From positions 46,264 through 110,263 of the forward strand of contig JAUSCZ010000017.1 in NCBI GenBank assembly GCA_030674475.1: 64,000 nucleotides of DNA, in the 5' to 3' direction. The notes under the pieces were generated by a model. That model made no database searches. It saw nothing but the letters and a program-made list of their open reading frames with translations, and was not told the origin of the DNA. Position 1 is the stretch's first letter, and every line of letters starts with the position of its first letter. Source of the stretch: Candidatus Omnitrophota bacterium. GTDB lineage: Bacteria; Omnitrophota; Gorgyraeia; Gygaellales; UBA12090. Below are positions 1 to 64,000 of the stretch, one piece after another. The translations under genes were made by a program, and so were the position numbers.

Positions 1-1228
1 CATGCACCCCATAGGGAACAAAATCCACCCATGATACGTCCTTATAATCATCTCCGAAATGGTCCTTAAATATTTCTGTTCCAGGATACGGAACAAGCTT
101 ATTAAAAAAAGCCAAGGTCGGAGAAATACGACAAGCAAAATCAATAGTTTTATTTATAGTTTCTTTAGTGTCTCCTTTATTGCCAAATATAAAATATGCC
201 TGCGTTCTTAATCCTCCTTTTTTAGCAAGGCCTATCGCGCGCTCAATCTGCTTTATACTATTGGCTTTCCTCATATTTTTGAGAACCACTTCATCTGCGG
301 ACTCTACGCCAAAACCTACACAATAACAGCCGGCCTGCCGCATTAAAGAAAACAATTCGGCATCCACTTTTGCCACCTGGGAAAATGCAAACCATTCTAT
401 CTTTAATTTTGCATTAATAATTTTACGACATGTTTCTTTCGCTCTATTTATATCAAATGTAAAGGTATCATCCTGGATTAAAATATGATTAATTCCATAT
501 TCTTCAACAAGTTGCTTTATCTCTTTCAGAACATTATCCGGACTTCTGGCGCGAAACTTTCCGCCCAAGGTAAGCTTTGACGCACAAAAAGTGCACATAA
601 AAGGACAGCCTCTACTAGTAATTATTGTTGCCGTTTTTCCTTTACGAAAATTAAAAGTATGCGGCCTATAGAGCGTTAAATCTACCAAATCTCGAGCAGG
701 AAACGGCAAACTATCTAAATCTTGAATAGCCTCTCGCGGAGATGTCCTAAATGGCTTATTTTCCTTAAGAAAACAAATTCCTTTGATATTATCTAACGCT
801 TTTATATTTCCCTCTAAGAAGCGGCACAACTCAAGCATGGTAAATTCTCCCTCGCCGATGCAGGTAACATCAAAAGATTGAGGATACTTTTCTAAGATAT
901 ACTCCGGCAAAGAAGAAGCATGTATTCCGCCTAAGGCAATAAAAATATTCATATTTTCTTTAATCAACTTTGCTATCTTAAGGGCATTTTTAAAATCAGG
1001 CGTAGTCGCGCTCATACCCACGAGATCAGGATTAAATAATTTAACCTTCTCCAGAATATCCTGAGAGCTAAAACCCTGCACTTCCGGGTCTAGTATAGAT
1101 ACGACATGTCCATTCTCTCTTAAAAAAGCGGCAATATAACCTAACCCTAAAAGAAAATAATTACCCGCGGCTAATTTCATCGGCCCATAGACGTCTCGAT
1201 ACGGCGCTTTTATTAATAAAACTCTCAT
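1..1228 (-). CDS. B12-binding radical SAM protein (partial; C-terminus runs off window start)
   Basis: Minus-strand translation from ATG (cat at 1226-1228) gives MRVLLIKAPYRDVYGPMKLAAGNYFLLGLGYIAAFLRENGHVV... with an N-terminal B12-binding-like domain and an rSAM cysteine motif, TSRGCPFMCTFC. The ATGA overlap with the stop of the downstream GT2 gene supports operon packing. Not in the ORF track because it is truncated by the window edge. Confidence 0.8.
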   Translation of the reverse strand, partial: MRVLLIKAPYRDVYGPMKLAAGNYFLLGLGYIAAFLRENGHVVSILDPEVQGFSSQDILEKVKLFNPDLVGMSATTPDFKNALKIAKLIKENMNIFIALGGIHASSLPEYILEKYPQSFDVTCIGEGEFTMLELCRFLEGNIKALDNIKGICFLKENKPFRTSPREAIQDLDSLPFPARDLVDLTLYRPHTFNFRKGKTATIITSRGCPFMCTFCASKLTLGGKFRARSPDNVLKEIKQLVEEYGINHILIQDDTFTFDINRAKETCRKIINAKLKIEWFAFSQVAKVDAELFSLMRQAGCYCVGFGVESADEVVLKNMRKANSIKQIERAIGLAKKGGLRTQAYFIFGNKGDTKETINKTIDFACRISPTLAFFNKLVPYPGTEIFKDHFGDDYKDVSWVDFVPYGVH

Positions 1229-1908
1229 CTAAACTTACACCTCAATATAGCCAATAAAGAAGTTATTCCTACTGTCCAATGCAACTTCTTGCCTTCCTGG
1301 TAATTTCTGGGATTATAGGTTATAGGAATCTCTAAAATCTTAAATCTATTCTTAAGAATAGAGGCCGTAAGTTCAGCGTCGAAATCAAATCCAGAACATC
1401 TAAATTGCATATTTTTTATTATTTCAGACTTAAAAACCTTATAGCATGTTTCTATGTCAGTAAGGCGACAGCTAAATAAAATATTCGCTGCCGTCGTTAC
1501 CAGCCTATTGCCTAAGTAACTGATAATATTTGTCTTTCCCCTTCCCCGCAGAAATCTTGAACCGTAAACCACGCTAGCCCTGCCTTCTAAAACCGGCTTT
1601 AACAAAAACGGATAGTCTGCCGGATTTATTTCCAAATCCGCGTCTTGAATTAAAATTATATCTCCGCAAGCTAAAGCAAATCCGGACCTTAAAGCATACC
1701 CCTTGCCATTTCTTTTTTCTTCAAAAAATATTTTTATATCTGTCCGGCGTATTCCTCTTAAGATTTCTCTTGTCCCGTCGGTAGAACAACCGTCAACTAT
1801 AATTATCTCTTTCTTAATTCCTATATCTACCCTATCAATTTTATCCAAGACTTGAAGTAGACTATCTTTTTCATTATAAACCGCCATAACTATTGAAAGT
1901 GTGAACAT
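1225..1908 (-). CDS. Family 2 glycosyltransferase (polyprenyl-phosphate sugar transferase-like)
   Basis: MAVYNEKD...IIIVDGCSTDGT...LIQDADLE motifs are typical of GT2 (DPM1-like). Confidence 0.8.
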   Translation of the reverse strand: MFTLSIVMAVYNEKDSLLQVLDKIDRVDIGIKKEIIIVDGCSTDGTREILRGIRRTDIKIFFEEKRNGKGYALRSGFALACGDIILIQDADLEINPADYPFLLKPVLEGRASVVYGSRFLRGRGKTNIISYLGNRLVTTAANILFSCRLTDIETCYKVFKSEIIKNMQFRCSGFDFDAELTASILKNRFKILEIPITYNPRNYQEGKKLHWTVGITSLLAILRCKFR

Positions 1909-1932
1909 TTTTTCTAATATTTATTTCTATAA

Positions 1933-2646
1933 TTACCAAATAATCCTTTTACGGATATATTTATTATTATGCAATTCTTCAAAATGCTGTAATTGCTCCA
2001 GTCCCAGCCAATATTCCTTTATAAGATAGGCGCCTATTGGCTGATTTTTCAATAATAATTTATTTATCAAGTTAGGCATAGTGAAGAATGTATTAGGTGG
2101 CACCTCTTTGATCACGCTTGCTTTAATTATATAAATACCAGCATTTATAATGTTAACTGATACCGGTTTTTCCGTAATTGCCTTAACTACTCCATTTTTA
2201 CTATCAATAAACCCGTAGGGCTTCTCTTCTTTAATCCGCTTAACTCCGATAGTAATCTCATTTTTCTTTCTCTTGTGATAATCCAGCATCTTTAGAAAAT
2301 TCAAATTAGTGAATATATCCCCATTCATTAAAAGGAATGACTCGTCTTTCTTGAATTTTACTTTTTCTTTCAAACACCCCAATGGACCTGCCGTGCCGGA
2401 AGGCTTACTCTCTTCTAAATAAATAATACGCACTCCGTATTGAGAACCATCGCCGCAATACGTCTGAAGCATTTTAGACTTATATCCTACCGCTAACACG
2501 AATTCCCTAAAACCGTTTTTTTTCAATTGGGTTATTATGATTTCTATTATGGGCTTTTCTCCAATAGGCAAAAGCGGTTTTGGTATAGAAAACGTGAATG
2601 GCCTTAATCTTATTCCCATTCCTCCTGCTAATATAACAGCTTTCAT
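1933..2646 (-). CDS. Sugar-phosphate nucleotidyltransferase
   Basis: N-terminal MKAVILAGGMGIRLRPFT...PKPLLPI is the NTP_transferase signature. Ends with TAA. Confidence 0.75.
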   Translation of the reverse strand: MKAVILAGGMGIRLRPFTFSIPKPLLPIGEKPIIEIIITQLKKNGFREFVLAVGYKSKMLQTYCGDGSQYGVRIIYLEESKPSGTAGPLGCLKEKVKFKKDESFLLMNGDIFTNLNFLKMLDYHKRKKNEITIGVKRIKEEKPYGFIDSKNGVVKAITEKPVSVNIINAGIYIIKASVIKEVPPNTFFTMPNLINKLLLKNQPIGAYLIKEYWLGLEQLQHFEELHNNKYIRKRIIW

Positions 2647-3317
2647 TTCTCTACTTTACAGGCTACGAGGTAATTTCCCGGCACAATGAAGCTCCCCATT
2701 TTATATACTTTTTCAATCCTAAAACCACAAGAATAGAGTAATTTATTTATCATTGACCGCGTATAATAGAAATTCGGGCATTTTCTTTTAGCCAGCCAAA
2801 TCATTCTCAGGGGAGTCATTAATGTCCATTTCACAGGAAAAGAAATTATAGCCCTGCCATTAAGGACATTGCGAATCTTAGACAAAAAGGCTTTTGGTTC
2901 ATATATATAGTCAAATATCCCACAAGCAATAACAATATCAAATCGTTTCTCGAAGTTTTTTTTCATGAAATCTGCCATTTCGAATTCGCATAACTTGCTT
3001 AAACCTAAAGCGTCTGCCTTTCTTTGAGCTATTTCAATCATTGAGGCAGACATATCTACGCCTAATACTGACTCCGGTTTTTTTTGGGCCAGATCTACAA
3101 CATATCTTCCTGGGCCGCAACCGATATCAAGGATATTCTTACCTTCTACATTCCCGCATAAATCTATGGTTAATTTCCTGCGTTTTTCCAGTATTGCGTT
3201 GCGAAAAGTAATATCTATAAGCTTATAAAGCCAAAAATCCTGCCCTCCTTCATATACGGCCTCAAAATCAGAAGAAACGCTTTCAAAGTGTTCTAAAACT
3301 TTATCCTCTGCCTCCAA
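2643..3317 (-). CDS. Class I SAM-dependent methyltransferase
   Basis: Motif I ILDIGCGPGRY and acidic post-I residue; 4-nt overlap with neighbours. Confidence 0.75.
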   Translation of the reverse strand: MEAEDKVLEHFESVSSDFEAVYEGGQDFWLYKLIDITFRNAILEKRRKLTIDLCGNVEGKNILDIGCGPGRYVVDLAQKKPESVLGVDMSASMIEIAQRKADALGLSKLCEFEMADFMKKNFEKRFDIVIACGIFDYIYEPKAFLSKIRNVLNGRAIISFPVKWTLMTPLRMIWLAKRKCPNFYYTRSMINKLLYSCGFRIEKVYKMGSFIVPGNYLVACKVEK

Positions 3318-4128
3318 AGAGCACCTCCTCTATGCTTGTAAAATAAAAATCTTTCACCAGTTGCTTAAATTTATCTTCCATCCCATTTATGTTATAATTA
3401 TGGATTATTCTCCATTTTAACTTCATGGATATTTTTGGCTTACCTACATCAATTTCCCAGGGGTGCATATATATAACCGCCGGAATCATCTTTTTATTAA
3501 TATATTTAAGGCCTGATTTGGTAATAAAATACGGCAACGCGCGAAGATAAAATCCACCGCATATGGGCAATCTAAAGCCAAAGATATTTAATACCGAAAG
3601 CGGAAATTCCAATATACCCTTACTTCCCGCTTTATAAATTCTCCTGGGCGCGTCGGGTATCCCATACAAAAAATTCTTCACTGGGAAAATACTCGAATCA
3701 TATTCAAACCCCAGATCAACTAATACATCCAAGGCCCACAGGCAATCTTTTCTAATTGAGAAAAACGGCGCGCGATAGCCTTTTATCTTAGTTTTTGTTA
3801 TTGACTCGATTATGTTCTTGGAACGCAAAACATCATCATAAAATTCATCTTGTGTCTGCGCGTATACAAGACGATGGGAATAACCATGGCTGGCTATTTC
3901 ATGGCCTGCCTGCGCAATCCTGCTTACCAATTTCGGATATTTTTCTGCAACGTAACCCAAAATGAAAAAAGTAGCTTTGGCCCGCGCTGAAGACAATAAT
4001 GCCAGTATTTTTTCTACATTTTGGATTAGGCGGCTTTCATAATTATGCCAATTACTCTGGTCGATCTGCAAAATTCCCTGATACCAATCTTCGATATCTA
4101 AGGATAAAGCGTTTTTTATTCCTGGCAT
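3301..4128 (-). CDS. Polysaccharide deacetylase family protein (DUF3473-type / NodB-like)
   Basis: N-terminus ALSLDIEDWYQ and an HGYSH motif resemble the EPS-locus-associated polysaccharide deacetylase family. Confidence 0.6.
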   Translation of the reverse strand: MPGIKNALSLDIEDWYQGILQIDQSNWHNYESRLIQNVEKILALLSSARAKATFFILGYVAEKYPKLVSRIAQAGHEIASHGYSHRLVYAQTQDEFYDDVLRSKNIIESITKTKIKGYRAPFFSIRKDCLWALDVLVDLGFEYDSSIFPVKNFLYGIPDAPRRIYKAGSKGILEFPLSVLNIFGFRLPICGGFYLRALPYFITKSGLKYINKKMIPAVIYMHPWEIDVGKPKISMKLKWRIIHNYNINGMEDKFKQLVKDFYFTSIEEVLFGGRG

Positions 4129-4142
4129 AAATTTAACTTTTC

Positions 4143-5132
4143 CTATATCGCATATTCTTTAGGATTATAAAGCCGCGGATTATCGCGAATAAAATCTACG
4201 GTTATTCTCAGCCCCTGTTGGAATGTATAATTAGGCCTCCAGTTTAATAGTTTGACAGCTTTTGAATTATCGGCCTTCAATCTTACTACTTCGCTTTTCG
4301 AAGGCCGGATACGCTTTGTCTGCTGTATCACTTTTAACTTCCTGCCAACAACCTCACCAATGATACCAACCGCATCACCTATGGAATAATCGCTGCCTGT
4401 ACCAATATTTATAACATTGCCTACGGATTTATCTGATTCGCATACTTTAATAAATCCTTCGACTGTATCCTTTACGAATGTAAAATCCCTGCGCGGGGCA
4501 AGAGAGCCAAGCTTAACATTATCGCCCTTTAACGCCTGGCATATTATGGCGGGAATTACCGCCCGCGCCGACTGCCTGGGCCCATAAGTATTAAAGGGCC
4601 TGATTATGGCCACCGGAAAAGAAAAACTGTAAAAAAAACTTAAGGCGATGGAATCGGCCGCTATTTTACTTGCTGAATAAGGAGATTGCGGTTTTAATCT
4701 GTCTGTCTCTTTTATGGGGACATTATCCGGAGAGCCATACACCTCGCTGGTAGATGTCTGTATAAACTTCTTTACCCCTAAATCTCTTGCTACCGTAAGC
4801 ATGTTTAATGTTCCTACCATATTAGTCATTACCACTTCATGCGGATTTAAATAAGAATAGGGAATCCCAACCAAGGCGGCCAAATTAAACACAGCATCTG
4901 TTCCCTGCATAGCCTTAGCCAGAATGTCCATTTCCCGAATATCGCCAAAATAAATTTCAATATTATCTTTTATCCTTTTGTCTAGAAAGTCAAGATTACC
5001 GAGATTATGGGTGGAATTATACCTAACCAATGCTTTAACTTTGGCGCCCTTCTTAACAAGATCCTCTATCAAATGGCTGCCTATAAATCCTGCCGCCCCC
5101 GTTACTAATACATTTTTATTCTTCAACTGCAT
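4143..5132 (-). CDS. NAD-dependent epimerase/dehydratase (extended SDR)
   Basis: VLVTGAAGFIGSHL Rossmann motif and YSASK catalytic motif. Confidence 0.8.
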   Translation of the reverse strand: MQLKNKNVLVTGAAGFIGSHLIEDLVKKGAKVKALVRYNSTHNLGNLDFLDKRIKDNIEIYFGDIREMDILAKAMQGTDAVFNLAALVGIPYSYLNPHEVVMTNMVGTLNMLTVARDLGVKKFIQTSTSEVYGSPDNVPIKETDRLKPQSPYSASKIAADSIALSFFYSFSFPVAIIRPFNTYGPRQSARAVIPAIICQALKGDNVKLGSLAPRRDFTFVKDTVEGFIKVCESDKSVGNVINIGTGSDYSIGDAVGIIGEVVGRKLKVIQQTKRIRPSKSEVVRLKADNSKAVKLLNWRPNYTFQQGLRITVDFIRDNPRLYNPKEYAI

Positions 5133-5155
5133 AGCTATACCCCTCTTTTAAGAAA

Positions 5156-6457
5156 TCACCATATTCCGATTTTTTCCGCCATAGCCTTGAAAAATAACTT
5201 TGAATAACCAGAGTTTACGTATAGTAATAAATTAAAAATATACCAGGAAGACAATACAAATGTCACGCCTAATTTAAAATAGTTATTATATAAGTAATTT
5301 ATATATAACGCCATAAAAATTATCAGATACGGCTCAATAGGCAGTCTCGTCCTGGGAACACCCATGATTAATACGGTAATCAATAAAAAATAAATAAACG
5401 GCAAAAGCGGTATTAATGAGAGCCGTGAATATTTTTTACGAAAGGCCAAGGCAATGCCTAAAAAAGACAAAGGAAGCATAAAGGCCGCGGAAAAATTGTA
5501 TGCCCCCTGTTGTCTGAAAGCCACCCAATCAAACACACTGAAAAAATACATAAGTTTTAGCGGAATATATTTATAAAGCTTTGAAGGATCATTCTTGATG
5601 GAAATTAATGTGTGCTTTAATAAAAAATTATTGTATTCCACCTCCGGCTTCCTGGATGCCTCAAGGGTTATATCATCATGGACAGATTTATCCAGCAACT
5701 TGCCTTGCGGAGGGTTATAGGCCGCATAAAGCACTACGCCCGACTCTGTGGCCAAAGGTATGAATTTTTTAAATACAATATAATTTCGCGCTGTCCATAA
5801 AGACATTGGGGTAATAAAGAATAAAAATATGTAAATGATAATTTTACGCAGTTCTTTATATTTTAAAACTAAATGCTTTTTTGTAAAAAATAAATAAATA
5901 ACTGCCATGAATACAAAAAGGAAATAAGCGGAGCGCGTGAGCGTTGCCAAAGCACAGGTCAGTCCGAACATAGCGGCATTGTAACGGGAAGGCCCTTGGC
6001 ATAACTTTAGAAAAAAGAGGATATTTAAAGACAGCCAGAATGTAAACAAATTCTCCGAAAGGATTAATATGCCGTATCTGATAAAAAAATGGTGCAAAGC
6101 CATAAGAATAAAAGCAATAAATGCCACCTGTTTGCCGAAGATTTTCTTGGAAATAAAATATATTATTAAAGCGGTAAATGAACCTAACAGTGCCTCTATG
6201 ATTTTTACGACAAGATAACTATGCCCGAATAAAAAATATACTCCGGATAAAAACATAGGGAATAAAGGCGTTGTATAAGCCGTGGGGTGGCCGTCTTGCG
6301 CACAAAAACCGTTCCCGCTCAATATGGATAAAGCCATTTTGTCATAAATAAGCTCGTCGCCATCAAGCGGCCCGATAGATAGAAAAATAAAAATAAGCCT
6401 TATTAAAAAGGCCAAAACGAAAATAATAATCAATGCCTTGCGCTCTTTCAACATCAT
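5156..6457 (-). CDS. GT-C fold membrane glycosyltransferase (ArnT/PMT-like, GT39/GT83-type)
   Basis: About 12 predicted TM helices, with an N-terminal DGDELIYD-like loop typical of ArnT/PMT_2 proteins. Confidence 0.55.
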   Translation of the reverse strand: MMLKERKALIIIFVLAFLIRLIFIFLSIGPLDGDELIYDKMALSILSGNGFCAQDGHPTAYTTPLFPMFLSGVYFLFGHSYLVVKIIEALLGSFTALIIYFISKKIFGKQVAFIAFILMALHHFFIRYGILILSENLFTFWLSLNILFFLKLCQGPSRYNAAMFGLTCALATLTRSAYFLFVFMAVIYLFFTKKHLVLKYKELRKIIIYIFLFFITPMSLWTARNYIVFKKFIPLATESGVVLYAAYNPPQGKLLDKSVHDDITLEASRKPEVEYNNFLLKHTLISIKNDPSKLYKYIPLKLMYFFSVFDWVAFRQQGAYNFSAAFMLPLSFLGIALAFRKKYSRLSLIPLLPFIYFLLITVLIMGVPRTRLPIEPYLIIFMALYINYLYNNYFKLGVTFVLSSWYIFNLLLYVNSGYSKLFFKAMAEKIGIW

Positions 6458-6475
6458 CTCCTTGGCGATGCTTTA

Positions 6476-7549
6476 TTATGAACTCAAAAAAACTGCCAGC
6501 TTAGGGCTATTGGCATTATAGGAATAAAGCTTTTCTGCTTTCTCCCTGGCATTCTTGCCCATTCTTTCTCTGAGTTTTTTGTCCTTAATTAATATGGAAA
6601 GCTTCTCTATCCATTCCTTTTGCGTCTGGGCCAAAAAACCGGTCAGGCCATCTTCAATAATCTCTTTATTTATGCCTACCGGGGATGCCACAGAAGGGAT
6701 ACCCACAGCCATATATTGAAGCAATTTATACCCGCCTTTGCCGAGGGACCACTCATCGTCACTTAGAGGCATTACCCCTATATCCATACCTTGGAGAGTT
6801 TCCAATTCCCGCTCAAGGATCCACTGGCTAAAATAAATGTTTTTTCCCCAATCCTCTTTGCGAACCTGTGCCCCTATAAGCTTAACGCTCAAATCAACGT
6901 TGCTGTCAGTCAAAACCTTAAATACCTCCTTAAGCGATTCTATATATTTAGTAGAACCAGCGGAACCTATCCATCCGATAACTACTTTTGCGCCATTATC
7001 TTTTTTAAAAGATATGGGCACTAAACGTTGGGTATCTACGGGCGTAGGCAGAACATCTGTATTTTTGTTTATCGCGTAAGATATATTTTTTAGCGCGTTA
7101 TTTGATACTATAACGCGATCAGAAAATGACAAAGTATATTTAAACCGCCTGCCGAATTTTTTTTTATTAAAAATTTGCCTTTTACATGAATCAGCCAGAT
7201 ATATGGCATCATCAAAATCAAAGATAATCTTTTTAGCGAATCGCTTCAAAAACTTTAAAAATAACACCGGGAACAAAACTCTCTGTATAAAAATCACGTC
7301 GTATCCGGCGGCTGTGGACAGATAAAACAAACATTTATAAAATTGATTTATCTTATTAATAATTCTGCCGGTAAAGCCTTTCCTTCTCTCTAAAACGTTA
7401 TCCTGGCAGTCAAGCCGTGTATTATAAGGAATAATCTTTACGCTGAATCCGTCTTTTTCAAGAAAAGGTCTATAATTGTAAACTCTCGTTCTTGAGCTTG
7501 CGGTAATTTCCGTGCCTGTTGTTATAAACAAAACTTTATTATTTGTCAC
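6476..7549 (-). CDS. Glycosyltransferase family 4 (GT-B)
   Basis: C-terminal EGFGLxxLEAMAxG-like region (GGYKLLQYMAVGIPSVASPVG...EDGLTGFL). Confidence 0.75.
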   Translation of the reverse strand: MTNNKVLFITTGTEITASSRTRVYNYRPFLEKDGFSVKIIPYNTRLDCQDNVLERRKGFTGRIINKINQFYKCLFYLSTAAGYDVIFIQRVLFPVLFLKFLKRFAKKIIFDFDDAIYLADSCKRQIFNKKKFGRRFKYTLSFSDRVIVSNNALKNISYAINKNTDVLPTPVDTQRLVPISFKKDNGAKVVIGWIGSAGSTKYIESLKEVFKVLTDSNVDLSVKLIGAQVRKEDWGKNIYFSQWILERELETLQGMDIGVMPLSDDEWSLGKGGYKLLQYMAVGIPSVASPVGINKEIIEDGLTGFLAQTQKEWIEKLSILIKDKKLRERMGKNAREKAEKLYSYNANSPKLAVFLSS

Positions 7550-7621
7550 TTTATGGCTTCCAAGGTAACAGTCATCGCGCCAGCCGCGTTTATAAGACGG
7601 CGGCGTATATATTTTTTAGAC

Positions 7622-9124
7622 TCACTCATTGCCTTCGCCTTTAACATAAGATTCTTTTATTAATGATAATACGGACGTCTTCTTATTTACATATATAACA
7701 AGGGGAATACATGCCAAAATAAAAAATATACCTTTTAAAAATACCACATAACAATCATGCGTTAAATTATTACCCTTACTCGCAATGAATACTCTAAGAG
7801 ACATTAAAACAATAACTACCCACAAAAACGGAAAGTATAATTGAAAGAAAAATTTTATATGCGCGAATATATTTTTCGTGTAGTGGCTAAAGGCATAAGA
7901 CATAAGCAATGTGGTATATAAAAAATAAGTGATAGATGTCGCGATCGCGGCTCCGATAATGCCTAAATGAAATATTTTGATAAAAATATAATTAAGAGGA
8001 AAACCCAAACAAATACCAATAACCCCTATGACCACCATATAAATTTGTTTATTTAAAGCAATCAATAAATAGGCAGGCATATTTACCAGCGCTAAAAATG
8101 ATGAGCCCAGAAGCAAAAGATAAGCCGGCGCTATCCCTGGCTTATAAGCCGGCAACATATAATTTATAAGCAAAGGAAGGGCCAGGATAGCAAAACCTAT
8201 CAGAATAGGGAAAAAATAGGCAAACACCAATGTCGGATTAATAAATAATTCCTTTATTTTATGTATACTTTGCTTCTCCCCGTAAGCCTGATAAAATCTG
8301 GGAAAAATAACCGCATAAATTAAATTCGGCACCTGAACGGCATAAACGCTAGCCATTAAAGCAATAGTGTAAAACCCGAGGCTTTCCCTATCCAATAACC
8401 TGATAATCATAATTCTATCCACATTTCTCAAGGTCAGGTAAATAAAACCCATTATAAAGATTGGAAAACCTATCTTAAGTAAACGGATGATTTCCTGATA
8501 AGGAAAATAAAGAATAAATCTCAAGTCTTGCCTGCTGGCCCTATAAAAATAAACCAGCCCCATCCCGAACGACAGTACGCTGGCCCAGAGAAGCCCAAAT
8601 AAACCGAATTTAATCGTCAAAAAAATCTTTATGCCTATATCAAAAATAGCGACCAATATAGTGTTTATGCTAATTACGGAAAAATTATGCTTTGCCCGGT
8701 TTAAAACAGTATAAAAAGAATTCAACAATTGCAACGCGACCATAAACATTACCACATATAATCCAGACGCGAACATAACATCGCCTTTAAATCGCAGCAC
8801 AATAGACGCGATAAATAAAACGATACTTATAAAAACAGAGATTATTATGCAAAAGCTAAACCCTATGTTCCGCAGCAGCTTAACCTTATCATAATTTTTA
8901 GTGCCGTAAAGATAGGGGAGCTCTCTATCCAATGAATCAATTATTCCAAAATGTGAATATCTCGCGTAATCAAAAACTAACAGTATCTCATTAAAAAGCC
9001 CCATTGCGGCGGGGCGTAAAATATGACGCACCGCGACACCGGTAATAAAATTCAGGATATTCGCGAAAATATTACTTGTAGAATAAAAAACCGCGTCCCT
9101 GAAGAATTTTCTTGTTTTTCCCAT
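7622..9124 (-). CDS. Wzx-like polysaccharide flippase (MOP superfamily)
   Basis: 500 aa, about 12-14 TM helices, with typical polysaccharide biosynthesis protein topology. Confidence 0.65.
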   Translation of the reverse strand: MGKTRKFFRDAVFYSTSNIFANILNFITGVAVRHILRPAAMGLFNEILLVFDYARYSHFGIIDSLDRELPYLYGTKNYDKVKLLRNIGFSFCIIISVFISIVLFIASIVLRFKGDVMFASGLYVVMFMVALQLLNSFYTVLNRAKHNFSVISINTILVAIFDIGIKIFLTIKFGLFGLLWASVLSFGMGLVYFYRASRQDLRFILYFPYQEIIRLLKIGFPIFIMGFIYLTLRNVDRIMIIRLLDRESLGFYTIALMASVYAVQVPNLIYAVIFPRFYQAYGEKQSIHKIKELFINPTLVFAYFFPILIGFAILALPLLINYMLPAYKPGIAPAYLLLLGSSFLALVNMPAYLLIALNKQIYMVVIGVIGICLGFPLNYIFIKIFHLGIIGAAIATSITYFLYTTLLMSYAFSHYTKNIFAHIKFFFQLYFPFLWVVIVLMSLRVFIASKGNNLTHDCYVVFLKGIFFILACIPLVIYVNKKTSVLSLIKESYVKGEGNE

Positions 9125-9134
9125 TTTTAATTGC

Positions 9135-10565
9135 CTATTTACTTCTGGCGAGCATTTTTGAAGAGAGCATCCCTACCGTAGATATGAACCCTTCTTCTCT
9201 TAGATGCTGTTTTACCATAACATATCTTCTTTGCCAATTCTCCACAAATTCAGAAATACAAAACATAATACCCAAATTCCGGCGCGCGGTCATCTCCGCT
9301 ATCTTTTTCATCTCTACTAATTCATTATCCGAGAAATCTGTCAAATTAACTAAAAATGTCGTCCGCATTTCACCTAAACTTTCTAAATACCTATCCTCGT
9401 CATGCCTAAGCCTGCCCATCGTCTTTGCGATAGAGTATAACTCTGTACCTGGATATGGCGTAGCATAGAAGAAACGATAAATAGGAAGGCGCGTCCTTTT
9501 TATAAAATCAAGCGTCTCTTTTATTGTTTCTTTCGTTTCTCCCGGCATACCGAAAATAAACGAACCGGATAATTTTATCCCTGCTTTACGCGTCATTTCT
9601 ATAGCTTCTTTTGCTTGCTTCACCAAAACGCGTTTTTTCATCCTGTCTAACGCTGTCTGCGCTCCGCTTTCAAAACCGTAACTAAGCTCAACGCAACCGG
9701 CCTTACGCATCTTCATAAGCAAACTCTCATTTACCAAATTTACCCTTCCGGAAGCAGACCATTTTATATTTATCTCTTGCGCCAACATCAAATCGCAAAA
9801 TTCCATCACTTTCTTTTCATTAATCAGAAACAGATCGTCTGAAAAATTTATGAAATTAACATTGAATCTGAGTTTTAACTGTTTGATTTCTTCAACGATG
9901 CTCTTTGCAGACCTTGAATACACGTTCCTCCCAAATGGATGAGAACAAAACGTACACTCATAAGGGCATCCCCTAACAGAAGATATGTTCATTTGACGCA
10001 GGCCAAAGCTAGTTGACGAAATAATTGAACCATTTAAATAAACTTCTACCGGAAATAAATCCCAGGCTGGAAAAGGAAGTTCATCCAAATTGGCTATCCT
10101 TTCTCTGCTGGAAGTCCTAACTATATTGCCGTTATCTTTATAAAAAATACCCCTGACATTCCTTAAGCTTCCATTGCATTTTATTGTATGCGCCAAATCC
10201 TTAACCGTCAGCTCCCCTTCGTCTATAACCGCTATATCAACATGGCTATTGGATAGCAATAATTCGGGATGAGCGGTTGAAACCATATTACCGGCTATTA
10301 TGCGGGAATTAGGTTTATATTCTTTAATCAGAGCCGCCAGCCACTTTACGTATTTATACGTAGAGCTCAAGCCCCCGATACCTGCAATGTCAAAATCGCT
10401 GTCCCGTACTACACGCTCAACTTCATCTTCAGAATAACCAAATCCATTAATATCTAAAACGCTTACGTCAAAACCATCCCCCCTAAGAACACTGGCTATA
10501 TAACCTAAGCCTATTGGAAATGTGGTCGGTAATCTGCATTTGGGATTAATTAGCAATATACGCAT
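9135..10565 (-). CDS. B12-binding radical SAM protein
   Basis: N-terminal B12-binding-like domain (MRILLINP...), rSAM cluster motif RGCPYECTFCSHP, and a C-terminal rSAM TIM barrel. Confidence 0.8.
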   Translation of the reverse strand: MRILLINPKCRLPTTFPIGLGYIASVLRGDGFDVSVLDINGFGYSEDEVERVVRDSDFDIAGIGGLSSTYKYVKWLAALIKEYKPNSRIIAGNMVSTAHPELLLSNSHVDIAVIDEGELTVKDLAHTIKCNGSLRNVRGIFYKDNGNIVRTSSRERIANLDELPFPAWDLFPVEVYLNGSIISSTSFGLRQMNISSVRGCPYECTFCSHPFGRNVYSRSAKSIVEEIKQLKLRFNVNFINFSDDLFLINEKKVMEFCDLMLAQEINIKWSASGRVNLVNESLLMKMRKAGCVELSYGFESGAQTALDRMKKRVLVKQAKEAIEMTRKAGIKLSGSFIFGMPGETKETIKETLDFIKRTRLPIYRFFYATPYPGTELYSIAKTMGRLRHDEDRYLESLGEMRTTFLVNLTDFSDNELVEMKKIAEMTARRNLGIMFCISEFVENWQRRYVMVKQHLREEGFISTVGMLSSKMLARSK

Positions 10566-10585
10566 ATGTCTATTTATAATAACTT

Positions 10586-11629
10586 TTATTTTACCTTACT
10601 ATATCTATATTTTTCGACCATATAAGTAGCTATATCAGACCAGTCGCTATCACTATATTCAATAAGAAGCTTATTTAATACAGATACCGACTTTCTATAA
10701 TTCTTATCCGTATCGGCATATAGCAAAGACAGAAAAAACAAGCTATCATCGCGGTATTTACTACCAGGAAAATCATTAATTAACTTAGTGTGCGCGTCAA
10801 TAGCCAGATTTCTCCTGCCATAAAGGCTATAATTCCTAGCCGCGTAAAAAAGCTTATAATCCGGCTCTTTAAAAGAAGGGAGTTTATTTTTTAAATAGGC
10901 ATCCTGATAAACATTAGCAAAGTTGCCACCCCCAAAAAAGTAATATAAATCTAACACTCTGTCAAAGAAACTTATATCCTCTATAAAACTGTTTGATCGC
11001 TTAGGCGGCATCGGAATCGGGAATAGGGTAGAATACCAAGCCATGCGGGACTGATACTCACTCTCCTCTAAATTTTTGAATGCTGGATGTTTAAAAATAA
11101 TCTGCGGATTTCTAGAAAGATCATCCAATGTCGCATATTCACCGTTGGGCAATTTAAAAAATGTGTATTCTATAGGGTCAAAAACAACCCAACGATTATG
11201 AAAATACACTTCTGAAATAGTGTGCCTGGAAACCCTGGTATTATCCATTAACATAGCATAGCGGCTGGGAATACCTTTTTTTGAGAGAAGAACATTAAAA
11301 ACCTTGGCTTGATAATCACACCATCCTATACCCATAATAAGAAAATCGAGAGGCTTGCCGTCATACGGCAGAGAATTTTTAGGTAGAAATAAATTGCTGT
11401 GAGTAAATTCAAAAAGTTTTAAGATTATCTCTTCCCGCGAATTAAAACTTTTCGTCTGGCGTTCAACAATAACTCTATCCGAAAGCTGTCGGTATGCATG
11501 ATTACTGAATTTAGCAGGCAGTAAAAATAAAGATATAAAAGGCGAGATGATCAACACTAAAGATACAACGGCTAAAACCGCAACCGTAAAACGCCACTTA
11601 ACAAACATAGCTGTTTCTCTCTCTATCAA
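10586..11629 (-). CDS. Transglutaminase-like domain membrane protein
   Basis: N-terminal TM helix. A Cys...His...Asp core (GWCDYQAKVF...SRHTISEVYF...WVVFDP) resembles transglutaminase-like cysteine proteases. The C-terminus is TPR-like. Paralogue of 37051-38157. Confidence 0.5.
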   Translation of the reverse strand: MIERETAMFVKWRFTVAVLAVVSLVLIISPFISLFLLPAKFSNHAYRQLSDRVIVERQTKSFNSREEIILKLFEFTHSNLFLPKNSLPYDGKPLDFLIMGIGWCDYQAKVFNVLLSKKGIPSRYAMLMDNTRVSRHTISEVYFHNRWVVFDPIEYTFFKLPNGEYATLDDLSRNPQIIFKHPAFKNLEESEYQSRMAWYSTLFPIPMPPKRSNSFIEDISFFDRVLDLYYFFGGGNFANVYQDAYLKNKLPSFKEPDYKLFYAARNYSLYGRRNLAIDAHTKLINDFPGSKYRDDSLFFLSLLYADTDKNYRKSVSVLNKLLIEYSDSDWSDIATYMVEKYRYSKVK

Positions 11630-11647
11630 AAATATTAATTATCATAA

Positions 11648-13498
11648 CTATAAGCCTCCGTTGCTTGAGCCATGGTAGATACCCTTAATTAAATCCACGA
11701 CTCTTTTGGTGGAATTTCCGTCAATTCTATAAGCATGCCTGGAAATGAAAGCTCTGCGGCTGGAAGCAAGACTAGCTTTTGCATGTTCACTACTAAAAAT
11801 ATTTTTTATCGCTTCAAAAAGTTCGTTAAAATTTTTGGCCCCTAAGGCCGCTCCCTCCTTTACAAACGGAACAAGGTCATCCGTTTTATAAAGATTTAAC
11901 GCTATGACGGGCTTATTAAGTATAACCGCGTCCAGTGCCGCCGAAGAAAAAAGCGATGTTATAACCAAAGAACTCAAAGAGATAAGCTCTAAAATATCCA
12001 CATCCTTAACCACAAAAACATTGGGGTATCTAGCGCTAATATAATCCCTGCCGGCCAAATCAAACGGATGCATTTTAATTATTAGCTGCGTGTCGGTTAG
12101 ATATTCTATCGCCTTTAAAACATAGCCTATGGAAACAAATTCCGAATCTTTAAAATAATATACATTCAACTGTTCATCAAGATCCTTAAAGAAATTCCCT
12201 ATGTAAACTATAGTTTTTTTATCCATCTGGGCGCCTAACTTCAATAAGATATCTTTCTGGGGAGGCCTATCGTAAAATCTTTTATATAACGCGTCATGCT
12301 GGAATTTACCGGTAATAACACATTTATTCGTATCACTTCCATAACGCCCATACCAATCCGTTCCGGATTCGCCCCATAAAGCTATTTTATCCGAATGAAT
12401 TTTTGTATATACGCCCCTCTCAGCTAAAAGCCCGTGCTGAATGACTAAATTCGGTATATTGCAGTTCCTCGCGCTAAGGGTTATTGTCTTTTCAAGCTCC
12501 CTGACAGCTTCCCTCAGCACGATTATCCGCGGCTTAATTTTGTTATATAGATTTGTTAAAAAACATATATTTTTTCTAATTCTGCCAAAATCATCTATAA
12601 TAATTTTTTTGATGTAATTTTCCGAAATTCCCCAGATAGAATGACCTCTATAGTTAAAATGCTTTTTCAATTCTTTTTTGGAACGCGAAAAATACAGATA
12701 TCTGAAAAATAAACCCGCGATATCAAATCCTAACGCGCGGGTTTCCGGTATCAACGGAATAAAAGGAGCTTTTTCTCTTTTGAGCAAATTATAACGCGCG
12801 CGAATCCCTTTTTCTATCAGATACATGTAGGGGCTCAGGCCCTTATCAAGAGAGTTTTTCAATTGGCCGTAAAGACGCGAATCAATAAGCAGGCAATTCT
12901 TTACCCTGCTCGTTAAAAATATTCCGCGCAATATAAAATCCAATATGTTAGCAGTAGTGTCGCTCACAAAACGGCGCAGTTGCGCAATGATATCTTTAAG
13001 AAGATTTACGTCATTATCAATTCTTACAAATGAGCCTGAAATATCAAATTCCTCTTTTACGAATAAGGGAAAACGCGCGAATATGCTGCTACTGCTTATA
13101 AAGATAATGTTATCAGGATGAAATTTATCTATCGCTTTCAATAATATTTCTATTTTTTTTATAAGCATAGTAAATATCCGCTGTGTTTTTTCTTCTACCA
13201 GCGAACCAAGCCGAATACCCTTACAGCTATCAAAACCGTCTTTTGCTCTAAGGTTAAGATACCATTTTCGCGCAAAATCAAATATATAAGCATCCATGAA
13301 CTCATAATCTTTTACTGAAAGCAATTCATCAAAATATACCACATCCACGCCAAGTTCTTTAATAGGGGAGGTATCTACATTTGATGATACGACTTTAAAA
13401 TCGGGTTGCCGGTTATGTATCAAACTTTTTATCTTCCGGACAGCTTTGTCCAGCGAATCAAAATAATCCAGAAAAATAAGGGTCTTTTTATCGCTCAT
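11648..13498 (-). CDS. Hypothetical two-domain protein; C-terminal half is GT-B / 'HP-motif' transferase-like (candidate nonulosonic-acid or capsule transferase)
   Basis: 616 aa. The C-terminal region LIIKMHPFD...ITSLFSSAALDAVILNKPVIAL resembles HP-motif transferases (sialyltransferase/KpsS/TagF-like). The N-terminal half is unassigned. Confidence 0.35.
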   Translation of the reverse strand: MSDKKTLIFLDYFDSLDKAVRKIKSLIHNRQPDFKVVSSNVDTSPIKELGVDVVYFDELLSVKDYEFMDAYIFDFARKWYLNLRAKDGFDSCKGIRLGSLVEEKTQRIFTMLIKKIEILLKAIDKFHPDNIIFISSSSIFARFPLFVKEEFDISGSFVRIDNDVNLLKDIIAQLRRFVSDTTANILDFILRGIFLTSRVKNCLLIDSRLYGQLKNSLDKGLSPYMYLIEKGIRARYNLLKREKAPFIPLIPETRALGFDIAGLFFRYLYFSRSKKELKKHFNYRGHSIWGISENYIKKIIIDDFGRIRKNICFLTNLYNKIKPRIIVLREAVRELEKTITLSARNCNIPNLVIQHGLLAERGVYTKIHSDKIALWGESGTDWYGRYGSDTNKCVITGKFQHDALYKRFYDRPPQKDILLKLGAQMDKKTIVYIGNFFKDLDEQLNVYYFKDSEFVSIGYVLKAIEYLTDTQLIIKMHPFDLAGRDYISARYPNVFVVKDVDILELISLSSLVITSLFSSAALDAVILNKPVIALNLYKTDDLVPFVKEGAALGAKNFNELFEAIKNIFSSEHAKASLASSRRAFISRHAYRIDGNSTKRVVDLIKGIYHGSSNGGL

Positions 13499-13506
13499 TC
13501 ATTTGT

Positions 13507-14555
13507 TTAGAGTTTTTGGGCCAATAAACGCAAATCCCCTTCTCCGAATTTTTCACGCCCATACTTATCAGCCATAATCACGTCATGATCGAAATCTGTG
13601 GGAAATCCTCCTATGAGCCTCCTGAAATTCCCGAATCCAAACCGAGACAATCTAGACGTAATTTCATCCCAGCTCGTATGCCTATAAACTGCGTTTAAAC
13701 CATCGCCAAGATGATATCTTTTGCCGGTTTCAAGATTCAATTTATCAAGTACACCTAATGTAAAATCATGCGGAACATCCCTTAGGATAAAAAGTGAAGC
13801 ATCCCACAAATCATGGCTTATAGCACCACTGCCATCAGTATAATACCAAAACCATCCGCCGGATTTTAGAACACGCCTGGCTTCACAAATCGCGGCATCT
13901 TCATCCTCAAGATGATGAAAAACTCCATTTTGAATCGCAAAATCAAATGTATTATCCGGTTGGGAAACTTTATATACCGATTCAAATTTAAATTCAATTT
14001 TATCTTCCTTGATTCCCAAGCGGTTTCTGGCATCAATGGCATATTTAATTGATTCTCTCCGTAATCTATAGCATAGACGTATTCTGCTCCCTGACGAATC
14101 AAGGCATGGGCAAAATTACCGTGCCCGCATCCAAAATCTATGCATCTAAAATCCTTCAACCAACCGTCATCCAGATTGTTAACTTTAAGTCTATAAATAT
14201 ACCTCTCAATCCTGTTTTCGTATTCTTTCTTATCAAAATTGACCCAAAGTTTCTGAAATAACTCCTTGTGCCCATCCTCTAAAGTAATCCTCTCCCTACT
14301 ATTCATATTTTTTGCGCTATTCTCAATAAAAGAAACATCGCTCCAGATTTTTAAGAACTTTATTGAGTCAAGGATTAAGCCGCGGGTCAAGGCATAGGGG
14401 TGTTCTTTTAGATTGCGGTCTAACATTATTTTCTCATAACGCATATTCAGCATTACCAGCATCAAAACCTTCCCCAATGACATCATGGGAGTATTGGAAA
14501 TCTTATCCGCTTCTTTTTTTAATTCTTCTAAATCATCCAGGTATATTTTTTCCAT
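13507..14555 (-). pseudogene. Class I SAM-dependent methyltransferase disrupted by a frameshift
   Basis: Motif I (CIDFGCGHGNF, post-I AIDYGE) is in ORF 13866-14555. Motifs II/III (FDFAIQNGVFHHL, LKSGGWFW) are in ORF 13507-14019, in a different frame. The frames switch near 14020-14050. Confidence 0.6.
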
Positions 14556-14638
14556 ATTTTCGCTATTTATGTTTTCTTATTGATTCAGGATGCAGGCTGG
14601 AACCTCTCTATACTGCCATCTTCTGTTTGTGCTTTTCA

Positions 14639-15487
14639 CTATTGCTTCCCCAGGCAAGCCAGAAACGCGTATATCGTGTATTTTTCGCTGGGCTCTTTTA
14701 TGGATTCAGACTCTACTATTGAGTAACCACAGGCCTGGCTTAAATAACTAAGCGCATCCGGACTAAAAATAGTATAATGCTCTATATAAAATTCTTCTCT
14801 TTCTGTCAACTTTCCGTTATGAAGCGCGCTTAAACCGTCAGGCAGTTCTATATACACGATACCACCGCGCCCTAAAAATATCCTTGCCTTTTCCAAAAAA
14901 GATACCGGGCAATCCACATGCTCAAGGACTTTATTAAATGTTATAAGGCCGAATTTTAAACCGCTCTGATAAGAGAAAAAATCCCCCTGATAGGCGCCTT
15001 TTACTCCAACGTTATTTAGAGCATGGTTTATGGATATTGCCCCCGGGTCTATGCAATGGCCTTCCACTCCATATTTTTGAAGCTCGCCTAAAAATACGCA
15101 AAGCCCGCTGCCCACATCTAACACGCGCAACCTTTTTAATTCTATCCCCTTTTTTTCAAAAAAACGCGCAATCCTTTCGACGCGGTTTTTATTATCCGAG
15201 GAGGCAGGCGGAAAATTCATTAGCTGGTTATAGCGGGATAATATATTATTATTATAGGTGGCCGTATTATAGCTATCAACATACAGCTTATCAAAATCAT
15301 AATTGTGGAAATTGTTATAAACTCCGCAATGCCTGCATAAACAAATAATCCTATGGTAATCTTCCGGGTCTATGTCGAAATCCGTCTCTTTTTCCGGTTT
15401 TTTTGTAATAACACCGATTACTTCTAATTCTCCACAGTTACACAAATAACATTTCGAATTTTTCAATAAGGCGTTATCGTCATTCAT
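14639..15487 (-). CDS. SAM-dependent methyltransferase with N-terminal Cys4 zinc-ribbon
   Basis: CYLCNCG...CLCRHCG zinc ribbon, followed by LDVGSGLCVF motif I. Confidence 0.7.
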   Translation of the reverse strand: MNDDNALLKNSKCYLCNCGELEVIGVITKKPEKETDFDIDPEDYHRIICLCRHCGVYNNFHNYDFDKLYVDSYNTATYNNNILSRYNQLMNFPPASSDNKNRVERIARFFEKKGIELKRLRVLDVGSGLCVFLGELQKYGVEGHCIDPGAISINHALNNVGVKGAYQGDFFSYQSGLKFGLITFNKVLEHVDCPVSFLEKARIFLGRGGIVYIELPDGLSALHNGKLTEREEFYIEHYTIFSPDALSYLSQACGYSIVESESIKEPSEKYTIYAFLACLGKQ

Positions 15488-15830
15488 CCAACCACCCGGA
15501 TATTTTCATTTTTTCGGTTTTCAAATATTCAGCAAACTCTTTTCTTTTGTCTTTTTCCGCCAGCATTACAAAGTAACGACCCTGGGTATTTTTTACCAGC
15601 GCTGTCTTGAAACCCTGTTTTTTTAATCTTGAATTTAAAGAAGGCGTGGCATAAAAACCCCATTCCTTAGCGGTAACATCATATTCTCTTCCACCTTTAG
15701 TCATAAATGTAACTTGCTCATTTTGCCTAAGATATATTCTCGCGCAATCTAATATGGATATATTATTCTTAATGCCCACCTTAAATACGCGGGGCGGTTT
15801 TTTCTTTATAACTTTCATTTCCACTCCCAA
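15480..15830 (-). CDS. Hypothetical small protein (116 aa), translationally coupled between amidotransferase and methyltransferase
   Basis: Open frame with overlapping start/stop on both sides; no family recognised. Confidence 0.4.
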   Translation of the reverse strand: MGVEMKVIKKKPPRVFKVGIKNNISILDCARIYLRQNEQVTFMTKGGREYDVTAKEWGFYATPSLNSRLKKQGFKTALVKNTQGRYFVMLAEKDKRKEFAEYLKTEKMKISGWLDE

Positions 15831-16936
15831 TCTTTAATAAGAAATCCTTCCATCTTCCAGGCGCCGCTTTTTTTCTTCCAGATTTTTTTATTGCGGAATC
15901 TTTCTATTATCCCAAAAAAACGCTTCTTTGATATGCCCAGATATTTACAAAATTTCTCTATATCGCAAAGTGGAATTTCCTCTTTGCGCTCTTTTACTAT
16001 CTCTATAGCTTTTTCCCTACCTATTCTGCCGTTGCGTATTTCAATAGAAAGGTTATCAAATAACCGCGTAAAACCGAATTTATACCACTTAAGATAATGA
16101 TGAATGGATATAAAATCATCGTCTATGTCGGCATAATTATAATATCCGGTTTTGGCGCCTTCCGCTCTCGGCCTAAATCCATGTTTATAGGCAATATCGT
16201 AACTTCCGCGCGGATCCCATTTAAAATAATAGCCTAAAAACACTGCCTTGATATCCTTATCTTTTAATTTTTTATCCGTAGGTCCGTAATAAGGAGTGAG
16301 TTCTTTCTTCGTAAGGCCTTTAGACACCCAATCAGCCGCGCAAGTAGAATGCGTTACGCCAAACCTCTTGACCCATGCTGAATCAAGAAGAAACCCCTCA
16401 TATCCATCTTTCTCACTTCCGTATTCGAATGCCGAGTTTTCTCCATATACTATTAAGGGTATATTAAACTTAACCGCAATATTTAATGGTATATTAAATA
16501 TCGCCATATGCATAGGTATTCCAGTTGTTCCATAGCGCACGAAAGACTTATAAAGAAATTTTTTTTCGACTTTAGGACTTATCTGATAATCTATGTGGTC
16601 AACGCCCAAATTAATCAAATTATCTAAATTTCTCGCGCCTATACCTGTCCTAGCGGGAGTTTTCCAGGTAACAGCCAATATATTAAGGCCATACTCAAGA
16701 CACTTTATCACCTGCCATGTGCTGTCCTTGCCTCCGCTTACGGGTATAAGGCAATCGTAACCCTTACTGCGTGATTTAGCGCTATGGACAACGCGCTTAA
16801 ACATAAGGCGCCGCCTCTCCCAATCTGTTTCTTCCTGCTTCTTTAAACTGTTTTTACAGGCGTTACAAACACCATTATTTGCGATTACTATGCCGGGACG
16901 CGTATCAGGAAGTATACACTTTTTACAATAATTCAT
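15815..16936 (-). CDS. N-acetyl sugar amidotransferase (PP-loop ATPase; WbuX/PseA-type)
   Basis: N-terminal CxxC...CxxC zinc ribbon (CKKCILPD...CNAC) and PP-loop SGGKDS. Confidence 0.75.
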   Translation of the reverse strand: MNYCKKCILPDTRPGIVIANNGVCNACKNSLKKQEETDWERRRLMFKRVVHSAKSRSKGYDCLIPVSGGKDSTWQVIKCLEYGLNILAVTWKTPARTGIGARNLDNLINLGVDHIDYQISPKVEKKFLYKSFVRYGTTGIPMHMAIFNIPLNIAVKFNIPLIVYGENSAFEYGSEKDGYEGFLLDSAWVKRFGVTHSTCAADWVSKGLTKKELTPYYGPTDKKLKDKDIKAVFLGYYFKWDPRGSYDIAYKHGFRPRAEGAKTGYYNYADIDDDFISIHHYLKWYKFGFTRLFDNLSIEIRNGRIGREKAIEIVKERKEEIPLCDIEKFCKYLGISKKRFFGIIERFRNKKIWKKKSGAWKMEGFLIKDWEWK

Positions 16937-16938
16937 TT

Positions 16939-18759
16939 CTAGCTATTTAGCTCTAAGAATATCTTGGCGTTTATAAAATTAAACAAAAACATACTATAAC
17001 TATTTGCCATAGGCTTTATGTTCATTATTGACTCTATCTTATCCCTTTTAATTAACTTAAAAACCGGGCTATCGCTAAGCAGGTATTCTTTATTTTCTTT
17101 CTTTTCGAAATCCACCAAAGAATGGATAGAAGCATTAAAACCTTTTTTTTGCCTGTCTAAGCGGACCCTATCGTTTAATATGCCTTTCGTTGCTTGTCGC
17201 AGTATATACTTGCCGTAGGCATTCTGAATTAAATACTCGTTAGGTATAGAGTAAGAAAATTTAAACAAGTTTGAGTCCAGGTATGGGCTTCGGTTTTCTA
17301 TGGAATAAAACATTGAATTTAAGTCATCTTCATGCAATATGACCGGTGTCGCCTCATGAAATAATTCGTTTAGCATTCTGTTTCTGAGCAGCGAATCGCA
17401 ATACCTAATCTCGCTAAATTCTTCTTTAAAATCCCGTGTAAGAAAATCCGCGAACACATCATTATTTAAATATATATGATCCCGGAAATTAATATCTTCT
17501 GAATAAAGCCGCGGATTTTGAAGATGCGGATTGCGGATAAACCCCTTCACGTTATCTTCCCATTCCTTAAGGTATCTTGGAAATTTCTGGCTGTCAGCCA
17601 TCTCATAGAGATACAAATTAAAATGGTCGTAATATCCGGTGACCAGCTCATCCGCGGCTGTGCCTGAAGCGACCACTCTGTACCCTGCCTTAGATATTGC
17701 CTCAGAAAGAAGGGAATGAATATAATATGTGATCGTATAAACAGGAGCATCGTGGTATTCTATCAGATTCTTAAGCTTTTTGAGCGTTCCATGCTGCTCT
17801 ATATTAATTATCGTATTTTTGCACCTTAAATCATCTATTGTGGCCTTTATATTGTCATACTCATTATATCTTGGGTCGCTGTCAATTATGGAAAACGTGG
17901 CGACATCATAGTTAAAAACTTTTTGTGCTATAGAAACAATGGCAGATGAATCAACGCCTCCGCTAAGACAAAAAGCCAGAGGCACGTCCGCCCGAAGCCT
18001 TATTTTTATGCTCTCTAAAAGGTAATGTTTAAATCCCTCAACGGCCTCATCTATTGTCATTGAGCGGGGGGTGTATCCGGGCGTCCAATAACGGCTTAAT
18101 TCCGGCTTTAGATCGCCGTTAATTACCATGTTAGCAGCGTAAGGCAGTTCTTTTATCTCTTTAAAGAATGTCTCGTCTGTTTTATAGAGCGCCTTATACC
18201 CATTTACGATATGCCTTAATAAATGATTATTGTTAACGGTTGGGACTATCGCGGATAAAGATTTAATGAATTTTACTTCGGAAGCAAAATATATACCGTC
18301 GGGACAACACATATAATACAAGGGTTTTTCGGCAAAACGGTCGCGGGAAAGAAAAAGTTTATTCTGGCAAGCATCAAAGATCGCGAAACTCCACATACCC
18401 TCAAAATAGCTGACACATTCTTCTTTATATAGAATATAATGCTGCAGCAGTATTTCCGTATCAGATTCGGTTTTAAGCTTGATGCCTTTGTTAATAAGCT
18501 GTTTTTTTAATTCTATGTAGTTATAAATCTCGCCGTTAAAAATCAAAGTATAATCACCTATCGTAAACGGCTGGTTAGATCTGACATCGAGGTCAATAAT
18601 GCTTAATCGCGAATGCAAAAAATAGATATATAAATCCCCGGATTTAAAAACAGCATGGCCCTGATAATCCGGGCCGCGGTTTTTCATTAAATTTAAGGCC
18701 TTTAAGATTCTTTCTTTATTAATCGGTTTTTTTCCTATGTATCCGGCTATACCGCACAT
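16939..18759 (-). CDS. Asparagine synthase (glutamine-hydrolysing) family amidotransferase
   Basis: MCGIAGYIG N-terminal nucleophile and SGGVDSS PP-loop; 606 aa. Confidence 0.85.
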   Translation of the reverse strand: MCGIAGYIGKKPINKERILKALNLMKNRGPDYQGHAVFKSGDLYIYFLHSRLSIIDLDVRSNQPFTIGDYTLIFNGEIYNYIELKKQLINKGIKLKTESDTEILLQHYILYKEECVSYFEGMWSFAIFDACQNKLFLSRDRFAEKPLYYMCCPDGIYFASEVKFIKSLSAIVPTVNNNHLLRHIVNGYKALYKTDETFFKEIKELPYAANMVINGDLKPELSRYWTPGYTPRSMTIDEAVEGFKHYLLESIKIRLRADVPLAFCLSGGVDSSAIVSIAQKVFNYDVATFSIIDSDPRYNEYDNIKATIDDLRCKNTIINIEQHGTLKKLKNLIEYHDAPVYTITYYIHSLLSEAISKAGYRVVASGTAADELVTGYYDHFNLYLYEMADSQKFPRYLKEWEDNVKGFIRNPHLQNPRLYSEDINFRDHIYLNNDVFADFLTRDFKEEFSEIRYCDSLLRNRMLNELFHEATPVILHEDDLNSMFYSIENRSPYLDSNLFKFSYSIPNEYLIQNAYGKYILRQATKGILNDRVRLDRQKKGFNASIHSLVDFEKKENKEYLLSDSPVFKLIKRDKIESIMNIKPMANSYSMFLFNFINAKIFLELNS

Positions 18760-18782
18760 AATTAAAATTGTTTATTTTTCTT

Positions 18783-19793
18783 CTAACTAACATCGCTCCG
18801 CAAAATAAATTCCCCCTTTTTAACCGGCCTAAGAAGAGTTTTTCCTATAATTTCAGACTCCCGGCCAACGGCTAATCCGCAAGAAGGACGAACCCAAGTT
18901 ATATCATCTAACGTCAATATTTTTCCGCAACATAGGTTACGCTTTGCCGTTATCGAACGGCGCACCATATTTATAATCTGCCTTTCGCTTTTCTGCCTGA
19001 TTTTATTTCCATTGCCCATCATTTTCGCTGCCTCATTTATCTTTTTAACCATAAGCCTAAATTCTTTAGGATCAGCGGCTATCTTATGATCATGGAATTC
19101 AGAATAATTTTTATCAATTGTAAAATGTTTCTCAATGATCCTGGCGCCTAAGGCGACGGATAAAACAGCAGCATCTATACCCAAGGTATGATCCGAATAC
19201 CCTACCGTAAGGTCAAGCCTGTCTTTCAATGTCTTTATCGCTAACAAATTTGCCTCCTCAGGCTTTACCGGATAACTTGTTACGCAATGAAGCACCGCAA
19301 GCTCCTGCTTAAATTTTAACCTACGCCAGATATTAAAGATAAAATTCTTCGTTTTGATAATATCGGAAAATTCTGCTAATCCAGTAGATAAGATAATCGG
19401 TTTTTTGGTTTTCGCGATAACCTCTATTAACGGAAAAAAGTTATTATCGCCTGAAGAAATTTTAAAAGCCGGGACTAAATCTCTCAAAAAAATAGCGCTC
19501 TCTATGTCAAAGGGAGTTGAAAGAAATAAAACACGCTCATTTACAGCAACTTTGTTTAATTTTTCGAATTCTTTGTAGGTAAATTGATAACTTCTGAGTT
19601 GTCTTATCCTTTCTTTTTGACCAACAGATACCAATTTCTCCGGAACTATAGTTTGGAATTTAACCGCATGCGCGCCTGATTCAGCCGCAAGCTGTATCAT
19701 TTTCTTCGCTAAACTAAAACTGCCTTCATGATTATTGCCAATCTCGGCAACTATTAAAATATTTTCATCCAGGTCAAAATTATCTATTTTCAT
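18783..19793 (-). CDS. Nonulosonic acid synthase (NeuB/PseI/LegI family)
   Basis: IGNNHEGS...AVKFQT motifs, a C-terminal SAF domain, 336 aa. Confidence 0.85.
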   Translation of the reverse strand: MKIDNFDLDENILIVAEIGNNHEGSFSLAKKMIQLAAESGAHAVKFQTIVPEKLVSVGQKERIRQLRSYQFTYKEFEKLNKVAVNERVLFLSTPFDIESAIFLRDLVPAFKISSGDNNFFPLIEVIAKTKKPIILSTGLAEFSDIIKTKNFIFNIWRRLKFKQELAVLHCVTSYPVKPEEANLLAIKTLKDRLDLTVGYSDHTLGIDAAVLSVALGARIIEKHFTIDKNYSEFHDHKIAADPKEFRLMVKKINEAAKMMGNGNKIRQKSERQIINMVRRSITAKRNLCCGKILTLDDITWVRPSCGLAVGRESEIIGKTLLRPVKKGEFILRSDVS

Positions 19794-19808
19794 TTTTACG
19801 ACATAAAA

Positions 19809-20549
19809 TCACTCATTATGATAATGAAATATATAACTGCTCTCTTTAACCCTAAAACCCGCCTTTTCATAAAGCCTCAATGAAGGGATATTGGCTATCT
19901 GTGTCCCCACTCTCAATAATTTTTTACCCTTAAAATTATTTTCTGTGAAACTTATCATCGCGGAAGCAACGCCTTTGCCCTGATAAAGGATATCTACGGC
20001 AATAAGGTCTATCAAAATAGCATCATCCTTATTAATAAGCTGCAGGAATCCTATGGGTTTTTCTTTGTCTAAAGCCACAACCATCGCATTGCCGCGGATA
20101 CCCTTAAAAAAATTGCGCACCCATTCCACCTTAACAGAATCAGCGATATCTTTAGAAATTAAAGGGTCCCTATGAAACCTGCTGTATTTAAAAGCGGAAC
20201 CGGCGATCTTTTCCAGTCGGGGTTCATCACCGACAACGGCAAATCTTGTTATCCAATTTTTAACGAGTTGAGCGGATGGAAAAATTTCCTTTTCCAATAC
20301 GATATTTGTATCTATCAAATTAAAGCCTGATTTTTCCAATGCCTTAATGCTCTTAATGGACGCAGGTAAAACCTTGGCGTAAATAAAAATAGGCTGTTTC
20401 AGAAATTTTTCAAAAATGCCGTATTCTTTGCTTTCTTTGTCTGATAATGCCGCCGCTAAAATATCGTCCATACTCAAACGATAGGTTTTACGCCCAAGAA
20501 TTTGCGCCAGCCACACATCCTCTATAAAGTTAAGCTGATTATTATCCAT
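19809..20549 (-). CDS. GNAT family N-acetyltransferase
   Basis: C-terminal LYEKAGFRV motif and acetyl-CoA-binding-like QGKGVASAM. Confidence 0.7.
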   Translation of the reverse strand: MDNNQLNFIEDVWLAQILGRKTYRLSMDDILAAALSDKESKEYGIFEKFLKQPIFIYAKVLPASIKSIKALEKSGFNLIDTNIVLEKEIFPSAQLVKNWITRFAVVGDEPRLEKIAGSAFKYSRFHRDPLISKDIADSVKVEWVRNFFKGIRGNAMVVALDKEKPIGFLQLINKDDAILIDLIAVDILYQGKGVASAMISFTENNFKGKKLLRVGTQIANIPSLRLYEKAGFRVKESSYIFHYHNE

Positions 20550-20568
20550 CCATGCCCTTGCTATTTAA

Positions 20569-21627
20569 TTACCGCTTATTAATTACCTCGGCTTTTTTAA
20601 CATCCTGAATATGCGGCCAGATGGATTTATACCATTCAATATATTTCACAAAACCGGCTTCCAGCGGATACCGCGGATTATAACCTAATAATTTTGTCGC
20701 TTTCTCAACCGAAAGCGTGCCTCTATCAGGCATAAGCTTGTCTTTGGGAAGGTATTTTATCTTAACATCCGGGAAATGTTCAACCAGGATAGACGCCATA
20801 TCTTTTATTGAACGCGCCTGGCCATACGTCATATTAAAAATCTGATTCTTTGAATTAGAATTTATCAAAACCTTCACTATCCCTTCCGATAAATCTCCGA
20901 TATAAGTGAAATCTAAGCAGTCGGACCCGTTTCCACTTATTGAAACATCTAACCTCCGGATGGCATTTTCAATAAAAATCTGGCCTACCCGTCTGCTTAC
21001 GCATCTTTCTCCATACAAAGCCGACGGCCTGATTATTGTAAATGGAAGATCAAAAACCTGGTTATAAGCGATAACCATCTTCTCCCCCGCAAATTTTAAT
21101 GCTCCATAAATTCCCAGAGGCTCACAAGGAGTTTCTTCAGTTACATAACCCGCGGGAAAATTACCGTAAACCATGCTGGATGAAAAATAAACAAAATGCT
21201 TGATATTTAACTCCGGAGAGCGCGCGATATCCAAAGCATTCTCTAAGGTACGAAGACTATGGTCAAAAGTTGAATAGGGATCTTTATTTGACCTGTCCGC
21301 GTGCGCGACCGCGGCAAGATGTATTATTGTGTCGGGATTAATTTTTCCTATAATATGGCTCAGTTCTATGTAAGCGCGCGAATCCTGTTCTATCAAAGCA
21401 ATGTCATTCTCCCTCAAAAGATCAAGGCGATGCTGAATTATCTCTAAATAGAGTTTTGAATTGGGAATGGCATCTATATTAGTGTTAAAATAATGGTAGT
21501 TATTCACGGCCAAGCTATCAATAACGAACACTTCCGCGCCCAAGCTGTTAAGCTTGAGTGCCAGATTGTGGCCAATAAAACCTGCTCCACCTATTAATAC
21601 AACGCGCCGCTTTGATAAATTGCTCAT
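20569..21627 (-). CDS. NAD-dependent epimerase/dehydratase (extended SDR)
   Basis: VLIGGAGFIGHNL and YGALK motifs. Confidence 0.75.
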   Translation of the reverse strand: MSNLSKRRVVLIGGAGFIGHNLALKLNSLGAEVFVIDSLAVNNYHYFNTNIDAIPNSKLYLEIIQHRLDLLRENDIALIEQDSRAYIELSHIIGKINPDTIIHLAAVAHADRSNKDPYSTFDHSLRTLENALDIARSPELNIKHFVYFSSSMVYGNFPAGYVTEETPCEPLGIYGALKFAGEKMVIAYNQVFDLPFTIIRPSALYGERCVSRRVGQIFIENAIRRLDVSISGNGSDCLDFTYIGDLSEGIVKVLINSNSKNQIFNMTYGQARSIKDMASILVEHFPDVKIKYLPKDKLMPDRGTLSVEKATKLLGYNPRYPLEAGFVKYIEWYKSIWPHIQDVKKAEVINKR

Positions 21628-21629
21628 AT

Positions 21630-22775
21630 CTACCTCACTTTGATTATTGCTTCTTTAAGACATTTAACCATATACTCCATATCTTCCGCGTTTAAATGCG
21701 GCCCGACAGAAAGAGCGATAGAACTGTTACTAATTATAGAAGCCACAGGGAAACTATTCTTTTTGTAACCATATTTATTTTTATAATATGTAAAATGAGG
21801 AACCGGCTTAGGATAATAAACACTGGTGCCTATACCCCGCTCTTTAAGATAACTGACAATCTCAAAACGTTTTTTAGATATGCTATTTCTTAAAATAACG
21901 GACAGGCAATAGTAGCTGCTTTGATAATCGCCTCCCGAGGACTTTAAGAGGGATAGCTCATCCATATCTTTAAGGCCGTTACTCAATAATTCGTAATTTT
22001 CTTTTCTTATTTTTAAAAACCCGTTGACGCGCTTTAATTGTTCAATACCTAAAGCTGCCTGCAGCTCATTCATTCTATAATTAAAGCCCAGCATATCTAC
22101 GTCGTATATGCCGGGGGTTTTTCTTTCACCCACATGCCTGTCTACGCCGAATGCTTTCTGCCTTAATATCTTTCGCGCTATTTTTTTATGCTTGGTAAGC
22201 AGCATGCCTCCTTCGCAGGTGGTAAAGTGCTTAACCGGATAGAATGAAAAACACCCCACATCTCCGTGTAAACCGGCATGCCGGCCTTTAAAATAAGTAC
22301 CTACCGCCAAAGCGCAATCTTCCACGACGAAAAGATTATGTTTTGCGGCAATTTTATTAATCCTTTGCATATCTACCGGCATACCCAAGAAATGAACAAT
22401 CGAAATAGCCCGGGTGCGCCTGTTGATATTTTTCTCTATCTGGTTTATATCTATATTACCGGTTCTTTCTTCGGCATCTATAAATACGGGTTTAGCCCCG
22501 CAGAATTCTACGGCATGCGCAGTCGCCACATGCGTCTGCGCGGGGACAATTACTTCTTCTTTCGGCTTAAGACCAAGATAGAAATAAGATAAGTGCAGTG
22601 CCGCGGTGCAAGATGAAACCGAAACAGCGTATCCGCCGCCGGTGAAATTTGTAAATTTCTCCTCAAATTCTTCCGCGCGGGGCCCATGCACAAGAATACT
22701 ACCGCTTAGGACTTCTAAAACCGCTTTTTTTTCTTCTTCTTTAATAATAGGCCTGCCAAAAGGTATTGTTCTCAC
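21630..22775 (-). CDS. DegT/DnrJ/EryC1/StrS family PLP-dependent sugar aminotransferase
   Basis: N-terminal IPFGRPII.EEEKKAVLEVL and the overall pattern of the family. Confidence 0.85.
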   Translation of the reverse strand: MRTIPFGRPIIKEEEKKAVLEVLSGSILVHGPRAEEFEEKFTNFTGGGYAVSVSSCTAALHLSYFYLGLKPKEEVIVPAQTHVATAHAVEFCGAKPVFIDAEERTGNIDINQIEKNINRRTRAISIVHFLGMPVDMQRINKIAAKHNLFVVEDCALAVGTYFKGRHAGLHGDVGCFSFYPVKHFTTCEGGMLLTKHKKIARKILRQKAFGVDRHVGERKTPGIYDVDMLGFNYRMNELQAALGIEQLKRVNGFLKIRKENYELLSNGLKDMDELSLLKSSGGDYQSSYYCLSVILRNSISKKRFEIVSYLKERGIGTSVYYPKPVPHFTYYKNKYGYKKNSFPVASIISNSSIALSVGPHLNAEDMEYMVKCLKEAIIKVR

Positions 22776-23788
22776 TTATTAACCTCCTGAATATATTCTA
22801 CTTTAACTTTATTTTTTTCCCCGGCCGCTTTTTCTATGGCAAAACAAACTGACATAGCATCAAAAACTTCCTGATAGGGTATAGCTCCGGTACTTTTGTT
22901 TATAATTCCGTCAATAAAGTCATAAATTAACGCTCCTTTATGGACCCCGGGATAGTCTTCATAAATCTTTTCCGGCTGTCGATCGGCGTCTCGCGACTCA
23001 AAATATAATCCACACTCCAGGCCATTGACAAATGTCCCCTTAGTGCCATAAACCGATAAAGAATGAAAATGCGGAGAAACACACCCCATATTCACCGCCA
23101 ATTTTCCTACAATGCCATTTTCAAAGCGCAAGATAGAAACAACCATATCGTTATATTTAAAAAAACCGCTTGAAGAAATATTATTGCCGTACGCGGTAAC
23201 CTCTATTATTTTTTGTCCCGTAAGCCATAAAAGTAAATCTATTATATGTATGCCGCCGCCATAAACCACGGAATAAAAATCTAATTTTCCGCGCCATCCA
23301 TGCGTTATCTTATTTAACCGTCCATAATTATAATCTCCTTCGACATAAAATATGCCGCCCAGTTTTCCATTTTCAATTAATTTTTTTAAATAAATAAACC
23401 TGGGGCATTTACGCAATATTAAATTCGAAGAAAGTTTCAAATCTACCCTGCTTCTTAAGAGAGAATAGATATGCCTGGCTTCTTCTTCATAAAGACAAAG
23501 AGGTTTTTCCACAAAAACATGCTTATTATTTTTAATCGCCTGGATAATCTGCGGATAATGGTAGTTATCATAGGAAGCTACTGAAACTACGTTAATTTCT
23601 GGGTCATTTAATATATCATCCGGGTTATCGGTAAGCCTTATCCGCGGGTATTTCTTACGGGCTTCTTTTAATTTTTCTTCCGATAAATCACATAAAGCGA
23701 TAACCTGGCATCCGGGATGGCTCTGATATCCGGCCATATGCTGCTCCCCTACCCCCAACCCTATAATTCCGGCTTTTAATTGTTTCAT
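22772..23788 (-). CDS. Gfo/Idh/MocA family oxidoreductase
   Basis: N-terminal Rossmann fold (AGIIGLGVGEQH) and an EKP motif. Confidence 0.8.
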   Translation of the reverse strand: MKQLKAGIIGLGVGEQHMAGYQSHPGCQVIALCDLSEEKLKEARKKYPRIRLTDNPDDILNDPEINVVSVASYDNYHYPQIIQAIKNNKHVFVEKPLCLYEEEARHIYSLLRSRVDLKLSSNLILRKCPRFIYLKKLIENGKLGGIFYVEGDYNYGRLNKITHGWRGKLDFYSVVYGGGIHIIDLLLWLTGQKIIEVTAYGNNISSSGFFKYNDMVVSILRFENGIVGKLAVNMGCVSPHFHSLSVYGTKGTFVNGLECGLYFESRDADRQPEKIYEDYPGVHKGALIYDFIDGIINKSTGAIPYQEVFDAMSVCFAIEKAAGEKNKVKVEYIQEVNK

Positions 23789-23796
23789 TTTATCAA

Positions 23797-24495
23797 TTAG
23801 GCTGGCTGCCTATCAGCTATATCCTTATATATTCTAATAAGTCCTTTAAGGCCGCAGCTCCAATGCGGCTTATCCATATGGCGCACAATCGATGTTATTC
23901 TATCCATGTCAGCCTTCGTATCTACGCATAATCTTATCAAATGATAATCCTCTGATGATATGAGATTAAATATCTTATAATTATTTTGATTTAGATAAAA
24001 AAATCGCGTGACATGCTCGAAGTCCTCCAACTCTTTCATTTCTTCATACCCTTTCAGGAAAATATCCGATTTTAAAAGCTCAACAGACTGACCCTTAGGA
24101 TATGTGCGCTTTAGTACGTTTGTTACAATGTCAAAATCTCCACCTTTAAAAATATCTATTGCCTCGTTTATCAGGCAGGGATCAAGCAAAGGACTATCCG
24201 CGGATAACCTTAAAAAAGCGTCAAAATTATACATGCCTAACACCTCTTTAAATCTTGAAGCAACATTAGTAAGGTGCCCGCGATAAAATGTTATCCCCAG
24301 CCCTTTGCAGAATTCAACTATTGAATTATCATTTTTCTCATCAGACGTAGCTACTACTATATTATCCAAGTACTTGCATTGCCTTATCCGTTCAATCATA
24401 TATTCTAACATCGGCTTGCCGCAAATAGTGCTTAGGACTTTGCCGGGAAGCCTTCGTGAGCCCATCCTTGCCTGAATAACCGCGCCTATATTCAT
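23797..24495 (-). CDS. Acylneuraminate (nonulosonate) cytidylyltransferase family
   Basis: AVIQARMGSRRLPGKVL N-terminal motif of the CTP_transf_3 family. Confidence 0.8.
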   Translation of the reverse strand: MNIGAVIQARMGSRRLPGKVLSTICGKPMLEYMIERIRQCKYLDNIVVATSDEKNDNSIVEFCKGLGITFYRGHLTNVASRFKEVLGMYNFDAFLRLSADSPLLDPCLINEAIDIFKGGDFDIVTNVLKRTYPKGQSVELLKSDIFLKGYEEMKELEDFEHVTRFFYLNQNNYKIFNLISSEDYHLIRLCVDTKADMDRITSIVRHMDKPHWSCGLKGLIRIYKDIADRQPA

Positions 24496-26786
24496 AGTTT
24501 AAATAATACCCTAAAGATAAAACCTTCAAATTTAAACCTATCCGCGTAATTTTCAGGACGGACATAAAGCGCGGTATCGCGAACAATATTTAAAAAATAA
24601 AATAACTTTTCATCTGATTTAACCAAAGAAAGCCCGCCCAAGAAAGAACTTAACTCAGAAAAATCATTTTCCAGAAATCTAATCTTTGAAAACCAATACT
24701 TGCTCTCATCTATATTTCCGGAGAGATTTTTCAAAAATGATAAATAGAACAGACACTCCATATATTCACCTATCTCTTTATTCATCATTTGGGTAATATA
24801 GATAATCCGCGGATGTTCCACAAGGTTATATTCGTTACGATAATATAGAGATAGCTCGCGCACCCAATCATTTAAATCCCTTGCGCCTGTAATCCAAAAA
24901 AGGTCGTCTAATTGTAGATTCCCCAATATAAAATTTAGCAGGTACGGCCTCTGGGATGCCGCGCGGGTTAGTAATTTTTCCGCTTCTTCGTATTTTCCAA
25001 GCCTTAAATTTTCTCGGCCAGAATAAAAATCAATTAAAAAACGGCTTCCCGGCTCTCCTTCGCGGTTAAATACCTCGTAATCTTTAAAACCATAAGTTAA
25101 GTTATTTAACTTATGGGCATCTGCCGGCTGGCCTACCACCACATCCAGAAAGCGCTTATTAAACCTTTGCTTAAAGACAAAATTGATATTATCATTATAC
25201 CGATCAGCCGCGGAAAAACTTCCTTGATTGGTGAAAACAATAGGATTAATATTGTATAAATTTATGGTTTGCGCAAAATTATTGAGTTTGTATTTACTAC
25301 TGATGTCTTCTCTTACCGTATCCGCAATCTTTATATAGTCATATATATAAAAATTATTAGCTGTCTTGCCTCTATATAATGCTATCTTTATTGCCGCCAG
25401 GTTAGGCATTAAAAGGCCCGCGAATATTAATATCATAATAAAATTTATGAAGGCCTTGGGCCTAAATAAAGTTGTAATTTTTGCATAAAGGTAGTCAAAT
25501 ACCGAACAAAAGATAAGGCAAAAAAGCGCGGATAGATATACAAAGTATCTGGACGCGGTGGGATTCCATAAATAAAGATATATCAAGCTAAATATATACC
25601 AGGTAACTAACACCGCATTCTGCCTTTGCTTCAAAATATATGCCTTGGCGAATATGAACGCCATGAATAAAAATAGCAAAATACTGAAAACACTAAACCC
25701 CGCGGGAATAAAATGATATGGACGGAACGAATCAATAGACATTGCCGACTGCAAGGGGAATAAAAAGCTATTAAGCATACCCATAAATGGCACAATAAAA
25801 TTGTAAGGAATCAAAATCTTTCCAAAATTACCTGAAGCTATAGCCAGCATTACCGCTAAAAAAACCGTTGTCAAAAAAAGTAGCTTTGCCCTATCGCTAA
25901 GCATGGGCCTTTTTTGATGCCTTAAAAACAGTCTTAACAGAAAAATAAACAGAATCCCTATGGATAATAATATAAAGAAATTTATTATAAGGTTGTTATT
26001 GCCGAAATTAATAAATGTTATTCCCTTGCTGTTTAAAATTGAAAAAACCGGCCGTAAAAAAGAACCAAATCTTACATCGCCGCTTACTATCCTCAGTAAA
26101 GGATAAAAGAGGTAAATAAAAAATAGCGGAAGCCAAATATCGTATTTTCTAAGCATATCTTTGCGGTCTTTTGAACAAACTAAAATATGCGTCATTATCA
26201 TCGCGGGCAATATTAATATACTTAGCCGGCAGAAAGACGATAATAACGCTACCAATAAAGTCAGAAAGAAAAAGCCATGATATTTCTGTTGGGAAGAAAT
26301 TAAATTATTGGTTTTTAAATAAAATATTAATCCTGAAAGTATAAAAAAAACTACTATGAGATGCTGAAAAGCCATAGGCCACATATACGCATGAAAATGC
26401 GCAAAGAGCATAAGATACATCAAAGATGAAAGAAAGCTGACCCTGGAATTTAGTCCGAGATTTTTTGCCAAAAAATACAACAAAATAGAACAAGAAATAT
26501 GGAATAACATAGCCAGATAAATAAAACTTTTAGCTAAAGGACCGAATAAAAACAAGGTAACCAGCGTATAAATCTTTACGTCGGGAATCTCAAACCATAG
26601 ATGCAGAGGGTTTAAAACATACCAGGCTAATTTCACTAAAGAAAACCCTTCCGTATCTCTGAACAAAACCGGGATAAACCACAAAAGATCCTGCTCAAAA
26701 ACACTCCCTTTTATTTCATTACGAAGTATGATTAAGAATAAAAGTAAAAATACGCAATAAATTCCCAGACGTAATATTTTCGTCAT
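24492..26786 (-). CDS. Large polytopic membrane protein with C-terminal soluble (TPR-like) domain; possible GT-C transferase/polymerase
   Basis: 764 aa. The N-terminal ~450 aa are strongly hydrophobic with many TM helices. The C-terminal ~300 aa are soluble. Confidence 0.4.
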   Translation of the reverse strand: MTKILRLGIYCVFLLLFLIILRNEIKGSVFEQDLLWFIPVLFRDTEGFSLVKLAWYVLNPLHLWFEIPDVKIYTLVTLFLFGPLAKSFIYLAMLFHISCSILLYFLAKNLGLNSRVSFLSSLMYLMLFAHFHAYMWPMAFQHLIVVFFILSGLIFYLKTNNLISSQQKYHGFFFLTLLVALLSSFCRLSILILPAMIMTHILVCSKDRKDMLRKYDIWLPLFFIYLFYPLLRIVSGDVRFGSFLRPVFSILNSKGITFINFGNNNLIINFFILLSIGILFIFLLRLFLRHQKRPMLSDRAKLLFLTTVFLAVMLAIASGNFGKILIPYNFIVPFMGMLNSFLFPLQSAMSIDSFRPYHFIPAGFSVFSILLFLFMAFIFAKAYILKQRQNAVLVTWYIFSLIYLYLWNPTASRYFVYLSALFCLIFCSVFDYLYAKITTLFRPKAFINFIMILIFAGLLMPNLAAIKIALYRGKTANNFYIYDYIKIADTVREDISSKYKLNNFAQTINLYNINPIVFTNQGSFSAADRYNDNINFVFKQRFNKRFLDVVVGQPADAHKLNNLTYGFKDYEVFNREGEPGSRFLIDFYSGRENLRLGKYEEAEKLLTRAASQRPYLLNFILGNLQLDDLFWITGARDLNDWVRELSLYYRNEYNLVEHPRIIYITQMMNKEIGEYMECLFYLSFLKNLSGNIDESKYWFSKIRFLENDFSELSSFLGGLSLVKSDEKLFYFLNIVRDTALYVRPENYADRFKFEGFIFRVLFKL

Positions 26787-28075
26787 AATTTATACTTGGC
26801 GCAGAAATCCGATACTACATTAAGTATGTAATCCAACTCTTTTTCTCCCATATCTTGATGTATGCCTATATGCAAGCCATTATTGCCTATATATTCGGCA
26901 TTGGGAAATTGGCCTAACTTATAGCCTAAATATTCAAAGCCGGGGCATTGGGTAGGCATGGATAAAAATAAATTACGAGTATCTACGCCGTTTTCTTCCA
27001 AATATGAGACCAAATCATCTCTGCTAAATTTATTTTTTTCACCCAGAACAATCGGAAAGGCATGTGGGCCTATCTTTTCATGGGCTTCTTCTTTAATAGT
27101 ATATAAATACGGCTCAAACTCTTTAAATTTGTCCAACATATATAATAAATTATTGCGTCTTTTTTCTAAAATCTTATAATATATTTCTATATTCCCTAAC
27201 CCGATAGCCGCCTCCAATTCGTTCATCTTGCTGGAAAAACCGATACGCTCAAAAACAAAACGTATATCCTTATCTTTATCTTTGCCGTATTTAAACCTCT
27301 TATCACAATAGCCGGAATTAATATTGAGTATACAACTTTCACACTTGCAAGCCCTTCCATGCGCCCTTAAAGACCTCAAAACCTCGGCAAAATCAGCTTT
27401 GTCCGTAACCACCATACCGCCTTCGACAGTTGTAATCATATGTGCTACGTAGAGACTAAATGCCGCCATATCGCCTAAAGTGCCGATATTCTTGCCCCGA
27501 TAAACTGCCCCGTATGCCTCTGCCGCATCCTCTATAACGAAAAGTTTATGTTTTTTAGCAATGTCATTTATTGTATCCATCTCCGCCGGTTTACCCATAA
27601 GATGGACAGGCATTATAGCGCGCGTCTGTTTAGTAATTGCTTTTTCAATCCGGGAAACATCGATATTTAAAGTATGCCTTTCCACATCTACAAATATCGG
27701 CTTAAAACCGGCCTGCAGGACAGCGTTGCCTGTCGCCACAAAAGATAAAGCGGGCACTATTATTTCATCACCCCTTTTCGCTCCATAATCATAGAGAACG
27801 GCCAATGCTAACGCATCCGCATCTGTGCCGCTGCTTACCGATACCGCTTCTTGCGCGTCTATAAGTTTAGCAAATTTTTCCTCAAATTTACGCACGTATT
27901 TTCCGCTGGAAACCCTTTCAGAATCTAATATTTCTCCAATCAGTTTTTTTGAATATTCAGTGATAGCTATGGTTCCAAATGGAATTCTCATTTTCTGCAT
28001 GACTCTTTTGCCCCTTTCCTCTCCAGCCATCTCAAAATTTTGTTTACTAAGCCCTTCTCGGGGTTTGCTCCGCAT
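26783..28075 (-). CDS. DegT/DnrJ/EryC1/StrS family aminotransferase
   Basis: The true start is probably an internal Met (MQKMRIPFG...). The overall pattern of the family is present. Confidence 0.8.
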   Translation of the reverse strand: MRSKPREGLSKQNFEMAGEERGKRVMQKMRIPFGTIAITEYSKKLIGEILDSERVSSGKYVRKFEEKFAKLIDAQEAVSVSSGTDADALALAVLYDYGAKRGDEIIVPALSFVATGNAVLQAGFKPIFVDVERHTLNIDVSRIEKAITKQTRAIMPVHLMGKPAEMDTINDIAKKHKLFVIEDAAEAYGAVYRGKNIGTLGDMAAFSLYVAHMITTVEGGMVVTDKADFAEVLRSLRAHGRACKCESCILNINSGYCDKRFKYGKDKDKDIRFVFERIGFSSKMNELEAAIGLGNIEIYYKILEKRRNNLLYMLDKFKEFEPYLYTIKEEAHEKIGPHAFPIVLGEKNKFSRDDLVSYLEENGVDTRNLFLSMPTQCPGFEYLGYKLGQFPNAEYIGNNGLHIGIHQDMGEKELDYILNVVSDFCAKYKL

Positions 28076-28090
28076 CTACTTTTTCTTTGC

Positions 28091-29101
28091 TCATAAACCT
28101 ATCTCCCGCAATCTTGCCGCCTTCTTGGCCTCTTTCCTCCAGTATGAAAGCAAAAAATCCAAAGTCTCATCTATATCATAATTCTGCTTCCAGCCGGTCT
28201 GTAGTTTGAATTTCTCCACACAAGGGACCTGCAAAGTAACATCCGCCGGCCTCAAAAGAACAGGATCACAGCGGGTAGGGATTGTTTTTTTGCTCATTGC
28301 AATAAGTTTTTTAAGAAAATCTCCTACGGTTATAGTAGCGGTACCGCCTATATTATAAACCTCCCCGTATTTACAATGAATTATTGCCTGCCAATACGCG
28401 GCTACGGCATCGCGCACATCAATGATGGTGCGGACAGAATCAAGGTTGCCATGCACTAACTCTTTCGATAGACCCTGCTCTATCCAGGCAATTTGTTTAG
28501 CAAAAGAAGTGGCAAAAAGATCGGTCCTTCTTGGATTAATATAAGTAAACATGCGCGTGCGAATAATGCGCATACTATAACTTCTAAAATAACTAAAACC
28601 CAATAAGTCCTGCGCTGTTTTAGAAACAGCATACGGGCTTACAGGGTTCAACGGCGTATCTTCTCTAATAGGAACATATTTGGGGTCAACTTGGCCATAA
28701 ACTTCTGAAGTGCTGCAAAGCTGTATCGCAGGGTCAATTTTAGCAAGCCTTATAGCTTCAAAAAGATTAACCGTACCTAAAATGTTATTGCTTAAAAAAC
28801 TGTGCGGGCTGATAAAAGATGTGCGCACATTAGCGTATGCTGCCAAATGAAACACCACCTCCGGCCTTACATCCGCTATGACCGCAAAAGTCGAACCAAA
28901 ATCCATAAGATCGGCTTCATGTACGCTAATTTTACCAGTAATCTCTTTTATGTTGTCGTTCTGTGTGGTGCTGTGCCAACGTGAGATCCCATGAACTTCA
29001 ATCTCAGGGAAATTTTGCAGAATATATTCTGCCAAGTAACTTGCGCCTGAGCCAGAAATTCCCGTGATTAAAACTTTAGAAATTTTTATATTAGAAACCA
29101 T
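28091..29101 (-). CDS. SDR dehydratase (GDP-mannose 4,6-dehydratase-like)
   Basis: ITGISGSGASYLAEYIL resembles the Gmd N-terminus; YAVSK catalytic motif. Confidence 0.6.
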   Translation of the reverse strand: MVSNIKISKVLITGISGSGASYLAEYILQNFPEIEVHGISRWHSTTQNDNIKEITGKISVHEADLMDFGSTFAVIADVRPEVVFHLAAYANVRTSFISPHSFLSNNILGTVNLFEAIRLAKIDPAIQLCSTSEVYGQVDPKYVPIREDTPLNPVSPYAVSKTAQDLLGFSYFRSYSMRIIRTRMFTYINPRRTDLFATSFAKQIAWIEQGLSKELVHGNLDSVRTIIDVRDAVAAYWQAIIHCKYGEVYNIGGTATITVGDFLKKLIAMSKKTIPTRCDPVLLRPADVTLQVPCVEKFKLQTGWKQNYDIDETLDFLLSYWRKEAKKAARLREIGL

Positions 29102-29135
29102 TCTATATATTCTTATCGAAAATACATGTTGATTG

Positions 29136-29849
29136 TTAACTACTTTTACGCCAAAAGAACAATTCCCTTAACACCTCAAAAAGATAAGCGCTGCCCCACT
29201 GTATAACTTTTAACTTTCTTTCCCCGCCTATACGCACTGGTTCATCGCCAGGAATATCAGCGCATTTTAATTTTAACTTTGCCGCCCTTACTGACAATAA
29301 AGGCTCAACGCCAACTTTAGTATGGAACAATTTTTCTTCTACTCGGTAGCTTTCTTCTTTATCTAAATCTAACTCTTTAAAAATTTCTGTCTTCCAGGCG
29401 CGAAACATAACCAAAGAATCTGTGTATTTTGAACCGTAAAAGAAATTTATCAAAGAAGTGAACATTTTATTACCAAAAGCAGTAACACAATCATCATCAT
29501 AACTTTTTGCGCCCTTCGCATATCTGGATACTATAACCATATCATATCCTTCTTTCATCTTAGCGACTAAAGGAGGCATGCGTTCAGGTATAGAGTTGCC
29601 ATCCGGGCTAAAAGTAATTACTATGTCTCCCTCAATGTAAGGCAAAATCTCAATATAGGCATAACGCAAACCCTTATTTTCTTGGGAAAATAACAGATAA
29701 CCTTTTTGTTTACAATACTCAATTGTGCCATCGGTTGATCCGCCATCAACAATCAAGAGCTGGTCATACCAATTATTTTCTATGCGAGGCATAATCTCTT
29801 TCAGGCCGCTTAATTCGTTAAGCGTGAGAATCAGCAATGTCACTTTCAA
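29136..29849 (-). CDS. Family 2 glycosyltransferase
   Basis: LIVDGGSTDGT and other GT2 motifs. Confidence 0.75.
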   Translation of the reverse strand: MKVTLLILTLNELSGLKEIMPRIENNWYDQLLIVDGGSTDGTIEYCKQKGYLLFSQENKGLRYAYIEILPYIEGDIVITFSPDGNSIPERMPPLVAKMKEGYDMVIVSRYAKGAKSYDDDCVTAFGNKMFTSLINFFYGSKYTDSLVMFRAWKTEIFKELDLDKEESYRVEEKLFHTKVGVEPLLSVRAAKLKLKCADIPGDEPVRIGGERKLKVIQWGSAYLFEVLRELFFWRKSS

Positions 29850-29974
29850 ATTGCACCTCCTCGTAGCATACGTTTTCCCTCATAAAATTGTTTTTGACGA
29901 CCTCAATAGTGTACTATCGCCGGAAAAATAAGCTTTGCCGCCGGTAATCATAAAAACAGTATTTTTCAACAATC

Positions 29975-31108
29975 TCACTTTATAAGATTTCCAACAAGCC
30001 CTGTCGAGTATTTAGCAATTGCGAGAGAAGAAGTTAATCCTGGAGATTCTATTCCTATTAAATTTATAAAACCTGTCAATCCTTTATCCGTTTCTTCTTG
30101 TATAATAAAATCCCTAAAATCCTCACCTTCTCTTTGAAGTTTTGGTCTAATACCAGCAATATCCTCGTAAAGATCGTCTTTATTTATAAAAGGAAGCAGC
30201 CTATTAGCCGCAGAGTAGAAATTATTTTTCTGAGAGCTATCCACAGAATAATCCTTATTTCTATTGTTTAGGTATTTCTCATCAGGCCCAAGGCGCAAAC
30301 TTCCACACAGATCCAAAGTAGCATGCACTCCTAAACCAGCGCTTTTTGGCTTGGGGACAGGGTATACTAATCTTTTAATGAAATGGCTTTTTGAGTGATT
30401 AACTCTGAAATACTGCCCTTTACAATAATGAAGCCTATAGTTAAAATGCTCTATATCTATACCCCCCATCTCAGCAATACGATCAGAATCCAATCCTGCG
30501 CTATTTATCACAACCTTTGTATTCAAAAATATGGTTTCATTGTTATTTCTAACCATTACAATATACCCGTAAACGTTCTTTTTGATATCAATTACTTCAG
30601 AAACATAAGACATTATCGCGCCGTTGTTTTGAGCAGTATCTTGAAAAAGTTGCATTAATTTATGAGAATTAATAATGCCGGTTGATGGAGAATGAAGCGC
30701 TGCCACTCCATTTACGCTTGGTTCAATTTTTTTTAAATCAGCCGCATCTATCAGCCGCAAATCATCAACGCCGTTATCTTTGCCTCTTTGAAACAACTCT
30801 TCAAGCGCGGGGATTTCATCTTTTTCACTGGCAACAATCAATTTACCGATTTTCTTAAAGGGTATATTGTTCTTCTGGCAGATTTCATACAATAATGATC
30901 TGCCTTCTACACACATTTTTGCTTTTAAAGTATCTTTAGGATAATAGATGCCCGCATGGATTACTTCGCTGTTACGACTACTTGTTTCTTGACCAAAACT
31001 ATTATGTCTTTCTATGACAACGATTCCTTTGTATTTCTTTGATAATTCCGCGGCTATGGCCAATCCGATTACCCCGGCGCCAATAATCAAAATATCAGCT
31101 TCATCCAT
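29975..31108 (-). CDS. FAD-dependent oxidoreductase (LhgO/DAO family)
   Basis: DILIIGAGVIGLAIA dinucleotide-binding motif. Confidence 0.75.
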   Translation of the reverse strand: MDEADILIIGAGVIGLAIAAELSKKYKGIVVIERHNSFGQETSSRNSEVIHAGIYYPKDTLKAKMCVEGRSLLYEICQKNNIPFKKIGKLIVASEKDEIPALEELFQRGKDNGVDDLRLIDAADLKKIEPSVNGVAALHSPSTGIINSHKLMQLFQDTAQNNGAIMSYVSEVIDIKKNVYGYIVMVRNNNETIFLNTKVVINSAGLDSDRIAEMGGIDIEHFNYRLHYCKGQYFRVNHSKSHFIKRLVYPVPKPKSAGLGVHATLDLCGSLRLGPDEKYLNNRNKDYSVDSSQKNNFYSAANRLLPFINKDDLYEDIAGIRPKLQREGEDFRDFIIQEETDKGLTGFINLIGIESPGLTSSLAIAKYSTGLVGNLIK

Positions 31109-31112
31109 GCTT

Positions 31113-31832
31113 TTATTTACCTTTTAGAAATATCTTTTTTGCCTTAATGTAGCGTTCTGGAGTACCAATATCGATAAACAAGCCGGAAACCGGATAGCCA
31201 AAAATGCGATTAGAGACCATCTCCGGGAAAAAATTTCGTTCCAAAGAAAACTTCGCTTGCCTGGGCATCATACCGAATATCTTCTTATCAAAAATGTATA
31301 CCCCAGCATTTATCAGGCACTTTTTTGCCGAAATGTTCTTTTCCCGAAAATTAAGTATGCGCGAAGACCTGTCTATTTCAATCTCCCCATATTCTTTACC
31401 GCTAGCTACCTGCCGCAATAGAATCGAAACCGGGGATCTATTTTTCTTATGGAATTTCAGAAAAAGCCGCGGATTAAACTTGCATAACGAATCTCCGTTT
31501 AAAACAAAAAAAGGATTACTTTTAATTAACCCTTTCGCGTTCTTAACTGCTCCCCCGGTATCAAGCGGCCTTTCCTCGCGCGAAAAGCGTATGTCCAAAC
31601 CCGGGAATCTTCCGGAAGAATAATAATCCTTAATGATACCCGCCCGATATCCTGTACCCAGAATAAACCGCCTGAATCCAAAACCAGCAATATACTTGAT
31701 GAGCAGGTCAAGGAAAACATAATCGCCGATTTTAACCATCGGCTTAGGAGTGCCACCGGAAACCTTCCGTAACCTCTTCCCTATCCCTCCACAGAGTATA
31801 AAAACATCTATGTCTTTAAGAGTGCCATACAT
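31113..31832 (-). CDS. Sugar-phosphate nucleotidyltransferase
   Basis: ILCGGIGKRLRKVSGGTPKPMVKIG motif. Confidence 0.7.
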   Translation of the reverse strand: MYGTLKDIDVFILCGGIGKRLRKVSGGTPKPMVKIGDYVFLDLLIKYIAGFGFRRFILGTGYRAGIIKDYYSSGRFPGLDIRFSREERPLDTGGAVKNAKGLIKSNPFFVLNGDSLCKFNPRLFLKFHKKNRSPVSILLRQVASGKEYGEIEIDRSSRILNFREKNISAKKCLINAGVYIFDKKIFGMMPRQAKFSLERNFFPEMVSNRIFGYPVSGLFIDIGTPERYIKAKKIFLKGK

Positions 31833-31834
31833 CT

Positions 31835-32827
31835 TTAAATCTGCTGCGGGTTATAATAAATCACCTGACTACCCTCATTTTCAAAACAAAATTTAACTTC
31901 CAGCAATTCTTTTAATGCCTTTTGCACTCTCCGCCGCCTTGCCGGAGAGACAAATAAAAGCATAAAGCCGCCACCGCCTGCACCTAACAGCTTTCCTCCT
32001 AAAGCGCCGTTCTTTATAGCCTTATCATATATATTGTCAATTTCAGGACTCGAGATTTTTTTGGAAAGTTTCTTCTTTATCTGCCAGGATTCGCGCAGGA
32101 GCTTTCCGAAATCAGCAATATCCCTGTTGCTGTTTAAGATATCAACGGCATGGTCAACCATATGCCGCATCGCGGTCAACTCATGCTTATTACTAGAAGT
32201 ATTCTTTATCTGGTCGGCAGCGATCTCCGATGAAAAACGAGATAGCCCCGTAAAAACCAACATCAAATTCTCCTGCAACTCCTGGATCCTTTCCTTCTGG
32301 ATGGTCACCGGCTCTGCCCGGAAATTGTGGTCGTTTAGAAAGATAATCTTATTGAAACCTCCGTAGGCAACCGCAACCTGATCCTGAGAGCCGACATTTT
32401 CCTTAAGGACATTCCTCTCTATATGTATAGCCTGTTTGGCTAAATCGTTTTTTGAGATAATATTGCCTTTTAAGGCATATAGAGAATTGAGCATGCCTAC
32501 GGTAAAAGCCGAACTCGAGCCCAATCCCGAACGCGCAGGCAAATCCCCGTCATGATGAACCTCTACGCCTCTTTGCACCTTAAATAATTTAAGAAGCGCC
32601 CTTACTACGGGATGCTGAATTTCATTAACAGATTTGACGTTTTCTATAAAAGAATAAACTATCCGGTGTTTATGTTCGAAAAAAGGAGGCAGATATCTGA
32701 TGCTTATATAACAGTATTTATCAATAGTTGTTGATAAAACGGCACCGGTATTCTCCTGATACCAGGCGGGATAGTCCGTACCACCGCCGAAAAACGAAAT
32801 CCGAAAAGGAGTTTTACTGATAATCAT
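31835..32827 (-). CDS. GHMP family sugar kinase (heptose-7-phosphate kinase HddA-like)
   Basis: TPFRISFFGGGTDYP N-terminus and PARSGLGSSSA ATP-binding motif. Confidence 0.75.
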   Translation of the reverse strand: MIISKTPFRISFFGGGTDYPAWYQENTGAVLSTTIDKYCYISIRYLPPFFEHKHRIVYSFIENVKSVNEIQHPVVRALLKLFKVQRGVEVHHDGDLPARSGLGSSSAFTVGMLNSLYALKGNIISKNDLAKQAIHIERNVLKENVGSQDQVAVAYGGFNKIIFLNDHNFRAEPVTIQKERIQELQENLMLVFTGLSRFSSEIAADQIKNTSSNKHELTAMRHMVDHAVDILNSNRDIADFGKLLRESWQIKKKLSKKISSPEIDNIYDKAIKNGALGGKLLGAGGGGFMLLFVSPARRRRVQKALKELLEVKFCFENEGSQVIYYNPQQI

Positions 32828-34296
32828 TCCAGCACCTTTCTTTTTAGCCTGGTTTTTGTCATTTCCTCAATATGGGTTCTGACCTTTTTGCCGAATTTAC
32901 TCTCCAGCATATTCAAATAACCGGGATTTTCGAAATACCGGTGAAACGCGTCATCCCTGAATTTTACGACTTCTTTCGGGTTGATATATTTCGTCGGAAG
33001 CGGAAGCATTTCGTAGGAATGTTGGGAAAACCCGTGCCACTCTTTCGGAAGTTCCCACCCCTGCCTGCGGGCGATATCGTAAAGCCTGGAGCCTGGATAG
33101 GCCATAGCGCAATAAAAATTCACGAATTCGCAATTAAGATCAATTGCCATATCGATTGTTTCCTGCATAGTCTGCACCGTATCATCGGGAAGCCCGAAAA
33201 TAAAGTTGCCTATAACCCTTATGCCTGCATCTTGAATACTCCTCACGACATTGGTTATATCTTTGACCCTCATTCGCTTAGAAGCGCCGTCCCTTACATC
33301 GGGATTTGCCGATTCAATCCCCAACGCAAGCCAATTTATGCCCGCCTTTTTCATCTTCAGAAGATTCTCCGGCTTTACTGTATCAACCCGGGCATAAACC
33401 CAGATGTTTAAGTCATAACCCTTAGCTATCAATAGATCCACTATTCTCATATAGTGGTTTTCGTCCAGGACAAAAAGCTCATCTACGATTTTTACATTCT
33501 TTACCCCGTATTTAGTTACCAATAGCCCTATCTCCTGGACTACCATTTCCGGACTCCTGTATCTTATGCCTGGCTTGCCGAAAAGGGCATTAATACAGCA
33601 AAAAACACAACTGTAGGGGCAGCCTAAGCTGGTGTATATCGCCGCATAAGGCATCCTGTTTTCTATATCGTCAAAACAATGCCAATTATGTGCCCGATAT
33701 TTTTCCATCGGCAACAAATCCCAGGCAGCAATCGGCAATTCTTCATCCAGGTTTTCAATAAGCGAGACTTTATGGTTATTTCTGATATTTCCATCTTCAT
33801 CGTAATACCATAAACACGTAATATTAGAATAAATGCCTTTCCCAGATTTTATCGCGCCAATTAACGCCATTAATGTAGCAGGGCCTTCTCCTTCAATAAC
33901 AAAATCGACTTTTTCTTCTATTAGTGTCTGTTTGGGTAGAGCGGACGGATGCAGGCCACCTATAGCGATTTTCCCGAGAGCATTCTCCTTCAACGCCTTG
34001 CAGATTTTTCCGGCAATAGTCATATTCTGCGTGGATGCCGAAGGCTGGGATCCGTAAACTATTACTGCGGATAACAGCGGGTTAATTTTATTAACCTTTT
34101 TTGCTGTCTCATCAGGTGAGAAATTCTCAGCGTTAGCATCAACGATGGCCACGTTAATCCCGCTATTCCTCAGATATGCCGCGATTACCGCAACCCAGAA
34201 AGGCGGCTCAATAGCAGAATAATCCTTTCCTAATCCCTGATAAACCTGCTTATGATCCCCCGGATTTATTAAAACAACTTCTATCTTCCCGCTCAT
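32824..34296 (-). CDS. B12-binding radical SAM protein
   Basis: N-terminal B12-binding-like domain and an rSAM cluster motif, LGCPYSCVFCC. Confidence 0.8.
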   Translation of the reverse strand: MSGKIEVVLINPGDHKQVYQGLGKDYSAIEPPFWVAVIAAYLRNSGINVAIVDANAENFSPDETAKKVNKINPLLSAVIVYGSQPSASTQNMTIAGKICKALKENALGKIAIGGLHPSALPKQTLIEEKVDFVIEGEGPATLMALIGAIKSGKGIYSNITCLWYYDEDGNIRNNHKVSLIENLDEELPIAAWDLLPMEKYRAHNWHCFDDIENRMPYAAIYTSLGCPYSCVFCCINALFGKPGIRYRSPEMVVQEIGLLVTKYGVKNVKIVDELFVLDENHYMRIVDLLIAKGYDLNIWVYARVDTVKPENLLKMKKAGINWLALGIESANPDVRDGASKRMRVKDITNVVRSIQDAGIRVIGNFIFGLPDDTVQTMQETIDMAIDLNCEFVNFYCAMAYPGSRLYDIARRQGWELPKEWHGFSQHSYEMLPLPTKYINPKEVVKFRDDAFHRYFENPGYLNMLESKFGKKVRTHIEEMTKTRLKRKVLE

Positions 34297-35297
34297 ATAT
34301 TTTTCTTGATATTCTCTATGATGCTTTGTTCATCCAGCTTGTTTAACGCGTGCAAATGCTCCCTGTTGCCAATATCAAAAACATACGCGTCGTTAAAACC
34401 CATTCTTTTCAATCGGGTATTGAGGCTATAGTTATCGATTACGCTTGAAACCAGGCTATCTATCCCGCCTTTATTGATAAAACCTTCTTCGAGAGTTATA
34501 ACACATTCATATTTTCGCAAAACTTTCGCAAAGAATCTCTCATTCAACGGCTTTAATAGAAAAACATCGATAACTCCAATTTTTTCTCTATCAAATGCGC
34601 CTGCCGCTTTTATGGCTTTATGGGTCATATATCCAGTCGAAACCAGGCATATCTTTTTACCTTTTCGTATCTGCGAAAAACCATCCTCTATCCTTATCTT
34701 ATCTGTTTCCGAATAAATCCGTGGCAAAGGCTTACCGTCAAGTCTTATATACTTTGGCCTTTTTACCTTTATCGAATATTCGACAAACTTACCTGACAAA
34801 ACCCAGTCGCTAGGCGAAAATACCATAATATTCGGCAAAACCCGCATTATGGTAATATCCTCAAGGCAATGATGCGTAGGGCCGGAGACATCATAACTCA
34901 AGCCGGCGCCTACGCCAATTAAGTTTATGTTTATCTCTTTCAGCTGAGAGTGCAGGGAAAGGTTAATCCGTATCTGCTCGTATGCCCTCATTGTCAGAAA
35001 CGGGGCTATCGCATAGGCATAAACTGTAAAGCCTTCAAGGGCAAGACCCGTAGATACATTGATAAGGTTCTGCTCGGCAATGCCGACGTTTATAAACCTG
35101 TCGCTGAATTTTTTCCTTAAATTGTCGAGTTTAGGAGAACCGAAATCCGCGCAGAGGAAGAAAATATTTCTATCCTTATGCATAAGATTAAAAATATTTT
35201 CGATAAAGACATCCCTCATATTGTTTATTTCGGTCTTCATTCTAACTCCGAAATTATGGTATCGACTTCTTCCGGGCTTAAATTTTTGATGTGGCAT
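34293..35297 (-). CDS. Transketolase, C-terminal (pyrimidine-binding) subunit
   Basis: FINVGIAEQNLINVSTGLALEG motif of the split transketolase B subunit. Confidence 0.8.
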   Translation of the reverse strand: MPHQKFKPGRSRYHNFGVRMKTEINNMRDVFIENIFNLMHKDRNIFFLCADFGSPKLDNLRKKFSDRFINVGIAEQNLINVSTGLALEGFTVYAYAIAPFLTMRAYEQIRINLSLHSQLKEININLIGVGAGLSYDVSGPTHHCLEDITIMRVLPNIMVFSPSDWVLSGKFVEYSIKVKRPKYIRLDGKPLPRIYSETDKIRIEDGFSQIRKGKKICLVSTGYMTHKAIKAAGAFDREKIGVIDVFLLKPLNERFFAKVLRKYECVITLEEGFINKGGIDSLVSSVIDNYSLNTRLKRMGFNDAYVFDIGNREHLHALNKLDEQSIIENIKKNI

Positions 35298-36061
35298 AGC
35301 GGATCTGTTTCAAGGCGCCGAACACCCTTGCCTTTTACGGTATCGGCGATTAATAATTTAGGCTTACCGTTATTTTTCGCTTTAAGGCGTTTTAAGGAAG
35401 TATGTAATTTATCCATCTGGTGCCCATTAACACGTTCTACTTCCCACTTAAAAACCTTGAATTTCTCGCCAAGCGGCTCAAGATCCAAGATGTTCCGACA
35501 ATAATCCAGCATGCATATTTTATTATTATCAATAATAACGATAAGGTTGTCTAAATTATGTTCGCCGGCAAACATTACTGCCTCCCATACAGAACCCTCG
35601 TACAACTCGCCGTCTCCCAGCAAAACAAACACTTTTTCATTTCTTTTCTTCCTTTTTAATGCCAGAGAAATTCCACAGGCAACCCCCAAGCCGTGGCCTA
35701 AAGAACCGTTAATTGTTTCAAAGCCGGGAATAATGGCATCCGGAATCCCCCCTAAAATTGAACCTGCCTTGCAAACTCCTCCCAGTTCCTCTTTAGGAAA
35801 ATACCCCAAATCCGCAAGCACGGGGTAAAACGATATTGCGCCGTGACCTTTGCTGATAATAAACCTATCCCTTTTTTCCCATTTTATATCCCGGGAGTTA
35901 AACCTTACAATTTTTCCGTAGTATAATACCGTAAATATTTCAACCGCCGATAGCGAAGAGGCAAGTCTCGTCTCAGGAGCAGTTTTATGTATTTTTAAAG
36001 TCTCTCTCCGCACCCATAAAGCCTTCCGATCAAGGAAATCGTATATTTTCTTGGATTTCAT
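35237..36061 (-). CDS. Transketolase, N-terminal (TPP-binding) subunit
   Basis: SKGHGAISFYP...GSLGHGLGVACG TPP-binding motifs. Confidence 0.8.
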   Translation of the reverse strand: MKSKKIYDFLDRKALWVRRETLKIHKTAPETRLASSLSAVEIFTVLYYGKIVRFNSRDIKWEKRDRFIISKGHGAISFYPVLADLGYFPKEELGGVCKAGSILGGIPDAIIPGFETINGSLGHGLGVACGISLALKRKKRNEKVFVLLGDGELYEGSVWEAVMFAGEHNLDNLIVIIDNNKICMLDYCRNILDLEPLGEKFKVFKWEVERVNGHQMDKLHTSLKRLKAKNNGKPKLLIADTVKGKGVRRLETDPLCHIKNLSPEEVDTIISELE

Positions 36062-36069
36062 CAGCGTCT

Positions 36070-37014
36070 TTAGACGTTTCCGTATTTGTTGTTTGAGATT
36101 ATCTTGTATGCCTTAATGAGCTCCCTTATCCCAAATTCAAGCGAAAGAATCGGCTTAAACCCGGTTTTTTCAATCTTTTCATTGGAAACAATATAATCCC
36201 GCTTATCCGGGTCCTCGCCTATAGGAGACTCCAGGTATACAAAATCAGCTATCTGTTCTTTTATCTTTGCGCAAAGCTCAAGCTTTGAGAGATTCGCATT
36301 GGACAAGCCGACGTTATACGGTTCATCTTTCACTGTATCAAAATTATCTATCGCATGGATAAATGCCCTGGCCACATCGCGTATATGAATATAGTTCCTT
36401 TTAAAATGCCCTTCAAAAACCACCACAAAACGGTCATTAACAGCACGGTAAGTAAAATCATTTACCAATAAATCTATCCGCATCCTGGGGGACACGCCAA
36501 AAACAGTAGCCAACCTAAAACTTACGGAGTTCTTCCTTTCCAACACAATTTTCTCAGCTTCCATTTTTACCCTGCCGTATAAAGTAATCGGATTCAGGGG
36601 CGTCTCTTCCGTGCAATAGATACCCTTCTGACCAATACCGTATCCACTATTGGTAGTCGGTATAATTATCCTTTGCTCCTTAGACGCCAGCTTGGTAAGC
36701 ATGGCTATGGCGTCCCGGTTAACGGTAACGGCAGCCGTCTTATCCCTATTGCATAAAGGAGCTCCCACCAATGCTGCCAGTGGAATAATATAATCCACTT
36801 CTTTTAAAAGCGGTTTTACGATACCCTCATCGCGGACATCTCCCCGAACTACTTTAAATTTATCATAGGCGCAACAATCAAGCAAAGAATTCTGACTATA
36901 CATAAAATTATCTACGACAGTGACATCATGCTTTAGTTCTAAAAGTTTAGGGACGAGAACTGAACCTATGTAACCCGCGCCGCCTGTAATCAATATTCGC
37001 ATTTTAGAAGCCAT
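36070..37014 (-). CDS. NAD-dependent epimerase/dehydratase
   Basis: ILITGGAGYIGSVL motif. Confidence 0.75.
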   Translation of the reverse strand: MASKMRILITGGAGYIGSVLVPKLLELKHDVTVVDNFMYSQNSLLDCCAYDKFKVVRGDVRDEGIVKPLLKEVDYIIPLAALVGAPLCNRDKTAAVTVNRDAIAMLTKLASKEQRIIIPTTNSGYGIGQKGIYCTEETPLNPITLYGRVKMEAEKIVLERKNSVSFRLATVFGVSPRMRIDLLVNDFTYRAVNDRFVVVFEGHFKRNYIHIRDVARAFIHAIDNFDTVKDEPYNVGLSNANLSKLELCAKIKEQIADFVYLESPIGEDPDKRDYIVSNEKIEKTGFKPILSLEFGIRELIKAYKIISNNKYGNV

Positions 37015-37050
37015 ACAATAACATTGTTATATTTACTATTTCCGCCGGTT

Positions 37051-38157
37051 TTACCTGTTACTTAATATTTTCACTATTCCTGCCGCGGGTATTTTCTCCA
37101 GCCCTACATTTACATATGCCTCACGACTACTTAATTCATCTCCAATAATACCGTAAGACTGCCAAAGAAAATAACTAGCCGGCTTATCCCATTTTCCATA
37201 TTTTTTATCTGTAACTAACCTTAAGGTCTTTATTGCGTTCTGATAATCCTTGATATCATAATATAGTTTTCCAAGGAAAAACAGTACGTCATCGTAATAT
37301 TTACTTTCAGGGAATTCCTTCAATAAGGCCGCATAAGACTGTAATGCTAAGTCCATACGGTAAGCTAAATGGTAATTTCTGGCTTTATAAAATAATGCTG
37401 AATCCGAACTACCTTTAAGGTGCCTGAGCGCAGACCGAATGTATAAATTTTGATAAATATATACGAATTTATTTCCGAATATTTTAAAATAGAAATCCAT
37501 AAGATGATCAAAGATGTGACTTTGTTTCAAGATAGGCGTGGACCTGCGGGGTTCGCCCATAAGAGGCAAGACACGTCGATAGATCGCAATAATGTCTTTA
37601 TACTCCATCCCTGAGTATTGTTTTAATGCGGAAATTTTCTTTATCTCATCTAATAATTCTGGCTGGGCAGTCAAATCATCCAATGAATACATGTCACCTC
37701 TGAAATCAACAAAAACAGTATTCAATGCCGTATCAAATACACACCATTTGTTATTCAGGAAAACTTCATTCAAGGTATGCGGAGAAATACCATTTTTATC
37801 TAACAGCATTGCGTATCGGCTTGGGATACCTGCTATTCCCAAAAGCAGATTTAATGTTCTTGCCTGAAAATCGCAATATGCCTCAGCGTATATTAAAGAT
37901 TCTAATGGTTTACATGAATACGGCGTTCCTTGAAGAAATTCATTATTGACCACATAATTAAACAAAGATAAGGACTTTTCGTAATCAGTCCTATACCCAT
38001 TTGTTTCTTGGGCAACTATGGTGTTTAAAATTAATCTTTGATAGGCATGATATCGTAACCTATACGGAAGGAATAATGAAATTACTGGCGACAACAGTAT
38101 TAAAACAGTTGCTATTATAAGAAAAAGTCTGCAAATAAATTTTAAACGCTTATGCAT
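37051..38157 (-). CDS. Transglutaminase-like domain membrane protein with TPR-like C-terminus (paralogue of 10586-11629)
   Basis: N-terminal TM helix. AYCDFQARTLNLLLGIAGIPSRYAML...HTLNEVFLNNKWCVFD aligns with the paralogue's CDYQAKVFNVLLSKKGIPSRYAML...HTISEVYFHNRWVVFD. Confidence 0.5.
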   Translation of the reverse strand: MHKRLKFICRLFLIIATVLILLSPVISLFLPYRLRYHAYQRLILNTIVAQETNGYRTDYEKSLSLFNYVVNNEFLQGTPYSCKPLESLIYAEAYCDFQARTLNLLLGIAGIPSRYAMLLDKNGISPHTLNEVFLNNKWCVFDTALNTVFVDFRGDMYSLDDLTAQPELLDEIKKISALKQYSGMEYKDIIAIYRRVLPLMGEPRRSTPILKQSHIFDHLMDFYFKIFGNKFVYIYQNLYIRSALRHLKGSSDSALFYKARNYHLAYRMDLALQSYAALLKEFPESKYYDDVLFFLGKLYYDIKDYQNAIKTLRLVTDKKYGKWDKPASYFLWQSYGIIGDELSSREAYVNVGLEKIPAAGIVKILSNR

Positions 38158-38171
38158 TGTTATAAATATGC

Positions 38172-38528
38172 TTACGGCGAAGTTTCAACATTCTGATAAG
38201 CTAATAACATAGTCTTATATGTTTCCAACTCCTCTTTGAGCCTTTCGTATTCGCGGGTTTTCCAGTCAAGGAACTGCTGGATAAGCTGAAATTTTATCCT
38301 AATTCCCTGAGGGGTGAGCAGATACATATAGCTTAACTTATTCTTGGCATTCTTGAAGTTTTTTGCCTCTATTATGCCCTTGTCAATGAGGGCGTTGAGG
38401 AAGTAGTTAATCTTGCCCAGGCTTATTTTGAGTTTCAGGGCCAGGTCGCGCTGGGTTATGGCGGGATTTTGCTCTAACTCTTTGATAACAGAGAGGATTT
38501 TTTCGTGGTGCAATATGTCGGATTTCAT
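38172..38528 (-). CDS. MarR-type winged-helix transcriptional regulator (EPS-locus-associated family), copy 1
   Basis: MKSDILHHEKILSVIKELEQNPAITQRDLALKLKISLGKINYFLNALIDKGII is the wHTH. The true start is cat at 38526-38528, and the longer ORF-track start is an extension. 90% identical to copy 2. Confidence 0.65.
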   Translation of the reverse strand: MKSDILHHEKILSVIKELEQNPAITQRDLALKLKISLGKINYFLNALIDKGIIEAKNFKNAKNKLSYMYLLTPQGIRIKFQLIQQFLDWKTREYERLKEELETYKTMLLAYQNVETSP

Positions 38529-38574
38529 AGAAAAACTATGGGTCGATGGTCTATGGTTCATCTTTTTAAAATTC

Positions 38575-38958
38575 TTAAAGCAACCGTATAATCCCTTTTT
38601 CAAAATTAATCGTCAACTTGAAATTCTTCAAAAAGTCTAAGCCTAAAAGTCCATCTACAAAACCCTCTTCAGGTAAATCATGGCAAGCGACTTCTAAATT
38701 CTTCATTGTCTTACCTAACGCTTTAATACTTTTTAAACTTACCACTGGAACAATTTCAATTCCACTCCCGGTTACAATACGAGTACGGGAAGGGGAACCT
38801 CCCGGATCGCAGCCAATAGCTTCAGCTGCCTCAAAGGGAATCATAGTTCGCGAACAACCCGTGTCTAACGCTAAACGCAAGGTCCGTTCGGCATTCTTCC
38901 TAATTGTGCCCTCTATAATGATTATGGGAAATTTATGGTTAAAAGAAGTCTTTGACAT
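38575..38958 (-). CDS. Retropepsin-like (clan AA) aspartic protease
   Basis: LALDTGCSRTMIP contains the D-T/S-G catalytic motif in a retropepsin-like context; 127 aa. Confidence 0.7.
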   Translation of the reverse strand: MSKTSFNHKFPIIIIEGTIRKNAERTLRLALDTGCSRTMIPFEAAEAIGCDPGGSPSRTRIVTGSGIEIVPVVSLKSIKALGKTMKNLEVACHDLPEEGFVDGLLGLDFLKNFKLTINFEKGIIRLL

Positions 38959-39188
38959 TAAAACATTACCACCAAATCCTTTGGTATGGGCCCGGTATAA
39001 TCGATAGCAAGCGGTTCTTTATATTTCATCTGCTCTCTGTATATAGTGTCTCTCTTTTTACTGTGAGCAATTACCGCCCCCTTGCTTAACCGGTTCATCT
39101 TATCAAACTCATAGTTCGCCAGCAAGATCCACTCTTTAGGAAATCTCTTCCTAATGCTTATTAAGCTTTCCACTCTACTTTTTACCAT
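38958..39188 (-). CDS. Small partner protein of the retropepsin-like protease (hypothetical)
   Basis: 76-aa ORF translationally coupled (ATGA-type overlap) immediately upstream of the protease. Confidence 0.35.
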   Translation of the reverse strand: MVKSRVESLISIRKRFPKEWILLANYEFDKMNRLSKGAVIAHSKKRDTIYREQMKYKEPLAIDYTGPIPKDLVVMF

Positions 39189-39221
39189 TTTTCTTTACCT
39201 CCTGATTTAAGTTAAGAAAGT

Positions 39222-39330
39222 ATTTTGCTCTAACTCTTTGATAACAGAGAGGATTTTTTCGTGGTTTAAGATGTCGGATTTCATGGGAAAATCAAAGGTC
39301 GATAGTTTATAGTCAATAGTCAATGGTCCG
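39222..39330. repeat. Cassette-junction repeat, copy (partial: regulator-5'-end homologue + heptamer tract, no hairpin)
   Basis: ttttgctctaactctttgataacagagaggatttt...atgtcggatttcat followed by gtcgatagtttatagtcaatagtcaatggtcc. Homologous to 38440-38565, 39923-40106, 42530-42665, 46133-46262 and 47168-47305. Confidence 0.7.
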
Positions 39331-39431
39331 GAAAAAAATTACTTCTTTAAATAATTTCGAAAGGCGTGCAGCATTTTTGAGATGTCTTCACAACACTTAT
39401 AAAATAAATCAAATTCTGTAGATTTTCTGTG

Positions 39432-39710
39432 TCATCTGTATGTTAACGGATATTGCTCCGGATTAGCTAAGATTTCTGCGGATAAGTCTATATCTAACTT
39501 TGGCCAGTATAGATGATGATTATGTATCAACTTTACGTTAGTTATTGACGAAATATTAGCGTCTTTAAACCAAGGATACTCACTGAAAGATAAGAAATAT
39601 TCTCTATCTTTCAGGAAAATCCAAAATCCATGTTCTGAAATATTAGTTATTTCTGGCCTTAAAATGTTCTTTCCATTCTTTAATGATTTCATTCCTATGC
39701 CTTTCCACAA
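39432..39710 (-). CDS. DUF2442 family protein (TA-like pair with DUF4160)
   Basis: YPWF...LYWPKLDIDL motif pattern. Confidence 0.6.
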   Translation of the reverse strand: MWKGIGMKSLKNGKNILRPEITNISEHGFWIFLKDREYFLSFSEYPWFKDANISSITNVKLIHNHHLYWPKLDIDLSAEILANPEQYPLTYR

Positions 39711-39891
39711 TTTTTTGTAAAGTTCTTAGCTGCCTTTTAGAAAAACCAGTGTAATTTACCAATTCAACGGCTGGCTCCAACCAGAATTTCGCTTCCCCAT
39801 CCGGAGAAATAATATGAACATGCATCTTCATTTCTTCTTTAGAGAAAAAATGAAACCTGTAATTCCCTATTTTAAATACTGTCGGGCTCAA
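39643..39891 (-). CDS. DUF4160 family protein
   Basis: YRFHFFSKEE..MHVHI motif pattern; overlaps the downstream DUF2442 gene. Confidence 0.6.
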   Translation of the reverse strand: MSPTVFKIGNYRFHFFSKEEMKMHVHIISPDGEAKFWLEPAVELVNYTGFSKRQLRTLQKIVERHRNEIIKEWKEHFKARNN

Positions 39892-39907
39892 AGTTTACTA
39901 TCCCTCA

Positions 39908-40054
39908 TTAAACGATTTTATCCTTGTAAGTGCGATAAATCGCACCGCTACCGCGAATTTTCCGAATAAGTTTGCGCTGGGTTATAGCGGGGTTTTGCTC
40001 TAACTCTTTGATAGCAGAGAGGATCTTGTCGTGGTTTAATATGTCGGTCTTCAT
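39908..40054 (-). CDS. Truncated divergent paralogue of the MarR-EPS regulator (~48-aa mini-ORF) embedded in junction repeat
   Basis: MKTDILNHDKILSAIKELEQNPAITQRKLIRKIRGSGAIYRTYKDKIV. The first ~30 aa match the regulator N-terminus. The divergent tail LIRKIRGSGAIYRTYK is shared with the copies at 46133-46262 and 47168-47305. Confidence 0.4.
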   Translation of the reverse strand: MKTDILNHDKILSAIKELEQNPAITQRKLIRKIRGSGAIYRTYKDKIV

Positions 40055-40106
40055 GGGAAAATCAAGGGTCGATAGTCTATAGTCGATAGTCAATAGTCAA
40101 TGGTCC
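39923..40106. repeat. Cassette-junction repeat, full copy (hairpin GTGCGATAAATCGCAC + regulator-5' homologue + (GTCNATR)5)
   Basis: The hairpin at 39930-39945 has a 6-bp stem and a TAAA loop. Then comes cgctaccgcgaattttccgaataagtttgcgctgggtta..ttttgctctaactctttgata.cagagaggat. Then the heptamer tract gtcgata gtctata gtcgata gtcaata gtcaatg. Confidence 0.7.
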
Positions 40107-40173
40107 AGAAAAAAATTACTTCTTTAAATAATTCCGAAAGGCATGTAGCATTTTTGAGATGTCTTCGTAACGC

Positions 40174-40473
40174 TTATAAAAAAATGCCTTTAATTTTGTT
40201 TTTGGTTCCCGCTTTAGCGGGATAACACAGGCTAATATTGATCTTTTCATATAATGTTTCAGGGGCAATGTCAGCGCCATTTGGCCAGGCAATTGTACCG
40301 CCTTCAATTTTTGCTTTTTTGAAGAATTGTAAATTCTTTAATGGCTTAAAAATATATCCTTTCCTAATGTACTCTATAAAATTCACATCTCCACCTTTAC
40401 CATCATCAAACATAATATAATAAACATAATTATTTTTATACTTAATTGTTTTTACTTCATTCATATCCCACAT
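40174..40473 (-). CDS. DUF2442 family protein (second copy)
   Basis: [17 protein letters not shown]-terminal motif. Confidence 0.55.
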
Positions 40474-40475
40474 AT

Positions 40476-40620
40476 CTCACCTCAAGTTAAAGGGATAATT
40501 TCTCTTATTGTTTTGCCTGCTCTAGCTAATTCCCAATCTTCTTTCAATTCTGTGGAATGGAGATCTATCCATTCCCTGAATAATGTTACCTCTTTAGATA
40601 GTTGCGAATTGTTACCACCT
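40476..40620 (-). pseudogene. DUF4160 gene remnant (C-terminal fragment only)
   Basis: The minus-strand translation ...FREWIDLHSTELKEDWELARAGKTIREIIPLT* resembles a DUF4160 C-terminus. No N-terminus or start codon is present. Confidence 0.35.
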
Positions 40621-40771
40621 CATTCAAAGAACCTATTGATATCTGGATAAAACGCGATAAATCTGTATCGGAATTCCTGCCTTCACCTTCAGCGATATTT
40701 AAACTGATAGAAACTGCGGCTCTGTTTCACTGGCGAACTTGACTGATTCTTGCCATCCCGTTTTTTCTCTA

Positions 40772-41170
40772 TCCTGCTAAAGCAGGTCTTAGCAGTTTTT
40801 TAATTTTTGTAATAAATTTTCTGGCGTCTTCAAGAACACTTTCCGCCTCTTCGGCTGAACCTGTGTAAAATGGCTCATAATCTCCGTCCTCTCTTAAGTC
40901 CTTATCGCGTGAGAGTATTTAGTAATATTCTCTTGGAAGTATACCGGTTTTAACAAAATGGAGGCTAATCATTGTCTGTAAACCAGAATGTGTTTTAGCG
41001 TAAAATCCTTTTGAAGCCAATAGAGCCATTCCAGCGTGATATACCATATAATACCCTCTTGAGATAGCATCCTCATACATCTTACTTTCATAAAGCTTCT
41101 GCGCGGCCTGAAGCTTGCGCTCCGCCTTCTCTATAAGTTTCGTTATTCTTAACCTTAGTTTCTCATCCAT
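40772..41170 (-). pseudogene. HEPN-domain toxin gene interrupted by in-frame TAA (HEPN of MNT/HEPN pair)
   Basis: ORF 40919-41170 encodes ...YYMVYHAGMALLAS...LPREYY, then TAA (40919-40921). The same frame continues for 49 codons as ILSRDKDLREDGDYEPFYTGSAEEAESVLEDARKFI..., which is the canonical HEPN C-terminal R-x-x-x-DY region. Confidence 0.6.
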
Positions 41171-41490
41171 AATATTTTACCTTCATTCTCTATATTCTTC
41201 ATAAATGGCGTCTCTAAGCCCTTTAAGTATGCGTATTGGCTAATATCGTAAACCTTTGTAGATATAGGCCGGCCGTATTTTAAGACAAGGGAAGCGGCGA
41301 TTCTGGTAATCTTTTTCAAAAAGTCTAACCTATTGCCCGAAGCAACTATCAAAAAATCTATATCAGATTCTTTGTTTAATTGATCCCTGCTGGCAGAGCC
41401 AAAAAGAATTACCGCTTGAATTTTTCTTTTGTATTTTTTTACTACTTGCCGGACAAAACTATCAATTTCCTTTTCATCTTGTTTGTTCAT
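41155..41490 (-). CDS. Minimal nucleotidyltransferase (MNT) antitoxin-type protein
   Basis: LFGSASRDQLNKESDIDFLIV is the GS..D.D nucleotidyltransferase motif. Confidence 0.75.
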   Translation of the reverse strand: MNKQDEKEIDSFVRQVVKKYKRKIQAVILFGSASRDQLNKESDIDFLIVASGNRLDFLKKITRIAASLVLKYGRPISTKVYDISQYAYLKGLETPFMKNIENEGKILWMRN

Positions 41491-41597
41491 CTGTTCCCTT
41501 GCCTATCAGGAATCAATGTTGTCAATAAGTCCTCACTGAATTATCCATTTTTGGGTATTTGTTCACGGTCTGAACGCATACTTACAGAAAATTTATA

Positions 41598-41616
41598 TTA
41601 TCATATTTTATGATAA
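41598..41616. promoter_or_regulatory. Palindromic putative operator TTATCATAtttTATGATAA upstream of MNT/HEPN operon
   Basis: Perfect 8-bp inverted arms with a 3-bp spacer, ~110 bp upstream of the MNT start at 41490. Confidence 0.3.
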
Positions 41617-41689
41617 AATCAAGGGTTTTTTAGCTTTACTTGTTACTTGTAACAGTGAACGGAGGAAACTTGCAATTTTTCCCCTCACC

Positions 41690-41755
41690 TAACCCCTCCC
41701 CGCCTCCCCTTGGTAAGGGGAGGATTTCTTACCTCTCCCACAAGGGGAGAGGGAA
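41690..41755. repeat. GC-rich tandem hairpins (CCTCCCC-ttggtaa-GGGGAGG; CCTCTCCC-acaa-GGGAGAGG)
   Basis: Two adjacent stem-loops in a 350-bp non-coding gap. Related to the motif at 50189-50224. Confidence 0.5.
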
Positions 41756-41845
41756 TAGCGGGAGAAGATTTTCCCCTGCTTGGTGAGAAGCTGTAAAAAA
41801 ATACCTAATTATGGCGTAAGTCAGGCTTATTTTGTATTCAAATTT

Positions 41846-42130
41846 TTATTTCCTAATCGTCCAAAAATCAGCAGCTTGGGTTTCTAAATATTCGTAGGGC
41901 ATAGTGAAGTAGCCGCATTTACCCCAAGTCTTGCCCCAGGAATTTCGGATTAAGAAACATTTTTGTTTTTGGTTGTATCCGACTGCTAACACCGCATGTC
42001 CGCCCACCGGCCGTTCATTCTTTTTAGGCATAGGGACAATGCCGGTGCGTTTGACTTTTTCGCTCTCAAAGGATTCATAAACTGTAAAACCGAAGGTAAA
42101 AGGATAACCATCTGCCAGACAAACGAGCAT
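41846..42130 (-). pseudogene. Papain-like (C1) cysteine peptidase, C-terminal fragment
   Basis: GGHAVLAVGY...IRNSWGKTWGKCGYFTMPYEY carries the His/Asn half of the catalytic triad. The N-terminal Cys-containing half is absent. Confidence 0.55.
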
Positions 42131-42149
42131 CTCGGTTACACTCCTTCAT

Positions 42150-42245
42150 CTTCTCCATAATTCTTCCTGTTGTTTCTCCATTAATTTTCCTATCTCATCA
42201 CTATGGTCATAATAACAAGAAAGGGCATCGTAACTTACGTAATCT
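42150..42245 (-). pseudogene. DUF433 gene remnant (C-terminal fragment)
   Basis: Minus-strand translation YVSYDALSCYYDHSDEIGKLMEKQQEELWRR* aligns to the C-terminus of the DUF433 protein at 46815-47153 (SAIYDALSYYYDHADEIERLMEKNREDQWKK). Confidence 0.4.
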
Positions 42246-42628
42246 TAGTACGTTGCGTCCACATTGCTTAATTTAGGTAAAACTTCGGCATTTTGATAAG
42301 CTAATAACATGCTCCTGTAGGTTTCCATTTCTACCTCAAGCCTTTCGTATTCGCGGGTTTTCCAGTCAAGGAACTGCTGGATAAGCTGAAATTTTATCCG
42401 GATTCCCTCTGGCGTTAACATATACATATAGCTCAACTTATTCTTGGCATTCTTGAAGTTTTTGGCCTCTATTATACCCTTGTCAATGAGGGCGTTGAGG
42501 AAGTAGTTAATCTTGCCCAGGCTTATTTTGAGCTTCAGGGCCAGGTCGCGCTGGGTTATGATGGGGTTTTGCTCTAATTCTTTGATAACAGAGAGGATTT
42601 TTTCGTGGTTTAATATGTCGGGTTTCAT
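42245..42628 (-). CDS. MarR-type winged-helix transcriptional regulator (EPS-locus-associated family), copy 2
   Basis: MKPDILNHEKILSVIKELEQNPIITQRDLALKLKISLGKINYFLNALIDKGII...; near-identical to copy 1. Confidence 0.65.
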   Translation of the reverse strand: MKPDILNHEKILSVIKELEQNPIITQRDLALKLKISLGKINYFLNALIDKGIIEAKNFKNAKNKLSYMYMLTPEGIRIKFQLIQQFLDWKTREYERLEVEMETYRSMLLAYQNAEVLPKLSNVDATY

Positions 42629-42694
42629 AGAAAAACTATGGGTCGATAGTCGATGGTTCAGGAACCGTTTTTTAAGAATTTTCGCGCGAATTTG

Positions 42695-43120
42695 CTATCC
42701 ATCCCTATGGGACAGTAACATTAAAAATTGCCGCGGAGTTAAAATCGATACCCCAGACCAGACTTTTAGCTGTAAAATATGAGGATCTCCAGTAATAATG
42801 TATTTAGCTGCAGAAGCTAAAGCACAAGCCAAAACCTTGTCATCGCTTGGATCATCCTTAACCACCGAGTCTATTTTTATATCTGGATATAACGCTGCAA
42901 TATCTGTAATTCCGGCAAATAAATCTTCGCAAGATATATTATGTTTTTTCAAGCGGGAGAAGAATTTTGGCCGTTTTAAAACATCTTTTAACTCTTCCAG
43001 AAAAGCAGGTGTCATGCAAAGAGTAAAAAGCCCCTTTTCTACCGCCATTAATAATTCATGGGAAGGCCCTTACCAAAGAAGCGCGGAAATAAGCACATTT
43101 GTATCTATAACGATTTTCAT
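42695..43120 (-). pseudogene. PIN-domain toxin (TIGR00305-like) interrupted by in-frame TAA
   Basis: From ATG (cat 43118-43120) the sequence reads MKIVIDTNVLISALLW, then TAA (43070-43072), then GPSHELLMAVEKGLF...ITGDPHIL...ILTPRQFL. The ATGA overlap with the upstream AbrB-type antitoxin is retained. Confidence 0.6.
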
Positions 43121-43347
43121 CTTTTTTCTTTACGATAGGCGTGGACCTCTTTCACTATTTCTTTTAAAGATAAAGGCTTTTCTTTAATACGATCAGCTAT
43201 TTCAGAAAGCTTAGAAGGATTAATCTTTTTTACAATAAATGTATCCCCGTCTACAAACCAAGCAATTTTATCAGAAGGCCTAAAAATAGATTGCGCGATT
43301 TTAGGGAGAACTAACGTTCCATTCTTATCAATTTTCAGTGTTTGCAT
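43117..43347 (-). CDS. AbrB/MazE/SpoVT-type antitoxin
   Basis: MQTLKIDKNGTLVLPKIAQSIF...GDTFIVKK looped-hinge helix pattern. Confidence 0.65.
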   Translation of the reverse strand: MQTLKIDKNGTLVLPKIAQSIFRPSDKIAWFVDGDTFIVKKINPSKLSEIADRIKEKPLSLKEIVKEVHAYRKEKR

Positions 43348-43673
43348 TTGTCATCTCCTCCTATATTAACAGTCAATACTTCTCATTGTTACTCGCCTCC
43401 ACAGGTGGTCGCGCTGGATTATGGCAAGAGCGTCTATCTCAACTAACGCTTCAAAACTTCCATATTCGGCATGAAGATGCGGCGGCGCTACATATCTCAG
43501 ACATGGATAATTTCCCTCTTTAAATTAGGAAAAATCTCTTTTTGATTGAACATCAAACCTTCTCCAGCATGCGAATTCATTTTAGGGACATCTGTTGAGC
43601 GAAAAATTGAAGTACTGCTAAGACAGACTTCCGCCTTAAACCCGGAAGGCATCGTTGTATTAATATTTTAAAA

Positions 43674-44519
43674 TTATCGTTTGACAAAATTTTCCAGAAA
43701 TCCGATAATTTTTGGATAAAGAGGCAAGGCCTCTTGAATAAACTTCTCTAAGCGGCCGTAAAGAATCTCCAAATACTCATGGGCAAGGATATTTCTTAAA
43801 TTAGCGAACTTGGACAGCCCTCTTGCTTCTGTTTCGCTTAAACCCGCTAAAAATCCGAAATTAAACAGCGCCTCTTCATAAGTCCGCGGCATTAGCTTTT
43901 TCTCGGAAGCTAAGGTTATTTTAGCGATGTCTATAGTAGCGTTGAGAATATTCTCTGCCCATCTTTCAATGCTACGCCTTTTCATTTTGTCTTTCTGATA
44001 ATCGTCAAAAGTCACCATTTGACAGCTGGGAGTCTCTTTAATCTCTAAATCTAAAAATTGCAGCCTTACTAACAATCTTTCCTTTTGCTCCACGGTAAGC
44101 GACCGGGCTTGCTTATAAATCCGATAAAAATCTTCAGAAAATTCCAAGAAATCTTCTGTTTCCGTGCTCGCCTTTAAATAAGTTTCCAAGTGCAATCTTT
44201 CATCCTTAATCACTAAAGGAATTCCAGTCTTAATTACGCAGGAAACTAAAGACGCCGGCGCGTAATTTAAACAAACCAAATCAATATCTTTATGAATAAT
44301 CCCGGAAATATCCGAGTAAACTTCACTTTCATTTTCATAATAAATTTTATTTTCCGGAGCTTCTGACTTTTGAGGCACGAAATAAACCGCTACATCAAAA
44401 TCTGATTCCGCCGTCTGCCGGCCTTCGGAATAAGAACCAAAAACAAAAGCCATTAAAACTTCTTTTCTTTTTAGAAAATACTCTTTTAATGATTCTATTG
44501 TATCTTTTAAATTATCCAT
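43674..44519 (-). CDS. Fused nucleotidyltransferase (MNT) - HEPN (DUF86/HepT-like) protein
   Basis: N-terminus FGSYSEGRQTAESDFDVAV (MNT); C-terminus LRNILAHEY (R-x4-H HEPN motif). 281 aa in one polypeptide. Confidence 0.6.
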   Translation of the reverse strand: MDNLKDTIESLKEYFLKRKEVLMAFVFGSYSEGRQTAESDFDVAVYFVPQKSEAPENKIYYENESEVYSDISGIIHKDIDLVCLNYAPASLVSCVIKTGIPLVIKDERLHLETYLKASTETEDFLEFSEDFYRIYKQARSLTVEQKERLLVRLQFLDLEIKETPSCQMVTFDDYQKDKMKRRSIERWAENILNATIDIAKITLASEKKLMPRTYEEALFNFGFLAGLSETEARGLSKFANLRNILAHEYLEILYGRLEKFIQEALPLYPKIIGFLENFVKR

Positions 44520-44595
44520 TTTGAAATGTCTTCACAGCGCTTATAAAGCAAATCGGGCACAGGGAGAATCGCTGGTTAAAAGTGCAGCTTCAACA

Positions 44596-44826
44596 TTACA
44601 CCTTCTCCAATATGCGCACTTCTTCTCCGTCCATCTGTTGCGCGGCAAATGCAAGCGCTGCCAAGACAGACTCCTTTTTTAAAGTCGGATATTCTTTCAG
44701 GATATCTTCAACCGTCATCCCGGAAGCCATACATTGGAGAATGAGCGCTACGGAAATACGCGTTCCCTTAATAATCGGCTTCCCGGAAAGAATCTCCCGG
44801 TCACAAGTTATCCATTTCTTAATCAT
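44596..44826 (-). CDS. DUF433 family protein
   Basis: ILSGKPIIKGTRISV motif typical of DUF433. Confidence 0.65.
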   Translation of the reverse strand: MIKKWITCDREILSGKPIIKGTRISVALILQCMASGMTVEDILKEYPTLKKESVLAALAFAAQQMDGEEVRILEKV

Positions 44827-45092
44827 TTTATTTTACCTCCGCGATTTGTACCAATAGTGCCTATGGAATTAAAGAAAATACCTGGTAAGCCGCAAAGCAC
44901 TTGTTCTTCTTTATTAGGGTACTGGGGTTTTCTGTCGGGATAATACAAATTCTTCCCTTTTAGGGAATTTTCTTGCTAAGGCGTATGTCTGGATTGCCCG
45001 GTCAAGCCGGGCAATGACAAAAGTGGAGTTTCACGACAGTCCCCTGACTCATTCCATACCTTTAGTTCCTCAAATTTAAAGGGCATAGGATA

Positions 45093-45130
45093 GTCGATGG
45101 TCTATGGTCTATGGTCTATGGTCTATGGTT
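45093..45130. repeat. Heptanucleotide tandem repeat (GTCNATR)5-6
   Basis: gtcgatg gtctatg gtctatg gtctatg gtctatg gttta. The same unit occurs in 2-5 copies directly upstream of each regulator/mini-ORF start (38541-38562, 39298-39329, 40064-40106, 42641-42660, 46248-46262). Confidence 0.8.
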
Positions 45131-45750
45131 TAACTTAAACTAAAATCAGTAAGCTCTTTCTTAATGATTGCATCGTCAACTTCAAATCCCTTCAGATAGT
45201 CAACCTTTTCCGTGTAGTCTATATCTTTAAAATAGCTCAGTTGCGCCCGGAATAACTTTTCATTAAATTCAGAGCCAAAGATGTGTCTGGTTTTTTTAAT
45301 AATCTTATGGATATCGTAATAGTCTTTCATTACAAAGTAAAGGTCCACATAATCTTTCCACTTCGCCCTCCGGCCTAAGGCATAAGCCTTCATTGCCGCT
45401 AAGGTTAATAAATCCGGCAGTTTTATCACCTGATCAAAATTTTTAGAAAAGCTTATCTTAAATGGATAGCAAAAAAATGTAAATCTTACTTTATGGATAA
45501 CCACTGTATATTGGCCATCTTCATCTCTTAAGACACTATCTATCTTTTTAAACTGTATAATTTTTCTTCTAATTTTCCAATTATCAAACTCTTTATCGGT
45601 AAAAAGATCGAAATCAATTGAACGGCGATGACCCGCAAAAATAGCTATGGCTGTTCCTCCCGCTAAACCAAAGTCTTTAGAAAATGACTTAACCAGCGGT
45701 AAAAGCTCCAGCTGCTCAGCGGTTAGAATCTCCGGATGAATTCTACGCAT
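45130..45750 (-). CDS. AbiEii/AbiGii-family nucleotidyltransferase toxin (type IV TA)
   Basis: GLAGGTAIAIFAGHRRSIDFDLF motif. Confidence 0.6.
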   Translation of the reverse strand: MRRIHPEILTAEQLELLPLVKSFSKDFGLAGGTAIAIFAGHRRSIDFDLFTDKEFDNWKIRRKIIQFKKIDSVLRDEDGQYTVVIHKVRFTFFCYPFKISFSKNFDQVIKLPDLLTLAAMKAYALGRRAKWKDYVDLYFVMKDYYDIHKIIKKTRHIFGSEFNEKLFRAQLSYFKDIDYTEKVDYLKGFEVDDAIIKKELTDFSLS

Positions 45751-46000
45751 ATTTCGCGAAATATAATTTGAAATAGTTTATAATTTTTAGGTCGTAATTA
45801 ACTCGTTTTTGCCGCAGCTGTTTTTTAAAAATTCTGGAAATCTTTTTAATCCCCAAGATAGAGATTAATCCCTTAAAATCGGAGAAATCTCCATAATTTA
45901 AAACAGACTCCACAATTGCCTCTTTAGAGAGGGATTTATAGTCTTTAACATACCAAATTAAATACGGTTTCTTTTTGATAAAATTAGTAAGTGTCAGCAT
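45743..46000 (-). CDS. Hypothetical small protein, putative cognate antitoxin of AbiEii-like toxin
   Basis: 85-aa ORF overlapping the toxin start; no family recognised. Confidence 0.3.
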   Translation of the reverse strand: MLTLTNFIKKKPYLIWYVKDYKSLSKEAIVESVLNYGDFSDFKGLISILGIKKISRIFKKQLRQKRVNYDLKIINYFKLYFAKYA

Positions 46001-46132
46001 GCTTTGATACTGGTTAGTTCTACTCTGGGCGTTGGAGGATTAATTGCCTTTCATCAGTTAAACCCAAAGTCCTGCTAACAACGGTCTGACATCTTCGTCA
46101 AGATAAAGCTTTACTTCTTCCACGGCTCTTCC

Positions 46133-46262
46133 TTGTAAGTGCGATAAATCGCACCGCTACCGCGAATTTTCCGAATAAGTTTGCGCTGGGTTAGGGCGGG
46201 GTTTTGCTCTAACTCTTTGATAACAGAGAGGATTTTCATAGAAAAACTATGGGTCGATGGCC
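46133..46262. repeat. Cassette-junction repeat copy (hairpin + regulator-5' homologue, internal deletion, 2 heptamers)
   Basis: The hairpin gtgcgataaatcgcac at 46139-46154 is followed by cgctaccgcgaattttccgaataagtttgcgctgggttagggcggggttttgctctaactctttgataacagagaggatttt, then cat and gggtcgatgg. It encodes the mini-ORF MKILSVIKELEQNPALTQRKLIRKIRGSGAIYRTYKEEPWKK. Confidence 0.7.
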
Positions 46263-46274
46263 TGGAGACTCGTA

Positions 46275-46520
46275 TTATACAGCTCCTATAGTAGTTATCT
46301 CAACCATATGATGTTTTTTACGGGCATCAGATACAATCTCTTCTATCTTCACTGCCACAGCATCCCCAATCCAGTCAGCGCCGCACTGTGAACATACGGT
46401 AGCTGGGACATCCCTTACCACTACTACCCCAAAGCCCAAGTCCGCGGTAAAAGTAGTCTTCCCGGATTTTTTAGTTCCCCCGCAGAGAGGACATCTGCTC
46501 GCGTCTGATTCAATCACCAT
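46275..46520 (-). CDS. YgiT/MqsA-type zinc-finger antitoxin-like protein
   Basis: CPLCGG...CSQCG zinc ribbon. Confidence 0.6.
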   Translation of the reverse strand: MVIESDASRCPLCGGTKKSGKTTFTADLGFGVVVVRDVPATVCSQCGADWIGDAVAVKIEEIVSDARKKHHMVEITTIGAV

Positions 46521-46524
46521 CGTC

Positions 46525-46833
46525 TCATCTCCTTGTTCTATAATCTGATTGAAAATGATCTAAATCCGGTCTATATGCGGTAACGATAAAACAGTATGTG
46601 CCCTCTGAATCAAAAGCTGCAACCACATGAAACGGCTCTTCTCTAATCCATCCCAAGAATAAAGCGCTTGGATACGGTTTATTGTGAGGGTAATCCTCTA
46701 TAATTTCTCCTGACAATAACACTTTCTTAACTGTATCCCGGAAAATTTCTCTTTCCGCCATTCTCTCAAGAGCATGTCTTTGCCATTCTATTCTACCATT
46801 TATTATCGCTATACTTAATTTTTCTCTATCCAT
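46525..46833 (-). CDS. DUF4258 family protein (putative toxin)
   Basis: WQRHALERMAEREI...EDYPHNKPYPSALFLG...FIVTAYRPD pattern. Confidence 0.55.
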   Translation of the reverse strand: MDREKLSIAIINGRIEWQRHALERMAEREIFRDTVKKVLLSGEIIEDYPHNKPYPSALFLGWIREEPFHVVAAFDSEGTYCFIVTAYRPDLDHFQSDYRTRR

Positions 46834-47153
46834 CTATATTTTCCGGGAAAAATACCTGGTAAGCCGCAAAACACTTGTTCTTTCTTCTTCCACTGATCTT
46901 CCCTGTTCTTCTCCATTAATCTTTCGATTTCATCAGCGTGATCGTAGTAATAAGAAAGGGCGTCATAAATGGCGGATAAAGAAAGATGCGGAAATTCCCT
47001 AGCTAATTCCTCAGGGAGAATTCCCTCTTTGACTATGTAAAATACAACAGACCGGACAGGAAAACGGGTGCCCTTAATTATAGGCTCCCCTCCCTGAATC
47101 CTCGGATTGTGTGTTATATAATAATGATTTACTTTCTCTATAACCTCGCTCAT
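46815..47153 (-). CDS. DUF433 family protein
   Basis: IQGGEPIIKGTRFPV motif. Confidence 0.65.
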   Translation of the reverse strand: MSEVIEKVNHYYITHNPRIQGGEPIIKGTRFPVRSVVFYIVKEGILPEELAREFPHLSLSAIYDALSYYYDHADEIERLMEKNREDQWKKKEQVFCGLPGIFPGKYRWIEKN

Positions 47154-47167
47154 TATGTCACCTCCTG

Positions 47168-47305
47168 GTGAGTGCGATAAATCGCATCGCTACCGCGGAT
47201 TTTCCGAATAAGTTTGCGCTGGGTTAGGGCGGGGTTTTGCTCTAACTCTTTGATAACAGAGAGGATTTTATCGTGGTTCAATATGCCGATTTTATGAATA
47301 TTCAT
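47168..47305. repeat. Cassette-junction repeat copy (hairpin variant + regulator-5' homologue, no heptamers)
   Basis: gtgcgataaatcgcatcgctaccgcggattttccgaataagtttgcgctgggttagggcggggttttgctctaactctttgataacagagaggatttt...; the mini-ORF ends in ...LIRKIRGSDAIYRTH. Confidence 0.7.
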
Positions 47306-47363
47306 CTGTTCAGGGCTTGAACATATATTAACAAAAGTATCGCAATTGTCAAGAGGAGAGTCT

Positions 47364-48452
47364 TTAAGATGGTATTTCCATGGACAAATCTTTTAAAGTA
47401 GCAACCTTTTTTAAGTGAGTCACCTTTTGTTTTATACCTTGATAGGCGGCAGAATTAGATTTTAGAGAAAGCAAGGAATTCTTTATTTCCTCAACTGATT
47501 CTACCTTAATGCCGGCACCGGATTTACAGATTACTCTTTCATTAGATGTCTCCAAGCCAGGGATGCTGGAGAAGAAAATCATTGGCAGGCCTTTGGCTAA
47601 GCTTTCGCTGATGGTCAGGCCGCCGGCTTTGGTGAGAACAACATCAGAAACCGACATTAGTTCATCAACATAATCAATCAAGGGGTAAATTTTAACATTC
47701 ATGAGATTTAGCTTGGTCAGGCGGTCAAAGAGCTTCTGGTTCTTGCCGCAGATAACTAATAATTGAATATCACCGGCTAAGGCCTGGACAATTTCCTCTA
47801 TGGGGCCGATGCCTACGGCTCCGGTCATAATTAAAGCGGTGAATTTTTCCGGGTCAACTCCTAACTTTTGGGCCGCTGTTTTTCTATCTGAAGGTAGATA
47901 AAATTTCTCTCTTACCGGAATGCCATAAACTTTTATTTTATCTTCTATTATTCCTTTTGTCAATAAGCAGTCTTTCACATGATCGCAGGAAGCTATGTAG
48001 GTATCCACGCCTTCTCCTATCCAGTAGGGATGCAGGGTGTAATCAGTTATAATGGTTATCAGGCGAAAAGCATATTGGGGGTATTTTTTCTTGAATATAC
48101 TAAGAACACTGCTGGTTAAAAAGTGGGTGGAAATAACAACGTCGGGTTTTTCTTTTTTTAATAGATCAACAAACGGCTGGCAAGCGAGATAATCAGAGAG
48201 GAGGCGAAAATAATTATTAGCGAAGAAGGACGATAGGCGGTAGAGAAGATACCATGCCCAGGGAAACTTGGTAATAAGGAAGATATAGCCCTTGGAATAT
48301 AAAAACTTAACCACACAGTTAGAATAGTCCAAGATGTCAATAAGCTTTAGGCTTAAGTCGAGCCGGGTTTTTTTAAGATATTCGTAGAGGGCTTCCGCGG
48401 CTTTTTGGTGGCCGGCGCCGGCGGAGGCATAGACGATAAAGACTTTCTTCAC
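47364..48452 (-). CDS. GT28-family glycosyltransferase (MGDG-synthase / UgtP-like)
   Basis: N-terminal IVYASAGAGHQKAAEAL motif typical of MGDG-synthase-like GT28 proteins, with a C-terminal GT-B domain. Confidence 0.65.
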   Translation of the reverse strand: MKKVFIVYASAGAGHQKAAEALYEYLKKTRLDLSLKLIDILDYSNCVVKFLYSKGYIFLITKFPWAWYLLYRLSSFFANNYFRLLSDYLACQPFVDLLKKEKPDVVISTHFLTSSVLSIFKKKYPQYAFRLITIITDYTLHPYWIGEGVDTYIASCDHVKDCLLTKGIIEDKIKVYGIPVREKFYLPSDRKTAAQKLGVDPEKFTALIMTGAVGIGPIEEIVQALAGDIQLLVICGKNQKLFDRLTKLNLMNVKIYPLIDYVDELMSVSDVVLTKAGGLTISESLAKGLPMIFFSSIPGLETSNERVICKSGAGIKVESVEEIKNSLLSLKSNSAAYQGIKQKVTHLKKVATLKDLSMEIPS

Positions 48453-48470
48453 TTGAAAAATCTCATCTTA

Positions 48471-48488
48471 GGTGCGATAAATCGCACC
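48471..48488. repeat. Isolated copy of junction hairpin GGTGCGATAAATCGCACC
   Basis: 7-bp stem and TAAA loop, 19 bp upstream of the GT28 start. The following ~20 bp (gctacgcgacgcgaa) are only loosely related to the junction repeat. Confidence 0.6.
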
Positions 48489-48615
48489 GCTACGCGACGC
48501 GAATAACCCAGCACTATTTTCATGCTCATTGGTATCCTGCTTTCGGCGGGGTATAACTGCTTCATTAGTTATTGATTTTTATAAATAATAATACTGGCCA
48601 TGCTCCTGGGGGGAC

Positions 48616-49164
48616 TCACGATGATGCTGTGGTAATGAACTTTGCGGCGGCGTAGAGGTCTTTGAAGGTAAAATCCGGGCGGGCTGGCCAATTATCCCGG
48701 TTAGACGGTTTTTCTGCTCCGGAGAAAACCAGGATGGATTTACATCCGGCGGCTTTGGCGGTGTGGACATCGCGAATAGTATCGCCGATAAAGAAGGAAT
48801 TTTTTAGGTCAATTTTCTTAGCCTTAACGGCTAATTTGATCAGGCCGGCTTTGGGTTTGCGGCAGGAGCAATGATCTTCATCGCGGTGGGTACAATAATA
48901 TACGGCGTTTATCTTGGCACTGGATTTTTCTAAGGCTTTTAGCATTCGGCTGGTTATGTCATTTAGGGTATTTTGACTGTATAAGCCTTTACTCACTCCG
49001 GCCTGGTTTGAAATTACAAATATGGGGTATTTTTTACCGGCTAATAAAGCAATCGCTTTCTTGACATTGGGCAAAAAGCGAAATTCCTTCCAACTGGTTA
49101 CATATTTGGTATCACCGGGGTATCTATTGATAACGCCGTCGCGGTCAAGAAAAATAGCTTTCAT
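48616..49164 (-). CDS. gmhB: D,D-heptose 1,7-bisphosphate phosphatase (HAD-IIIA, GmhB-like)
   Basis: IFLDRDGVIN HAD motif I and a C-x-H...C-x-C zinc motif (CTHRDEDHCSCRKP). Confidence 0.75.
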   Translation of the reverse strand: MKAIFLDRDGVINRYPGDTKYVTSWKEFRFLPNVKKAIALLAGKKYPIFVISNQAGVSKGLYSQNTLNDITSRMLKALEKSSAKINAVYYCTHRDEDHCSCRKPKAGLIKLAVKAKKIDLKNSFFIGDTIRDVHTAKAAGCKSILVFSGAEKPSNRDNWPARPDFTFKDLYAAAKFITTASS

Positions 49165-50182
49165 TATGGACTACCCAATCAGTGAGGCGGCTGATTCCTT
49201 CTTTTACTGAAATCCTGGGCTGCCAGCCTAAGATTTTTTTGATTTTTGAGATATCGGAAATGTAGACTTTTTGGTCTGAAGGGCGCCAATCGCTAAAGGT
49301 TATTTTGGGGCGTTTGCCCAGGAGGTTTTCAATTTCGTCAATAAATTCTAGAAGTGAGGTTGTGTTTTGGGGGCCTCCGCCGGTGTTGAAAATGCCGTGT
49401 TGGAGCTTGCTGTTCATAAACGCTTCATAGCCTTTAACCAGGTCTTCGGCATACAATAAATCCCGGACCTGCTTGCCGTCGCCGTAGATGGTAATAGGTT
49501 TATTTTTAAGCGTGGCGATAATAAACCAGGCCACCCAGCCCTGATCCTCAAAGCCGAACTGCCGGGCGCCGTAAATACAGGACATACGAAAAACCCCGGT
49601 TTTCATACCATATATATGGGCGTATTCCTGGGTATAGAGGTCGCCGACTAATTTTGAGACTCCGTAAGGGGTATGGCCGGTGAGGTCGGTAAGCATAGCC
49701 TCATCAATACCTTTTCTGTCTTGGTAAATATAGCGGGTTTTAAGCTCCTTTAGAGCAATCTTGTCTATGTTTTCTCCGTATACTTTATTGGTCGAGCAAT
49801 AGACTACTGTTGCCTTCGGGGATTTTTTGCGGGTGCATTCTAAGACATTCAACGTGCCAAAGGCATTGATGCTGAAATCTTCTAAGGGCATTCTTACTGA
49901 AGAAGGCACACCCGGCTGGCCGGCGGTATGGATTACCGCGTCCACGCCTTTACCTAAGGCAATGTTAACATCCTTCTCATTGCGCACATCTCCTTTGATA
50001 CGCTTAATATTTTTATATTGCCCTAAATACTTCCAATTATACTCCACCGAGCCTTTATCGTAACCAAAGATTTGCGAACGCATTAAGTTATCCAGCGCCA
50101 CCACCTCCCATTTTTTCCTGGCAAAATACTCCGCGGCATGAGACCCGACTAACCCGGCTCCTCCGGTAATTAAAATCCTCAT
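49145..50182 (-). CDS. NAD-dependent epimerase/dehydratase (CDP-paratose 2-epimerase-like extended SDR)
   Basis: ILITGGAGLVGSH and YGVSK motifs. Confidence 0.75.
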   Translation of the reverse strand: MRILITGGAGLVGSHAAEYFARKKWEVVALDNLMRSQIFGYDKGSVEYNWKYLGQYKNIKRIKGDVRNEKDVNIALGKGVDAVIHTAGQPGVPSSVRMPLEDFSINAFGTLNVLECTRKKSPKATVVYCSTNKVYGENIDKIALKELKTRYIYQDRKGIDEAMLTDLTGHTPYGVSKLVGDLYTQEYAHIYGMKTGVFRMSCIYGARQFGFEDQGWVAWFIIATLKNKPITIYGDGKQVRDLLYAEDLVKGYEAFMNSKLQHGIFNTGGGPQNTTSLLEFIDEIENLLGKRPKITFSDWRPSDQKVYISDISKIKKILGWQPRISVKEGISRLTDWVVHNESYFS

Positions 50183-50184
50183 CT

Positions 50185-51006
50185 TTAAGCCCCTCCCCTA
50201 TCCCCTCCCGCAAGGGGAGTGGGAATAAATGTATTTTTTGTAGAATTTCTAACAGCCTCTAGCCGAACAATCTCGCGGTATTTTAAATAACTTAAGAATT
50301 GATACAGCCCGGCGAAATAGGCAATTACAAAGCCAAGGAAGCCGTCTTTATAGCCTTTTTTGCCGAAATAGGCCCGAAAAAACCTATCATAGGAGCGCCA
50401 GATAAACCTGCCTAAGCGCATTGGTTTATTTTGGGCGAACCACTTCTGGGCTTCCCGGGTAGTCTGGTTGTTAAGTTTGCTGAGAAAATCCTCAATGCCT
50501 CGATAAGAATAATGAATGATGTCAAACTTCAGGTGGCCGCAGGGATCATCCATAAACGCCCTGGGGTGCACTCCGACCTCTTCGTAACGGAATTTATCCT
50601 TGCGAAATAGCTTTAATTGCGGGCTGGGATACCAGCCGCCGTAGCGCACCCAGTAATTACCGATAAAATTGCGCCTGGGAATGGTAAAGCCGTTGCATGG
50701 GGTTTCTTTACTTAAGGCTTCTTCAATTTCTTTTTTAAGCTCATCAGTTACCCGTTCGTCGGCGTCCAGGCTTAAGACCCATTGGTTTTTGGCCTGGGAA
50801 TAGGCAAAATTCCTCTGTTTTCCCTCTACTTCCATCCTTCGGCTTAATATCTTACTAGTGTAATTGCCGGCTATTTTAACTGTGTTATCACTGCTTATGT
50901 CATCCACCAACACTATCTCATCCGCCCAGCCGTCCACCGACTTAAGGCAATCTTCAATATTTCTTTCTTCGTTTTTGGTCAAGACGACAACTGATAGTTT
51001 AAGCAT
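50185..51006 (-). CDS. Family 2 glycosyltransferase (LPS-core type)
   Basis: LSVVVLTKNEERNIEDCL...DADE motifs. The C-terminal 13 aa (IPTPLAGGDRGGA) are encoded by a GC-rich hairpin motif. Confidence 0.75.
   Translation of the reverse strand: MLKLSVVVLTKNEERNIEDCLKSVDGWADEIVLVDDISSDNTVKIAGNYTSKILSRRMEVEGKQRNFAYSQAKNQWVLSLDADERVTDELKKEIEEALSKETPCNGFTIPRRNFIGNYWVRYGGWYPSPQLKLFRKDKFRYEEVGVHPRAFMDDPCGHLKFDIIHYSYRGIEDFLSKLNNQTTREAQKWFAQNKPMRLGRFIWRSYDRFFRAYFGKKGYKDGFLGFVIAYFAGLYQFLSYLKYREIVRLEAVRNSTKNTFIPTPLAGGDRGGA
50189..50224. repeat. GC-rich hairpin motif cccctcccctatcccctccc-gcaa-ggggagtggg
   Basis: Related to 41690-41755 at both DNA and encoded-peptide level (IPTPLAGGDRGGA* versus IPSPLVGE../PLTKGRRGGVR*). 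Confidence 0.5.
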
Positions 51007-52114
51007 TAAAATATCCTTTTATTGAAGCAATGATATAGTCCTTTTCCTCCCGGGTTAGATCAGGATACACCGGTATGGCTAATGTTTCTTTGCAGGCCTG
51101 CTCCGATACCGGGAAATTGCCTTTTTTATAGCCCAGGGTTTTAAAACATTTTTGCAGATGCAGGGGAACCGGATAGTAAACCCGGGAATCAATACCCTTA
51201 GCCCTTAAATGCTCAGTCAGCTTAAGGCTTGCGCCATTGAGACGCAGAATATACTGATGATAGATATGCGTAGTATATTCGGGGACAAATGGAGTCTTAA
51301 GAGGCAGGCCCTCTAATTGTTGATTAAAGTATTCGGCGTTTTCCTGCCTCCTCTTGTTCCAGCCGTCCAAATATTTAAGCTTTACTTTTAATATCGCCGC
51401 CTGGAGGGTATCCAAACGATTATTATAGCCGATAACCAGATGATAGTATTTTTCCTTGTTCCCCTGGTTCCGGAAAATCTTCAGGCGCTCAGCAATGGTC
51501 TGGCTATTAGTCAAAATCGCCCCGGCATCGCCGAAGGCCCCTAAATTCTTGCCAGGAAACAGGCTCAATGCCCCACAGTCACCAAAAATCCCGGCCTTTT
51601 TACCTCTATAATCCGCGCCAAAAGCCTGGGCAGTATCTTCCACTACTTTCAGCTTATGCTTCTTAGCTATTTTTAATATACCATTCATATCCGCGCATTG
51701 GCCATAAAGATGAACCGGGACAATAGCCTTTATTTTAAGCTTATTCTTTTTCTTTAAGGCCTTTTCTATTCCTTCCAAAGAAATCGTATAGCTGTCCGGC
51801 TCAATATCCACAAAGACCGGAACCGCGCCCATACTGGCTATGGCCCCGGCAGAGGCATAATAAGTAAAGGCCGGACAGATAACCCCTTCGCCGGGCTTAA
51901 TCCCCAAGGCCACCAAGGATAGCTTTATAGCATCGGTGCCGTTAGAGACACCTACCGCGTATTTGGCGCTTGAATATCTTACCAGCTCTTCCTCAAACTC
52001 TTGAATCTCCCCGCCAAAGACAAAATTGGCGTTGTCAATAACCTTCTTGATTGCCTCATCAATTTCAGCCCGAATCGGCGCTATTTGTTTTTTTAGGTCC
52101 AATATTGGTATCAT
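50999..52114 (-). CDS. DegT/DnrJ/EryC1/StrS family aminotransferase
   Basis: IPILDLKKQ.APIRAEIDEAI N-terminus and the overall pattern of the family. Confidence 0.8.
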   Translation of the reverse strand: MIPILDLKKQIAPIRAEIDEAIKKVIDNANFVFGGEIQEFEEELVRYSSAKYAVGVSNGTDAIKLSLVALGIKPGEGVICPAFTYYASAGAIASMGAVPVFVDIEPDSYTISLEGIEKALKKKNKLKIKAIVPVHLYGQCADMNGILKIAKKHKLKVVEDTAQAFGADYRGKKAGIFGDCGALSLFPGKNLGAFGDAGAILTNSQTIAERLKIFRNQGNKEKYYHLVIGYNNRLDTLQAAILKVKLKYLDGWNKRRQENAEYFNQQLEGLPLKTPFVPEYTTHIYHQYILRLNGASLKLTEHLRAKGIDSRVYYPVPLHLQKCFKTLGYKKGNFPVSEQACKETLAIPVYPDLTREEKDYIIASIKGYFNA

Positions 52115-52120
52115 TATAAA

Positions 52121-52372
52121 TTAGCCTCCATTCCTTTTAGAAGCATCCAAAACCGTTATCCCAATAAGCTTCTTATTATGATAACGCAGCAATACTCCAT
52201 TATCCAGCATTTTGCTGTTTGTAGCTTTCTGCGGACGCTGAAGGCTAATATATAAAACATCCGCCCCTTTATCATAATCAACCCAGAATCTATTAGAAGG
52301 GAATTTTATTAAATGCCGCGTAGTTTCAAAAACCTCTTTTATATACTCTTTCTCTAACGTTCCTTTTGCCAT
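52121..52372 (-). CDS. DUF2283 family protein (putative antitoxin-like partner)
   Basis: VDYDKGADVLYISL motif. Confidence 0.5.
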   Translation of the reverse strand: MAKGTLEKEYIKEVFETTRHLIKFPSNRFWVDYDKGADVLYISLQRPQKATNSKMLDNGVLLRYHNKKLIGITVLDASKRNGG

Positions 52373-52656
52373 ACCATTGCCTCCTTTTTGATAGCAGACG
52401 TAAAATAAGCAGTAATCACGAATCCGTCGCTTTTGGAAACTTCCTTATATATGACAGACAGATATAAATTATTCTTAATCTTTACCGCCGCTATCAACGC
52501 GTTTTGATATCCTTTAACTATAAGATCGGGAGCCTCTATTGTCCGCAGGATTTCATCGTAATATCCCGCCAAGTCGTCATGGTTTTCCACAATATGAAAC
52601 CATCTCTCTACCGTAAGACGGATAGGAACATTATTCTGTGAATATACGATATCCAT
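52354..52656 (-). CDS. DUF4258-like small protein (putative toxin partner of DUF2283)
   Basis: 100 aa with an FVITAYFT C-terminal motif. Overlaps the DUF2283 gene start. Confidence 0.4.
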   Translation of the reverse strand: MDIVYSQNNVPIRLTVERWFHIVENHDDLAGYYDEILRTIEAPDLIVKGYQNALIAAVKIKNNLYLSVIYKEVSKSDGFVITAYFTSAIKKEAMVWQKER

Positions 52657-53734
52657 TCTTTCGGGTATCCGACAATATGTTTATCATCTTCAAGACTTCT
52701 TCAACCTCTATACTTTTAAGGCACTCCTGTCTTCTTGAGCATGGGCGAAGGCGAAACCCGCGGTAACAGGGGCTACATTCTATAGCCTTCCTTAAAACAA
52801 TGTGCCGTGTCTCATCCGGCGGATACGGCCCATACACCTTTGGGTCAACCGGGCCGAAGAAAGAAATGGTTTTTCTTTTTAAAGCTGAGGCTATGTGCAG
52901 GAGGCCGCCGTCGTTTCCGATAAATAAATCCGCCTTGTTGATAATAGCGGCTGATTGGGTTAGCGTGGTTCTGCCGGCTAAATTTATAACCTTGCACTGA
53001 AGCTCTGTTTCTATATTTAAGAGCAAATCCCTTTCCTTTAAATCTCCTAATATTATAACCGTAACTTTATATTTTTCAATGATTTTATTGACTAAAAGGG
53101 CGAATTTTTCCTCGGGCCAGCGTTTGATTTTTGCCTCAATTCCCCAACTTGCCCCTCCGCCGGGTGAAAGCGCGATAACCGGGAAGGAGTCATCAATACG
53201 ATACTCCTTAAAAATGCTTTCCGCGCATTGCTTGTCTTCATCGCTTAGATACAATTCCAGGTCCTGATATTTCGGCTCTATCCCGATTAATTCCAAAAGG
53301 CCGTTATAATATTCCACCACATGCTGGTCTTCGTAGCCGCTTAATTTTACTGACTTGGTTAAATAGATTCCCCGGTTTTTATAGTTATAGCCGATCCTTT
53401 TCCTTATCCCAGCCAGCCATAAAAAGAAGCCAAAATTGGAAGATAAGGATAAATCTATGGCCAGGTCAAATCGCGCTTTCTTTATTTGCCGGATAAAAGA
53501 ACTGAATCCTTTAAGCCATTCTAATTTTGAAACTAATAACAATTGCTTAAAGTCATCCCTCTCGTATATAAATATTTCATTAATAAAAGGATTGTTTCTT
53601 AATAGGGGAGCAGCGCGTTTATTACAGAGAAAACCTAATTTACCTTCTGGAAAGGCGTCTTTGAGGGTATGAATCAGGGGAGTAGTAAATAAAACATCAC
53701 CGATGCCAAAGGGATTAACGATGAGAATACTCAT
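52631..53734 (-). CDS. Glycosyltransferase family 9 (heptosyltransferase-like)
   Basis: MSILIVNPFGIGDVLFTTPL N-terminus; GT9 C-terminal GNDGGLLHIAS. Confidence 0.8.
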   Translation of the reverse strand: MSILIVNPFGIGDVLFTTPLIHTLKDAFPEGKLGFLCNKRAAPLLRNNPFINEIFIYERDDFKQLLLVSKLEWLKGFSSFIRQIKKARFDLAIDLSLSSNFGFFLWLAGIRKRIGYNYKNRGIYLTKSVKLSGYEDQHVVEYYNGLLELIGIEPKYQDLELYLSDEDKQCAESIFKEYRIDDSFPVIALSPGGGASWGIEAKIKRWPEEKFALLVNKIIEKYKVTVIILGDLKERDLLLNIETELQCKVINLAGRTTLTQSAAIINKADLFIGNDGGLLHIASALKRKTISFFGPVDPKVYGPYPPDETRHIVLRKAIECSPCYRGFRLRPCSRRQECLKSIEVEEVLKMINILSDTRKNGYRIFTE

Positions 53735-54040
53735 TCAAGTATTTCTCAATCGTCTGGCCAGCTCTTGGTAGACTTTCATATCCTCTCGTTTACCGATAGC
53801 ATAAATAATTACTTCTTTATTCTTTTGGTCCAGCTCATAGAGGATCCGGTATTTTTTCTGAAAGGAATAAAGTTTTCTGTACCCGGTAAGGTCAAAACCC
53901 GCCTTGTCACCTAAAGGTTTCCCCAATTCCGGAGAATTCGCAAGTTTCTTAAATTGAGCGAATGCCTGCTGTTGAATAGATTTATCCAGGCTTCTGAATT
54001 CTTTTTCGGCTTCAGTTTTCCACTTCAAACTATAAGCCAT
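53735..54040 (-). CDS. RelE/ParE family type II toxin
   Basis: 101 aa. The RILYELDQKNKEVIIYAIGKRED pattern is typical of RelE/ParE. Confidence 0.65.
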   Translation of the reverse strand: MAYSLKWKTEAEKEFRSLDKSIQQQAFAQFKKLANSPELGKPLGDKAGFDLTGYRKLYSFQKKYRILYELDQKNKEVIIYAIGKREDMKVYQELARRLRNT

Positions 54041-54317
54041 ACTGTTCTTGCAGTTTTTCCAGAGAAATTTTCTTGGCGGGGCTGATTTTCCGCTGCTGGA
54101 TCACCTTATAAACAGCTATATGCTCCAGTAATTCTTCCAAGTTTTCTAATTTTTGTTTTATTTTTTCATACCGCGCGTAATCCATTAACACGGCTTCAGG
54201 CGAATTGCGTTTAAAAATGAAAATATCATGCAAGGGGAGTTCATTCTCATATTTTTTGAATGACCTTACCAGTTCTGTGCTACTGATAATTTGTTTTTTT
54301 TCAAAGGTAGTGCTCAT
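54030..54317 (-). CDS. Phd/YefM family antitoxin
   Basis: N-terminal ISSTELVRSFKKY...PEAVLMDYARYEKI pattern; overlaps the toxin start. Confidence 0.6.
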   Translation of the reverse strand: MSTTFEKKQIISSTELVRSFKKYENELPLHDIFIFKRNSPEAVLMDYARYEKIKQKLENLEELLEHIAVYKVIQQRKISPAKKISLEKLQEQYGL

Positions 54318-54381
54318 CCGTATCTCCTTTTTGCTTAATTACATACAATAAACATATTTCTATACAAAATATAACACATAT

Positions 54382-54411
54382 TTTATAAGAAGTCAAGTCA
54401 AATTCAGTCAA
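54382..54411 (-). promoter_or_regulatory. Putative sigma70-like promoter for yefM/relE-like pair
   Basis: Minus-strand TTGACT-N18-TATAAA ~60 bp upstream of the antitoxin start, in an AT-rich 110-bp gap. Confidence 0.3.
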
Positions 54412-54430
54412 CAAAATCAAAGAATCAGCA

Positions 54431-55924
54431 CTAGCGCTCTCTCATATAATCATCATCAAATCTCTTGATGTCGTCTTCTTCTAAGTAATCTCCGGTTTGG
54501 ATTTCTACAATCTTAAGCGGGGTGCGGGCGGGATTTTCCAAGCGGTGCTTTGTTCCTTTGGGAATGTATATACTTTGGTTACTATGGACATAGATAATAT
54601 CCTTACCTCGACTCACCTTGGCACAGCCGGAAACCACTACCCAATGCTCCGCTCTCCTGGTGTGAGCCTGCAGGCTGAGCCGTTTTTTGGGTTCTATCTC
54701 AATCAGCTTGATTTTAAAACCAAGAGCCTGTTTTAAAACCGTAAAGAAGCCCCAGGGACGCCTATCCGTCAGATGCATAATATGCTCTTTGCGGTGGGCG
54801 GATTTCAGTTGCTCCACGATTTTCTTGACCTCCTGGGTCTTTTGTTTATCGCAGACCAATAAAGCGTCAGGGGTATCGGCGATAATCAAATCCTTCAGTC
54901 CGATGGTCGCGATAAACCGGTCTCCCCGGCTAAAGGCGCAAACCCCCTGACTGCCGCAATCCAGAGAATTATCGGGAAGCACATTGCCGCTTTTGTCCTT
55001 GTGTAGTAATTCCTCTAAGGCATCCCAACTGCCCAAATCCGACCAATAAAAGTCAGCCGGCACCAGGGCTATTTTCTTAGAATGTTCCATTATGCCGTAA
55101 TCCACGGAAACCGGCTTGATTTTACCCCAGACCTTTTCTATGTCGTCTTTGGTTTGGATTGACTTTAGCTGGGAATAAAGCTCCGGCATATATTTGGCCA
55201 ATTCATCCCTAAAAACCGAAACCTTCCAAATAAACATCCCGCTATTCCAAAAATAATCTCTACTCCTTACATATTCTTCCGCTTTGTTTAAACTCGGCTT
55301 CTCCAGAAACTTTTGCACCTTGAAACTCTTTAAAAAGTCATTGCGAGGAGCGTAGCGACGAAGCAATCTCCCAGGGGATTGCTTCGCACTTCGTGCTCGC
55401 AATGACGGATCAAGCTGATGCTCTACTTTTATATACCCATATCCGGTTGCCGGCTTATTCGGCTTGATCCCGATAGTTACCAGAAAATCGCTTTCCGCGC
55501 ACTTTAGCGCCCGGTTAACACAACCCTGAAATTTTTTTATGTCCTTAATATAGTGGTCAGCGGGAAATACCGCTAAAACCGCGTCTTTATTTTTTTGTTC
55601 AATCAGGCGCGCGCATAGGCCGATAGCCGGAGCGGTATTTTTACCTTGCGGCTCCAGGATAATATTCTCATCCGGTATGTGGAATTTTTCTATCTGTTTC
55701 TTAAGCTCAAAGAAATAGGCCTGATTGGTGATAAAAAATATCCGCTTTGGCCGAATCAGGCCTTCTAAGCGCTTGACTGTATTCTGAAGCAGGCTTTCCT
55801 TGCCGATAATATTGATAAACTGCTTCGGCTCAAGCTCCCGGCTAAAAGGCCAAAAACGGCTGCCTACCCCGCCGGCTAAAATCAAGCCGTATAAGTTATC
55901 CTGAGAACGCTTTTCTGATGCCAT
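54431..55924 (-). CDS. Mannose-1-phosphate guanylyltransferase / mannose-6-phosphate isomerase (ManC/CpsB-like) with ~20-aa insertion
   Basis: LILAGGVGSRFWP N-terminus and a cupin C-terminus. An extra segment, DPSLRARSAKQSPGRLLRRYAPRNDF, lies between GYGYIKVE and KFLEKP. Confidence 0.8.
   Translation of the reverse strand: MASEKRSQDNLYGLILAGGVGSRFWPFSRELEPKQFINIIGKESLLQNTVKRLEGLIRPKRIFFITNQAYFFELKKQIEKFHIPDENIILEPQGKNTAPAIGLCARLIEQKNKDAVLAVFPADHYIKDIKKFQGCVNRALKCAESDFLVTIGIKPNKPATGYGYIKVEHQLDPSLRARSAKQSPGRLLRRYAPRNDFLKSFKVQKFLEKPSLNKAEEYVRSRDYFWNSGMFIWKVSVFRDELAKYMPELYSQLKSIQTKDDIEKVWGKIKPVSVDYGIMEHSKKIALVPADFYWSDLGSWDALEELLHKDKSGNVLPDNSLDCGSQGVCAFSRGDRFIATIGLKDLIIADTPDALLVCDKQKTQEVKKIVEQLKSAHRKEHIMHLTDRRPWGFFTVLKQALGFKIKLIEIEPKKRLSLQAHTRRAEHWVVVSGCAKVSRGKDIIYVHSNQSIYIPKGTKHRLENPARTPLKIVEIQTGDYLEEDDIKRFDDDYMRER
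55338..55407. repeat. ~70-bp imperfect palindrome inserted in-frame within ManC-like CDS
   Basis: tcattgcgaggagcgtagcgacgaagcaatc-tcccaggg-gattgcttcgcacttcgtgctcgcaatga. The outer 10 bp are perfect and the inner arms imperfect. Confidence 0.7.
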
Positions 55925-58145
55925 TTAACACCTCATCCACTTTAATATTCTCAATACGGTCACTTTCAATTACTATATGTTTATCCCCCACCGGACCCCA
56001 TCTTTTAGCGCGGACCGCGGGCGGACTTTTACGAAAAATTGCCACAACCTGAATTCCTAATGCGGCGGCTAAATGCATCGGTCCGGAGTCAACCGTAACT
56101 AACAATCTACTCCTTTTTAACAAACCGGACAGTTCAAGTAAGCTTGTTTTTCCGGTTAAATTAATTACCGGCAAACCCTGGCAGAATTCGCCGGACCTTA
56201 TGGCTTCTTCCCGGCCGCCGATCAACACAAGCCTATATGCTGTCTCACGCGATAATCTGACACATAGATCCCTGAATTTATCCCTTGTCAGCTCTTTTTC
56301 CGGATTGCTTGACCAGGGATGGATAGCAATGAAATTATTATCGCTTATTCCTAATTCAGCTAATCGGTTATCTGGGAAGTCTGATTGTTTTATTTCTAAA
56401 GTAAAACCGTTGTTACCCAAATCATACACCTCCGAGGAGCAGAAAACTGCACCTCGGAGGTGAAGGTTCGATACGGCCTTCAGCAGTTCAAGGTTATAGT
56501 CAACTTCGTGTTTTAGCCCCAGTTCTTTAATGTCTTTTGTCTTACGATTCAGCAGAAAACCCCATTTTCGGTCGTAACCCGCGCGAATAGGGACACCGGA
56601 CAAAAAACTTATCATGTTGAATTCCTGGGAAGGATTAAAAGCTACAGACAGGTCATAACGGCCACCCTTAAGCTCTTGGCTGAATTTTAATATTTCCTTT
56701 AGTCTATGTTTTCTATTCTCCCAAACTATCAGCCTGTTTATAAAGGTTATACGCTCTGCTATGGGCAAGACATTTTTATCAACCACTAAATCTAATTTGA
56801 CCTCAGGATAACTTTGTTTCAATGCGCGTAACGCGGGGATAGTGAGCAAAAACTCTCCGAATCGGTCATTCCTAAATGCCAGGATGTTGTTTGTTCCCAT
56901 GAGTAGGGGCGGGTTCGAACCCGCCCCTACCTTTAGTGCTAATGACAGTCCGGCAATATACCAAAACATCACCGCGACTACCGAATAGTAAAGACTGCTT
57001 TCAGTGAGGCCGTTAACTAAAAAGGCGATCAAACAGGCAATCAAGGAGAGCGAAACCGTTTTAAGGTAACTATCGCCGGTTGAACGATAAATATTCTTAG
57101 ATTCCCTAAACAACCAATAAAGAAACCAGAAGAATATCACCAGGCCGGTCAAGCCTATTTCTCCGGCCATATGCAGATAGTTATTATGCGCCTTCATTTC
57201 ATTCAGGGTAATTATGCCGCGGTATTCGGGAAACTCTTTATACTTTTTATAGCTTTTCATGAAGGTATTGGCCCCGACGCCGATTAAAGGATGGGCTTTG
57301 ATCATATTCAAAGAATGCAGATAGACCGCGATCCGGTCGTCGTTACACATAAAGCGTAAGGGGTTATATTCAACTTCTTTGGCCCACTCTTTCACCGATT
57401 TTGGCATAAGAAACGGCGATACAAGCGTAAATATTAGTAAAAGTAAAAGCAGTGCCTTGCTCTTTTTGGCCAAGCCAAAAAACAATAAGACCATATATAC
57501 CGCCAGCAAGGTAGGCCGAGAGTAGGTCAAGGCAATTCCAATTAACACTAAAAGGCTTATAAAAAAGACAGAAATCTTTTTTATCCCTCTAAAATAATAA
57601 AGCCCCAACCCTAGAATCAGAGGAACTATAGCGCTTAAATAAATCCCCAGGATATTGGCGTCCTTAAAGGAAGCCGTGGCCCTAAGCAGGCCAATATTCA
57701 AAATCGGCTGATACCCCCGGATAAAATCCCGGCCGGTTATTACCTGAAAAATCCCGTTAGAAGAGGCCAAAACCGCGCCCAAAATCAAGGCCCATAAAAT
57801 CTTATTTATTTGAGCCTTATCTTTTACCTCCTCTTTAACGATATAAAAGATAAAGATATATTGCGCTAATCTGAATATACCGCCTTTTAATGTGTCATAA
57901 AGGCTTACCGAATTAATCGCGGATAAGCAGGTGATGATAAAGAAAAACAGTAACGGGATGTTTACCGGATCGCCCCTAAACAACCGTTCTCTGATTAAGA
58001 GTTTCTTAAACAAGAAGGCGGCGATTAAAAATCCCATGAATACATTCATCGGGGCCGGAGCAATGGCAATGGAAAAAGGCAATAAAATCACGCACCAGGA
58101 CAATATCCCATCTAGGATTTTTATTAATCTATCTTTGGGAGGCAT
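55896..58145 (-). CDS. Fusion protein: O-antigen ligase/polymerase-like (Wzy_C) membrane domain + C-terminal GT9 heptosyltransferase-like domain
   Basis: The N-terminal ~420 aa are polytopic. The C-terminal ~330 aa carry GT9 features (LTIPALRALK..., VTVDSGPMHLAAALG). Confidence 0.6.
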   Translation of the reverse strand: MPPKDRLIKILDGILSWCVILLPFSIAIAPAPMNVFMGFLIAAFLFKKLLIRERLFRGDPVNIPLLFFFIITCLSAINSVSLYDTLKGGIFRLAQYIFIFYIVKEEVKDKAQINKILWALILGAVLASSNGIFQVITGRDFIRGYQPILNIGLLRATASFKDANILGIYLSAIVPLILGLGLYYFRGIKKISVFFISLLVLIGIALTYSRPTLLAVYMVLLFFGLAKKSKALLLLLLIFTLVSPFLMPKSVKEWAKEVEYNPLRFMCNDDRIAVYLHSLNMIKAHPLIGVGANTFMKSYKKYKEFPEYRGIITLNEMKAHNNYLHMAGEIGLTGLVIFFWFLYWLFRESKNIYRSTGDSYLKTVSLSLIACLIAFLVNGLTESSLYYSVVAVMFWYIAGLSLALKVGAGSNPPLLMGTNNILAFRNDRFGEFLLTIPALRALKQSYPEVKLDLVVDKNVLPIAERITFINRLIVWENRKHRLKEILKFSQELKGGRYDLSVAFNPSQEFNMISFLSGVPIRAGYDRKWGFLLNRKTKDIKELGLKHEVDYNLELLKAVSNLHLRGAVFCSSEVYDLGNNGFTLEIKQSDFPDNRLAELGISDNNFIAIHPWSSNPEKELTRDKFRDLCVRLSRETAYRLVLIGGREEAIRSGEFCQGLPVINLTGKTSLLELSGLLKRSRLLVTVDSGPMHLAAALGIQVVAIFRKSPPAVRAKRWGPVGDKHIVIESDRIENIKVDEVLNGIRKAFSG
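56903..56930. repeat. Perfect 28-bp palindrome gtaggggcgggttcgaacccgcccctac inside CDS at the domain junction
   Basis: Self-complementary over all 28 nt; encodes ...VGAGSNPPLLMG... between the ligase-like and GT9 domains. Confidence 0.8.
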
Positions 58146-58149
58146 AGTT

Positions 58150-58950
58150 TCACCCTTTCCTTTTAAAGCGGGAACGTATCATGCGAATAATAATCTTAAA
58201 GGCATCGTAATATCTTATCTTCTTGCCCTGGGCGTAACCGCGGGGATGATAGGCAATGGGGATTTCCTGAATTCTTAATTTTCTTCTTATGACCTTACTG
58301 ACAATCTCCTGTTCTAAAGAAAAACCGTCGGCCTCTAAATCCAGGCTGTTATAGACACCGCGCCGGGCAACTTTATAGCAGGTATAGACGTCATTTAATC
58401 TGCTCGCGTATAAAAGATTATGTAATCCGGTCAAAAACTGATTTCCCAGCCTATGCATAAATAACCCTTTATACCCCCGGGAAAACCTCACCCCTAAGAC
58501 CATATCCGCCTGATTACTAATAATCGGAGGAACCAGCCTTAAATAATCATTAGGGTCATATTCCAGGTCGGCATCCTGAATAATCACCACCTCACCGACA
58601 GCCTGTTTAAGACCGGTCCTGAAGGCCGCGCCCTTGCCCAGATTCCTGGGATGAGAAAAGAGCTTCAGGTTAGGCAATTTTAAATTTTCCAGGATCTGGC
58701 GGGTTCGGTCGGTAGAAGCATCGTTAACCACGATAATTTCTTTATCTATATCTACAGCGTTGATAATATTTATTACCTTTTCAAGGGTGCTTTCTTCATT
58801 ATACACCGGAATAATTACTGAGAGAAGCGGCATGGGCATAGTATTTATTAAAAGAGTGTGTAAATAAACGGAGCAACCGCCGAGCTCTGGGTGAAAAATA
58901 TCAACGCCCCTAACAATAACAGCATCACCACAATCGGGGTGATCCACCAT
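58150..58950 (-). CDS. Family 2 glycosyltransferase (polyprenyl-phosphate sugar synthase-like)
   Basis: LSVIIPVYNEE...IVVNDASTDRT...QDADLE motifs. The true start is probably the internal MPLLSVII. Confidence 0.75.
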   Translation of the reverse strand: MVDHPDCGDAVIVRGVDIFHPELGGCSVYLHTLLINTMPMPLLSVIIPVYNEESTLEKVINIINAVDIDKEIIVVNDASTDRTRQILENLKLPNLKLFSHPRNLGKGAAFRTGLKQAVGEVVIIQDADLEYDPNDYLRLVPPIISNQADMVLGVRFSRGYKGLFMHRLGNQFLTGLHNLLYASRLNDVYTCYKVARRGVYNSLDLEADGFSLEQEIVSKVIRRKLRIQEIPIAYHPRGYAQGKKIRYYDAFKIIIRMIRSRFKRKG

Positions 58951-59036
58951 TTCTTATTCTGCAGTAAATACTGCCCGAATTCTTTTAACAAATTCATCTT
59001 ACCCATTATTTTTCCCTCCTCAAAATATCCTCTCAT
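58848..59036 (-). CDS. Small single-TM membrane protein (62 aa)
   Basis: KKWWITPIVVMLLLLGALIFF TM segment. Sits between the SxtJ-like gene and the GT2 gene. Confidence 0.35.
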   Translation of the reverse strand: MRGYFEEGKIMGKMNLLKEFGQYLLQNKKWWITPIVVMLLLLGALIFFTQSSAVAPFIYTLF

Positions 59037-59424
59037 AACTTTCTTTAGCTGAATTTTTTAACTCTCGTTTCAACCAGTAAGTTTCCGCGCCTTTTTCCAA
59101 TCTTAAATTTAAAAGATCCTTTTTGAGTAATCTCATCATTAAACCAATCGGGGTAACTACCAGATAATAAACCAACATCAAAATAATCCGGGTATTTACC
59201 CAGCCCAAACAAAAAGCCAGCCCCATCCAGATTTTATATATCGGTTTTAATAAAATCGCCCGGGCCTGGGCTAAAATAAAAAATATCAATCCTATCGCCC
59301 AAAGCGGTATAAATAATGGCTTATGCCGGAGCAATAAGACCAACCCGATGACCAACAGGCAAAACGCCATTGTTCTACCGAATTTTTTTAGATTAGCATT
59401 GCTTAAATCAAGCTCTTTTAACAT
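59020..59424 (-). CDS. SxtJ-like small membrane protein (carbamoyltransferase-associated)
   Basis: 134 aa, 3-4 TM helices, immediately downstream of the carbamoyltransferase. Confidence 0.4.
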   Translation of the reverse strand: MLKELDLSNANLKKFGRTMAFCLLVIGLVLLLRHKPLFIPLWAIGLIFFILAQARAILLKPIYKIWMGLAFCLGWVNTRIILMLVYYLVVTPIGLMMRLLKKDLLNLRLEKGAETYWLKRELKNSAKESYERIF

Positions 59425-59425
59425 A

Positions 59426-61246
59426 TTAGTCTAAGCTAAATTCCTTCTTCCAATCCGTATCTTTATCCAAGGGTTTCTGTTCCTTTTTATCTAAAAGGAA
59501 ATTACCTATTACCAAATAATCCATACCCGTGCGCATAAAACAGCGGTAGGCCTCCTGGGGCCGGCAGACTAATGGCTCACCCCGGACATTAAAAGAGGTG
59601 TTCACAATCACCGCGCAACCGGTCTTTTTATAAAACTCGTTTATTGTATCATAATAAAGCGGAAAATCATCCCTTTTTATGGTCTGGATCCGGGCGGAAT
59701 AATCAATATGGGTTACCGCCGGTATTTCTGAGCGCTTCACATTTAACTTTTTAATCCCGAATAGGCTATTTTCCTCAGCAGTCATTTTCCTGCGGATACC
59801 CTCCTTAACCGGCGCCACTAAAAGCATATAAGGACTGTCACAATCCAGGTCAAAATAATCCTTAGCCTTATCTTGAAGCACCGTGGGGGCAAAGGGCCGA
59901 AAAGACTCCCGGAATTTTATCTTCAGGTTAAGCTTGGACTGCATCTCTTCAGAACGAGCATCGGCAATTATGGAGCGAGCCCCCAAGGCCCGCGGGCCAA
60001 ACTCCATCCTCCCTTGAAACCAACCGACAACCTTCTCCTGGGATAATAAATCCGCGACTGCCTTAGGCAATTCTTCCCTGGAATACTTTTTATAAGGGAT
60101 GCTCTCATCTTTCAGGAAATCTTCTATTTCCTCATCCGGGTATTCCGGCCCCAGATAAGATGCTTTCTGGGAATCTCGGCCATTCGTGAGACGCTTATTA
60201 TTCAGGTATTTATACCAGACGAATAAGGCCGCCCCCAGGGCCCCTCCGGCGTCCCCGGCTGCCGGCTGAATCCAGATATCCTCAAATATCTTTTCTCTGA
60301 CTATTTTACCGTTAGCCACACAATTTAAAGCCACCCCTCCGGCTAAACAGAGTTTTTTTTGACCGGTAATTTTCTTGAGATGACGGCAAATCCGCAAAAT
60401 TACTTCTTCGGTAACCTCTTGAATAGAGCGGGCGATATCCATATAAAATTGGGTAATCTGGCTTTCCAGACCGCGGGCGGGACAACCAAAAAGATTCTCA
60501 AATCTCTTATTTATCATCCGTAGGCCATAAGAATAAGGAAAATAACCAATATTTAGCTTAAAAGAGCCGTCTTCTTTTAAGTCAATCAGCTCTTTAAGAA
60601 TCAAATCCTCATATTTCGGCTCTCCGTAGGGGGCCAGGCCCATTAGCTTATATTCCCCGGAATTAACCTTGAATCCGGCGTAATAGGTAAAGGCTGAATA
60701 CAAAAGCCCTAAGGAATGGGGGAATTTGATTTCATATTCTAAATTAAAATCATTGTCTTTGCCGGCGCCGAAACTGGTGGTTGCCCACTCTCCCACACCG
60801 TCAAGGGTAAGGATGGCGGCCTCCTGAAACGGGCTGGGATAAAAAGCCGAAGCGGCGTGGGATTCGTGATGGCCAGAGAAAATCAGTTTTCCTTTAAATC
60901 CCGGAAGCCCTTTTTGGATAATATCCGGAATCCACAGCTTCTGTTTGATCCATAAAGGCATCGCCTTCAAAAAAGAGGTAATTCCTAATGGCGCGTAGGC
61001 CAGATAACTTTCCAGCAAGCGCTCAAATTTAATTAAAGGCTTCTCATAAAAAGCCACATAGTCTAAATCCTGGGCCTTTATTCCGGCTTCGCTTAAACAA
61101 TAACTTATGGCGTTCCCGGGGAAAGCATAGTCGTGCTTAACTCGGGTAAAGCGCTCTTCCTGGGCCGCGGCAATAATCTCTCCGTCCTTAACCAACGCCG
61201 CCGCGCTATCATGATAAAATGCCGAAATACCTAAAATATAACTCAT
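59426..61246 (-). CDS. Carbamoyltransferase (NodU/CmcH family)
   Basis: MSYILGISAFYHDSAAALVKDGEIIAAAQEERFTRVKHD N-terminus. The likely start is cat at 61244-61246; the ORF-track start at 61360 is an extension. Confidence 0.85.
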   Translation of the reverse strand: MSYILGISAFYHDSAAALVKDGEIIAAAQEERFTRVKHDYAFPGNAISYCLSEAGIKAQDLDYVAFYEKPLIKFERLLESYLAYAPLGITSFLKAMPLWIKQKLWIPDIIQKGLPGFKGKLIFSGHHESHAASAFYPSPFQEAAILTLDGVGEWATTSFGAGKDNDFNLEYEIKFPHSLGLLYSAFTYYAGFKVNSGEYKLMGLAPYGEPKYEDLILKELIDLKEDGSFKLNIGYFPYSYGLRMINKRFENLFGCPARGLESQITQFYMDIARSIQEVTEEVILRICRHLKKITGQKKLCLAGGVALNCVANGKIVREKIFEDIWIQPAAGDAGGALGAALFVWYKYLNNKRLTNGRDSQKASYLGPEYPDEEIEDFLKDESIPYKKYSREELPKAVADLLSQEKVVGWFQGRMEFGPRALGARSIIADARSEEMQSKLNLKIKFRESFRPFAPTVLQDKAKDYFDLDCDSPYMLLVAPVKEGIRRKMTAEENSLFGIKKLNVKRSEIPAVTHIDYSARIQTIKRDDFPLYYDTINEFYKKTGCAVIVNTSFNVRGEPLVCRPQEAYRCFMRTGMDYLVIGNFLLDKKEQKPLDKDTDWKKEFSLD

Positions 61247-61316
61247 GATATTTACACTCGTGTCCAAATTAGGCCATGAATACCGACAACAAAGTAGTTC
61301 TGAGATTCCAAAACTG

Positions 61317-63497
61317 TCATGCCCGTCCCCGCCTACGCGAGGATAAACTCCGGCGGGCATCCCTGCCTACCGGCAGGCAGGCAGGCTCTTGAGTCAATCG
61401 TGGATTCCCGCCTAAAGATTGCGGGAATGACATGTCGTAACTAATTTTAGACGGCAATGTTACTTTATATATATGGATAGTGGAATTTGAAAAACTTAAA
61501 GTAAACTCTTCGGGGTGCATCCGAGCCCAGATGTCTTCAGTCGGGAAAGCCGTTTCCTTGGTTTGATGCAAAGAATAGATAAATAAATAATCGGTTTTTC
61601 TTTTCTTTAGATTAGCCAGCCATAGCGCGTAATCCGGATGTTCCCGGTAATTCCCCTCGGCCTCTAAATTCTGATGCAATTCCATAAAATCCGTTCCCCA
61701 GCGGTAGCGGCTATTAGGGAAATAATGGGCCATCGCCGGATCGGTCTTATTTACCGAAGCATAGTAAACATTGTTTTTGAAATCCGTCCCGTATAAAGGA
61801 AAAGGCACCGGCCGACCCACATAGGCGATATTATCGCCGATTGTATTAGCGTTAAGCCAATCCCAGGCTTTAACTGCCTCCGGCCAAAATCCCGAATATT
61901 TCACCATAGAAATATAGCGCCGGTATTCATTCTCGCGATAATCAATATTTAATAAGGACAGGCTCACTGCTAAAATCATAAAGGCAATCAACCATCCCTT
62001 AATTTTAAGGCTTCCCAGGAAATTATAGATAGGATTAAAGCCAAAAAAGAGTACCGCCGATAGCGCTAAGGAAGACACCAGCTCCAGACGGGTGGCAATC
62101 TCGGCAGATGAAGCCAGGAAACACAAAATAACTAAAACTCTCACCATAGTTATGAGCGGCTTTTTTTCAGACAACAACATAAACGGAACAATAAACCCCA
62201 GCGCCAGCGCCGGATAAAGATAGCGTAGATTAGCCAGAGGTATACAAAAGCGCCAGATAAAACATAAAATAATCGGCAATAAAAACACGGAAAACTTTTC
62301 AACGTTTATTCTTTTCTTAAGAGCATTAAATACAAAGACAAAAAAAGCCGGGATGACGAACACAATCAGCCCTCCTCCCAACCCCTCGCTAAAAAGTATT
62401 TTATTTAAGGCATAGGCACTCCTATCAACATGCGCGGTATAGACGCTTTTATCAAAAATTCCCTTAAATACAGTCTTCCCCAGAAACTCCACATTCAATG
62501 GATACAGGGGATTTCCGGTCTGGATAAAATTGCGAATATAACCGTATCCACCGCTAATTATAATTAATCCGACTACAAGCAGAAAATAAAAACTAACCCG
62601 GCGTATGCTCAACATTCGACGCCGCTTAAATAAAACCAGACTAAGAACCAGTATCAGCACCGCCGCGTAAGGCAAGGCAATAGTCTTAGTGCCGATTAAA
62701 AAACCCAGACTGAGAGAAAATAAAGCTACATCTTTAAGCCTTTTCTCTCGGTAAAACGAAAGCAGGAAATAACAACCCGACAAGAACCACCCCGCCACCA
62801 TGACATCCACATAAGCAATTTCCATCTGCTTAAAATAATTCGGGGTTATGGTGAAAAGCCCAGCCGCGTAAAAGGAATACTCGCGGCTGATATTAAACTT
62901 CCGGCATATCCCGTATACAGCAATAAAAGAAATCACAAAAAAAGGAATCTGACCCAAGTCCGCCATAAAGGCATTTTTTAAAGGGTACATACCCCAGAGG
63001 TAAATCAGGCTTCCATTGATAGGATAGTAGCTCGGACCCAAATCATCATTGATAGTAATGGGATTGGCTAAATTCTTATGCTTCATCCATTCTACCGGAA
63101 AGCTAAAATGATAATTCAGGCTATCCCAGCCAAAGGGAGGATTGACCAAATTGATGGCTATTTTCACCAAAGCAAAACCCAGGAGAACTGAAACGCAAAA
63201 AACGATTATTTTATTGGCAATAATTTCTTTAGGGATGATAAAAACGGGCGGGTTGTTCTTTTTCGGCTTAATAATAAGAAAAATAATGCTAAAAATTATA
63301 AGCGCTGAAAGGATAAGATTTTCTAAAGACAGTTTTCCCAGGATACCCCAAAAAAGCGGGATCAGAATTATCTGGCTGTAAAATACGACAGCCAAAGTTA
63401 AAAGGCGGGAACTCGCGTTCTCAGTAGAGTTATATTTTCCAGCCAGCCGATACGAAGAGCAAAAGGCGAGCGTGTTGAGTAAAATAAAAACAAACAT
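61317..63497 (-). CDS. Large polytopic membrane protein, GT-C-like (ArnT/PMT-like) with soluble C-terminal domain
   Basis: 726 aa with ~12 TM helices in the N-terminal ~480 aa. The last ~45 codons (basic, low-complexity) are encoded by GC-rich hairpin DNA. Confidence 0.45.
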   Translation of the reverse strand: MFVFILLNTLAFCSSYRLAGKYNSTENASSRLLTLAVVFYSQIILIPLFWGILGKLSLENLILSALIIFSIIFLIIKPKKNNPPVFIIPKEIIANKIIVFCVSVLLGFALVKIAINLVNPPFGWDSLNYHFSFPVEWMKHKNLANPITINDDLGPSYYPINGSLIYLWGMYPLKNAFMADLGQIPFFVISFIAVYGICRKFNISREYSFYAAGLFTITPNYFKQMEIAYVDVMVAGWFLSGCYFLLSFYREKRLKDVALFSLSLGFLIGTKTIALPYAAVLILVLSLVLFKRRRMLSIRRVSFYFLLVVGLIIISGGYGYIRNFIQTGNPLYPLNVEFLGKTVFKGIFDKSVYTAHVDRSAYALNKILFSEGLGGGLIVFVIPAFFVFVFNALKKRINVEKFSVFLLPIILCFIWRFCIPLANLRYLYPALALGFIVPFMLLSEKKPLITMVRVLVILCFLASSAEIATRLELVSSLALSAVLFFGFNPIYNFLGSLKIKGWLIAFMILAVSLSLLNIDYRENEYRRYISMVKYSGFWPEAVKAWDWLNANTIGDNIAYVGRPVPFPLYGTDFKNNVYYASVNKTDPAMAHYFPNSRYRWGTDFMELHQNLEAEGNYREHPDYALWLANLKKRKTDYLFIYSLHQTKETAFPTEDIWARMHPEEFTLSFSNSTIHIYKVTLPSKISYDMSFPQSLGGNPRLTQEPACLPVGRDARRSLSSRRRGRA

Positions 63498-63940
63498 TAG
63501 TTACTTTGCCCAATCAATCGGACGGTAATTAAAGCCCCGGAGGCAAAAACTTTTATGAAAATAGGTGTTTTTGGGCCGTTATCCAATAATACGATTTCGA
63601 TTTTTGATTGATGATAAGGATTTTTATCCCTTCGAAAGATCCGGCCTTTAAGCCTGTAAGCGCCCACAGGACCACTTTTAGTTTGGATATTTTCTTTGCT
63701 GATGTCTCCGGTAAAGGCGTAATTCTTCTGATTAGTATTAATATTTAAATCAAAATTGGACGTCTTATCCAAATCCATCCGTCTTAACTTATGAAGAACA
63801 GAAAGCGGCTCATAAGTCTCAGGGAAGATTGTCCGCTTTTCACCGCCAATTTCCATAACATTACTAATCTGGTTGTATCTCACTTCCTTCTTTAGCACTT
63901 TATCTTTGGTTTGAATGTCTTGCCTGAAAAACACCGGCAA
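63497..63940 (-). CDS. Hypothetical protein (possibly extending beyond window end)
   Basis: 147-aa ORF. Its stop overlaps the start of the downstream membrane protein. No family recognised. Confidence 0.3.
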   Translation of the reverse strand: MPVFFRQDIQTKDKVLKKEVRYNQISNVMEIGGEKRTIFPETYEPLSVLHKLRRMDLDKTSNFDLNINTNQKNYAFTGDISKENIQTKSGPVGAYRLKGRIFRRDKNPYHQSKIEIVLLDNGPKTPIFIKVFASGALITVRLIGQSN

Positions 63941-64000
63941 AAGAGTCTTAGGGTCAAGATAGGAATCAATGCTGGCCGAGAAAGGATAAATCTTAAAGAT

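Follow-up and report, generated by a model that had tools for sequence, protein, structure and literature searches.

How does a regulator gene that is normally single-copy, as is the rule for the TIGR04176 MarR family EPS-associated transcriptional regulators, come to be present in several whole and partial copies within one operon, among small toxin-antitoxin (TA) and defence cassettes? The window (the whole 64,000-nucleotide stretch analysed) comes from an uncultured groundwater Omnitrophota, and it holds a 9.2-kb array of such cassettes (about 38.16-47.36 kb) inside a polysaccharide operon, between an MGDG-synthase-like glycosyltransferase (GT) gene and the regulator. The two winged helix-turn-helix genes that the earlier note placed at 38172-38528 (copy A) and 42245-42628 (copy B) are indeed ORFs on the minus strand, each with a heptamer tract on its 5′ side, and the claim of ~90% identity holds (105/118 residues, 89%, BLASTP). 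Both match Pfam HTH_24, and both, scoring 121.5 and 117.9 bits, exceed the NCBIfam TIGR04176 MarR_EPS cutoff of 88, in a polysaccharide locus as is typical of the family. The pair was said to bracket the first three cassettes. The intact pair is real, but the window contains six copies of the regulator 5′ end, all on the minus strand, with A and B intact and four (f1-f4) truncated; these extra copies, a regulator remnant and a decayed operator copy place the end of the array at 47.3 kb, not 42.6 kb. The regulator-related features and the flanking genes are as follows.

37051-38157, minus: Transglutaminase-like/TPR protein gene, starting 14 nt past the stop codon of A
38172-38558, minus: heptamer tract (38542-38558) and full-length MarR_EPS copy A (gene 38172-38528)
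39222-39407, minus: f1 (39222-39284; regulator homology stops at nt 63), heptamer tract (39298-39328) and four-helix-bundle tail (39331-39407)
39921-40473, minus: hairpin element (39921-39976), f2 (39974-40054; homology stops at nt 81), heptamer tract (40068-40105), four-helix-bundle gene tail (40106-40200) and DUF2442 ORF (40174-40473)
41560-41576, minus: decayed copy of the native operator region, CGTTCA-N5-TGAACA
41846-42233, minus: debris 3′ of B, namely the 3′ remnant of a DUF433 gene (42162-42233) and a papain-family C1 peptidase gene of which the C-terminal 94 codons are left (41846-42130)
42245-42658, minus: heptamer tract (42642-42658) and full-length MarR_EPS copy B (gene 42245-42628, 127 aa)
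43405-43425, minus: regulator remnant GCCATAAtCCAGCGCGACC, about nt 66-85 (11-20 nt)
46183-46263, minus: f3, one heptamer-like unit and a regulator 5′ fragment (46183-46239) with a 24-nt internal deletion; homology stops at nt 81
47216-47305, minus: f4, the original regulator 5′ end, preceded by the native promoter type; homology stops at nt 81/82
47364-48452, minus: MGDG-synthase-like GT, last conserved gene ahead of the array (synteny with L013-15, L032, L035)

Related loci reveal the unoccupied state. In the syntenic L013-L015, which are colinear with the upstream genes at 85-89%, GT leads straight into one regulator across 71 nt that carry a σ70-like promoter and a TGTTCA-N5-TGAACA palindrome. 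The ancestral order is thus GT, the 71-nt promoter/palindrome region, a single regulator and then variable polysaccharide genes. The resident gene is copy A, which has its native 3′ surroundings: the Transglut_core/TPR gene after it, the first of the variable polysaccharide region, has counterparts 3′ of the regulator in L035-37 and the P0063 contig. Judged by their divergence (dS 0.435, dN 0.058, dN/dS 0.13), A and B are old, constrained copies, and about ten metagenomic proteins are nearer to A than B is. Copy B, identical to NCBI protein cluster P0016 from a Candidatus Omnitrophota MAG, is a second full-length gene, imported from another array along with its C1-peptidase neighbour: the peptidase fragment after B is 91% identical to the intact gene 3′ of the regulator in L001, and the intact peptidase overlaps the regulator stop in L001, L010 and L012.

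Each cassette consists of a regulator 5′ fragment with a cassette-specific breakpoint, a payload and a (GACYATN)n tract. The units measure 0.7-1.5 kb, and each strands ~60-140 nt of the regulator 5′ end. Their payloads are listed below.

38575-39188, minus: 76-aa ORF and retropepsin-like aspartyl protease
39432-39891, minus: DUF4160/DUF2442 cassette
40769-41490, minus: MNT-type nucleotidyltransferase (41155-41490) and HEPN gene; 94% identical to L004 1017-1763
42695-43347, minus: AbrB-like/PIN cassette; 94% identical to L003 4492-5363
43674-44826, minus: DUF433 (44596-44826), four-helix-bundle tail remnant (44519-44547) and fused nucleotidyltransferase-HepT gene (43674-44519)
45021-45130, minus: longest heptamer tract (45093-45130, 5.3 units), then the 5′ remnant of a 23S_rRNA_IVP/four-helix-bundle gene (ATG at 45086)
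45130-46000, minus: DUF6922-like ORF and AbiEii-family nucleotidyltransferase; 91% identical to L001 7789-8657
46275-47153, minus: DUF433 (46815-47153), DUF4258 (46525-46833) and YgiT/MqsA-like zinc-finger ORF (46275-46520); homologous blocks in L003 and L001

The PIN gene has an in-frame stop at codon 17 (43070-43072) and the HEPN gene one at codon 84 (40919-40921), and their counterparts in L003 and L004, respectively, are intact; nonsense codons in toxin genes are expected of an old cassette graveyard. The cassette genes are all oriented with the operon and no convincing terminators were found between them, and so transcription from the native regulator promoter and the operon probably reads through them.

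The same arrangement recurs elsewhere. Across 29 related loci and the window (ENA and JGI metagenomes) we counted 59 copies of the regulator 5′ end, and similar arrays are carried by at least 10 other metagenomic contig lineages, which stem from different projects and assemblers, the contigs being short-read metagenome assemblies in which strain chimerism inside repeats is possible. Cassettes keep their fragment breakpoints (58, 63, 66, 73, 81/82, 102, 112 and 138 across cassettes) from one independent array to another, and cassette order differs. The left junction of the retropepsin cassette falls at nt 58-63 in the window, L023, L027 and L030; the nt 81/82 breakpoint with its hairpin element is shared by the window (three copies), L003, L004, L024, L027 and L030; nt 102 goes with a PIN cassette in L021, L023, L027 and L028; and nt 138 with a zeta-toxin cassette in L001 and L010. 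In the latter two, contigs of one sample, one cassette is ~99% identical and lies 5′ of different full-length copies, its identity block spanning from one heptamer tract to the next. Furthermore, a crossover inside the shared segment would account for the chimeric make-up, around nt 38, of the unoccupied L001 regulator copy. Together, the single-regulator empty sites and the many 5′-end copies bear out the proposal that the regulator gene is a landing pad whose 5′ part is re-duplicated as cassettes accumulate.

It had further been proposed that the regulator binds the heptamer tract as its promoter or operator, so that the duplicates put the cassettes under exopolysaccharide control. The promoter, operator and hairpin elements of the region are the following.

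46130-46185, minus: hairpin element fused to f3
47163-47218, minus: hairpin element fused to f4, then a Shine-Dalgarno sequence and DUF433 gene start
47307-47352, minus: native regulator promoter (TTGACA 47352-47347, TAATAT 47330-47325) and candidate operator TGTTCA-N5-TGAACA (47307-47323)
48469-48497, minus: stand-alone hairpin/palindrome element GTAGCGG-GTGCGATTTATCGCAC in the GmhB-GT intergenic region

The heptamer pattern ACYATNGACYATNGAC (≤1 mismatch) has 13 matches in five tracts, against 0.03 expected by chance, on the minus strand only and all within 38.5-45.1 kb. The position of the tracts 14 nt 5′ of the start codon in A, B, f1 and f2 would suit the operator reading. The native control region, however, combines TTGACA-16/17-TAxxxT (σ70-like) with the invariant TGTTCA-N5-TGAACA palindrome and contains no heptamers. 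This ancestral arrangement is kept down to about 70% regulator identity, the palindrome arms are invariant and the spacer variable in 23 loci, and the exact palindrome precedes the regulator even in the distant loci L006 (Turneriella) and L007; it is absent upstream of A and B, which in this respect, as in the presence of two intact and four truncated copies, depart from the family norm. The tracts are confined to arrays, at the cassette 3′ edge; they likewise flank the unrelated 23S_rRNA_IVP/four-helix-bundle gene, and a promoter scan found no σ70-like site within them. On these sequence grounds the heptamer tract is cassette-borne and neither native promoter nor operator, which leaves that part of the mechanism unsupported and the reading as a whole very improbable. 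A modified form fares somewhat differently: some fragment copies ahead of cassettes, namely f4 here and three in L003, bear the native promoter and palindrome, and the first cassettes could thus be read from a regulator-controlled promoter. Cassette expression may in this way be coupled to the regulator.

The best model for the growth of the array, toward which we lean, is Campbell-type accretion by recombination in the shared regulator 5′ segment. The case for it comprises the empty sites, the six co-oriented 5′ copies, fixed breakpoints with shuffled cassette order, the foreign C1-peptidase neighbour of B and the remnant at 43405-43425, a scar of a deletion across the microhomology GCCATAA. 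Cassettes would enter and leave by exchange between the fragment they carry and whichever copy of that segment is already resident. With every insertion the previous 5′ end would be left behind as a truncated copy, while a new heptamer tract and a new 5′ end would be brought in, so that the distal regulator would stay intact. The exchange would most simply be RecA-type homologous recombination over the fragments' identical core of 35 nt or more, with microhomology deletions afterwards; alternatively, a trans-acting site-specific enzyme might perform it. The regulator gene of a sugar coat would then serve small selfish and defence cassettes as a dock at which they pile up. No terminal overlaps were found on any contig. 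Fragments are about as similar within arrays as between them (0.784 vs 0.772, permutation p = 0.27), which lends no support to ongoing homogenising recombination. Many junctions inside the array fall outside the fragments, indicating that illegitimate joining contributes too, and the ends of at least eight unrelated types of cassette coincide exactly with a heptamer tract, which plain homologous recombination does not predict and which is a hint of a specific site or of a slippage hotspot.

Such a site could belong to a platform of integron type whose site-specific recombinase is encoded at another place in the genome, with the heptamer tract or the nt-81/82 junction and hairpin as att site and the cassettes as cis-mobilisable units, like attC cassettes, CALINs and integrase-less satellites. 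The strict co-orientation of the cassettes with a promoter at the array head would fit this, as would the nt 81/82 breakpoint, fixed to a conserved hairpin with at least four payloads in at least five arrays, and the ending of all independent cassette types at tracts of 2-5 units, as if crossover registers differed. The hairpin is 98% paired and shows one C-G to U-A swap, but its covariation is weak (the observed value was reached by 23-39 of 500 shuffles), it has no Rfam match, and no R″/L″/L′/R′ attC architecture is visible. By its context the stand-alone hairpin is a native operon feature, found also ahead of GT in the empty locus L013, and such elements precede housekeeping genes in empty loci. 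Breakpoints, moreover, vary by cassette, and no integrase or tyrosine or serine recombinase was found in the ~55 ORFs scanned in the window, which has only IS remnants, or in the gene tables of L001, L003, L004 and L010. We therefore consider this platform unlikely, although it is the foremost of the alternatives.

Less likely still is a history without modular mobility, in which local unequal crossing-over duplicated the regulator while TA modules were inserted singly by illegitimate recombination and decayed in place. TA modules do occupy two further junctions of this operon that have no regulator fragment, many internal junctions are irregular, and the nonsense-mutated toxin genes attest to decay. 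Against it stand the identical cassette-plus-breakpoint units in different orders in independent arrays, the shared cassette at different positions in L001 and L010, the foreign neighbours carried by B, and the divergence of A from B with closer relatives of A elsewhere. Much the same observations make it hardly credible that collapsed or chimeric strain variants yielded false duplicate regulators, an artefact that the earlier note had raised: the window does come from a metagenome-assembled genome and its repeats are short, but A and B are 10% divergent (dS 0.44), 4.1 kb of unique sequence separates them, about ten proteins are closer to A, and equivalent arrays with several copies are seen again in independent assemblies.

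Sedentary chromosomal integrons and CALINs are attC cassette arrays rich in toxin-antitoxin genes; their cassettes are small, co-oriented and mostly of TA type, with a recurring junction element, a promoter at the head, an order shuffled between strains, and decay. The array described here shares all of these traits, but it has no intI, no attI and no attC-type imperfect palindrome with R/L boxes, its junction being a resident-gene fragment plus a heptanucleotide tract. It thus resembles a platform that collects genes in the manner of an integron but lacks the customary integron parts.

Tandem accretion at a target gene is known from ICE/IME/CIME arrays, composite SCC islands at rlmH and Prochlorococcus tycheposon arrays with partial tRNA repeats (bioRxiv 10.1101/2020.12.28.424599; review PMC5812530). 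As in those systems, consecutive cargo modules lie between direct repeats derived from one end of the target gene, the gene itself is restored at one array end, relatives retain the empty site, and many units lack their own integrase. In contrast to them, what repeats here is 60-140 nt from the 5′ end of a protein-coding regulator together with upstream sequence, rather than a tRNA or gene 3′ end, breakpoints are cassette-specific with no fixed att core, and the small units of the arrays examined yielded no integrase. Hypervariable surface-polysaccharide loci of Omnitrophota and SAR11 are described in two papers as changing by replacement of biosynthetic gene blocks (bioRxiv 10.64898/2026.05.20.726742, 10.64898/2026.06.07.730766). 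A search of both by terms turned up neither MarR nor a passage on fragment-punctuated TA arrays, and "heptamer" is absent from the one in which it was looked for. As in such loci, it is at the regulator that conserved sugar-precursor genes give way to the strain-variable polysaccharide region, a border at which a recombination hotspot would be expected.

Every gene in the 64-kb window is encoded on the minus strand; two of them, A and B, are intact MarR_EPS regulator genes.

38172-38528, minus strand: MarR_EPS copy A, 118 aa
42245-42628, minus strand: MarR_EPS copy B, 127 aa

Both open reading frames are real, lie 3' of a heptamer tract and encode proteins that are 89% identical, in agreement with the earlier note (~90%). 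Their placement among regulators of the MarR-EPS type also holds. Against the NCBIfam model TIGR04176 they score 121.5 bits (A) and 117.9 bits (B), above the curated cutoff of 88 bits and spanning positions 3-100 of 105; both contain a winged helix-turn-helix domain (Pfam HTH_24, E 6e-12 and 2e-11), with weaker MarR matches in Pfam, and they reside in an EPS/LPS cluster encoding GmhB, epimerases, DegT, GT2, GT9, ManC, NeuB, Wzx-like proteins and radical SAM enzymes.

A recent tandem duplication is ruled out as the origin of the pair, as is the assembly artefact that the earlier note had allowed for: A and B differ by dS 0.435 and dN 0.058 (dN/dS 0.13), and A is closer to the metagenomic protein P0001 (94% identity) than to B (89%). 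About ten metagenomic proteins are nearer to A than B is. A retains its native 3' context, with a transglutaminase/TPR gene beginning 14 nt past its stop codon; a gene of this type also lies 3' of the regulator, at one gene's remove, in three related metagenomic loci (L035-37; the whole set is L001-L037) and on the contig of the related protein P0063. On the 3' side of B are what remains of a DUF433 gene and the terminal 94 codons of a C1-peptidase gene; this peptidase fragment has 91% identity to the intact gene that overlaps the regulator stop codon in L001, L010 and L012. Together, the substitution values, the closer relatives of A and the foreign 3' neighbours of B show that B is an imported second copy that is still constrained. 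NCBI has a protein identical to B, encoded on a 225-kb contig of a Candidatus Omnitrophota MAG; exact-sequence look-ups of A, B and P0016, a protein identical to B, found no record. The papain-family C1 peptidase overlaps or abuts MarR_EPS copies at 10386-11126 in L001, 10386-11126 in L010 and 1432-2172 in L012, and the distant MAG L007 also pairs the two (upstream of 1362), which suggests a recurrent regulator-C1 peptidase pairing across several arrays and L007. The window's polysaccharide cluster contains two transglutaminase-core paralogues (10586-11629 and 37051-38157); the second has TPR repeats and is the gene whose position downstream of the regulator is conserved.

The empty form of the site is found in L013-15, whose regulator is 86% identical to A and which align colinearly with the window over DegT, GT2, epimerase, GmhB and an MGDG-synthase-like glycosyltransferase (GT), with 79-89% nucleotide identity in these upstream genes. 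There, GT is separated by 71 nt from a single regulator, and the spacer carries TTGACA-17-TAAAAT and a TGTTCA-N5-TGAACA palindrome abutting the start codon. The site is also empty in L017, L018 and L031-37. In more distant relatives (regulators 70-75% identical), GT is followed by a few small genes, promoter and palindrome, and one regulator, and fragment repeats are absent from these loci. In the window, a promoter and palindrome of the same type (47307-47352; promoter 47325-47352) precede f4, one of four truncated 5' copies of the regulator gene (f1-f4).

47307-47323, minus strand: palindrome TGTTCA-N5-TGAACA, the single exact occurrence in the 64-kb window
L013 9983-9999, L031 965-981 and L006 1921-1937: examples of the palindrome in other loci

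Since this arrangement is that of L013-15, f4 is the original 5' end of the regulator gene, and the 9.2 kb between f4 and A is inserted DNA. The palindrome, with invariant arms and a variable spacer, is present in 23 of the 37 loci (once each in 22, three times in L003). In Omnitrophota loci it lies directly 5' of the MarR_EPS start codon, and exact copies are located ~110 nt upstream of the regulator in Turneriella L006 and ~760 nt upstream in L007. Judged by this conservation, it would be the best candidate operator of the uncharacterised TIGR04176 family.

Alignment and blastn reveal six co-oriented regulator 5' copies in the window, four of them beyond A and B.

39222-39284, minus strand: f1, regulator homology stops at nt 63
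39974-40054, minus strand: f2, homology stops at nt 81
46183-46239, minus strand: f3, homology to nt 81 with a 24-nt internal deletion
47216-47305, minus strand: f4, homology stops at nt 81
43405-43425, minus strand: 20-nt regulator scar, a microhomology deletion

A shared element of ~56 nt continues directly from f2, f3 and f4, and the distal copy, A, is intact, so that the target gene is restored. Domain searches identify the cassette genes between the copies as small toxin-antitoxin (TA) or defence-type modules: DUF433 with DUF4258 and a YgiT-like ORF, AbiEii, a nucleotidyltransferase-HepT fusion, an AbrB-like/PIN pair (PIN_3), an MNT/HEPN pair, DUF4160/DUF2442, a retropepsin-like protease and a C1-peptidase fragment. 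As in type II TA/abortive-infection systems, they include small gene pairs whose domains are known from toxins and antitoxins. In-frame stops interrupt the PIN toxin gene at codon 17 (43070-43072; close, intact homologue in L003) and the HEPN toxin gene at codon 84 (40919-40921; close, intact homologue in L004), and the partner genes of both are still open.

Fourteen nucleotides 5' of the ATG of both A and B are two or three units of the heptamer (G/A)AC(C/T)AT(N). The two-unit pattern has 13 matches in five tracts on the minus strand at 38.5-45.1 kb, with a chance expectation of 0.03. Tracts are confined to arrays and are always sense-oriented, each marking the 3' edge of a cassette immediately 5' of a regulator start; they terminate at least eight unrelated types of cassette, with differing sequence before each. 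Because no single-copy, native-type locus has the tract, and because it was not flagged by the promoter scan, it belongs to the inserted DNA and not to the native control region of the regulator. The heptamer-containing promoter proposed in the earlier note is thus not borne out, the tract being cassette-borne. In L020 (minus strand; reverse complement 4094-4465) and L026 (2463-2834), tracts stand on both sides of an intact 118-aa 23S_rRNA_IVP/four-helix-bundle gene (PF05635, 131 bits), a family related to the DGR protein Avd. In the window this gene is represented by scattered remnants alone.

45021-45086, 40106-40200, 39331-39407 and 44519-44547, minus strand: 23S_rRNA_IVP/four-helix-bundle remnants

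The gene could be a cassette in its own right, or a mobile unit associated with the heptamers, and our literature search found no account of heptamer tracts flanking 23S_rRNA_IVP genes. Remnants are also seen at 40560-40760, and the 45021 remnant region including its tract spans 45021-45130. A MITE-like perfect hairpin, CATTGCCCGGCTTGACCGGGCAATC (44992-45018), interrupts a four-helix-bundle remnant, and a near copy lies 3' of a hairpin-element variant in L003 (~9650-9680).

A contig scan with exact peptide patterns of A returned only four distant loci, the patterns being too strict. By blastn (ENA, including Hainich groundwater, and JGI metagenomes), 59 regulator 5'-end copies were found across 29 loci and the window, with arrays of 2-6 copies in at least 10 contig lineages. 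Across independent arrays, the fragment breakpoint travels with the cassette 3' of it.

Breakpoint nt 58-63: 76-aa/retropepsin cassette (window f1, L023, L027, L030)
Breakpoint nt 81/82 with hairpin element: DUF433 and other payloads (window, L003, L004, L024, L027, L030)
Breakpoint nt 102: PIN cassette (L021, L023, L027, L028)
Breakpoint nt 112: YgiT tail (L020, L026)
Breakpoint nt 138: zeta toxin (L001, L010)

Cassette order varies among arrays, and shared cassettes are 88-94% identical. One ~99%-identical cassette precedes the first full-length copy in L001 and the last in L010, which are contigs of one sample, and the shared block extends from heptamer tract to heptamer tract. The unoccupied regulator copy of L001 is chimeric, with a variant switch near nt 38, the product expected of a crossover within the shared segment.

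The structure of these arrays is consistent with growth by Campbell-type accretion, in which a unit consisting of fragment, payload and heptamer tract would recombine through its fragment with a copy of that segment already resident, each insertion stranding the old 5' end and supplying a new one. Of what this model expects, we observe the empty site, direct repeats that all point the same way, breakpoints specific to each cassette and shuffled order, as well as one recently relocated unit and one chimeric product; the circular intermediate and the enzyme are steps that we infer. Host homologous recombination over the identical fragment core of 35 nt or more, together with microhomology deletions (e.g., 43405-43425), is favoured because no integrase or resolvase was found among the ~55 window ORFs scanned or the genes tabulated for four other arrays, only IS remnants. 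A serious rival is a site-specific enzyme acting in trans on the heptamer tract or the hairpin. Homogenisation of fragments within arrays is not significant (p = 0.27, in a crude comparison with two copies 1 nt off register), and terminal overlaps indicating circular contigs are absent from the 37 loci. The 22-mer fragment core is absent from IMG/VR, and blastn of the full junction unit against PLSDB plasmids and INPHARED phages gave no match; these searches thus connect the array with no known mobile element. Rfam gave no meaningful match across 37-49 kb. It is a tentative and, in our estimate, rather unlikely proposition that an Omnitrophota clade has evolved a gene-capture platform independent of an integron integrase, in which the first ~80 nt of the regulator plus (GACYATN)n would serve as universal junction and the regulator's autoregulated promoter as array promoter, the fragment-payload-heptamer units passing between strains either through a recombinase that recognises the heptamer or the hairpin or solely through homologous recombination of the host.

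Most of what is known of gene-cassette arrays comes from integrons and from accretion at tRNA genes driven by integrases. The nearest parallels are integrative elements accreted in tandem at a target gene (ICE/IME/CIME arrays, SCC, tycheposons) and chromosomal integrons/CALINs. As in the latter, the array cassettes are co-oriented downstream of a common promoter (47325-47352), but no intI-type recombinase is found beside the array (scanned window ORFs and Pfam tables of four related arrays), and the junction consists of heptamer tract and regulator fragment, with no attC seen. attC sites are imperfect palindromes with R''-L''/L'-R' boxes (RYYYAAC ... GTTRRRY) at the 3' end of the cassette; inspection of the array junctions revealed no such boxes, and Rfam gave no match. 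As in tandem accretion, direct repeats derived from the target gene flank the array units, the target gene is restored, and the equivalent of an empty attB is present in relatives (L013-15, L017, L018, L031-37). In contrast to it, no integrase was found in the ORFs and gene tables scanned and there is no fixed core, since breakpoints range over nt 58-138 and the inferred L001 crossover is near nt 38. The array shares the architecture of known systems but lacks what defines them, namely an integrase, a fixed att core or attC. What sets it apart is the use of a protein-coding gene's 5' end, that of the regulator, as punctuation, its position within an essential-looking surface-polysaccharide operon, its recurrence across many groundwater Omnitrophota populations, and the lack of a visible recombinase in or near it among the ORFs scanned. 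Arrays of MarR_EPS fragments were not described in any of the literature that we searched. Hypervariable polysaccharide loci are described in two Omnitrophota preprints (bioRxiv 10.64898/2026.05.20.726742, 10.64898/2026.06.07.730766), and a term search of both brought up no account of such arrays. If units move as proposed, streamlined uncultured bacteria would have another route to collect and shuffle TA and defence genes, tied to a strain-variable cell-surface locus under phage selection.

All array ORFs are on the minus strand in operon orientation, and there is no convincing minus-strand terminator between cassettes; it is therefore plausible that transcripts starting at the native promoter (47.3 kb) read through them. 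At f4 in the window and at three sites in L003, a cassette has a copy of the native promoter and palindrome 5' of it, and a decayed copy also precedes a cassette in the window.

41560-41576, minus strand: decayed native promoter/palindrome copy

On the basis of these copies, some cassettes may be under the control of the regulator. A and B themselves lack the palindrome. The coupling of cassettes to exopolysaccharide regulation suggested in the earlier note thus survives as a possibility through the promoter/palindrome copies (f4, L003), but not through the heptamers, which play no part.

The element that follows f2, f3 and f4 contains the palindrome GTGCGAT-TT-ATCGCAC, which occurs only four times in the window.

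48472-48487, minus strand: stand-alone hairpin palindrome upstream of the GT gene
48469-48497, 47163-47218, 46130-46185 and 39921-39976: hairpin element copies in the window
L013 8807 and L010 489: hairpin element copies in other loci

As a stand-alone element, GTAGCGG-GYGCGATTTATCGCRC is also found 5' of housekeeping genes, namely the GT gene (window, L013) and a dehydroquinase gene (L010). It is always sense-oriented and sits in intergenic regions or 5' UTRs of polysaccharide genes. The stem of six pairs shows 98% pairing, including one C-G to U-A swap and one U-G hybrid; as structural evidence this is weak, since it exceeds only ~92-95% of shuffles. The stem variant broadly follows the contig (U-A in four of four window copies, C-G in L003, L010 and L013), except that L027 has both and L030 a hybrid. 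Rfam has no match for the element. We rejected a coding extension of the truncated ORFs, as a 2-nt indel in L003 shifts the frame; the reading frame of ORFs through the element is not conserved. An XerC/D dif-like or attC-like site was also rejected, the 3' arm being unconserved and no R/L boxes being visible on inspection. The 5' flank, GCGGTAGCGGTG, resembles the RfaH ops signal of E. coli, GGCGGTAGCGTG (PMC5995543), a likeness in sequence that may serve as a lead only; no NusG/RfaH paralogue to pair with it is present among the window ORFs scanned. This conserved intergenic hairpin of polysaccharide operons and the candidate MarR_EPS operator are testable by-products of the analysis.

Compared with the empty locus L013, the operon contains two more TA-like insertions (53735-54446 and 52116-52682), neither of which has a regulator fragment or heptamer tract. 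The first, a Phd/YefM-ParE pair that carries a promoter-like site of its own, separates ManC from the GT9 heptosyltransferase gene, whereas in L013 these two genes overlap directly; the second, a ~100-aa ORF with a DUF2283-like ORF, is located between GT9 and DegT. A G+C-rich stretch (41640-41790) between the C1-peptidase fragment and the MNT/HEPN cassette carries the inverted repeat CCTCCCCTTGGTAAGGGGAGG at 41703-41723 and is partly common to L003 (2751-2824). On the plus strand of regulator copies A, f1, f3 and f4, a terminator-like hairpin, CTCTTTGATAACAGAGAG, is followed by a T-run.

38478-38495, 39234-39251, 46213-46230 and 47246-47263, plus strand: antisense hairpin CTCTTTGATAACAGAGAG, in four of the six regulator copies

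This hairpin may have arisen by chance in a conserved stretch of coding sequence, or it may serve to block antisense transcription.

Follow-up and report, generated by a model that had tools for sequence, protein, structure and literature searches.

Small toxin-antitoxin and defence genes have accumulated over about 9 kb directly upstream of a MarR_EPS regulator gene of Omnitrophota. The question raised by this locus is whether the repeated element between its gene groups makes the island a site-specific cassette array. An earlier note had compared it with integrons and CALINs and had named, as the alternative, serial insertion at one att site within the regulator gene's 5' end. The stretch analyzed here, called the window, comprises 64 kb out of a 225-kb Omnitrophota contig; its features are collected in Table 1 and other loci are designated by L numbers. 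The assignment of all genes to the minus strand holds for the gene-like open reading frames of at least 90 amino acids. The Pfam calls of the note also stand (two DUF433, DUF4258, YgiT, AbiEii, an MNT-HepT fusion, PIN_3, MNT, a truncated HEPN, two DUF2442, DUF4160, Asp_protease_2 and a Peptidase_C1 remnant).

Table 1: Features of the island and its borders, in window coordinates.
Feature	Position	Strand	Description
J1	38172..38558	-	7-nt repeats and full-length regulator copy 1; likely gene 38172-38528, start MKSDILHHEK; TIGR04176
Module A	38575..39188	-	76-aa protein 38958-39188; retropepsin-like aspartyl protease 38575-38958 (PADLOC candidate PDC-M08B)
J2	39222..39407	-	regulator start cut after ~20 codons (after GAGCAAAA); four 7-nt repeats
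Scrap in J2	39298-39407	-	four-helix-bundle 3' scrap
Module B	39432..39891	-	DUF4160 39643-39891; DUF2442 39432-39710
J3	39908..40184	-	truncated regulator, linker, REP 39930-39951
Within J3		-	four-helix-bundle 3' scrap 40075-40184; six 7-nt repeats 40065-40105
Block C	40174..42233	-	mostly remnants
Within block C		-	DUF433 3' scrap 42154-42233; Peptidase_C1 remnant 41846-42130
Within block C		-	promoter-type palindrome 41561-41575
Within block C		-	MNT 41155-41490; truncated HEPN 40919-41170
Within block C		-	four-helix-bundle scraps 40607-40768; DUF2442 40174-40473
J4	42245..42665	-	7-nt repeats and full-length regulator copy 2; gene 42245-42628; TIGR04176
Block D	42695..44826	-	three modules, no junction in between
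Within block D		-	DUF433 44596-44826; four-helix-bundle 3' scrap 44519-44554
Within block D		-	MNT-HepT fusion 43674-44519; DUF433 3' scrap 43546-43646
Within block D		-	AbrB-like 43117-43347 (no family match); PIN_3 without N-terminus 42695-43048
J5	44946..45130	-	six 7-nt repeats (GACCATA type); 23S_rRNA_IVP four-helix-bundle gene-start remnant
Module E	45130..46000	-	85-aa partner 45743-46000; AbiEii-like nucleotidyltransferase 45130-45750
Scrap after J6	46072-46134	-	DUF433 end/DUF5615 start
J6	46111..46262	-	regulator start with codons 2-9 deleted internally, linker, REP 46139-46160
Module F	46275..47153	-	DUF433 46815-47153; DUF4258 46525-46833; YgiT-type zinc finger 46275-46520
J7	47153..47305	-	truncated regulator with native start (MNIHKIGILNHDK...), 22-nt linker, REP 47172-47193
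Native regulator promoter	47308..47352	-	TTGACA-16-TAATAT and palindrome GTTCA-N5-TGAAC
Glycosyltransferase	47364..48452	-	MGDG-synthase-like, core gene flanking the island; Pfam MGDG_synth 6.6e-29
REP hairpin	48472..48493	-	GTAGCGGTGCGATTTATCGCAC, just upstream of the glycosyltransferase

Relatives confirmed that the island interrupts a glycan locus. L123, L124 and L125 keep the gene order, with the glycosyltransferase orthologue immediately 5' of the regulator and a gap of only 71 nt between them. The same empty site was found in L108 and L111, and the regulator of these five has a native-type start. The arrangement of promoter and palindrome is likewise present 5' of the regulator in empty-site relatives. 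In the window, regulator copy 1 heads the downstream glycan genes. All island-bearing lineages examined (the window, L109, L110/115/116, L112, L118 and L120) possess a terminal full regulator with a leader of 7-nt repeats and an MKSD or MKTD start.

The junction element is the 5' start of the neighboring MarR_EPS regulator gene (TIGR04176). Six copies of 80–185 nt were found where they had been placed before, and they represent two full genes and four truncated ones. The full genes scored 121.5 bits (copy 1) and 117.9 bits (copy 2) against TIGR04176, which has a curated cutoff of 88; copy 2 shows 90% nucleotide identity to copy 1 and 100% identity to an NCBI Omnitrophota protein (P0001). Among the six regulator-containing copies a 32-nt core is 94–100% identical, and the core plus 21 nt is 74–100% identical. 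Of the seven junctions proposed, six hold a copy of the element, but 45083–45130 shares only the 7-nt tandem array, which there precedes the start of a 23S_rRNA_IVP gene and not of the regulator. This gene remnant is interrupted by another palindrome (44991–45018); an intact copy occurs in L109 (9378–9734, PF05635 1.8e-38). The proposed junctions 38440–38565 and 42530–42665 do carry the repeat, but they are simply the 5' ends of the two full-length regulator genes.

J7, which adjoins the glycosyltransferase, has kept its first codons in native form together with the native promoter and the GTTCA-N5-TGAAC palindrome; its stop and the start codon of DUF433 overlap. The other junction copies have a foreign leader of 7-nt tandem repeats and a slightly altered start (MKSDILNHEK); leader and start are non-native in both full regulators. 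These (GACYATN)n repeats are confined to junctions (15 matches, 0.46 expected). Truncated copies end at about nt 62, 64, 74, 81, 89 and 101 of the gene, that is at five or more distinct points, and all ends fall within one 50-nt stretch (nt 62–110 of the ~380-nt gene).

The repeat had been described as present at every block boundary. It is present at the sites named, but modules inside blocks C and D abut without a junction, and junctions coincide with block boundaries because the junction was used to define the blocks. Joins are often imprecise: many module boundaries lack a junction, and patchworks of 45–50-nt scraps are present. The comparison of relatives that the earlier note had recommended clearly revealed polymorphism at the level of cassettes. 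Modules common to relatives are 82–97% identical at the nucleotide level and differ in order and combination. The counterpart of module A in L115 is 87% identical and lies elsewhere in the order, module E copies in L109 and L118 are 82–91% identical, and the block C HEPN is 83 aa long, whereas that of L115 has 149 aa. Cassettes of L112 are 93–95% identical, versus 81% for the adjacent core gene. L118, L120 and L127 contain larger arrays.

A short hairpin is joined to three of the four truncated copies (J3, J6 and J7); J2 lacks it. The hairpin (GTGCGATTTATCGCAC) has four copies in the 64-kb window, all at this locus, with 0.03 expected. It consists of GTAGCG followed by GTGCGAT-TT-ATCGCAC, i.e., a 7-bp stem preceded by an unpaired GTAG tag. 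GTAG-type REPs are defined as palindromic units of 20–40 nt with an unpaired GTAG tag and multiple copies per genome (PMC3733652). The hairpin resembles them in its tag, its 7-bp stem, its many genome copies and the RAYT genes that it flanks, although this likeness concerns the hairpin only and the occurrence of the same 22-mer in many phyla is unusual for REPs. Matches were found at more than 107 loci across many phyla, on 6–8 or more contigs within single genome bins. Stem variants retain pairing, and copies are often inverted pairs or tandem. The hairpin is a genome-wide REP and not specific to the island. The proposed hairpin-only junction at 48471–48488 is a real hairpin, but it lies outside the island and is conserved in position upstream of the glycosyltransferase in empty-site relatives (L123 8801–8822, GTAGCGGCGCGATTTATCGCGC, with a compensatory stem change). 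Every REP of the window has the stem GTGCGAT and every L120–L125 copy has GCGCGAT; J3 and J6 are identical over ~52 nt of linker and REP. Judging from these sequences, such sameness is a product of homogenisation within a lineage. The REP, a RAYT substrate, may have joined one junction subfamily and may then have been copied along with it.

The junction consists of copies of the regulator's own start and is not an integron-type site. We therefore regard the locus as a variable accretion hotspot and not as a new cassette machine. It is somewhat probable that the island is a hypervariable toxin-antitoxin and defence hotspot upstream of the MarR_EPS regulator, in which the regulator-start copies serve as portable homology for RecA-type exchange. 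The hotspot reaches into the first 20–45 codons of the regulator gene. How recombination proceeded, and in which order, we infer as follows. An incoming regulator-start fragment with its cargo would recombine in the shared 5' segment of roughly 65–110 nt. Each event would leave a truncated start and rebuild an intact downstream regulator with the incoming leader (Campbell-type or homology-anchored insertion). Between the direct repeats, RecA-type recombination would then duplicate and delete segments, excise circles and re-insert them, and permit exchange among relatives, and illegitimate joins would give rise to the many gene scraps. Some observations count against this accretion. The shared segment is short for efficient RecA recombination. 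All truncations fall within nt 62–110, none being shorter or longer, and a site-specific core before nt 62 predicts the same. The 7-nt repeats beside the shared segment could be arm-type binding sites of a recombinase. Strictly one-way serial insertion does not predict the internal native-type promoter copies of L120 (4397, 7909) and L118 (4889, 8905).

The insertion alternative of the earlier note fits much better than its integron-like reading, given the empty sites, the native promoter and codons of J7 and the non-native leaders of the full regulators. In its site-specific form a trans-acting integrase would accrete integrase-less, cis-mobilisable units in tandem. The attP of each unit would mimic the first 20 or so codons of the regulator and supply leader and start anew, crossover would take place in a core within nt 31–62, and the 7-nt repeats would be arm-type sites. 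We consider this rather unlikely, but it explains several features. In addition to the empty site, the native start has been moved to the far end, the intact regulator of island-bearing lineages always has a foreign leader, the 7-nt repeats occur at junctions only, and the truncations, at most 50 nt apart, all lie at or beyond nt 62. The divergence points (~nt 62 to 101) are each compatible with a single crossover core before nt 62. However, they differ from one another, many module boundaries lack a junction, scraps are abundant, and the 7-nt repeats also stand 5' of an unrelated gene start. Moreover, synonymous sites of the core displayed no extra conservation versus the rest of the gene in 13 full regulators. 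The statement that no recombinase is visible in the window holds: family search and reading of the open reading frames of the 64 kb yielded no recombinase family, and neither did the 10 kb to either side in L118, L120 and L127 or the contigs of L109 and L115 as retrieved. In these relatives IS fragments alone were seen, and no viral contig searched carries the junction core. Our inspection covered 64 kb of the 225-kb contig and, in relatives, 10 kb to either side; therefore, an integrase acting in trans from elsewhere in the genome is possible.

A bolder and improbable variant is that the regulator start is a reusable docking site for tiny toxin-antitoxin cassettes of Omnitrophota that lack an integrase and form a class not recognised so far. 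These would carry a replacement leader (7-nt repeats and new start codon), and their movement would depend on a recombinase gene elsewhere or on single-strand chemistry of the REP/RAYT type. If true, such a cassette system would target gene starts and would parallel integrons in function without being related to them.

It is very unlikely that the REP hairpins themselves are the active sites and that RAYT moves or joins DNA between them and so builds the array. RAYT transposase genes adjoin the REP in four phyla. One candidate (L098 50–481, Y1_Tnp match 1.8e-5) has REP copies on either side, and its homologues lie beside REP in L102, L086 and L059. The best NCBIfam match of the candidate is REP_Tyr_transpos with 54.7 bits, under the cutoff of 80, and JGI labels its relatives "RayT". 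Capture by RAYT would also suit the homogenised REP stems, the REPs at module starts of several relatives, where DUF433, MNT or DUF4160 follows and divergence begins 4–9 nt past the hairpin, and the REP of L115 immediately 5' of a native-type promoter copy. Against it, only three of the seven window junctions contain a REP, the 64-kb window contains no RAYT, and REPs at 107 other loci flank ordinary housekeeping genes without orientation bias (54 versus 49). Gene movement is not a known activity of RAYTs. On the reading preferred here, the array does not recombine at the hairpin.

The integron-like or CALIN-like array proposed in the earlier note, with a folded attC-type site recombined by an IntI-type integrase, is highly improbable and is contradicted by the fold and sequence results. 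As in chromosomal integrons and CALINs, small co-oriented cassettes are tightly packed, many are toxin-antitoxin pairs, and a repeat recurs between groups. Unlike there, the repeat is coding sequence of the neighboring gene, its end points vary, module boundaries are imprecise, and several cassettes have their own promoter-like and ribosome-binding sequences. An attC site is an imperfect palindrome of 60–140 nt (R''-L''...L'-R') that folds as a single strand. Single-strand folds of the junctions gave z = -1.6 to +1.2 versus shuffles (eight strands, both orientations), hence no better than chance; the only stems that formed were the short one of the REP and one of 7 bp in the coding region, and there was no attC-like palindrome. 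R''/R' boxes are absent, and reading of the junctions revealed no RYYYAAC/GTTRRRY pair. Rfam gave no match at gathering thresholds, with one spurious sub-threshold match in a permissive scan, and neither the window open reading frames nor the tabulated genes of L118, L120 and L127 include IntI, a recombinase that complete integrons possess and CALINs lack. An assembly artefact, in which repeats chimerically joined unrelated contigs of a metagenome-assembled genome, deserves hardly any credence: contigs of relatives often stop within the island (L121, L122, L068), but the same kind of array and junction types recur in independent assemblies from several sites and samples, and the copies, 74–97% identical, are diverged enough for assembly.

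Among known systems, SXT/R391 integrates at the 5' end of prfC, and integrase-less CIMEs lie beside ICESt1 at fda. Common to these and the island are direct repeats of a target-gene end, a displaced native end, a gene rebuilt with an element-borne leader and first codons, integrase-less units between repeats and an empty site in relatives. The island differs in that no integrase was found, units measure 0.6–2.5 kb, truncation points vary, many internal boundaries have no repeat, and the arrays of relatives contain internal native-type promoter copies. For the orphan arrays of toxin-immunity cassettes that follow rhs, cdiA and maf genes, serial displacement by homologous recombination is the presumed origin. 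There, too, a fragment of a neighboring gene precedes each toxin/antidote module and the arrays vary between strains; here, in contrast, it is an unrelated transcription regulator lying downstream whose 5' end is repeated, and not the conserved part of the toxin gene. Defence and toxin-antitoxin hotspots between conserved core genes have a fixed position, and their content differs between close relatives. The island resembles them in its fixed place between core genes, its variable content and its lack of obvious mobility genes, and it is distinguished from them by the repeated flanking-gene starts that mark it.

The repeated junction element described in the earlier note proved to be real. 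At the boundaries given there, a repeat finder recovered two families with five members each (D1, 131 nt; D2, 106 nt), together with a 300-nt pair (D3) and a 25-nt hairpin segment in four copies (D7), and eight junction stretches could be aligned. The six regulator-bearing copies show 94-100% identity in the 32-nt core ATCCTCTCTGTTATCAAAGAGTTAGAGCAAAA and 74-100% when 21 further nt are included. The count of seven junction copies held for these six, but J5 (45083-45130) contains the 7-nt array only. Judged from its sequence, the junction repeat is the beginning of an adjacent gene, which encodes a MarR family EPS-associated regulator. Junctions J1 and J4 comprise full regulator genes; one of the two products is 100% identical to an NCBI protein of Candidatus Omnitrophota encoded on a 225-kb contig. 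The remaining regulator-type junctions consist of the first 20-36 codons. Three modules make up the junctions: a leader, the shared coding segment, and a 22-nt linker plus hairpin, which is present in J3, J6 and J7. DNA-level constraint on the core was rejected, since synonymous sites are not unusually conserved (third-codon-position conservation 0.83-0.89, not above the rest of the regulator gene). Every gene-like ORF lies on the minus strand as claimed, and Pfam, NCBIfam and PADLOC confirmed the domain assignments of the modules.

The leader of all copies except J7 consists of one to six tandem GACYATN units followed by GACCCATAGTTTTTCTATG and the start MKSDILNHEK. The regulator start of J7 is MNIHKIGILNHDK. 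The GACYATN array is confined to the island (15 matches versus 0.46 expected). Unit number differs between junctions and between relatives, and what immediately follows an array is either the non-native regulator start or the start of a four-helix-bundle gene. Promoter, binding sites and slippage product are candidate roles. At J5 the array precedes the start of this 23S_rRNA_IVP four-helix-bundle gene, which is complete in the related locus L109 (PF05635, 1.8e-38); repeat families D4 and D8 arise because scraps of its 3' end recur. The palindrome GTTCA-N5-TGAAC is located between the -10 box and the native regulator start in all relatives and recurs upstream of MNT-type modules within islands. 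It occurs twice in the window (0.02 expected) and three times each in L118, L120 and L127. This palindrome may be the operator of the regulator, in which case some cassettes would be tied to the regulator.

Features of the island locus and its surroundings
Feature	Position	Strand	Remarks
Full regulator gene, copy 1	38172-38528	minus	TIGR04176, 121.5 bits (cutoff 88)
Full regulator gene, copy 2	42245-42628	minus	TIGR04176, 117.9 bits (cutoff 88)
300-nt repeat pair (D3)	38184-38483, 42284-42583		90% identical
J7 native promoter	47352-47325	minus	TTGACA-16-TAATAT, adjoins glycosyltransferase
GTTCA-N5-TGAAC	47308-47322, 41561-41575		first copy in J7 leader
7-nt GACYATN arrays	38546-38558, 39302-39328, 40065-40105, 42646-42658, 45090-45130
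22-nt REP unit	39930-39951, 46139-46160, 47172-47193, 48472-48493		GTAGCGGTGCGATTTATCGCAC
Palindromic element	44991-45018		GTCATTGCCCGGCTTGACCGGGCAATCC, 9-bp stem
Gene-free hairpin region	41640-41790		G-rich/C-rich hairpins CCTCCCCTTGGTAAGGGGAGG and CTCTCCCCTTGTGGGAGAGG
Second toxin-antitoxin pair	53735-54317		Phd/YefM-like 54030-54317, ParE-like 53735-54040

Three loci from Hainich groundwater assemblies (L123-L125) keep the gene order of the window (O-antigen ligase, heptosyltransferase, ManC, heptosyltransferase, aminotransferase, GT2, epimerase, HAD phosphatase, MGDG-synthase-like glycosyltransferase). Their site is empty: the glycosyltransferase is followed after 71 nt by the regulator with native-type promoter and start. 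L108 and L111 show the same empty site. Other relatives carry an island at the equivalent place, with modules and junction types in common and in differing orders; cassette-level variation, proposed beforehand as a test, was thus found. L109 contains the regulator, a YgiT scrap, MNT-HepT (89% identity), a junction, the four-helix-bundle gene, an IS3 scrap, an AAA_14 gene, an AbiE pair (82%) and the glycosyltransferase (86%). L115 contains the regulator, MNT/HEPN (94%), a junction, MNT/HepT, a retropepsin pair (87%), DUF5615/DUF433 pairs and several REP-type junctions. In L118, L120 and L127 the arrays measure at least 10-15 kb and contain two full regulators as well as a maximum of six junction copies; L121 and L122 repeat the L120 sequence (99.8%) and therefore add no polymorphism. 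The cassettes of L112 are 93-95% identical to those of the window versus 81% for the adjacent core gene, which suggests exchange between lineages, although glycan genes are a poor baseline.

Downstream neighbours of the regulator also vary (window 30010-38157 compared with L112, L116, L120 and L123). In L112 the counterpart of window gene 29975-31108 abuts the regulator, and in L120 and L123 radical-SAM genes take this place, so that variability extends to the glycan operon itself. The second toxin-antitoxin pair, which has a promoter-like sequence of its own, is an insertion between ManC and a heptosyltransferase; neither a junction repeat nor a REP nor a 7-nt array accompanies it. L123-L125 lack it, and there the two flanking genes overlap by 4 nt.

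The strongest pattern concerns the regulator starts. In island-bearing loci the intact regulator at the island end always has a foreign leader and a foreign start; the window carries its native promoter and native start on the truncated copy at the far end. Island-free loci have a regulator with native start. This arrangement can be read as the footprint of recombination in the shared 5' segment. On balance, we regard the locus as a recombination hotspot that uses copies of the regulator start. The chromosome would recombine within the shared 65-110-nt 5' segment with DNA carrying a regulator-start fragment plus cargo, and every such event would duplicate the start and re-form an intact gene. 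The resulting direct repeats would drive duplication, deletion, circle excision with re-insertion, and exchange between relatives. Such recombination fits the reshuffled orders, the two full regulators around cargo and the lineage-wise homogenisation, which is indicated by the identical linker and REP of J3 and J6 and by the stem, other than that of the window, shared by all REP copies of L120-L125. Truncated genes are common (HEPN retains 83 of 149 aa, PIN_3 lacks the N-terminus, and a Peptidase_C1 remnant has 94 instead of 246 aa), and L118 holds a 220-nt patchwork of 45-50-nt scraps from three cassette starts. Illegitimate joins would account for gene scraps.

Serial insertion in the regulator 5' end, an alternative in the earlier note, is partly supported, since it agrees with the empty sites and the displaced native start. 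The truncated copies have differing ends. Regulator fragments end after GAGCAAAA(CC) in J2 and L113, near nt 74 in one L118 fragment, after CAGCGC in the REP type and after CGCGAGCTTGC in L110, L115 and L116; in L109 one fragment is joined to a YgiT 3' end after approximately nt 101. A further candidate is an integrase acting in trans, whose core would lie before nt 62 and whose arm sites would be the 7-nt repeats; in its favour, all end points fall in one 50-nt stretch. We consider it less probable than the recombination hotspot: the joints vary, relatives possess internal native-type promoter copies, and no integrase was found in the window or in the relatives' loci. Island ORFs and ten upstream ORFs (52.3-63.5 kb) gave no Pfam match to a recombinase. 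The downstream 38 kb are sugar-biosynthesis genes by reading, and the four genes at 48.6-52.1 kb were judged by their L123 orthologues, which have sugar-gene domains. Relatives yielded only IS3, IS256-type and DDE scraps, and the junction core was not found in viral contigs.

The palindrome GTGCGATTTATCGCAC of the hairpin occurs four times in 64 kb, always at the island locus (0.03 expected). An exact-pattern scan with one genome per species located it at >107 loci in Omnitrophota, Ratteibacteria, WOR-3, Zixibacteria, Desantisbacteria, Sumerlaeota, Elusimicrobiota, Planctomycetota, Clostridia bins and others, often on many contigs of a single bin. Each unit combines GTAGCG with a 7-bp stem; nearby copies have other stems with pairing kept (GTCGGAT, GTGGCAT, GTCGCAT etc.), frequently as inverted pairs or in tandem. 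These features agree with the definition of GTAG-tagged REPs (PMC3733652), and by them the hairpin alone is a member of this class, not an array-specific site. A Y1 transposase gene of a Planctomycetota bin (L098; PF01797, 1.8e-5) has hairpins on its flanks, and homologues adjoin the hairpin in Zixibacteriota, Aerophobetes and Ratteibacteria loci. The best NCBIfam match, below the cutoff of that model, is the REP-associated tyrosine transposase, and relatives are named RayT by JGI. Such RAYT genes lie beside the REP unit in four phyla (L098, L102, L086, L059). Capture of cargo driven by REP and RAYT is improbable. The hairpin was rejected as a toxin-antitoxin cassette marker, as downstream genes in 107 loci are ordinary housekeeping genes; their orientation is unbiased (54 versus 49). 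Empty-site relatives retain the glycosyltransferase-side copy (48472-48493), with a change in the stem that is compensated (L123 8801-8822).

Decayed regulator sequence was rejected as the origin of the linker for the window copies, whose similarity is no better than that of shuffles; only in the L120 copy at 9537 does regulator sequence continue to the REP (17/21; 4 of 2000 shuffles as good). An origin from the flank of the glycosyltransferase-side REP by tandem duplication was also rejected: only a 7-mer is in common, and 441 of 5000 shuffles matched as well. Further palindromes were observed. In L115 (3942-3990) a REP stem carries a nested 18-nt palindromic insertion (GGTGC-CTGCCTACCGCAGGCAGG-CGATTTATCGCAC). 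The GTCATTGCCCGGCTTGACCGGGCAATCC element splits a remnant of the four-helix-bundle gene, and a similar hairpin follows a REP in L120 (~9640-9680). The hairpins of the gene-free region resemble short repeats flanking several unrelated loci; Rfam gave only a spurious miRNA match there.

The integron-like or CALIN-like cassette array of the earlier note was not borne out, and the locus fails the defining tests for an integron. Folding of the junction strands in attC-like form was rejected, since they fold no better than shuffles. Rfam gave no match at gathering thresholds, and a permissive island scan returned the single spurious match. Further points against it are the variable ends, the frequent truncated genes and scraps, the ordinary conservation of synonymous sites in the core, the lack of viral contigs with the core and the missing recombinase. 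In addition, modules abut without junctions in block D (DUF433, MNT-HepT, AbrB/PIN), where the MNT-HepT gene is joined at CAAAA/ATG into a four-helix-bundle scrap. An integron is thus very improbable. The same probability applies to an assembly artefact.

The locus is a toxin-antitoxin/defence accretion hotspot marked by copies of the start of its flanking gene. An island of this kind has been built and reshuffled without visible mobility genes in an uncultured, little-studied phylum, and the copied start of the gene beside it would provide the handles for recombination. A surface-glycan operon is thereby preceded by several addiction-type modules and by copies of the regulator promoter and palindrome, which may stabilise the glycan locus or be co-regulated with it. 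A by-product is a REP/RAYT family whose 22-nt unit hardly differs among many candidate phyla. Since a REP family is as a rule confined to one lineage, this spread is unusual; a literature search with the hairpin sequence gave no match. The contrast between such an array and an integron should be of use to annotation pipelines in which a pattern of "repeat + small co-oriented genes" raises a flag. In outline the locus is similar to the tandem accretion known from SXT at the 5' end of prfC and from ICESt1/CIME, likewise at the end of a gene. It also resembles the orphan toxin-immunity arrays that are found behind rhs and cdiA genes.

Follow-up and report, generated by a model that had tools for sequence, protein, structure and literature searches.

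A retropepsin-like aspartic protease and an overlapping DUF5678-family protein form a conserved two-gene, candidate toxin-antitoxin-like module

Analysis of the window, a stretch of 64,000 nucleotides from a contig of a Candidatus Omnitrophota bacterium, revealed two small overlapping genes on the minus strand. The upstream gene (38958..39188) starts with ATG and encodes a 76-aa protein, here called the partner, which belongs as a divergent member to the DUF5678 family according to profile comparison and is the proposed antitoxin or inhibitor. The downstream gene (38575..38958), which also starts with ATG, encodes a 127-aa retropepsin-like aspartic protease, the proposed toxic effector. Both ORFs were located exactly where the original prediction had placed them (39188..38958 and 38958..38575). 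The Pfam score of the protease and the database relatives of each protein indicate that these ORFs are real genes and no chance ORFs. At the TAATG junction (38956..38960, minus strand), the partner stop codon TAA and the protease start codon ATG have one base in common. A strong Shine-Dalgarno (SD) sequence, AGGAGG, can be read off the sequence at 39198..39203 (minus strand), 9 nt 5' of the partner ATG, whereas the protease ATG is preceded by merely a weak SD-like element. This combination of a one-base overlap with a strong SD sequence on the partner gene alone fits the translational coupling that had been claimed for the two genes. An orphan copy of the 5' end of a MarR-EPS regulator gene (39199..39313, minus strand) is positioned directly upstream of the pair. 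It belongs to repeat family D1 (four copies, 77-92% identity) and forms a 25-codon leader ORF (39283..39206, minus strand). The orphan copy may carry a duplicated promoter. A scan for sigma-70 consensus promoters at the pair was uninformative (7 sites versus 7.9 in shuffled sequence).

The pair lies among toxin-antitoxin (TA) cassettes that are clustered at approximately 38.2-47.2 kb of the window, all of them on the minus strand. This cluster contains a DUF4160/DUF2442 cassette (weakly DhiT/DhiA-like) with a second DUF2442 gene, a HEPN gene with a nucleotidyltransferase gene, a PIN_3 gene with a small upstream ORF, an MNT-HepT fusion, two DUF433 genes, an AbiEii gene with a small partner, and a DUF4258 gene. 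The TA-cassette array of the original prediction was therefore confirmed. Genes for polysaccharide biosynthesis are located on either side of the array. No BREX or restriction-modification (RM) genes were detected beside the window copy within the region examined.

The deduced protease sequence matched Pfam family Asp_protease_2 (PF13650, clan AA) with 48.1 bits (cut-off, 24.3; E = 2e-12) and gag-asp_proteas with 45.3 bits (cut-off, 28.2; E = 1.4e-11), and 50 relatives were found in the database. The protein carries LALDTGCSRTMIP, in which the predicted retropepsin-like D-T-G motif was found as D32-T33-G34 in full-length numbering; its codons can be read off the sequence at 38857..38865 (minus strand). 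In an alignment of 31 homologues, the D and T of DTG are invariant, and at least 90% of the sequences have the G. Two further blocks are conserved in this alignment: TGSG, probably the flap, and VDGLLGLDFL, which represents the second motif (hydrophobic-hydrophobic-Gly-x-Asp) and aligns with the "GLDLL" region of Ddi1. The conservation of DTG and of the other retropepsin motifs indicates that protease catalysis is under selection. The protease scored below the cut-offs of the NCBIfam clan AA subfamilies TIGR02281 (26.9; cut-off, 57.95) and TIGR03698 (18.0; cut-off, 57.35) and is a member of neither subfamily. The closest solved structures by sequence were the retropepsin domains of Ddi1 and ApRick from Rickettsia (E of approximately 1e-5). 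In common with the RVP domain of Ddi1 and Rickettsia APRc (ApRick), which belong to MEROPS clan AA, the window protease, at 127 aa within the 100-130 aa range of the class, is a single DTG domain with a second motif. The relationship is only distant, however; Ddi1 contains UBL/UBA domains, APRc is anchored in the membrane, and both lack a DUF5678 partner. Retropepsins are active as homodimers, and by analogy a homodimeric active form is predicted and should apply to the window protease.

The partner had been described as having no recognisable family. For searches with the single sequence this description was accurate, as no match was obtained in Pfam at E <= 1 (including PF18929), in NCBIfam, or in PADLOC. 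Fourteen close relatives were found, one of which is 100% identical, originates from a Candidatus Omnitrophota MAG, and is labelled "hypothetical protein"; a profile search yielded 583 representatives. At the profile level, the description had to be revised. Among 84 relatives, 25 match PF18929 (DUF5678), and alignment of the partner family with PF18929-annotated proteins by hhalign gave 99.4% (E = 1.5e-21, 69 columns). Profile comparison thus identifies the window partner as a divergent DUF5678 (PF18929) protein, although the window sequence has no direct match to the Pfam model. On three contigs, the gene of a canonical, PF18929-annotated protein is likewise followed by an overlapping protease gene. 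When DUF5678 is fused to a phycobiliprotein-like domain, the protease still follows immediately downstream. Tandemly duplicated partners also occur, which suggests that the partner works as a dimer, as would match a dimeric protease.

An AlphaFold2 model of the partner, generated with the 84-sequence alignment, reached a pLDDT of 92.4 and revealed the topology b-a-b-b-a-b followed by a tail. This model was used because an earlier run on 12 close homologues was unreliable (one of five models above 50 pLDDT). In Foldseek searches with this model, nothing significant was found in the PDB (best E = 1.2; TM < 0.35) or in BFVD, and a search of PDB sequences with the partner-family profile retrieved nothing. 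In the absence of a significant PDB or BFVD match, nothing structural designates the partner as an inhibitor. A Phd/YefM antitoxin fold, guessed from the order of secondary-structure elements, was rejected on the same Foldseek results. Below significance, ferredoxin-like b-a-b-b-a-b domains ranked highest, among them a subtilisin pro-domain; this is an analogy of topology only.

The C-terminal tail of the partner (Y64-F76, YTGPIPKDLVVMF; 38961..38999, minus strand) conforms to the family motif Y-T-G-x-[IML]-P-x-[DGN]-x-A-[VI]-[VI]-L-COOH, and 96 of 113 partners stop exactly at this tail. It is the least confident stretch of the otherwise confident model. The hydrophobic tail is a candidate inhibitory element and the segment proposed to contact the protease. 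The calculated pI of the partner spans 4.1-11.1 across the family, which argues against a conserved DNA-binding role. Analysis by Pfam revealed no HTH, RHH, AbrB, or Phd domain, and no fold was matched significantly. Autoregulation of the type II kind is therefore not supported for the partner.

A two-gene cassette of this composition is already listed in PADLOC. The PDC set of PADLOC comprises 145 "untested phage defence candidates" whose nomination was based on their embedding in BREX, DISARM, or type I RM loci (Payne et al., bioRxiv 10.1101/2024.01.29.577857). PDC-M08 corresponds to cassette CAS_00054, FAM_03167>>FAM_00414, which consists of two families and occurs 381 times in RefSeq (10.1101/2024.01.29.577857). 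The window protease matched PDC-M08B (PDLC04405) at 1e-15, with residues 1-124 covering model positions 1-123 of 127. The window partner had no match to PDC-M08A; 19 of the 84 family members did, with a best E of 1.2e-6. The order A>>B, with both genes adjacent and on the same strand, was found in the window copy and also in 78 of the 80 genome loci described below. Judged by these model matches, the window pair is a divergent member of the catalogued candidate PDC-M08, with A being DUF5678-like and B the protease. Architecture and gene order are common to both; PDC-M08 members are embedded in BREX, DISARM, or RM loci, whereas the window copy is located in a TA array instead. Since the window partner falls below the PDC-M08A models, a run that needs both matches would probably miss the window copy.

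To study the pairing across genomes, the protease motif was used to scan GTDB with one genome per species. The partner alignment was too diverse for a genome scan; the protease thus served as the anchor there, and a tighter partner sub-clade served as the anchor for metagenomes. The genome scan yielded protease relatives in 242 species genomes from at least 10 phyla, including Omnitrophota, Zixibacteria, Planctomycetota, Acidobacteriota, Cyanobacteria, Nitrospirota, Latescibacterota, Deltaproteobacteria-type lineages, and others. The best 80 of the 242, chosen by protease similarity only, were inspected. One locus of the scan (L068) belongs to a cultured bacterium, Tundrisphaera lichenicola P12. 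A partner-family ORF was positioned directly upstream on the same strand in 78 of these 80 loci, nearly always with full HMM coverage, which is the kind of co-occurrence that the original prediction had proposed to check. The two exceptions were a locus with the protease at a contig edge (L059) and one with a frameshifted protease (L078). Wherever an intact protease had room upstream, an intact partner was present (78 of 78 informative genome loci). Under neutral, length-proportional decay, approximately 38% of the partners would be expected to be broken, and the observed number was 0 of 78.

The partner-anchored metagenome scan gave a different picture. It comprised 80 loci, of which 8 were dropped because there was no room or because they were cut by contig ends. 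In the remaining 72 informative loci, the protease was full length in 32, broken in 28, and missing in 12. Fifteen of the 28 broken proteases were full-length remnants with frameshifts or stop codons at varied positions, and 13 were deletions or truncations, some of them without the DTG region. Single look-ups revealed a protease that was intact but uncalled (L091), truncated (L093), present as a remnant (L090), or absent (L092). The contrast between the protease-anchored and the partner-anchored loci (78/78 versus 32/72) gave a Fisher p of 6e-17; the former sample comes from genomes and the latter from metagenomes, and the clades that they cover differ in part. Orphan partners fit the family HMM as well as paired partners. 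Asymmetric decay of this kind fits a toxic protease, because a toxin gene is intolerable without its antitoxin and antitoxins outlive decayed toxins. An obligatory cofactor that has, in addition, an independent function would produce the same asymmetry, and the strict dependence of the protease on its partner is equally what an obligatory-cofactor model predicts. Several proteases or partners are uncalled in public assemblies. Current models and gene callers overlook many copies of the module.

Divergence of the partner parallels that of the protease (Mantel r = 0.86; 0 of 2,000 permutations), and mean divergence is equal for the two. Gene order is conserved, and a 4-nt overlap of the ATGA/GTGA type was found at 96 of 112 intact-pair junctions (86%). 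Covariation analysis by MI-APC on 111 pairs (Neff, 82) revealed a single outlying pair of positions, 59 in the partner and 26 in the protease (z = 8.8), the latter adjoining the DTG strand; with its small size and strong phylogenetic structure, this sample does not support a contact map.

The flanking genes were heterogeneous, with 165 Pfam families among 150 neighbouring ORFs. The immediate neighbours in the 80 genome loci were mostly housekeeping genes and rarely defence families, and no conserved third gene or pathway was found among the flanking ORFs of the genome loci. The sole recurrent site was panC-partner-protease-panD, with all genes co-directional, in Planctomycetota (Pirellulales and Phycisphaerae). 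This placement in two planctomycete classes looks like long-term stable retention and not like a selfish mobile element. A functional tie to PanD maturation, considered on account of this gene order, was set aside as the arrangement is confined to one phylum; in addition, the self-processing of PanD is not hydrolytic. The module was absent from plasmid and phage collections, and 2.9 million viral contigs contained essentially no copy of it. The pair is self-contained and occurs independently of context in many phyla.

The architecture of the pair, its catalytic motifs, its obligate pairing, coupling, and co-divergence, and the asymmetry of its decay are the observations from which we arrive at our main reading, namely, that the pair acts like a type II TA system in which the protease is a harmful effector and the partner keeps it in check (probability, roughly 0.5). 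The DUF5678-fold partner, encoded upstream, would be translated before the protease and in no smaller quantity. It would bind and silence the homodimeric protease, which would harm the cell if unrestrained, and the likeliest means would be the hydrophobic tail (YTGx-hydrophobic-PxDxA-hydrophobic-hydrophobic-L-COOH), lying inside the substrate cleft or close to it. If the partner were lost or inactivated, whether by stress, by phage infection, or together with the locus, the protease would be set free to cleave cellular or viral proteins, and growth would stop. Toxicity of the protease, its direct binding by the partner, the function of the tail, and the nature of the trigger are inferred steps of this scheme. 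The TA-like reading also draws on the independent PDC-M08 prediction from defence-locus embedding, as both components match, and on the position of the window copy amid bona fide TA cassettes. The toxin/antitoxin-or-defence module of the original prediction was thus supported by comparative evidence (obligate pairing, conserved order and overlap, co-divergence, variable contexts, asymmetric decay, and the PDC-M08 match). A defence role in particular is weakly supported, given the mostly housekeeping neighbours in the 80 genome loci and the panC-panD placement in Planctomycetota. A bolder version of the TA-like reading, which we put forward tentatively and hold to be somewhat improbable, is that the pair represents the first TA or abortive-infection class with an aspartic protease as the toxin. 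The partner would then have a new fold, its tail would act as a pseudo-substrate in the cleft or as a block to dimerisation, and fused N-terminal domains, the phycobiliprotein-like one for example, would be sensors or decoys that tune the release.

Comparison with type II TA systems revealed both agreement and difference. Like these, the window pair is small and bicistronic, with the antitoxin gene first and an overlap, and the module is distributed patchily across phyla in variable contexts. The downstream gene is never found alone and the upstream gene often survives alone, as seen in the protease and partner loci. The pair differs in that the putative toxin is an aspartic protease; we know of no characterised toxin class of this type. 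Further differences are that the putative antitoxin lacks both a recognisable DNA-binding domain and a conserved charge, that plasmids and phages do not carry the module, and that it is stable between panC and panD of Planctomycetota. Operon-encoded proteases with a dedicated cytoplasmic inhibitor are known from staphopain and staphostatin, and protease pro-domains can act in trans. These cases offer an analogy only, that of a self-damaging protease co-expressed with a small specific blocker of the active site. The b-a-b-b-a-b topology of the partner with its C-terminal tail is reminiscent of subtilisin pro-domains. However, neither staphopain/staphostatin nor the pro-domains have detectable sequence or fold similarity to the pair, they concern another protease class, and the pair bears no sign of secretion.

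Several other explanations would account for part of these data. The partner could be an obligatory adaptor, activator, or folding chaperone, for example one that delivers substrates, of a protease that carries out non-toxic housekeeping or regulatory cleavage. We consider this unlikely, although it is the main rival to the TA-like reading. If the protease could not function in the absence of its cofactor, it would likewise never be kept alone. The fusion of a phycobiliprotein-like domain to DUF5678 beside the protease resembles a cargo or adaptor arrangement, the panC-panD placement in two planctomycete classes is stable, the neighbours are mostly housekeeping genes, and the good conservation of orphan partners points to a possible function of their own. 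Less compatible with an adaptor are the patchy distribution across phyla, with no conserved third gene or pathway, and the loss or breakage of the protease in 56% of the partner-anchored loci, which marks its activity as readily dispensable. The position of the window copy among TA cassettes and the overlap and antitoxin-first order, which are typical of TA modules, also speak for a TA-like pair. In a system dedicated to abortive infection against phages (PDC-M08 taken strictly), the partner would sense a phage cue and free the protease to kill the infected cell or to cleave phage proteins. Such a strictly anti-phage role is a special case of the TA-like reading, compatible with the genetics of the pair, and we regard it as distinctly unlikely. 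Both components match the PDC-M08 models, and the cassette, found 381 times in RefSeq, was nominated from its embedding in BREX, DISARM, or type I RM loci; yet all 145 PDC systems are candidates only (10.1101/2024.01.29.577857), defence families are rare among the immediate neighbours in the 80 genome loci, and the region examined on either side of the window copy contains neither BREX nor RM genes.

The tail could alternatively be a substrate, with the protease as a maturase that cleaves it to release a peptide or to activate the partner. The tail is conserved, it is hydrophobic like retropepsin substrates and located exactly at the C terminus, and it forms the least confident part of the model. 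Even so, this is highly improbable: modification enzymes, transporters, and immunity genes are not consistently nearby, the whole partner is a conserved globular domain, and orphan partners are equally conserved beside dead or absent proteases, which makes little sense for a precursor. A reversal of roles, with the small protein as the toxin and the protease as an enzymatic antitoxin that destroys it, has precedent insofar as enzymatic antitoxins exist in other systems. It was rejected as hardly credible, because the decay asymmetry contradicts it; the small protein is intact beside a broken or missing protease in 40 of 72 loci, and the protease never occurred without the small protein among the best 80 of the 242 genome loci, the opposite of what reversed roles predict. 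The matches of the protease to gag-asp_proteas and, weakly, to a PHROG "protease" would suit a remnant of a retroelement or virus (a gag-protease fragment) that has no cellular function. This explanation was rejected as equally far-fetched on the grounds that the pair is essentially absent from the 2.9 million viral contigs and phage genomes and that selection maintains it, conserved and co-diverging, in at least 10 phyla; neither a reverse transcriptase nor an integrase gene lies nearby.

To our knowledge, retropepsin-like proteases are widespread in bacteria, and almost none has a known role. The present analysis gives one large subfamily (242 species genomes) a testable logic, namely, that the protease is tolerated only beside a DUF5678 partner. 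Modules of this kind are already catalogued as PDC-M08, with DUF5678 and a retropepsin-like protease. Added here are the assignment of the partner to DUF5678, the essentially obligate pairing across phyla, the strongly asymmetric decay that points to the protease as the harmful component, and the conserved tail of the partner as a candidate inhibitory element. If the TA-like reading is true, aspartic proteases join the toxin and defence effectors, DUF5678 gains a function and PADLOC PDC-M08 a mechanism, and a natural protein inhibitor scaffold becomes available for retropepsin-type enzymes. To a specialist, a TA class with a protease toxin would be plausible rather than shocking. The original prediction had called such modules poorly characterised, in agreement with the literature searched, in which no characterisation was found of DUF5678 or its function, of PDC-M08, of a bacterial retropepsin with a toxin, antitoxin, defence, or anti-phage role, or of the Pfam and TIGR accessions. 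The one related mention found there is of a protein with a retropepsin domain that is associated with type III CRISPR loci of archaea.

Repeat analysis of the window revealed that the 5' end of the gene encoding a MarR-family EPS-associated regulator (TIGR04176; MarR-EPS) is present four times, as repeat D1 (38443-38557, 39199-39313, 39969-40083, and 42543-42657). Two of the D1 copies each head a full-length MarR-EPS gene, located at 38172-~38527 and 42245-42628, and these two genes are 90% identical across 300 nt. The remaining D1 copies are orphan fragments that share a 110-nt repeat on their 5' side (D3; 39298-39407 and 40075-40184). The orphan fragments are positioned directly 5' of two different small cassettes, the DUF5678/protease pair and a DUF4160/DUF2442 pair, and the repeat alignment revealed that the points at which they break off differ. 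It looks as if a putative promoter-plus-leader unit had been duplicated and now stands at the head of different toxin-antitoxin (TA) cassettes.

Mechanical ORF calling placed the first MarR-EPS gene at 38172-38603 on the minus strand, with a TTG start at 38603 and an overlap with the 3' end of the protease gene. Comparison with the second copy, together with the repeat alignment, placed the real start at an ATG near 38527 (MKSDIL...), approximately 48 nt past the protease stop. A search of the minus strand between the protease stop and this ATG for a terminator-like site found none. The DUF5678/protease pair and the MarR-EPS regulator may be carried on a single transcript. A short motif of the GGTCGAT/GGTCTAT type is repeated just 5' of every MarR-EPS start or fragment (38541-38566, 40067-40092, and 42641-42666), and tandem copies of it are present near 45.1 kb (45092-45131). 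This motif may represent an operator of the MarR-EPS regulator.

A 94-aa ORF (41846-42130, minus strand) adjoins the second MarR-EPS copy within the TA array. It gives a partial match to Peptidase_C1 (papain family) that is confined to the C-terminal part of the family (positions 136 to 204 of 220), and it is apparently a stranded gene fragment.

Outside the window, loci containing relatives of the pair revealed a recurrent genomic neighborhood. In Pirellulales and Phycisphaerae metagenome-assembled genomes (MAGs), panC lies just 5' of the pair in the same orientation (L012, L014, L016, L024, L046, and others among the protease-anchored genome loci L010 to L089). The gene 3' of the pair was panD in both loci checked (L012 and L024). 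Among the neighbors of the pair overall, there were nine matches to pantoate ligase and seven to aspartate decarboxylase. The stability of this placement is unusual for a TA-like module.

The pair can also occur more than once per contig. In a MAG from a cyanobacterium of the Thermosynechococcaceae, one contig of 2.7 kb (L071) carries two partner/protease pairs, at 1004-1605 and about 1850-2373. One member of the pair is often absent from public gene calls, as for an intact protease gene at 2707-3108 of locus L091, whose GTG start overlaps the stop of the partner gene, and for an 82-aa partner at 1115-1363 of L006/L033. A protease remnant at 2638-2844 of L090 is likewise unannotated. Because pair members and protease remnants are missed in this way, annotation-based counts of the module will be too low.

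Profile searching with the partner family revealed variant architectures. In proteins of approximately 250 aa (P0145, as well as P0170 and P0182), a phycobilisome-protein domain (PF00502) is fused to a C-terminal DUF5678 domain. The P0145 locus (2501-3660 in both L175 and L176) illustrates this fusion, and a retropepsin-like protease gene lies directly 3' of the fusion gene. This arrangement may represent a variant of the module with a sensor, decoy, or adaptor role. Six further proteins (P0066, P0081, P0090, P0109, P0152, and P0199) contain two tandem DUF5678 domains in one polypeptide, which suggests that the partner normally works as a dimer. For P0081, the only tandem copy looked up, the contig ends 14 nt past the gene. 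The 1,261-aa protein P0074, which matches the partner profile in four stretches, is highly repetitive, with repeats of approximately 50 aa, and was rejected as a partner relative as almost certainly a compositional or repeat artifact.
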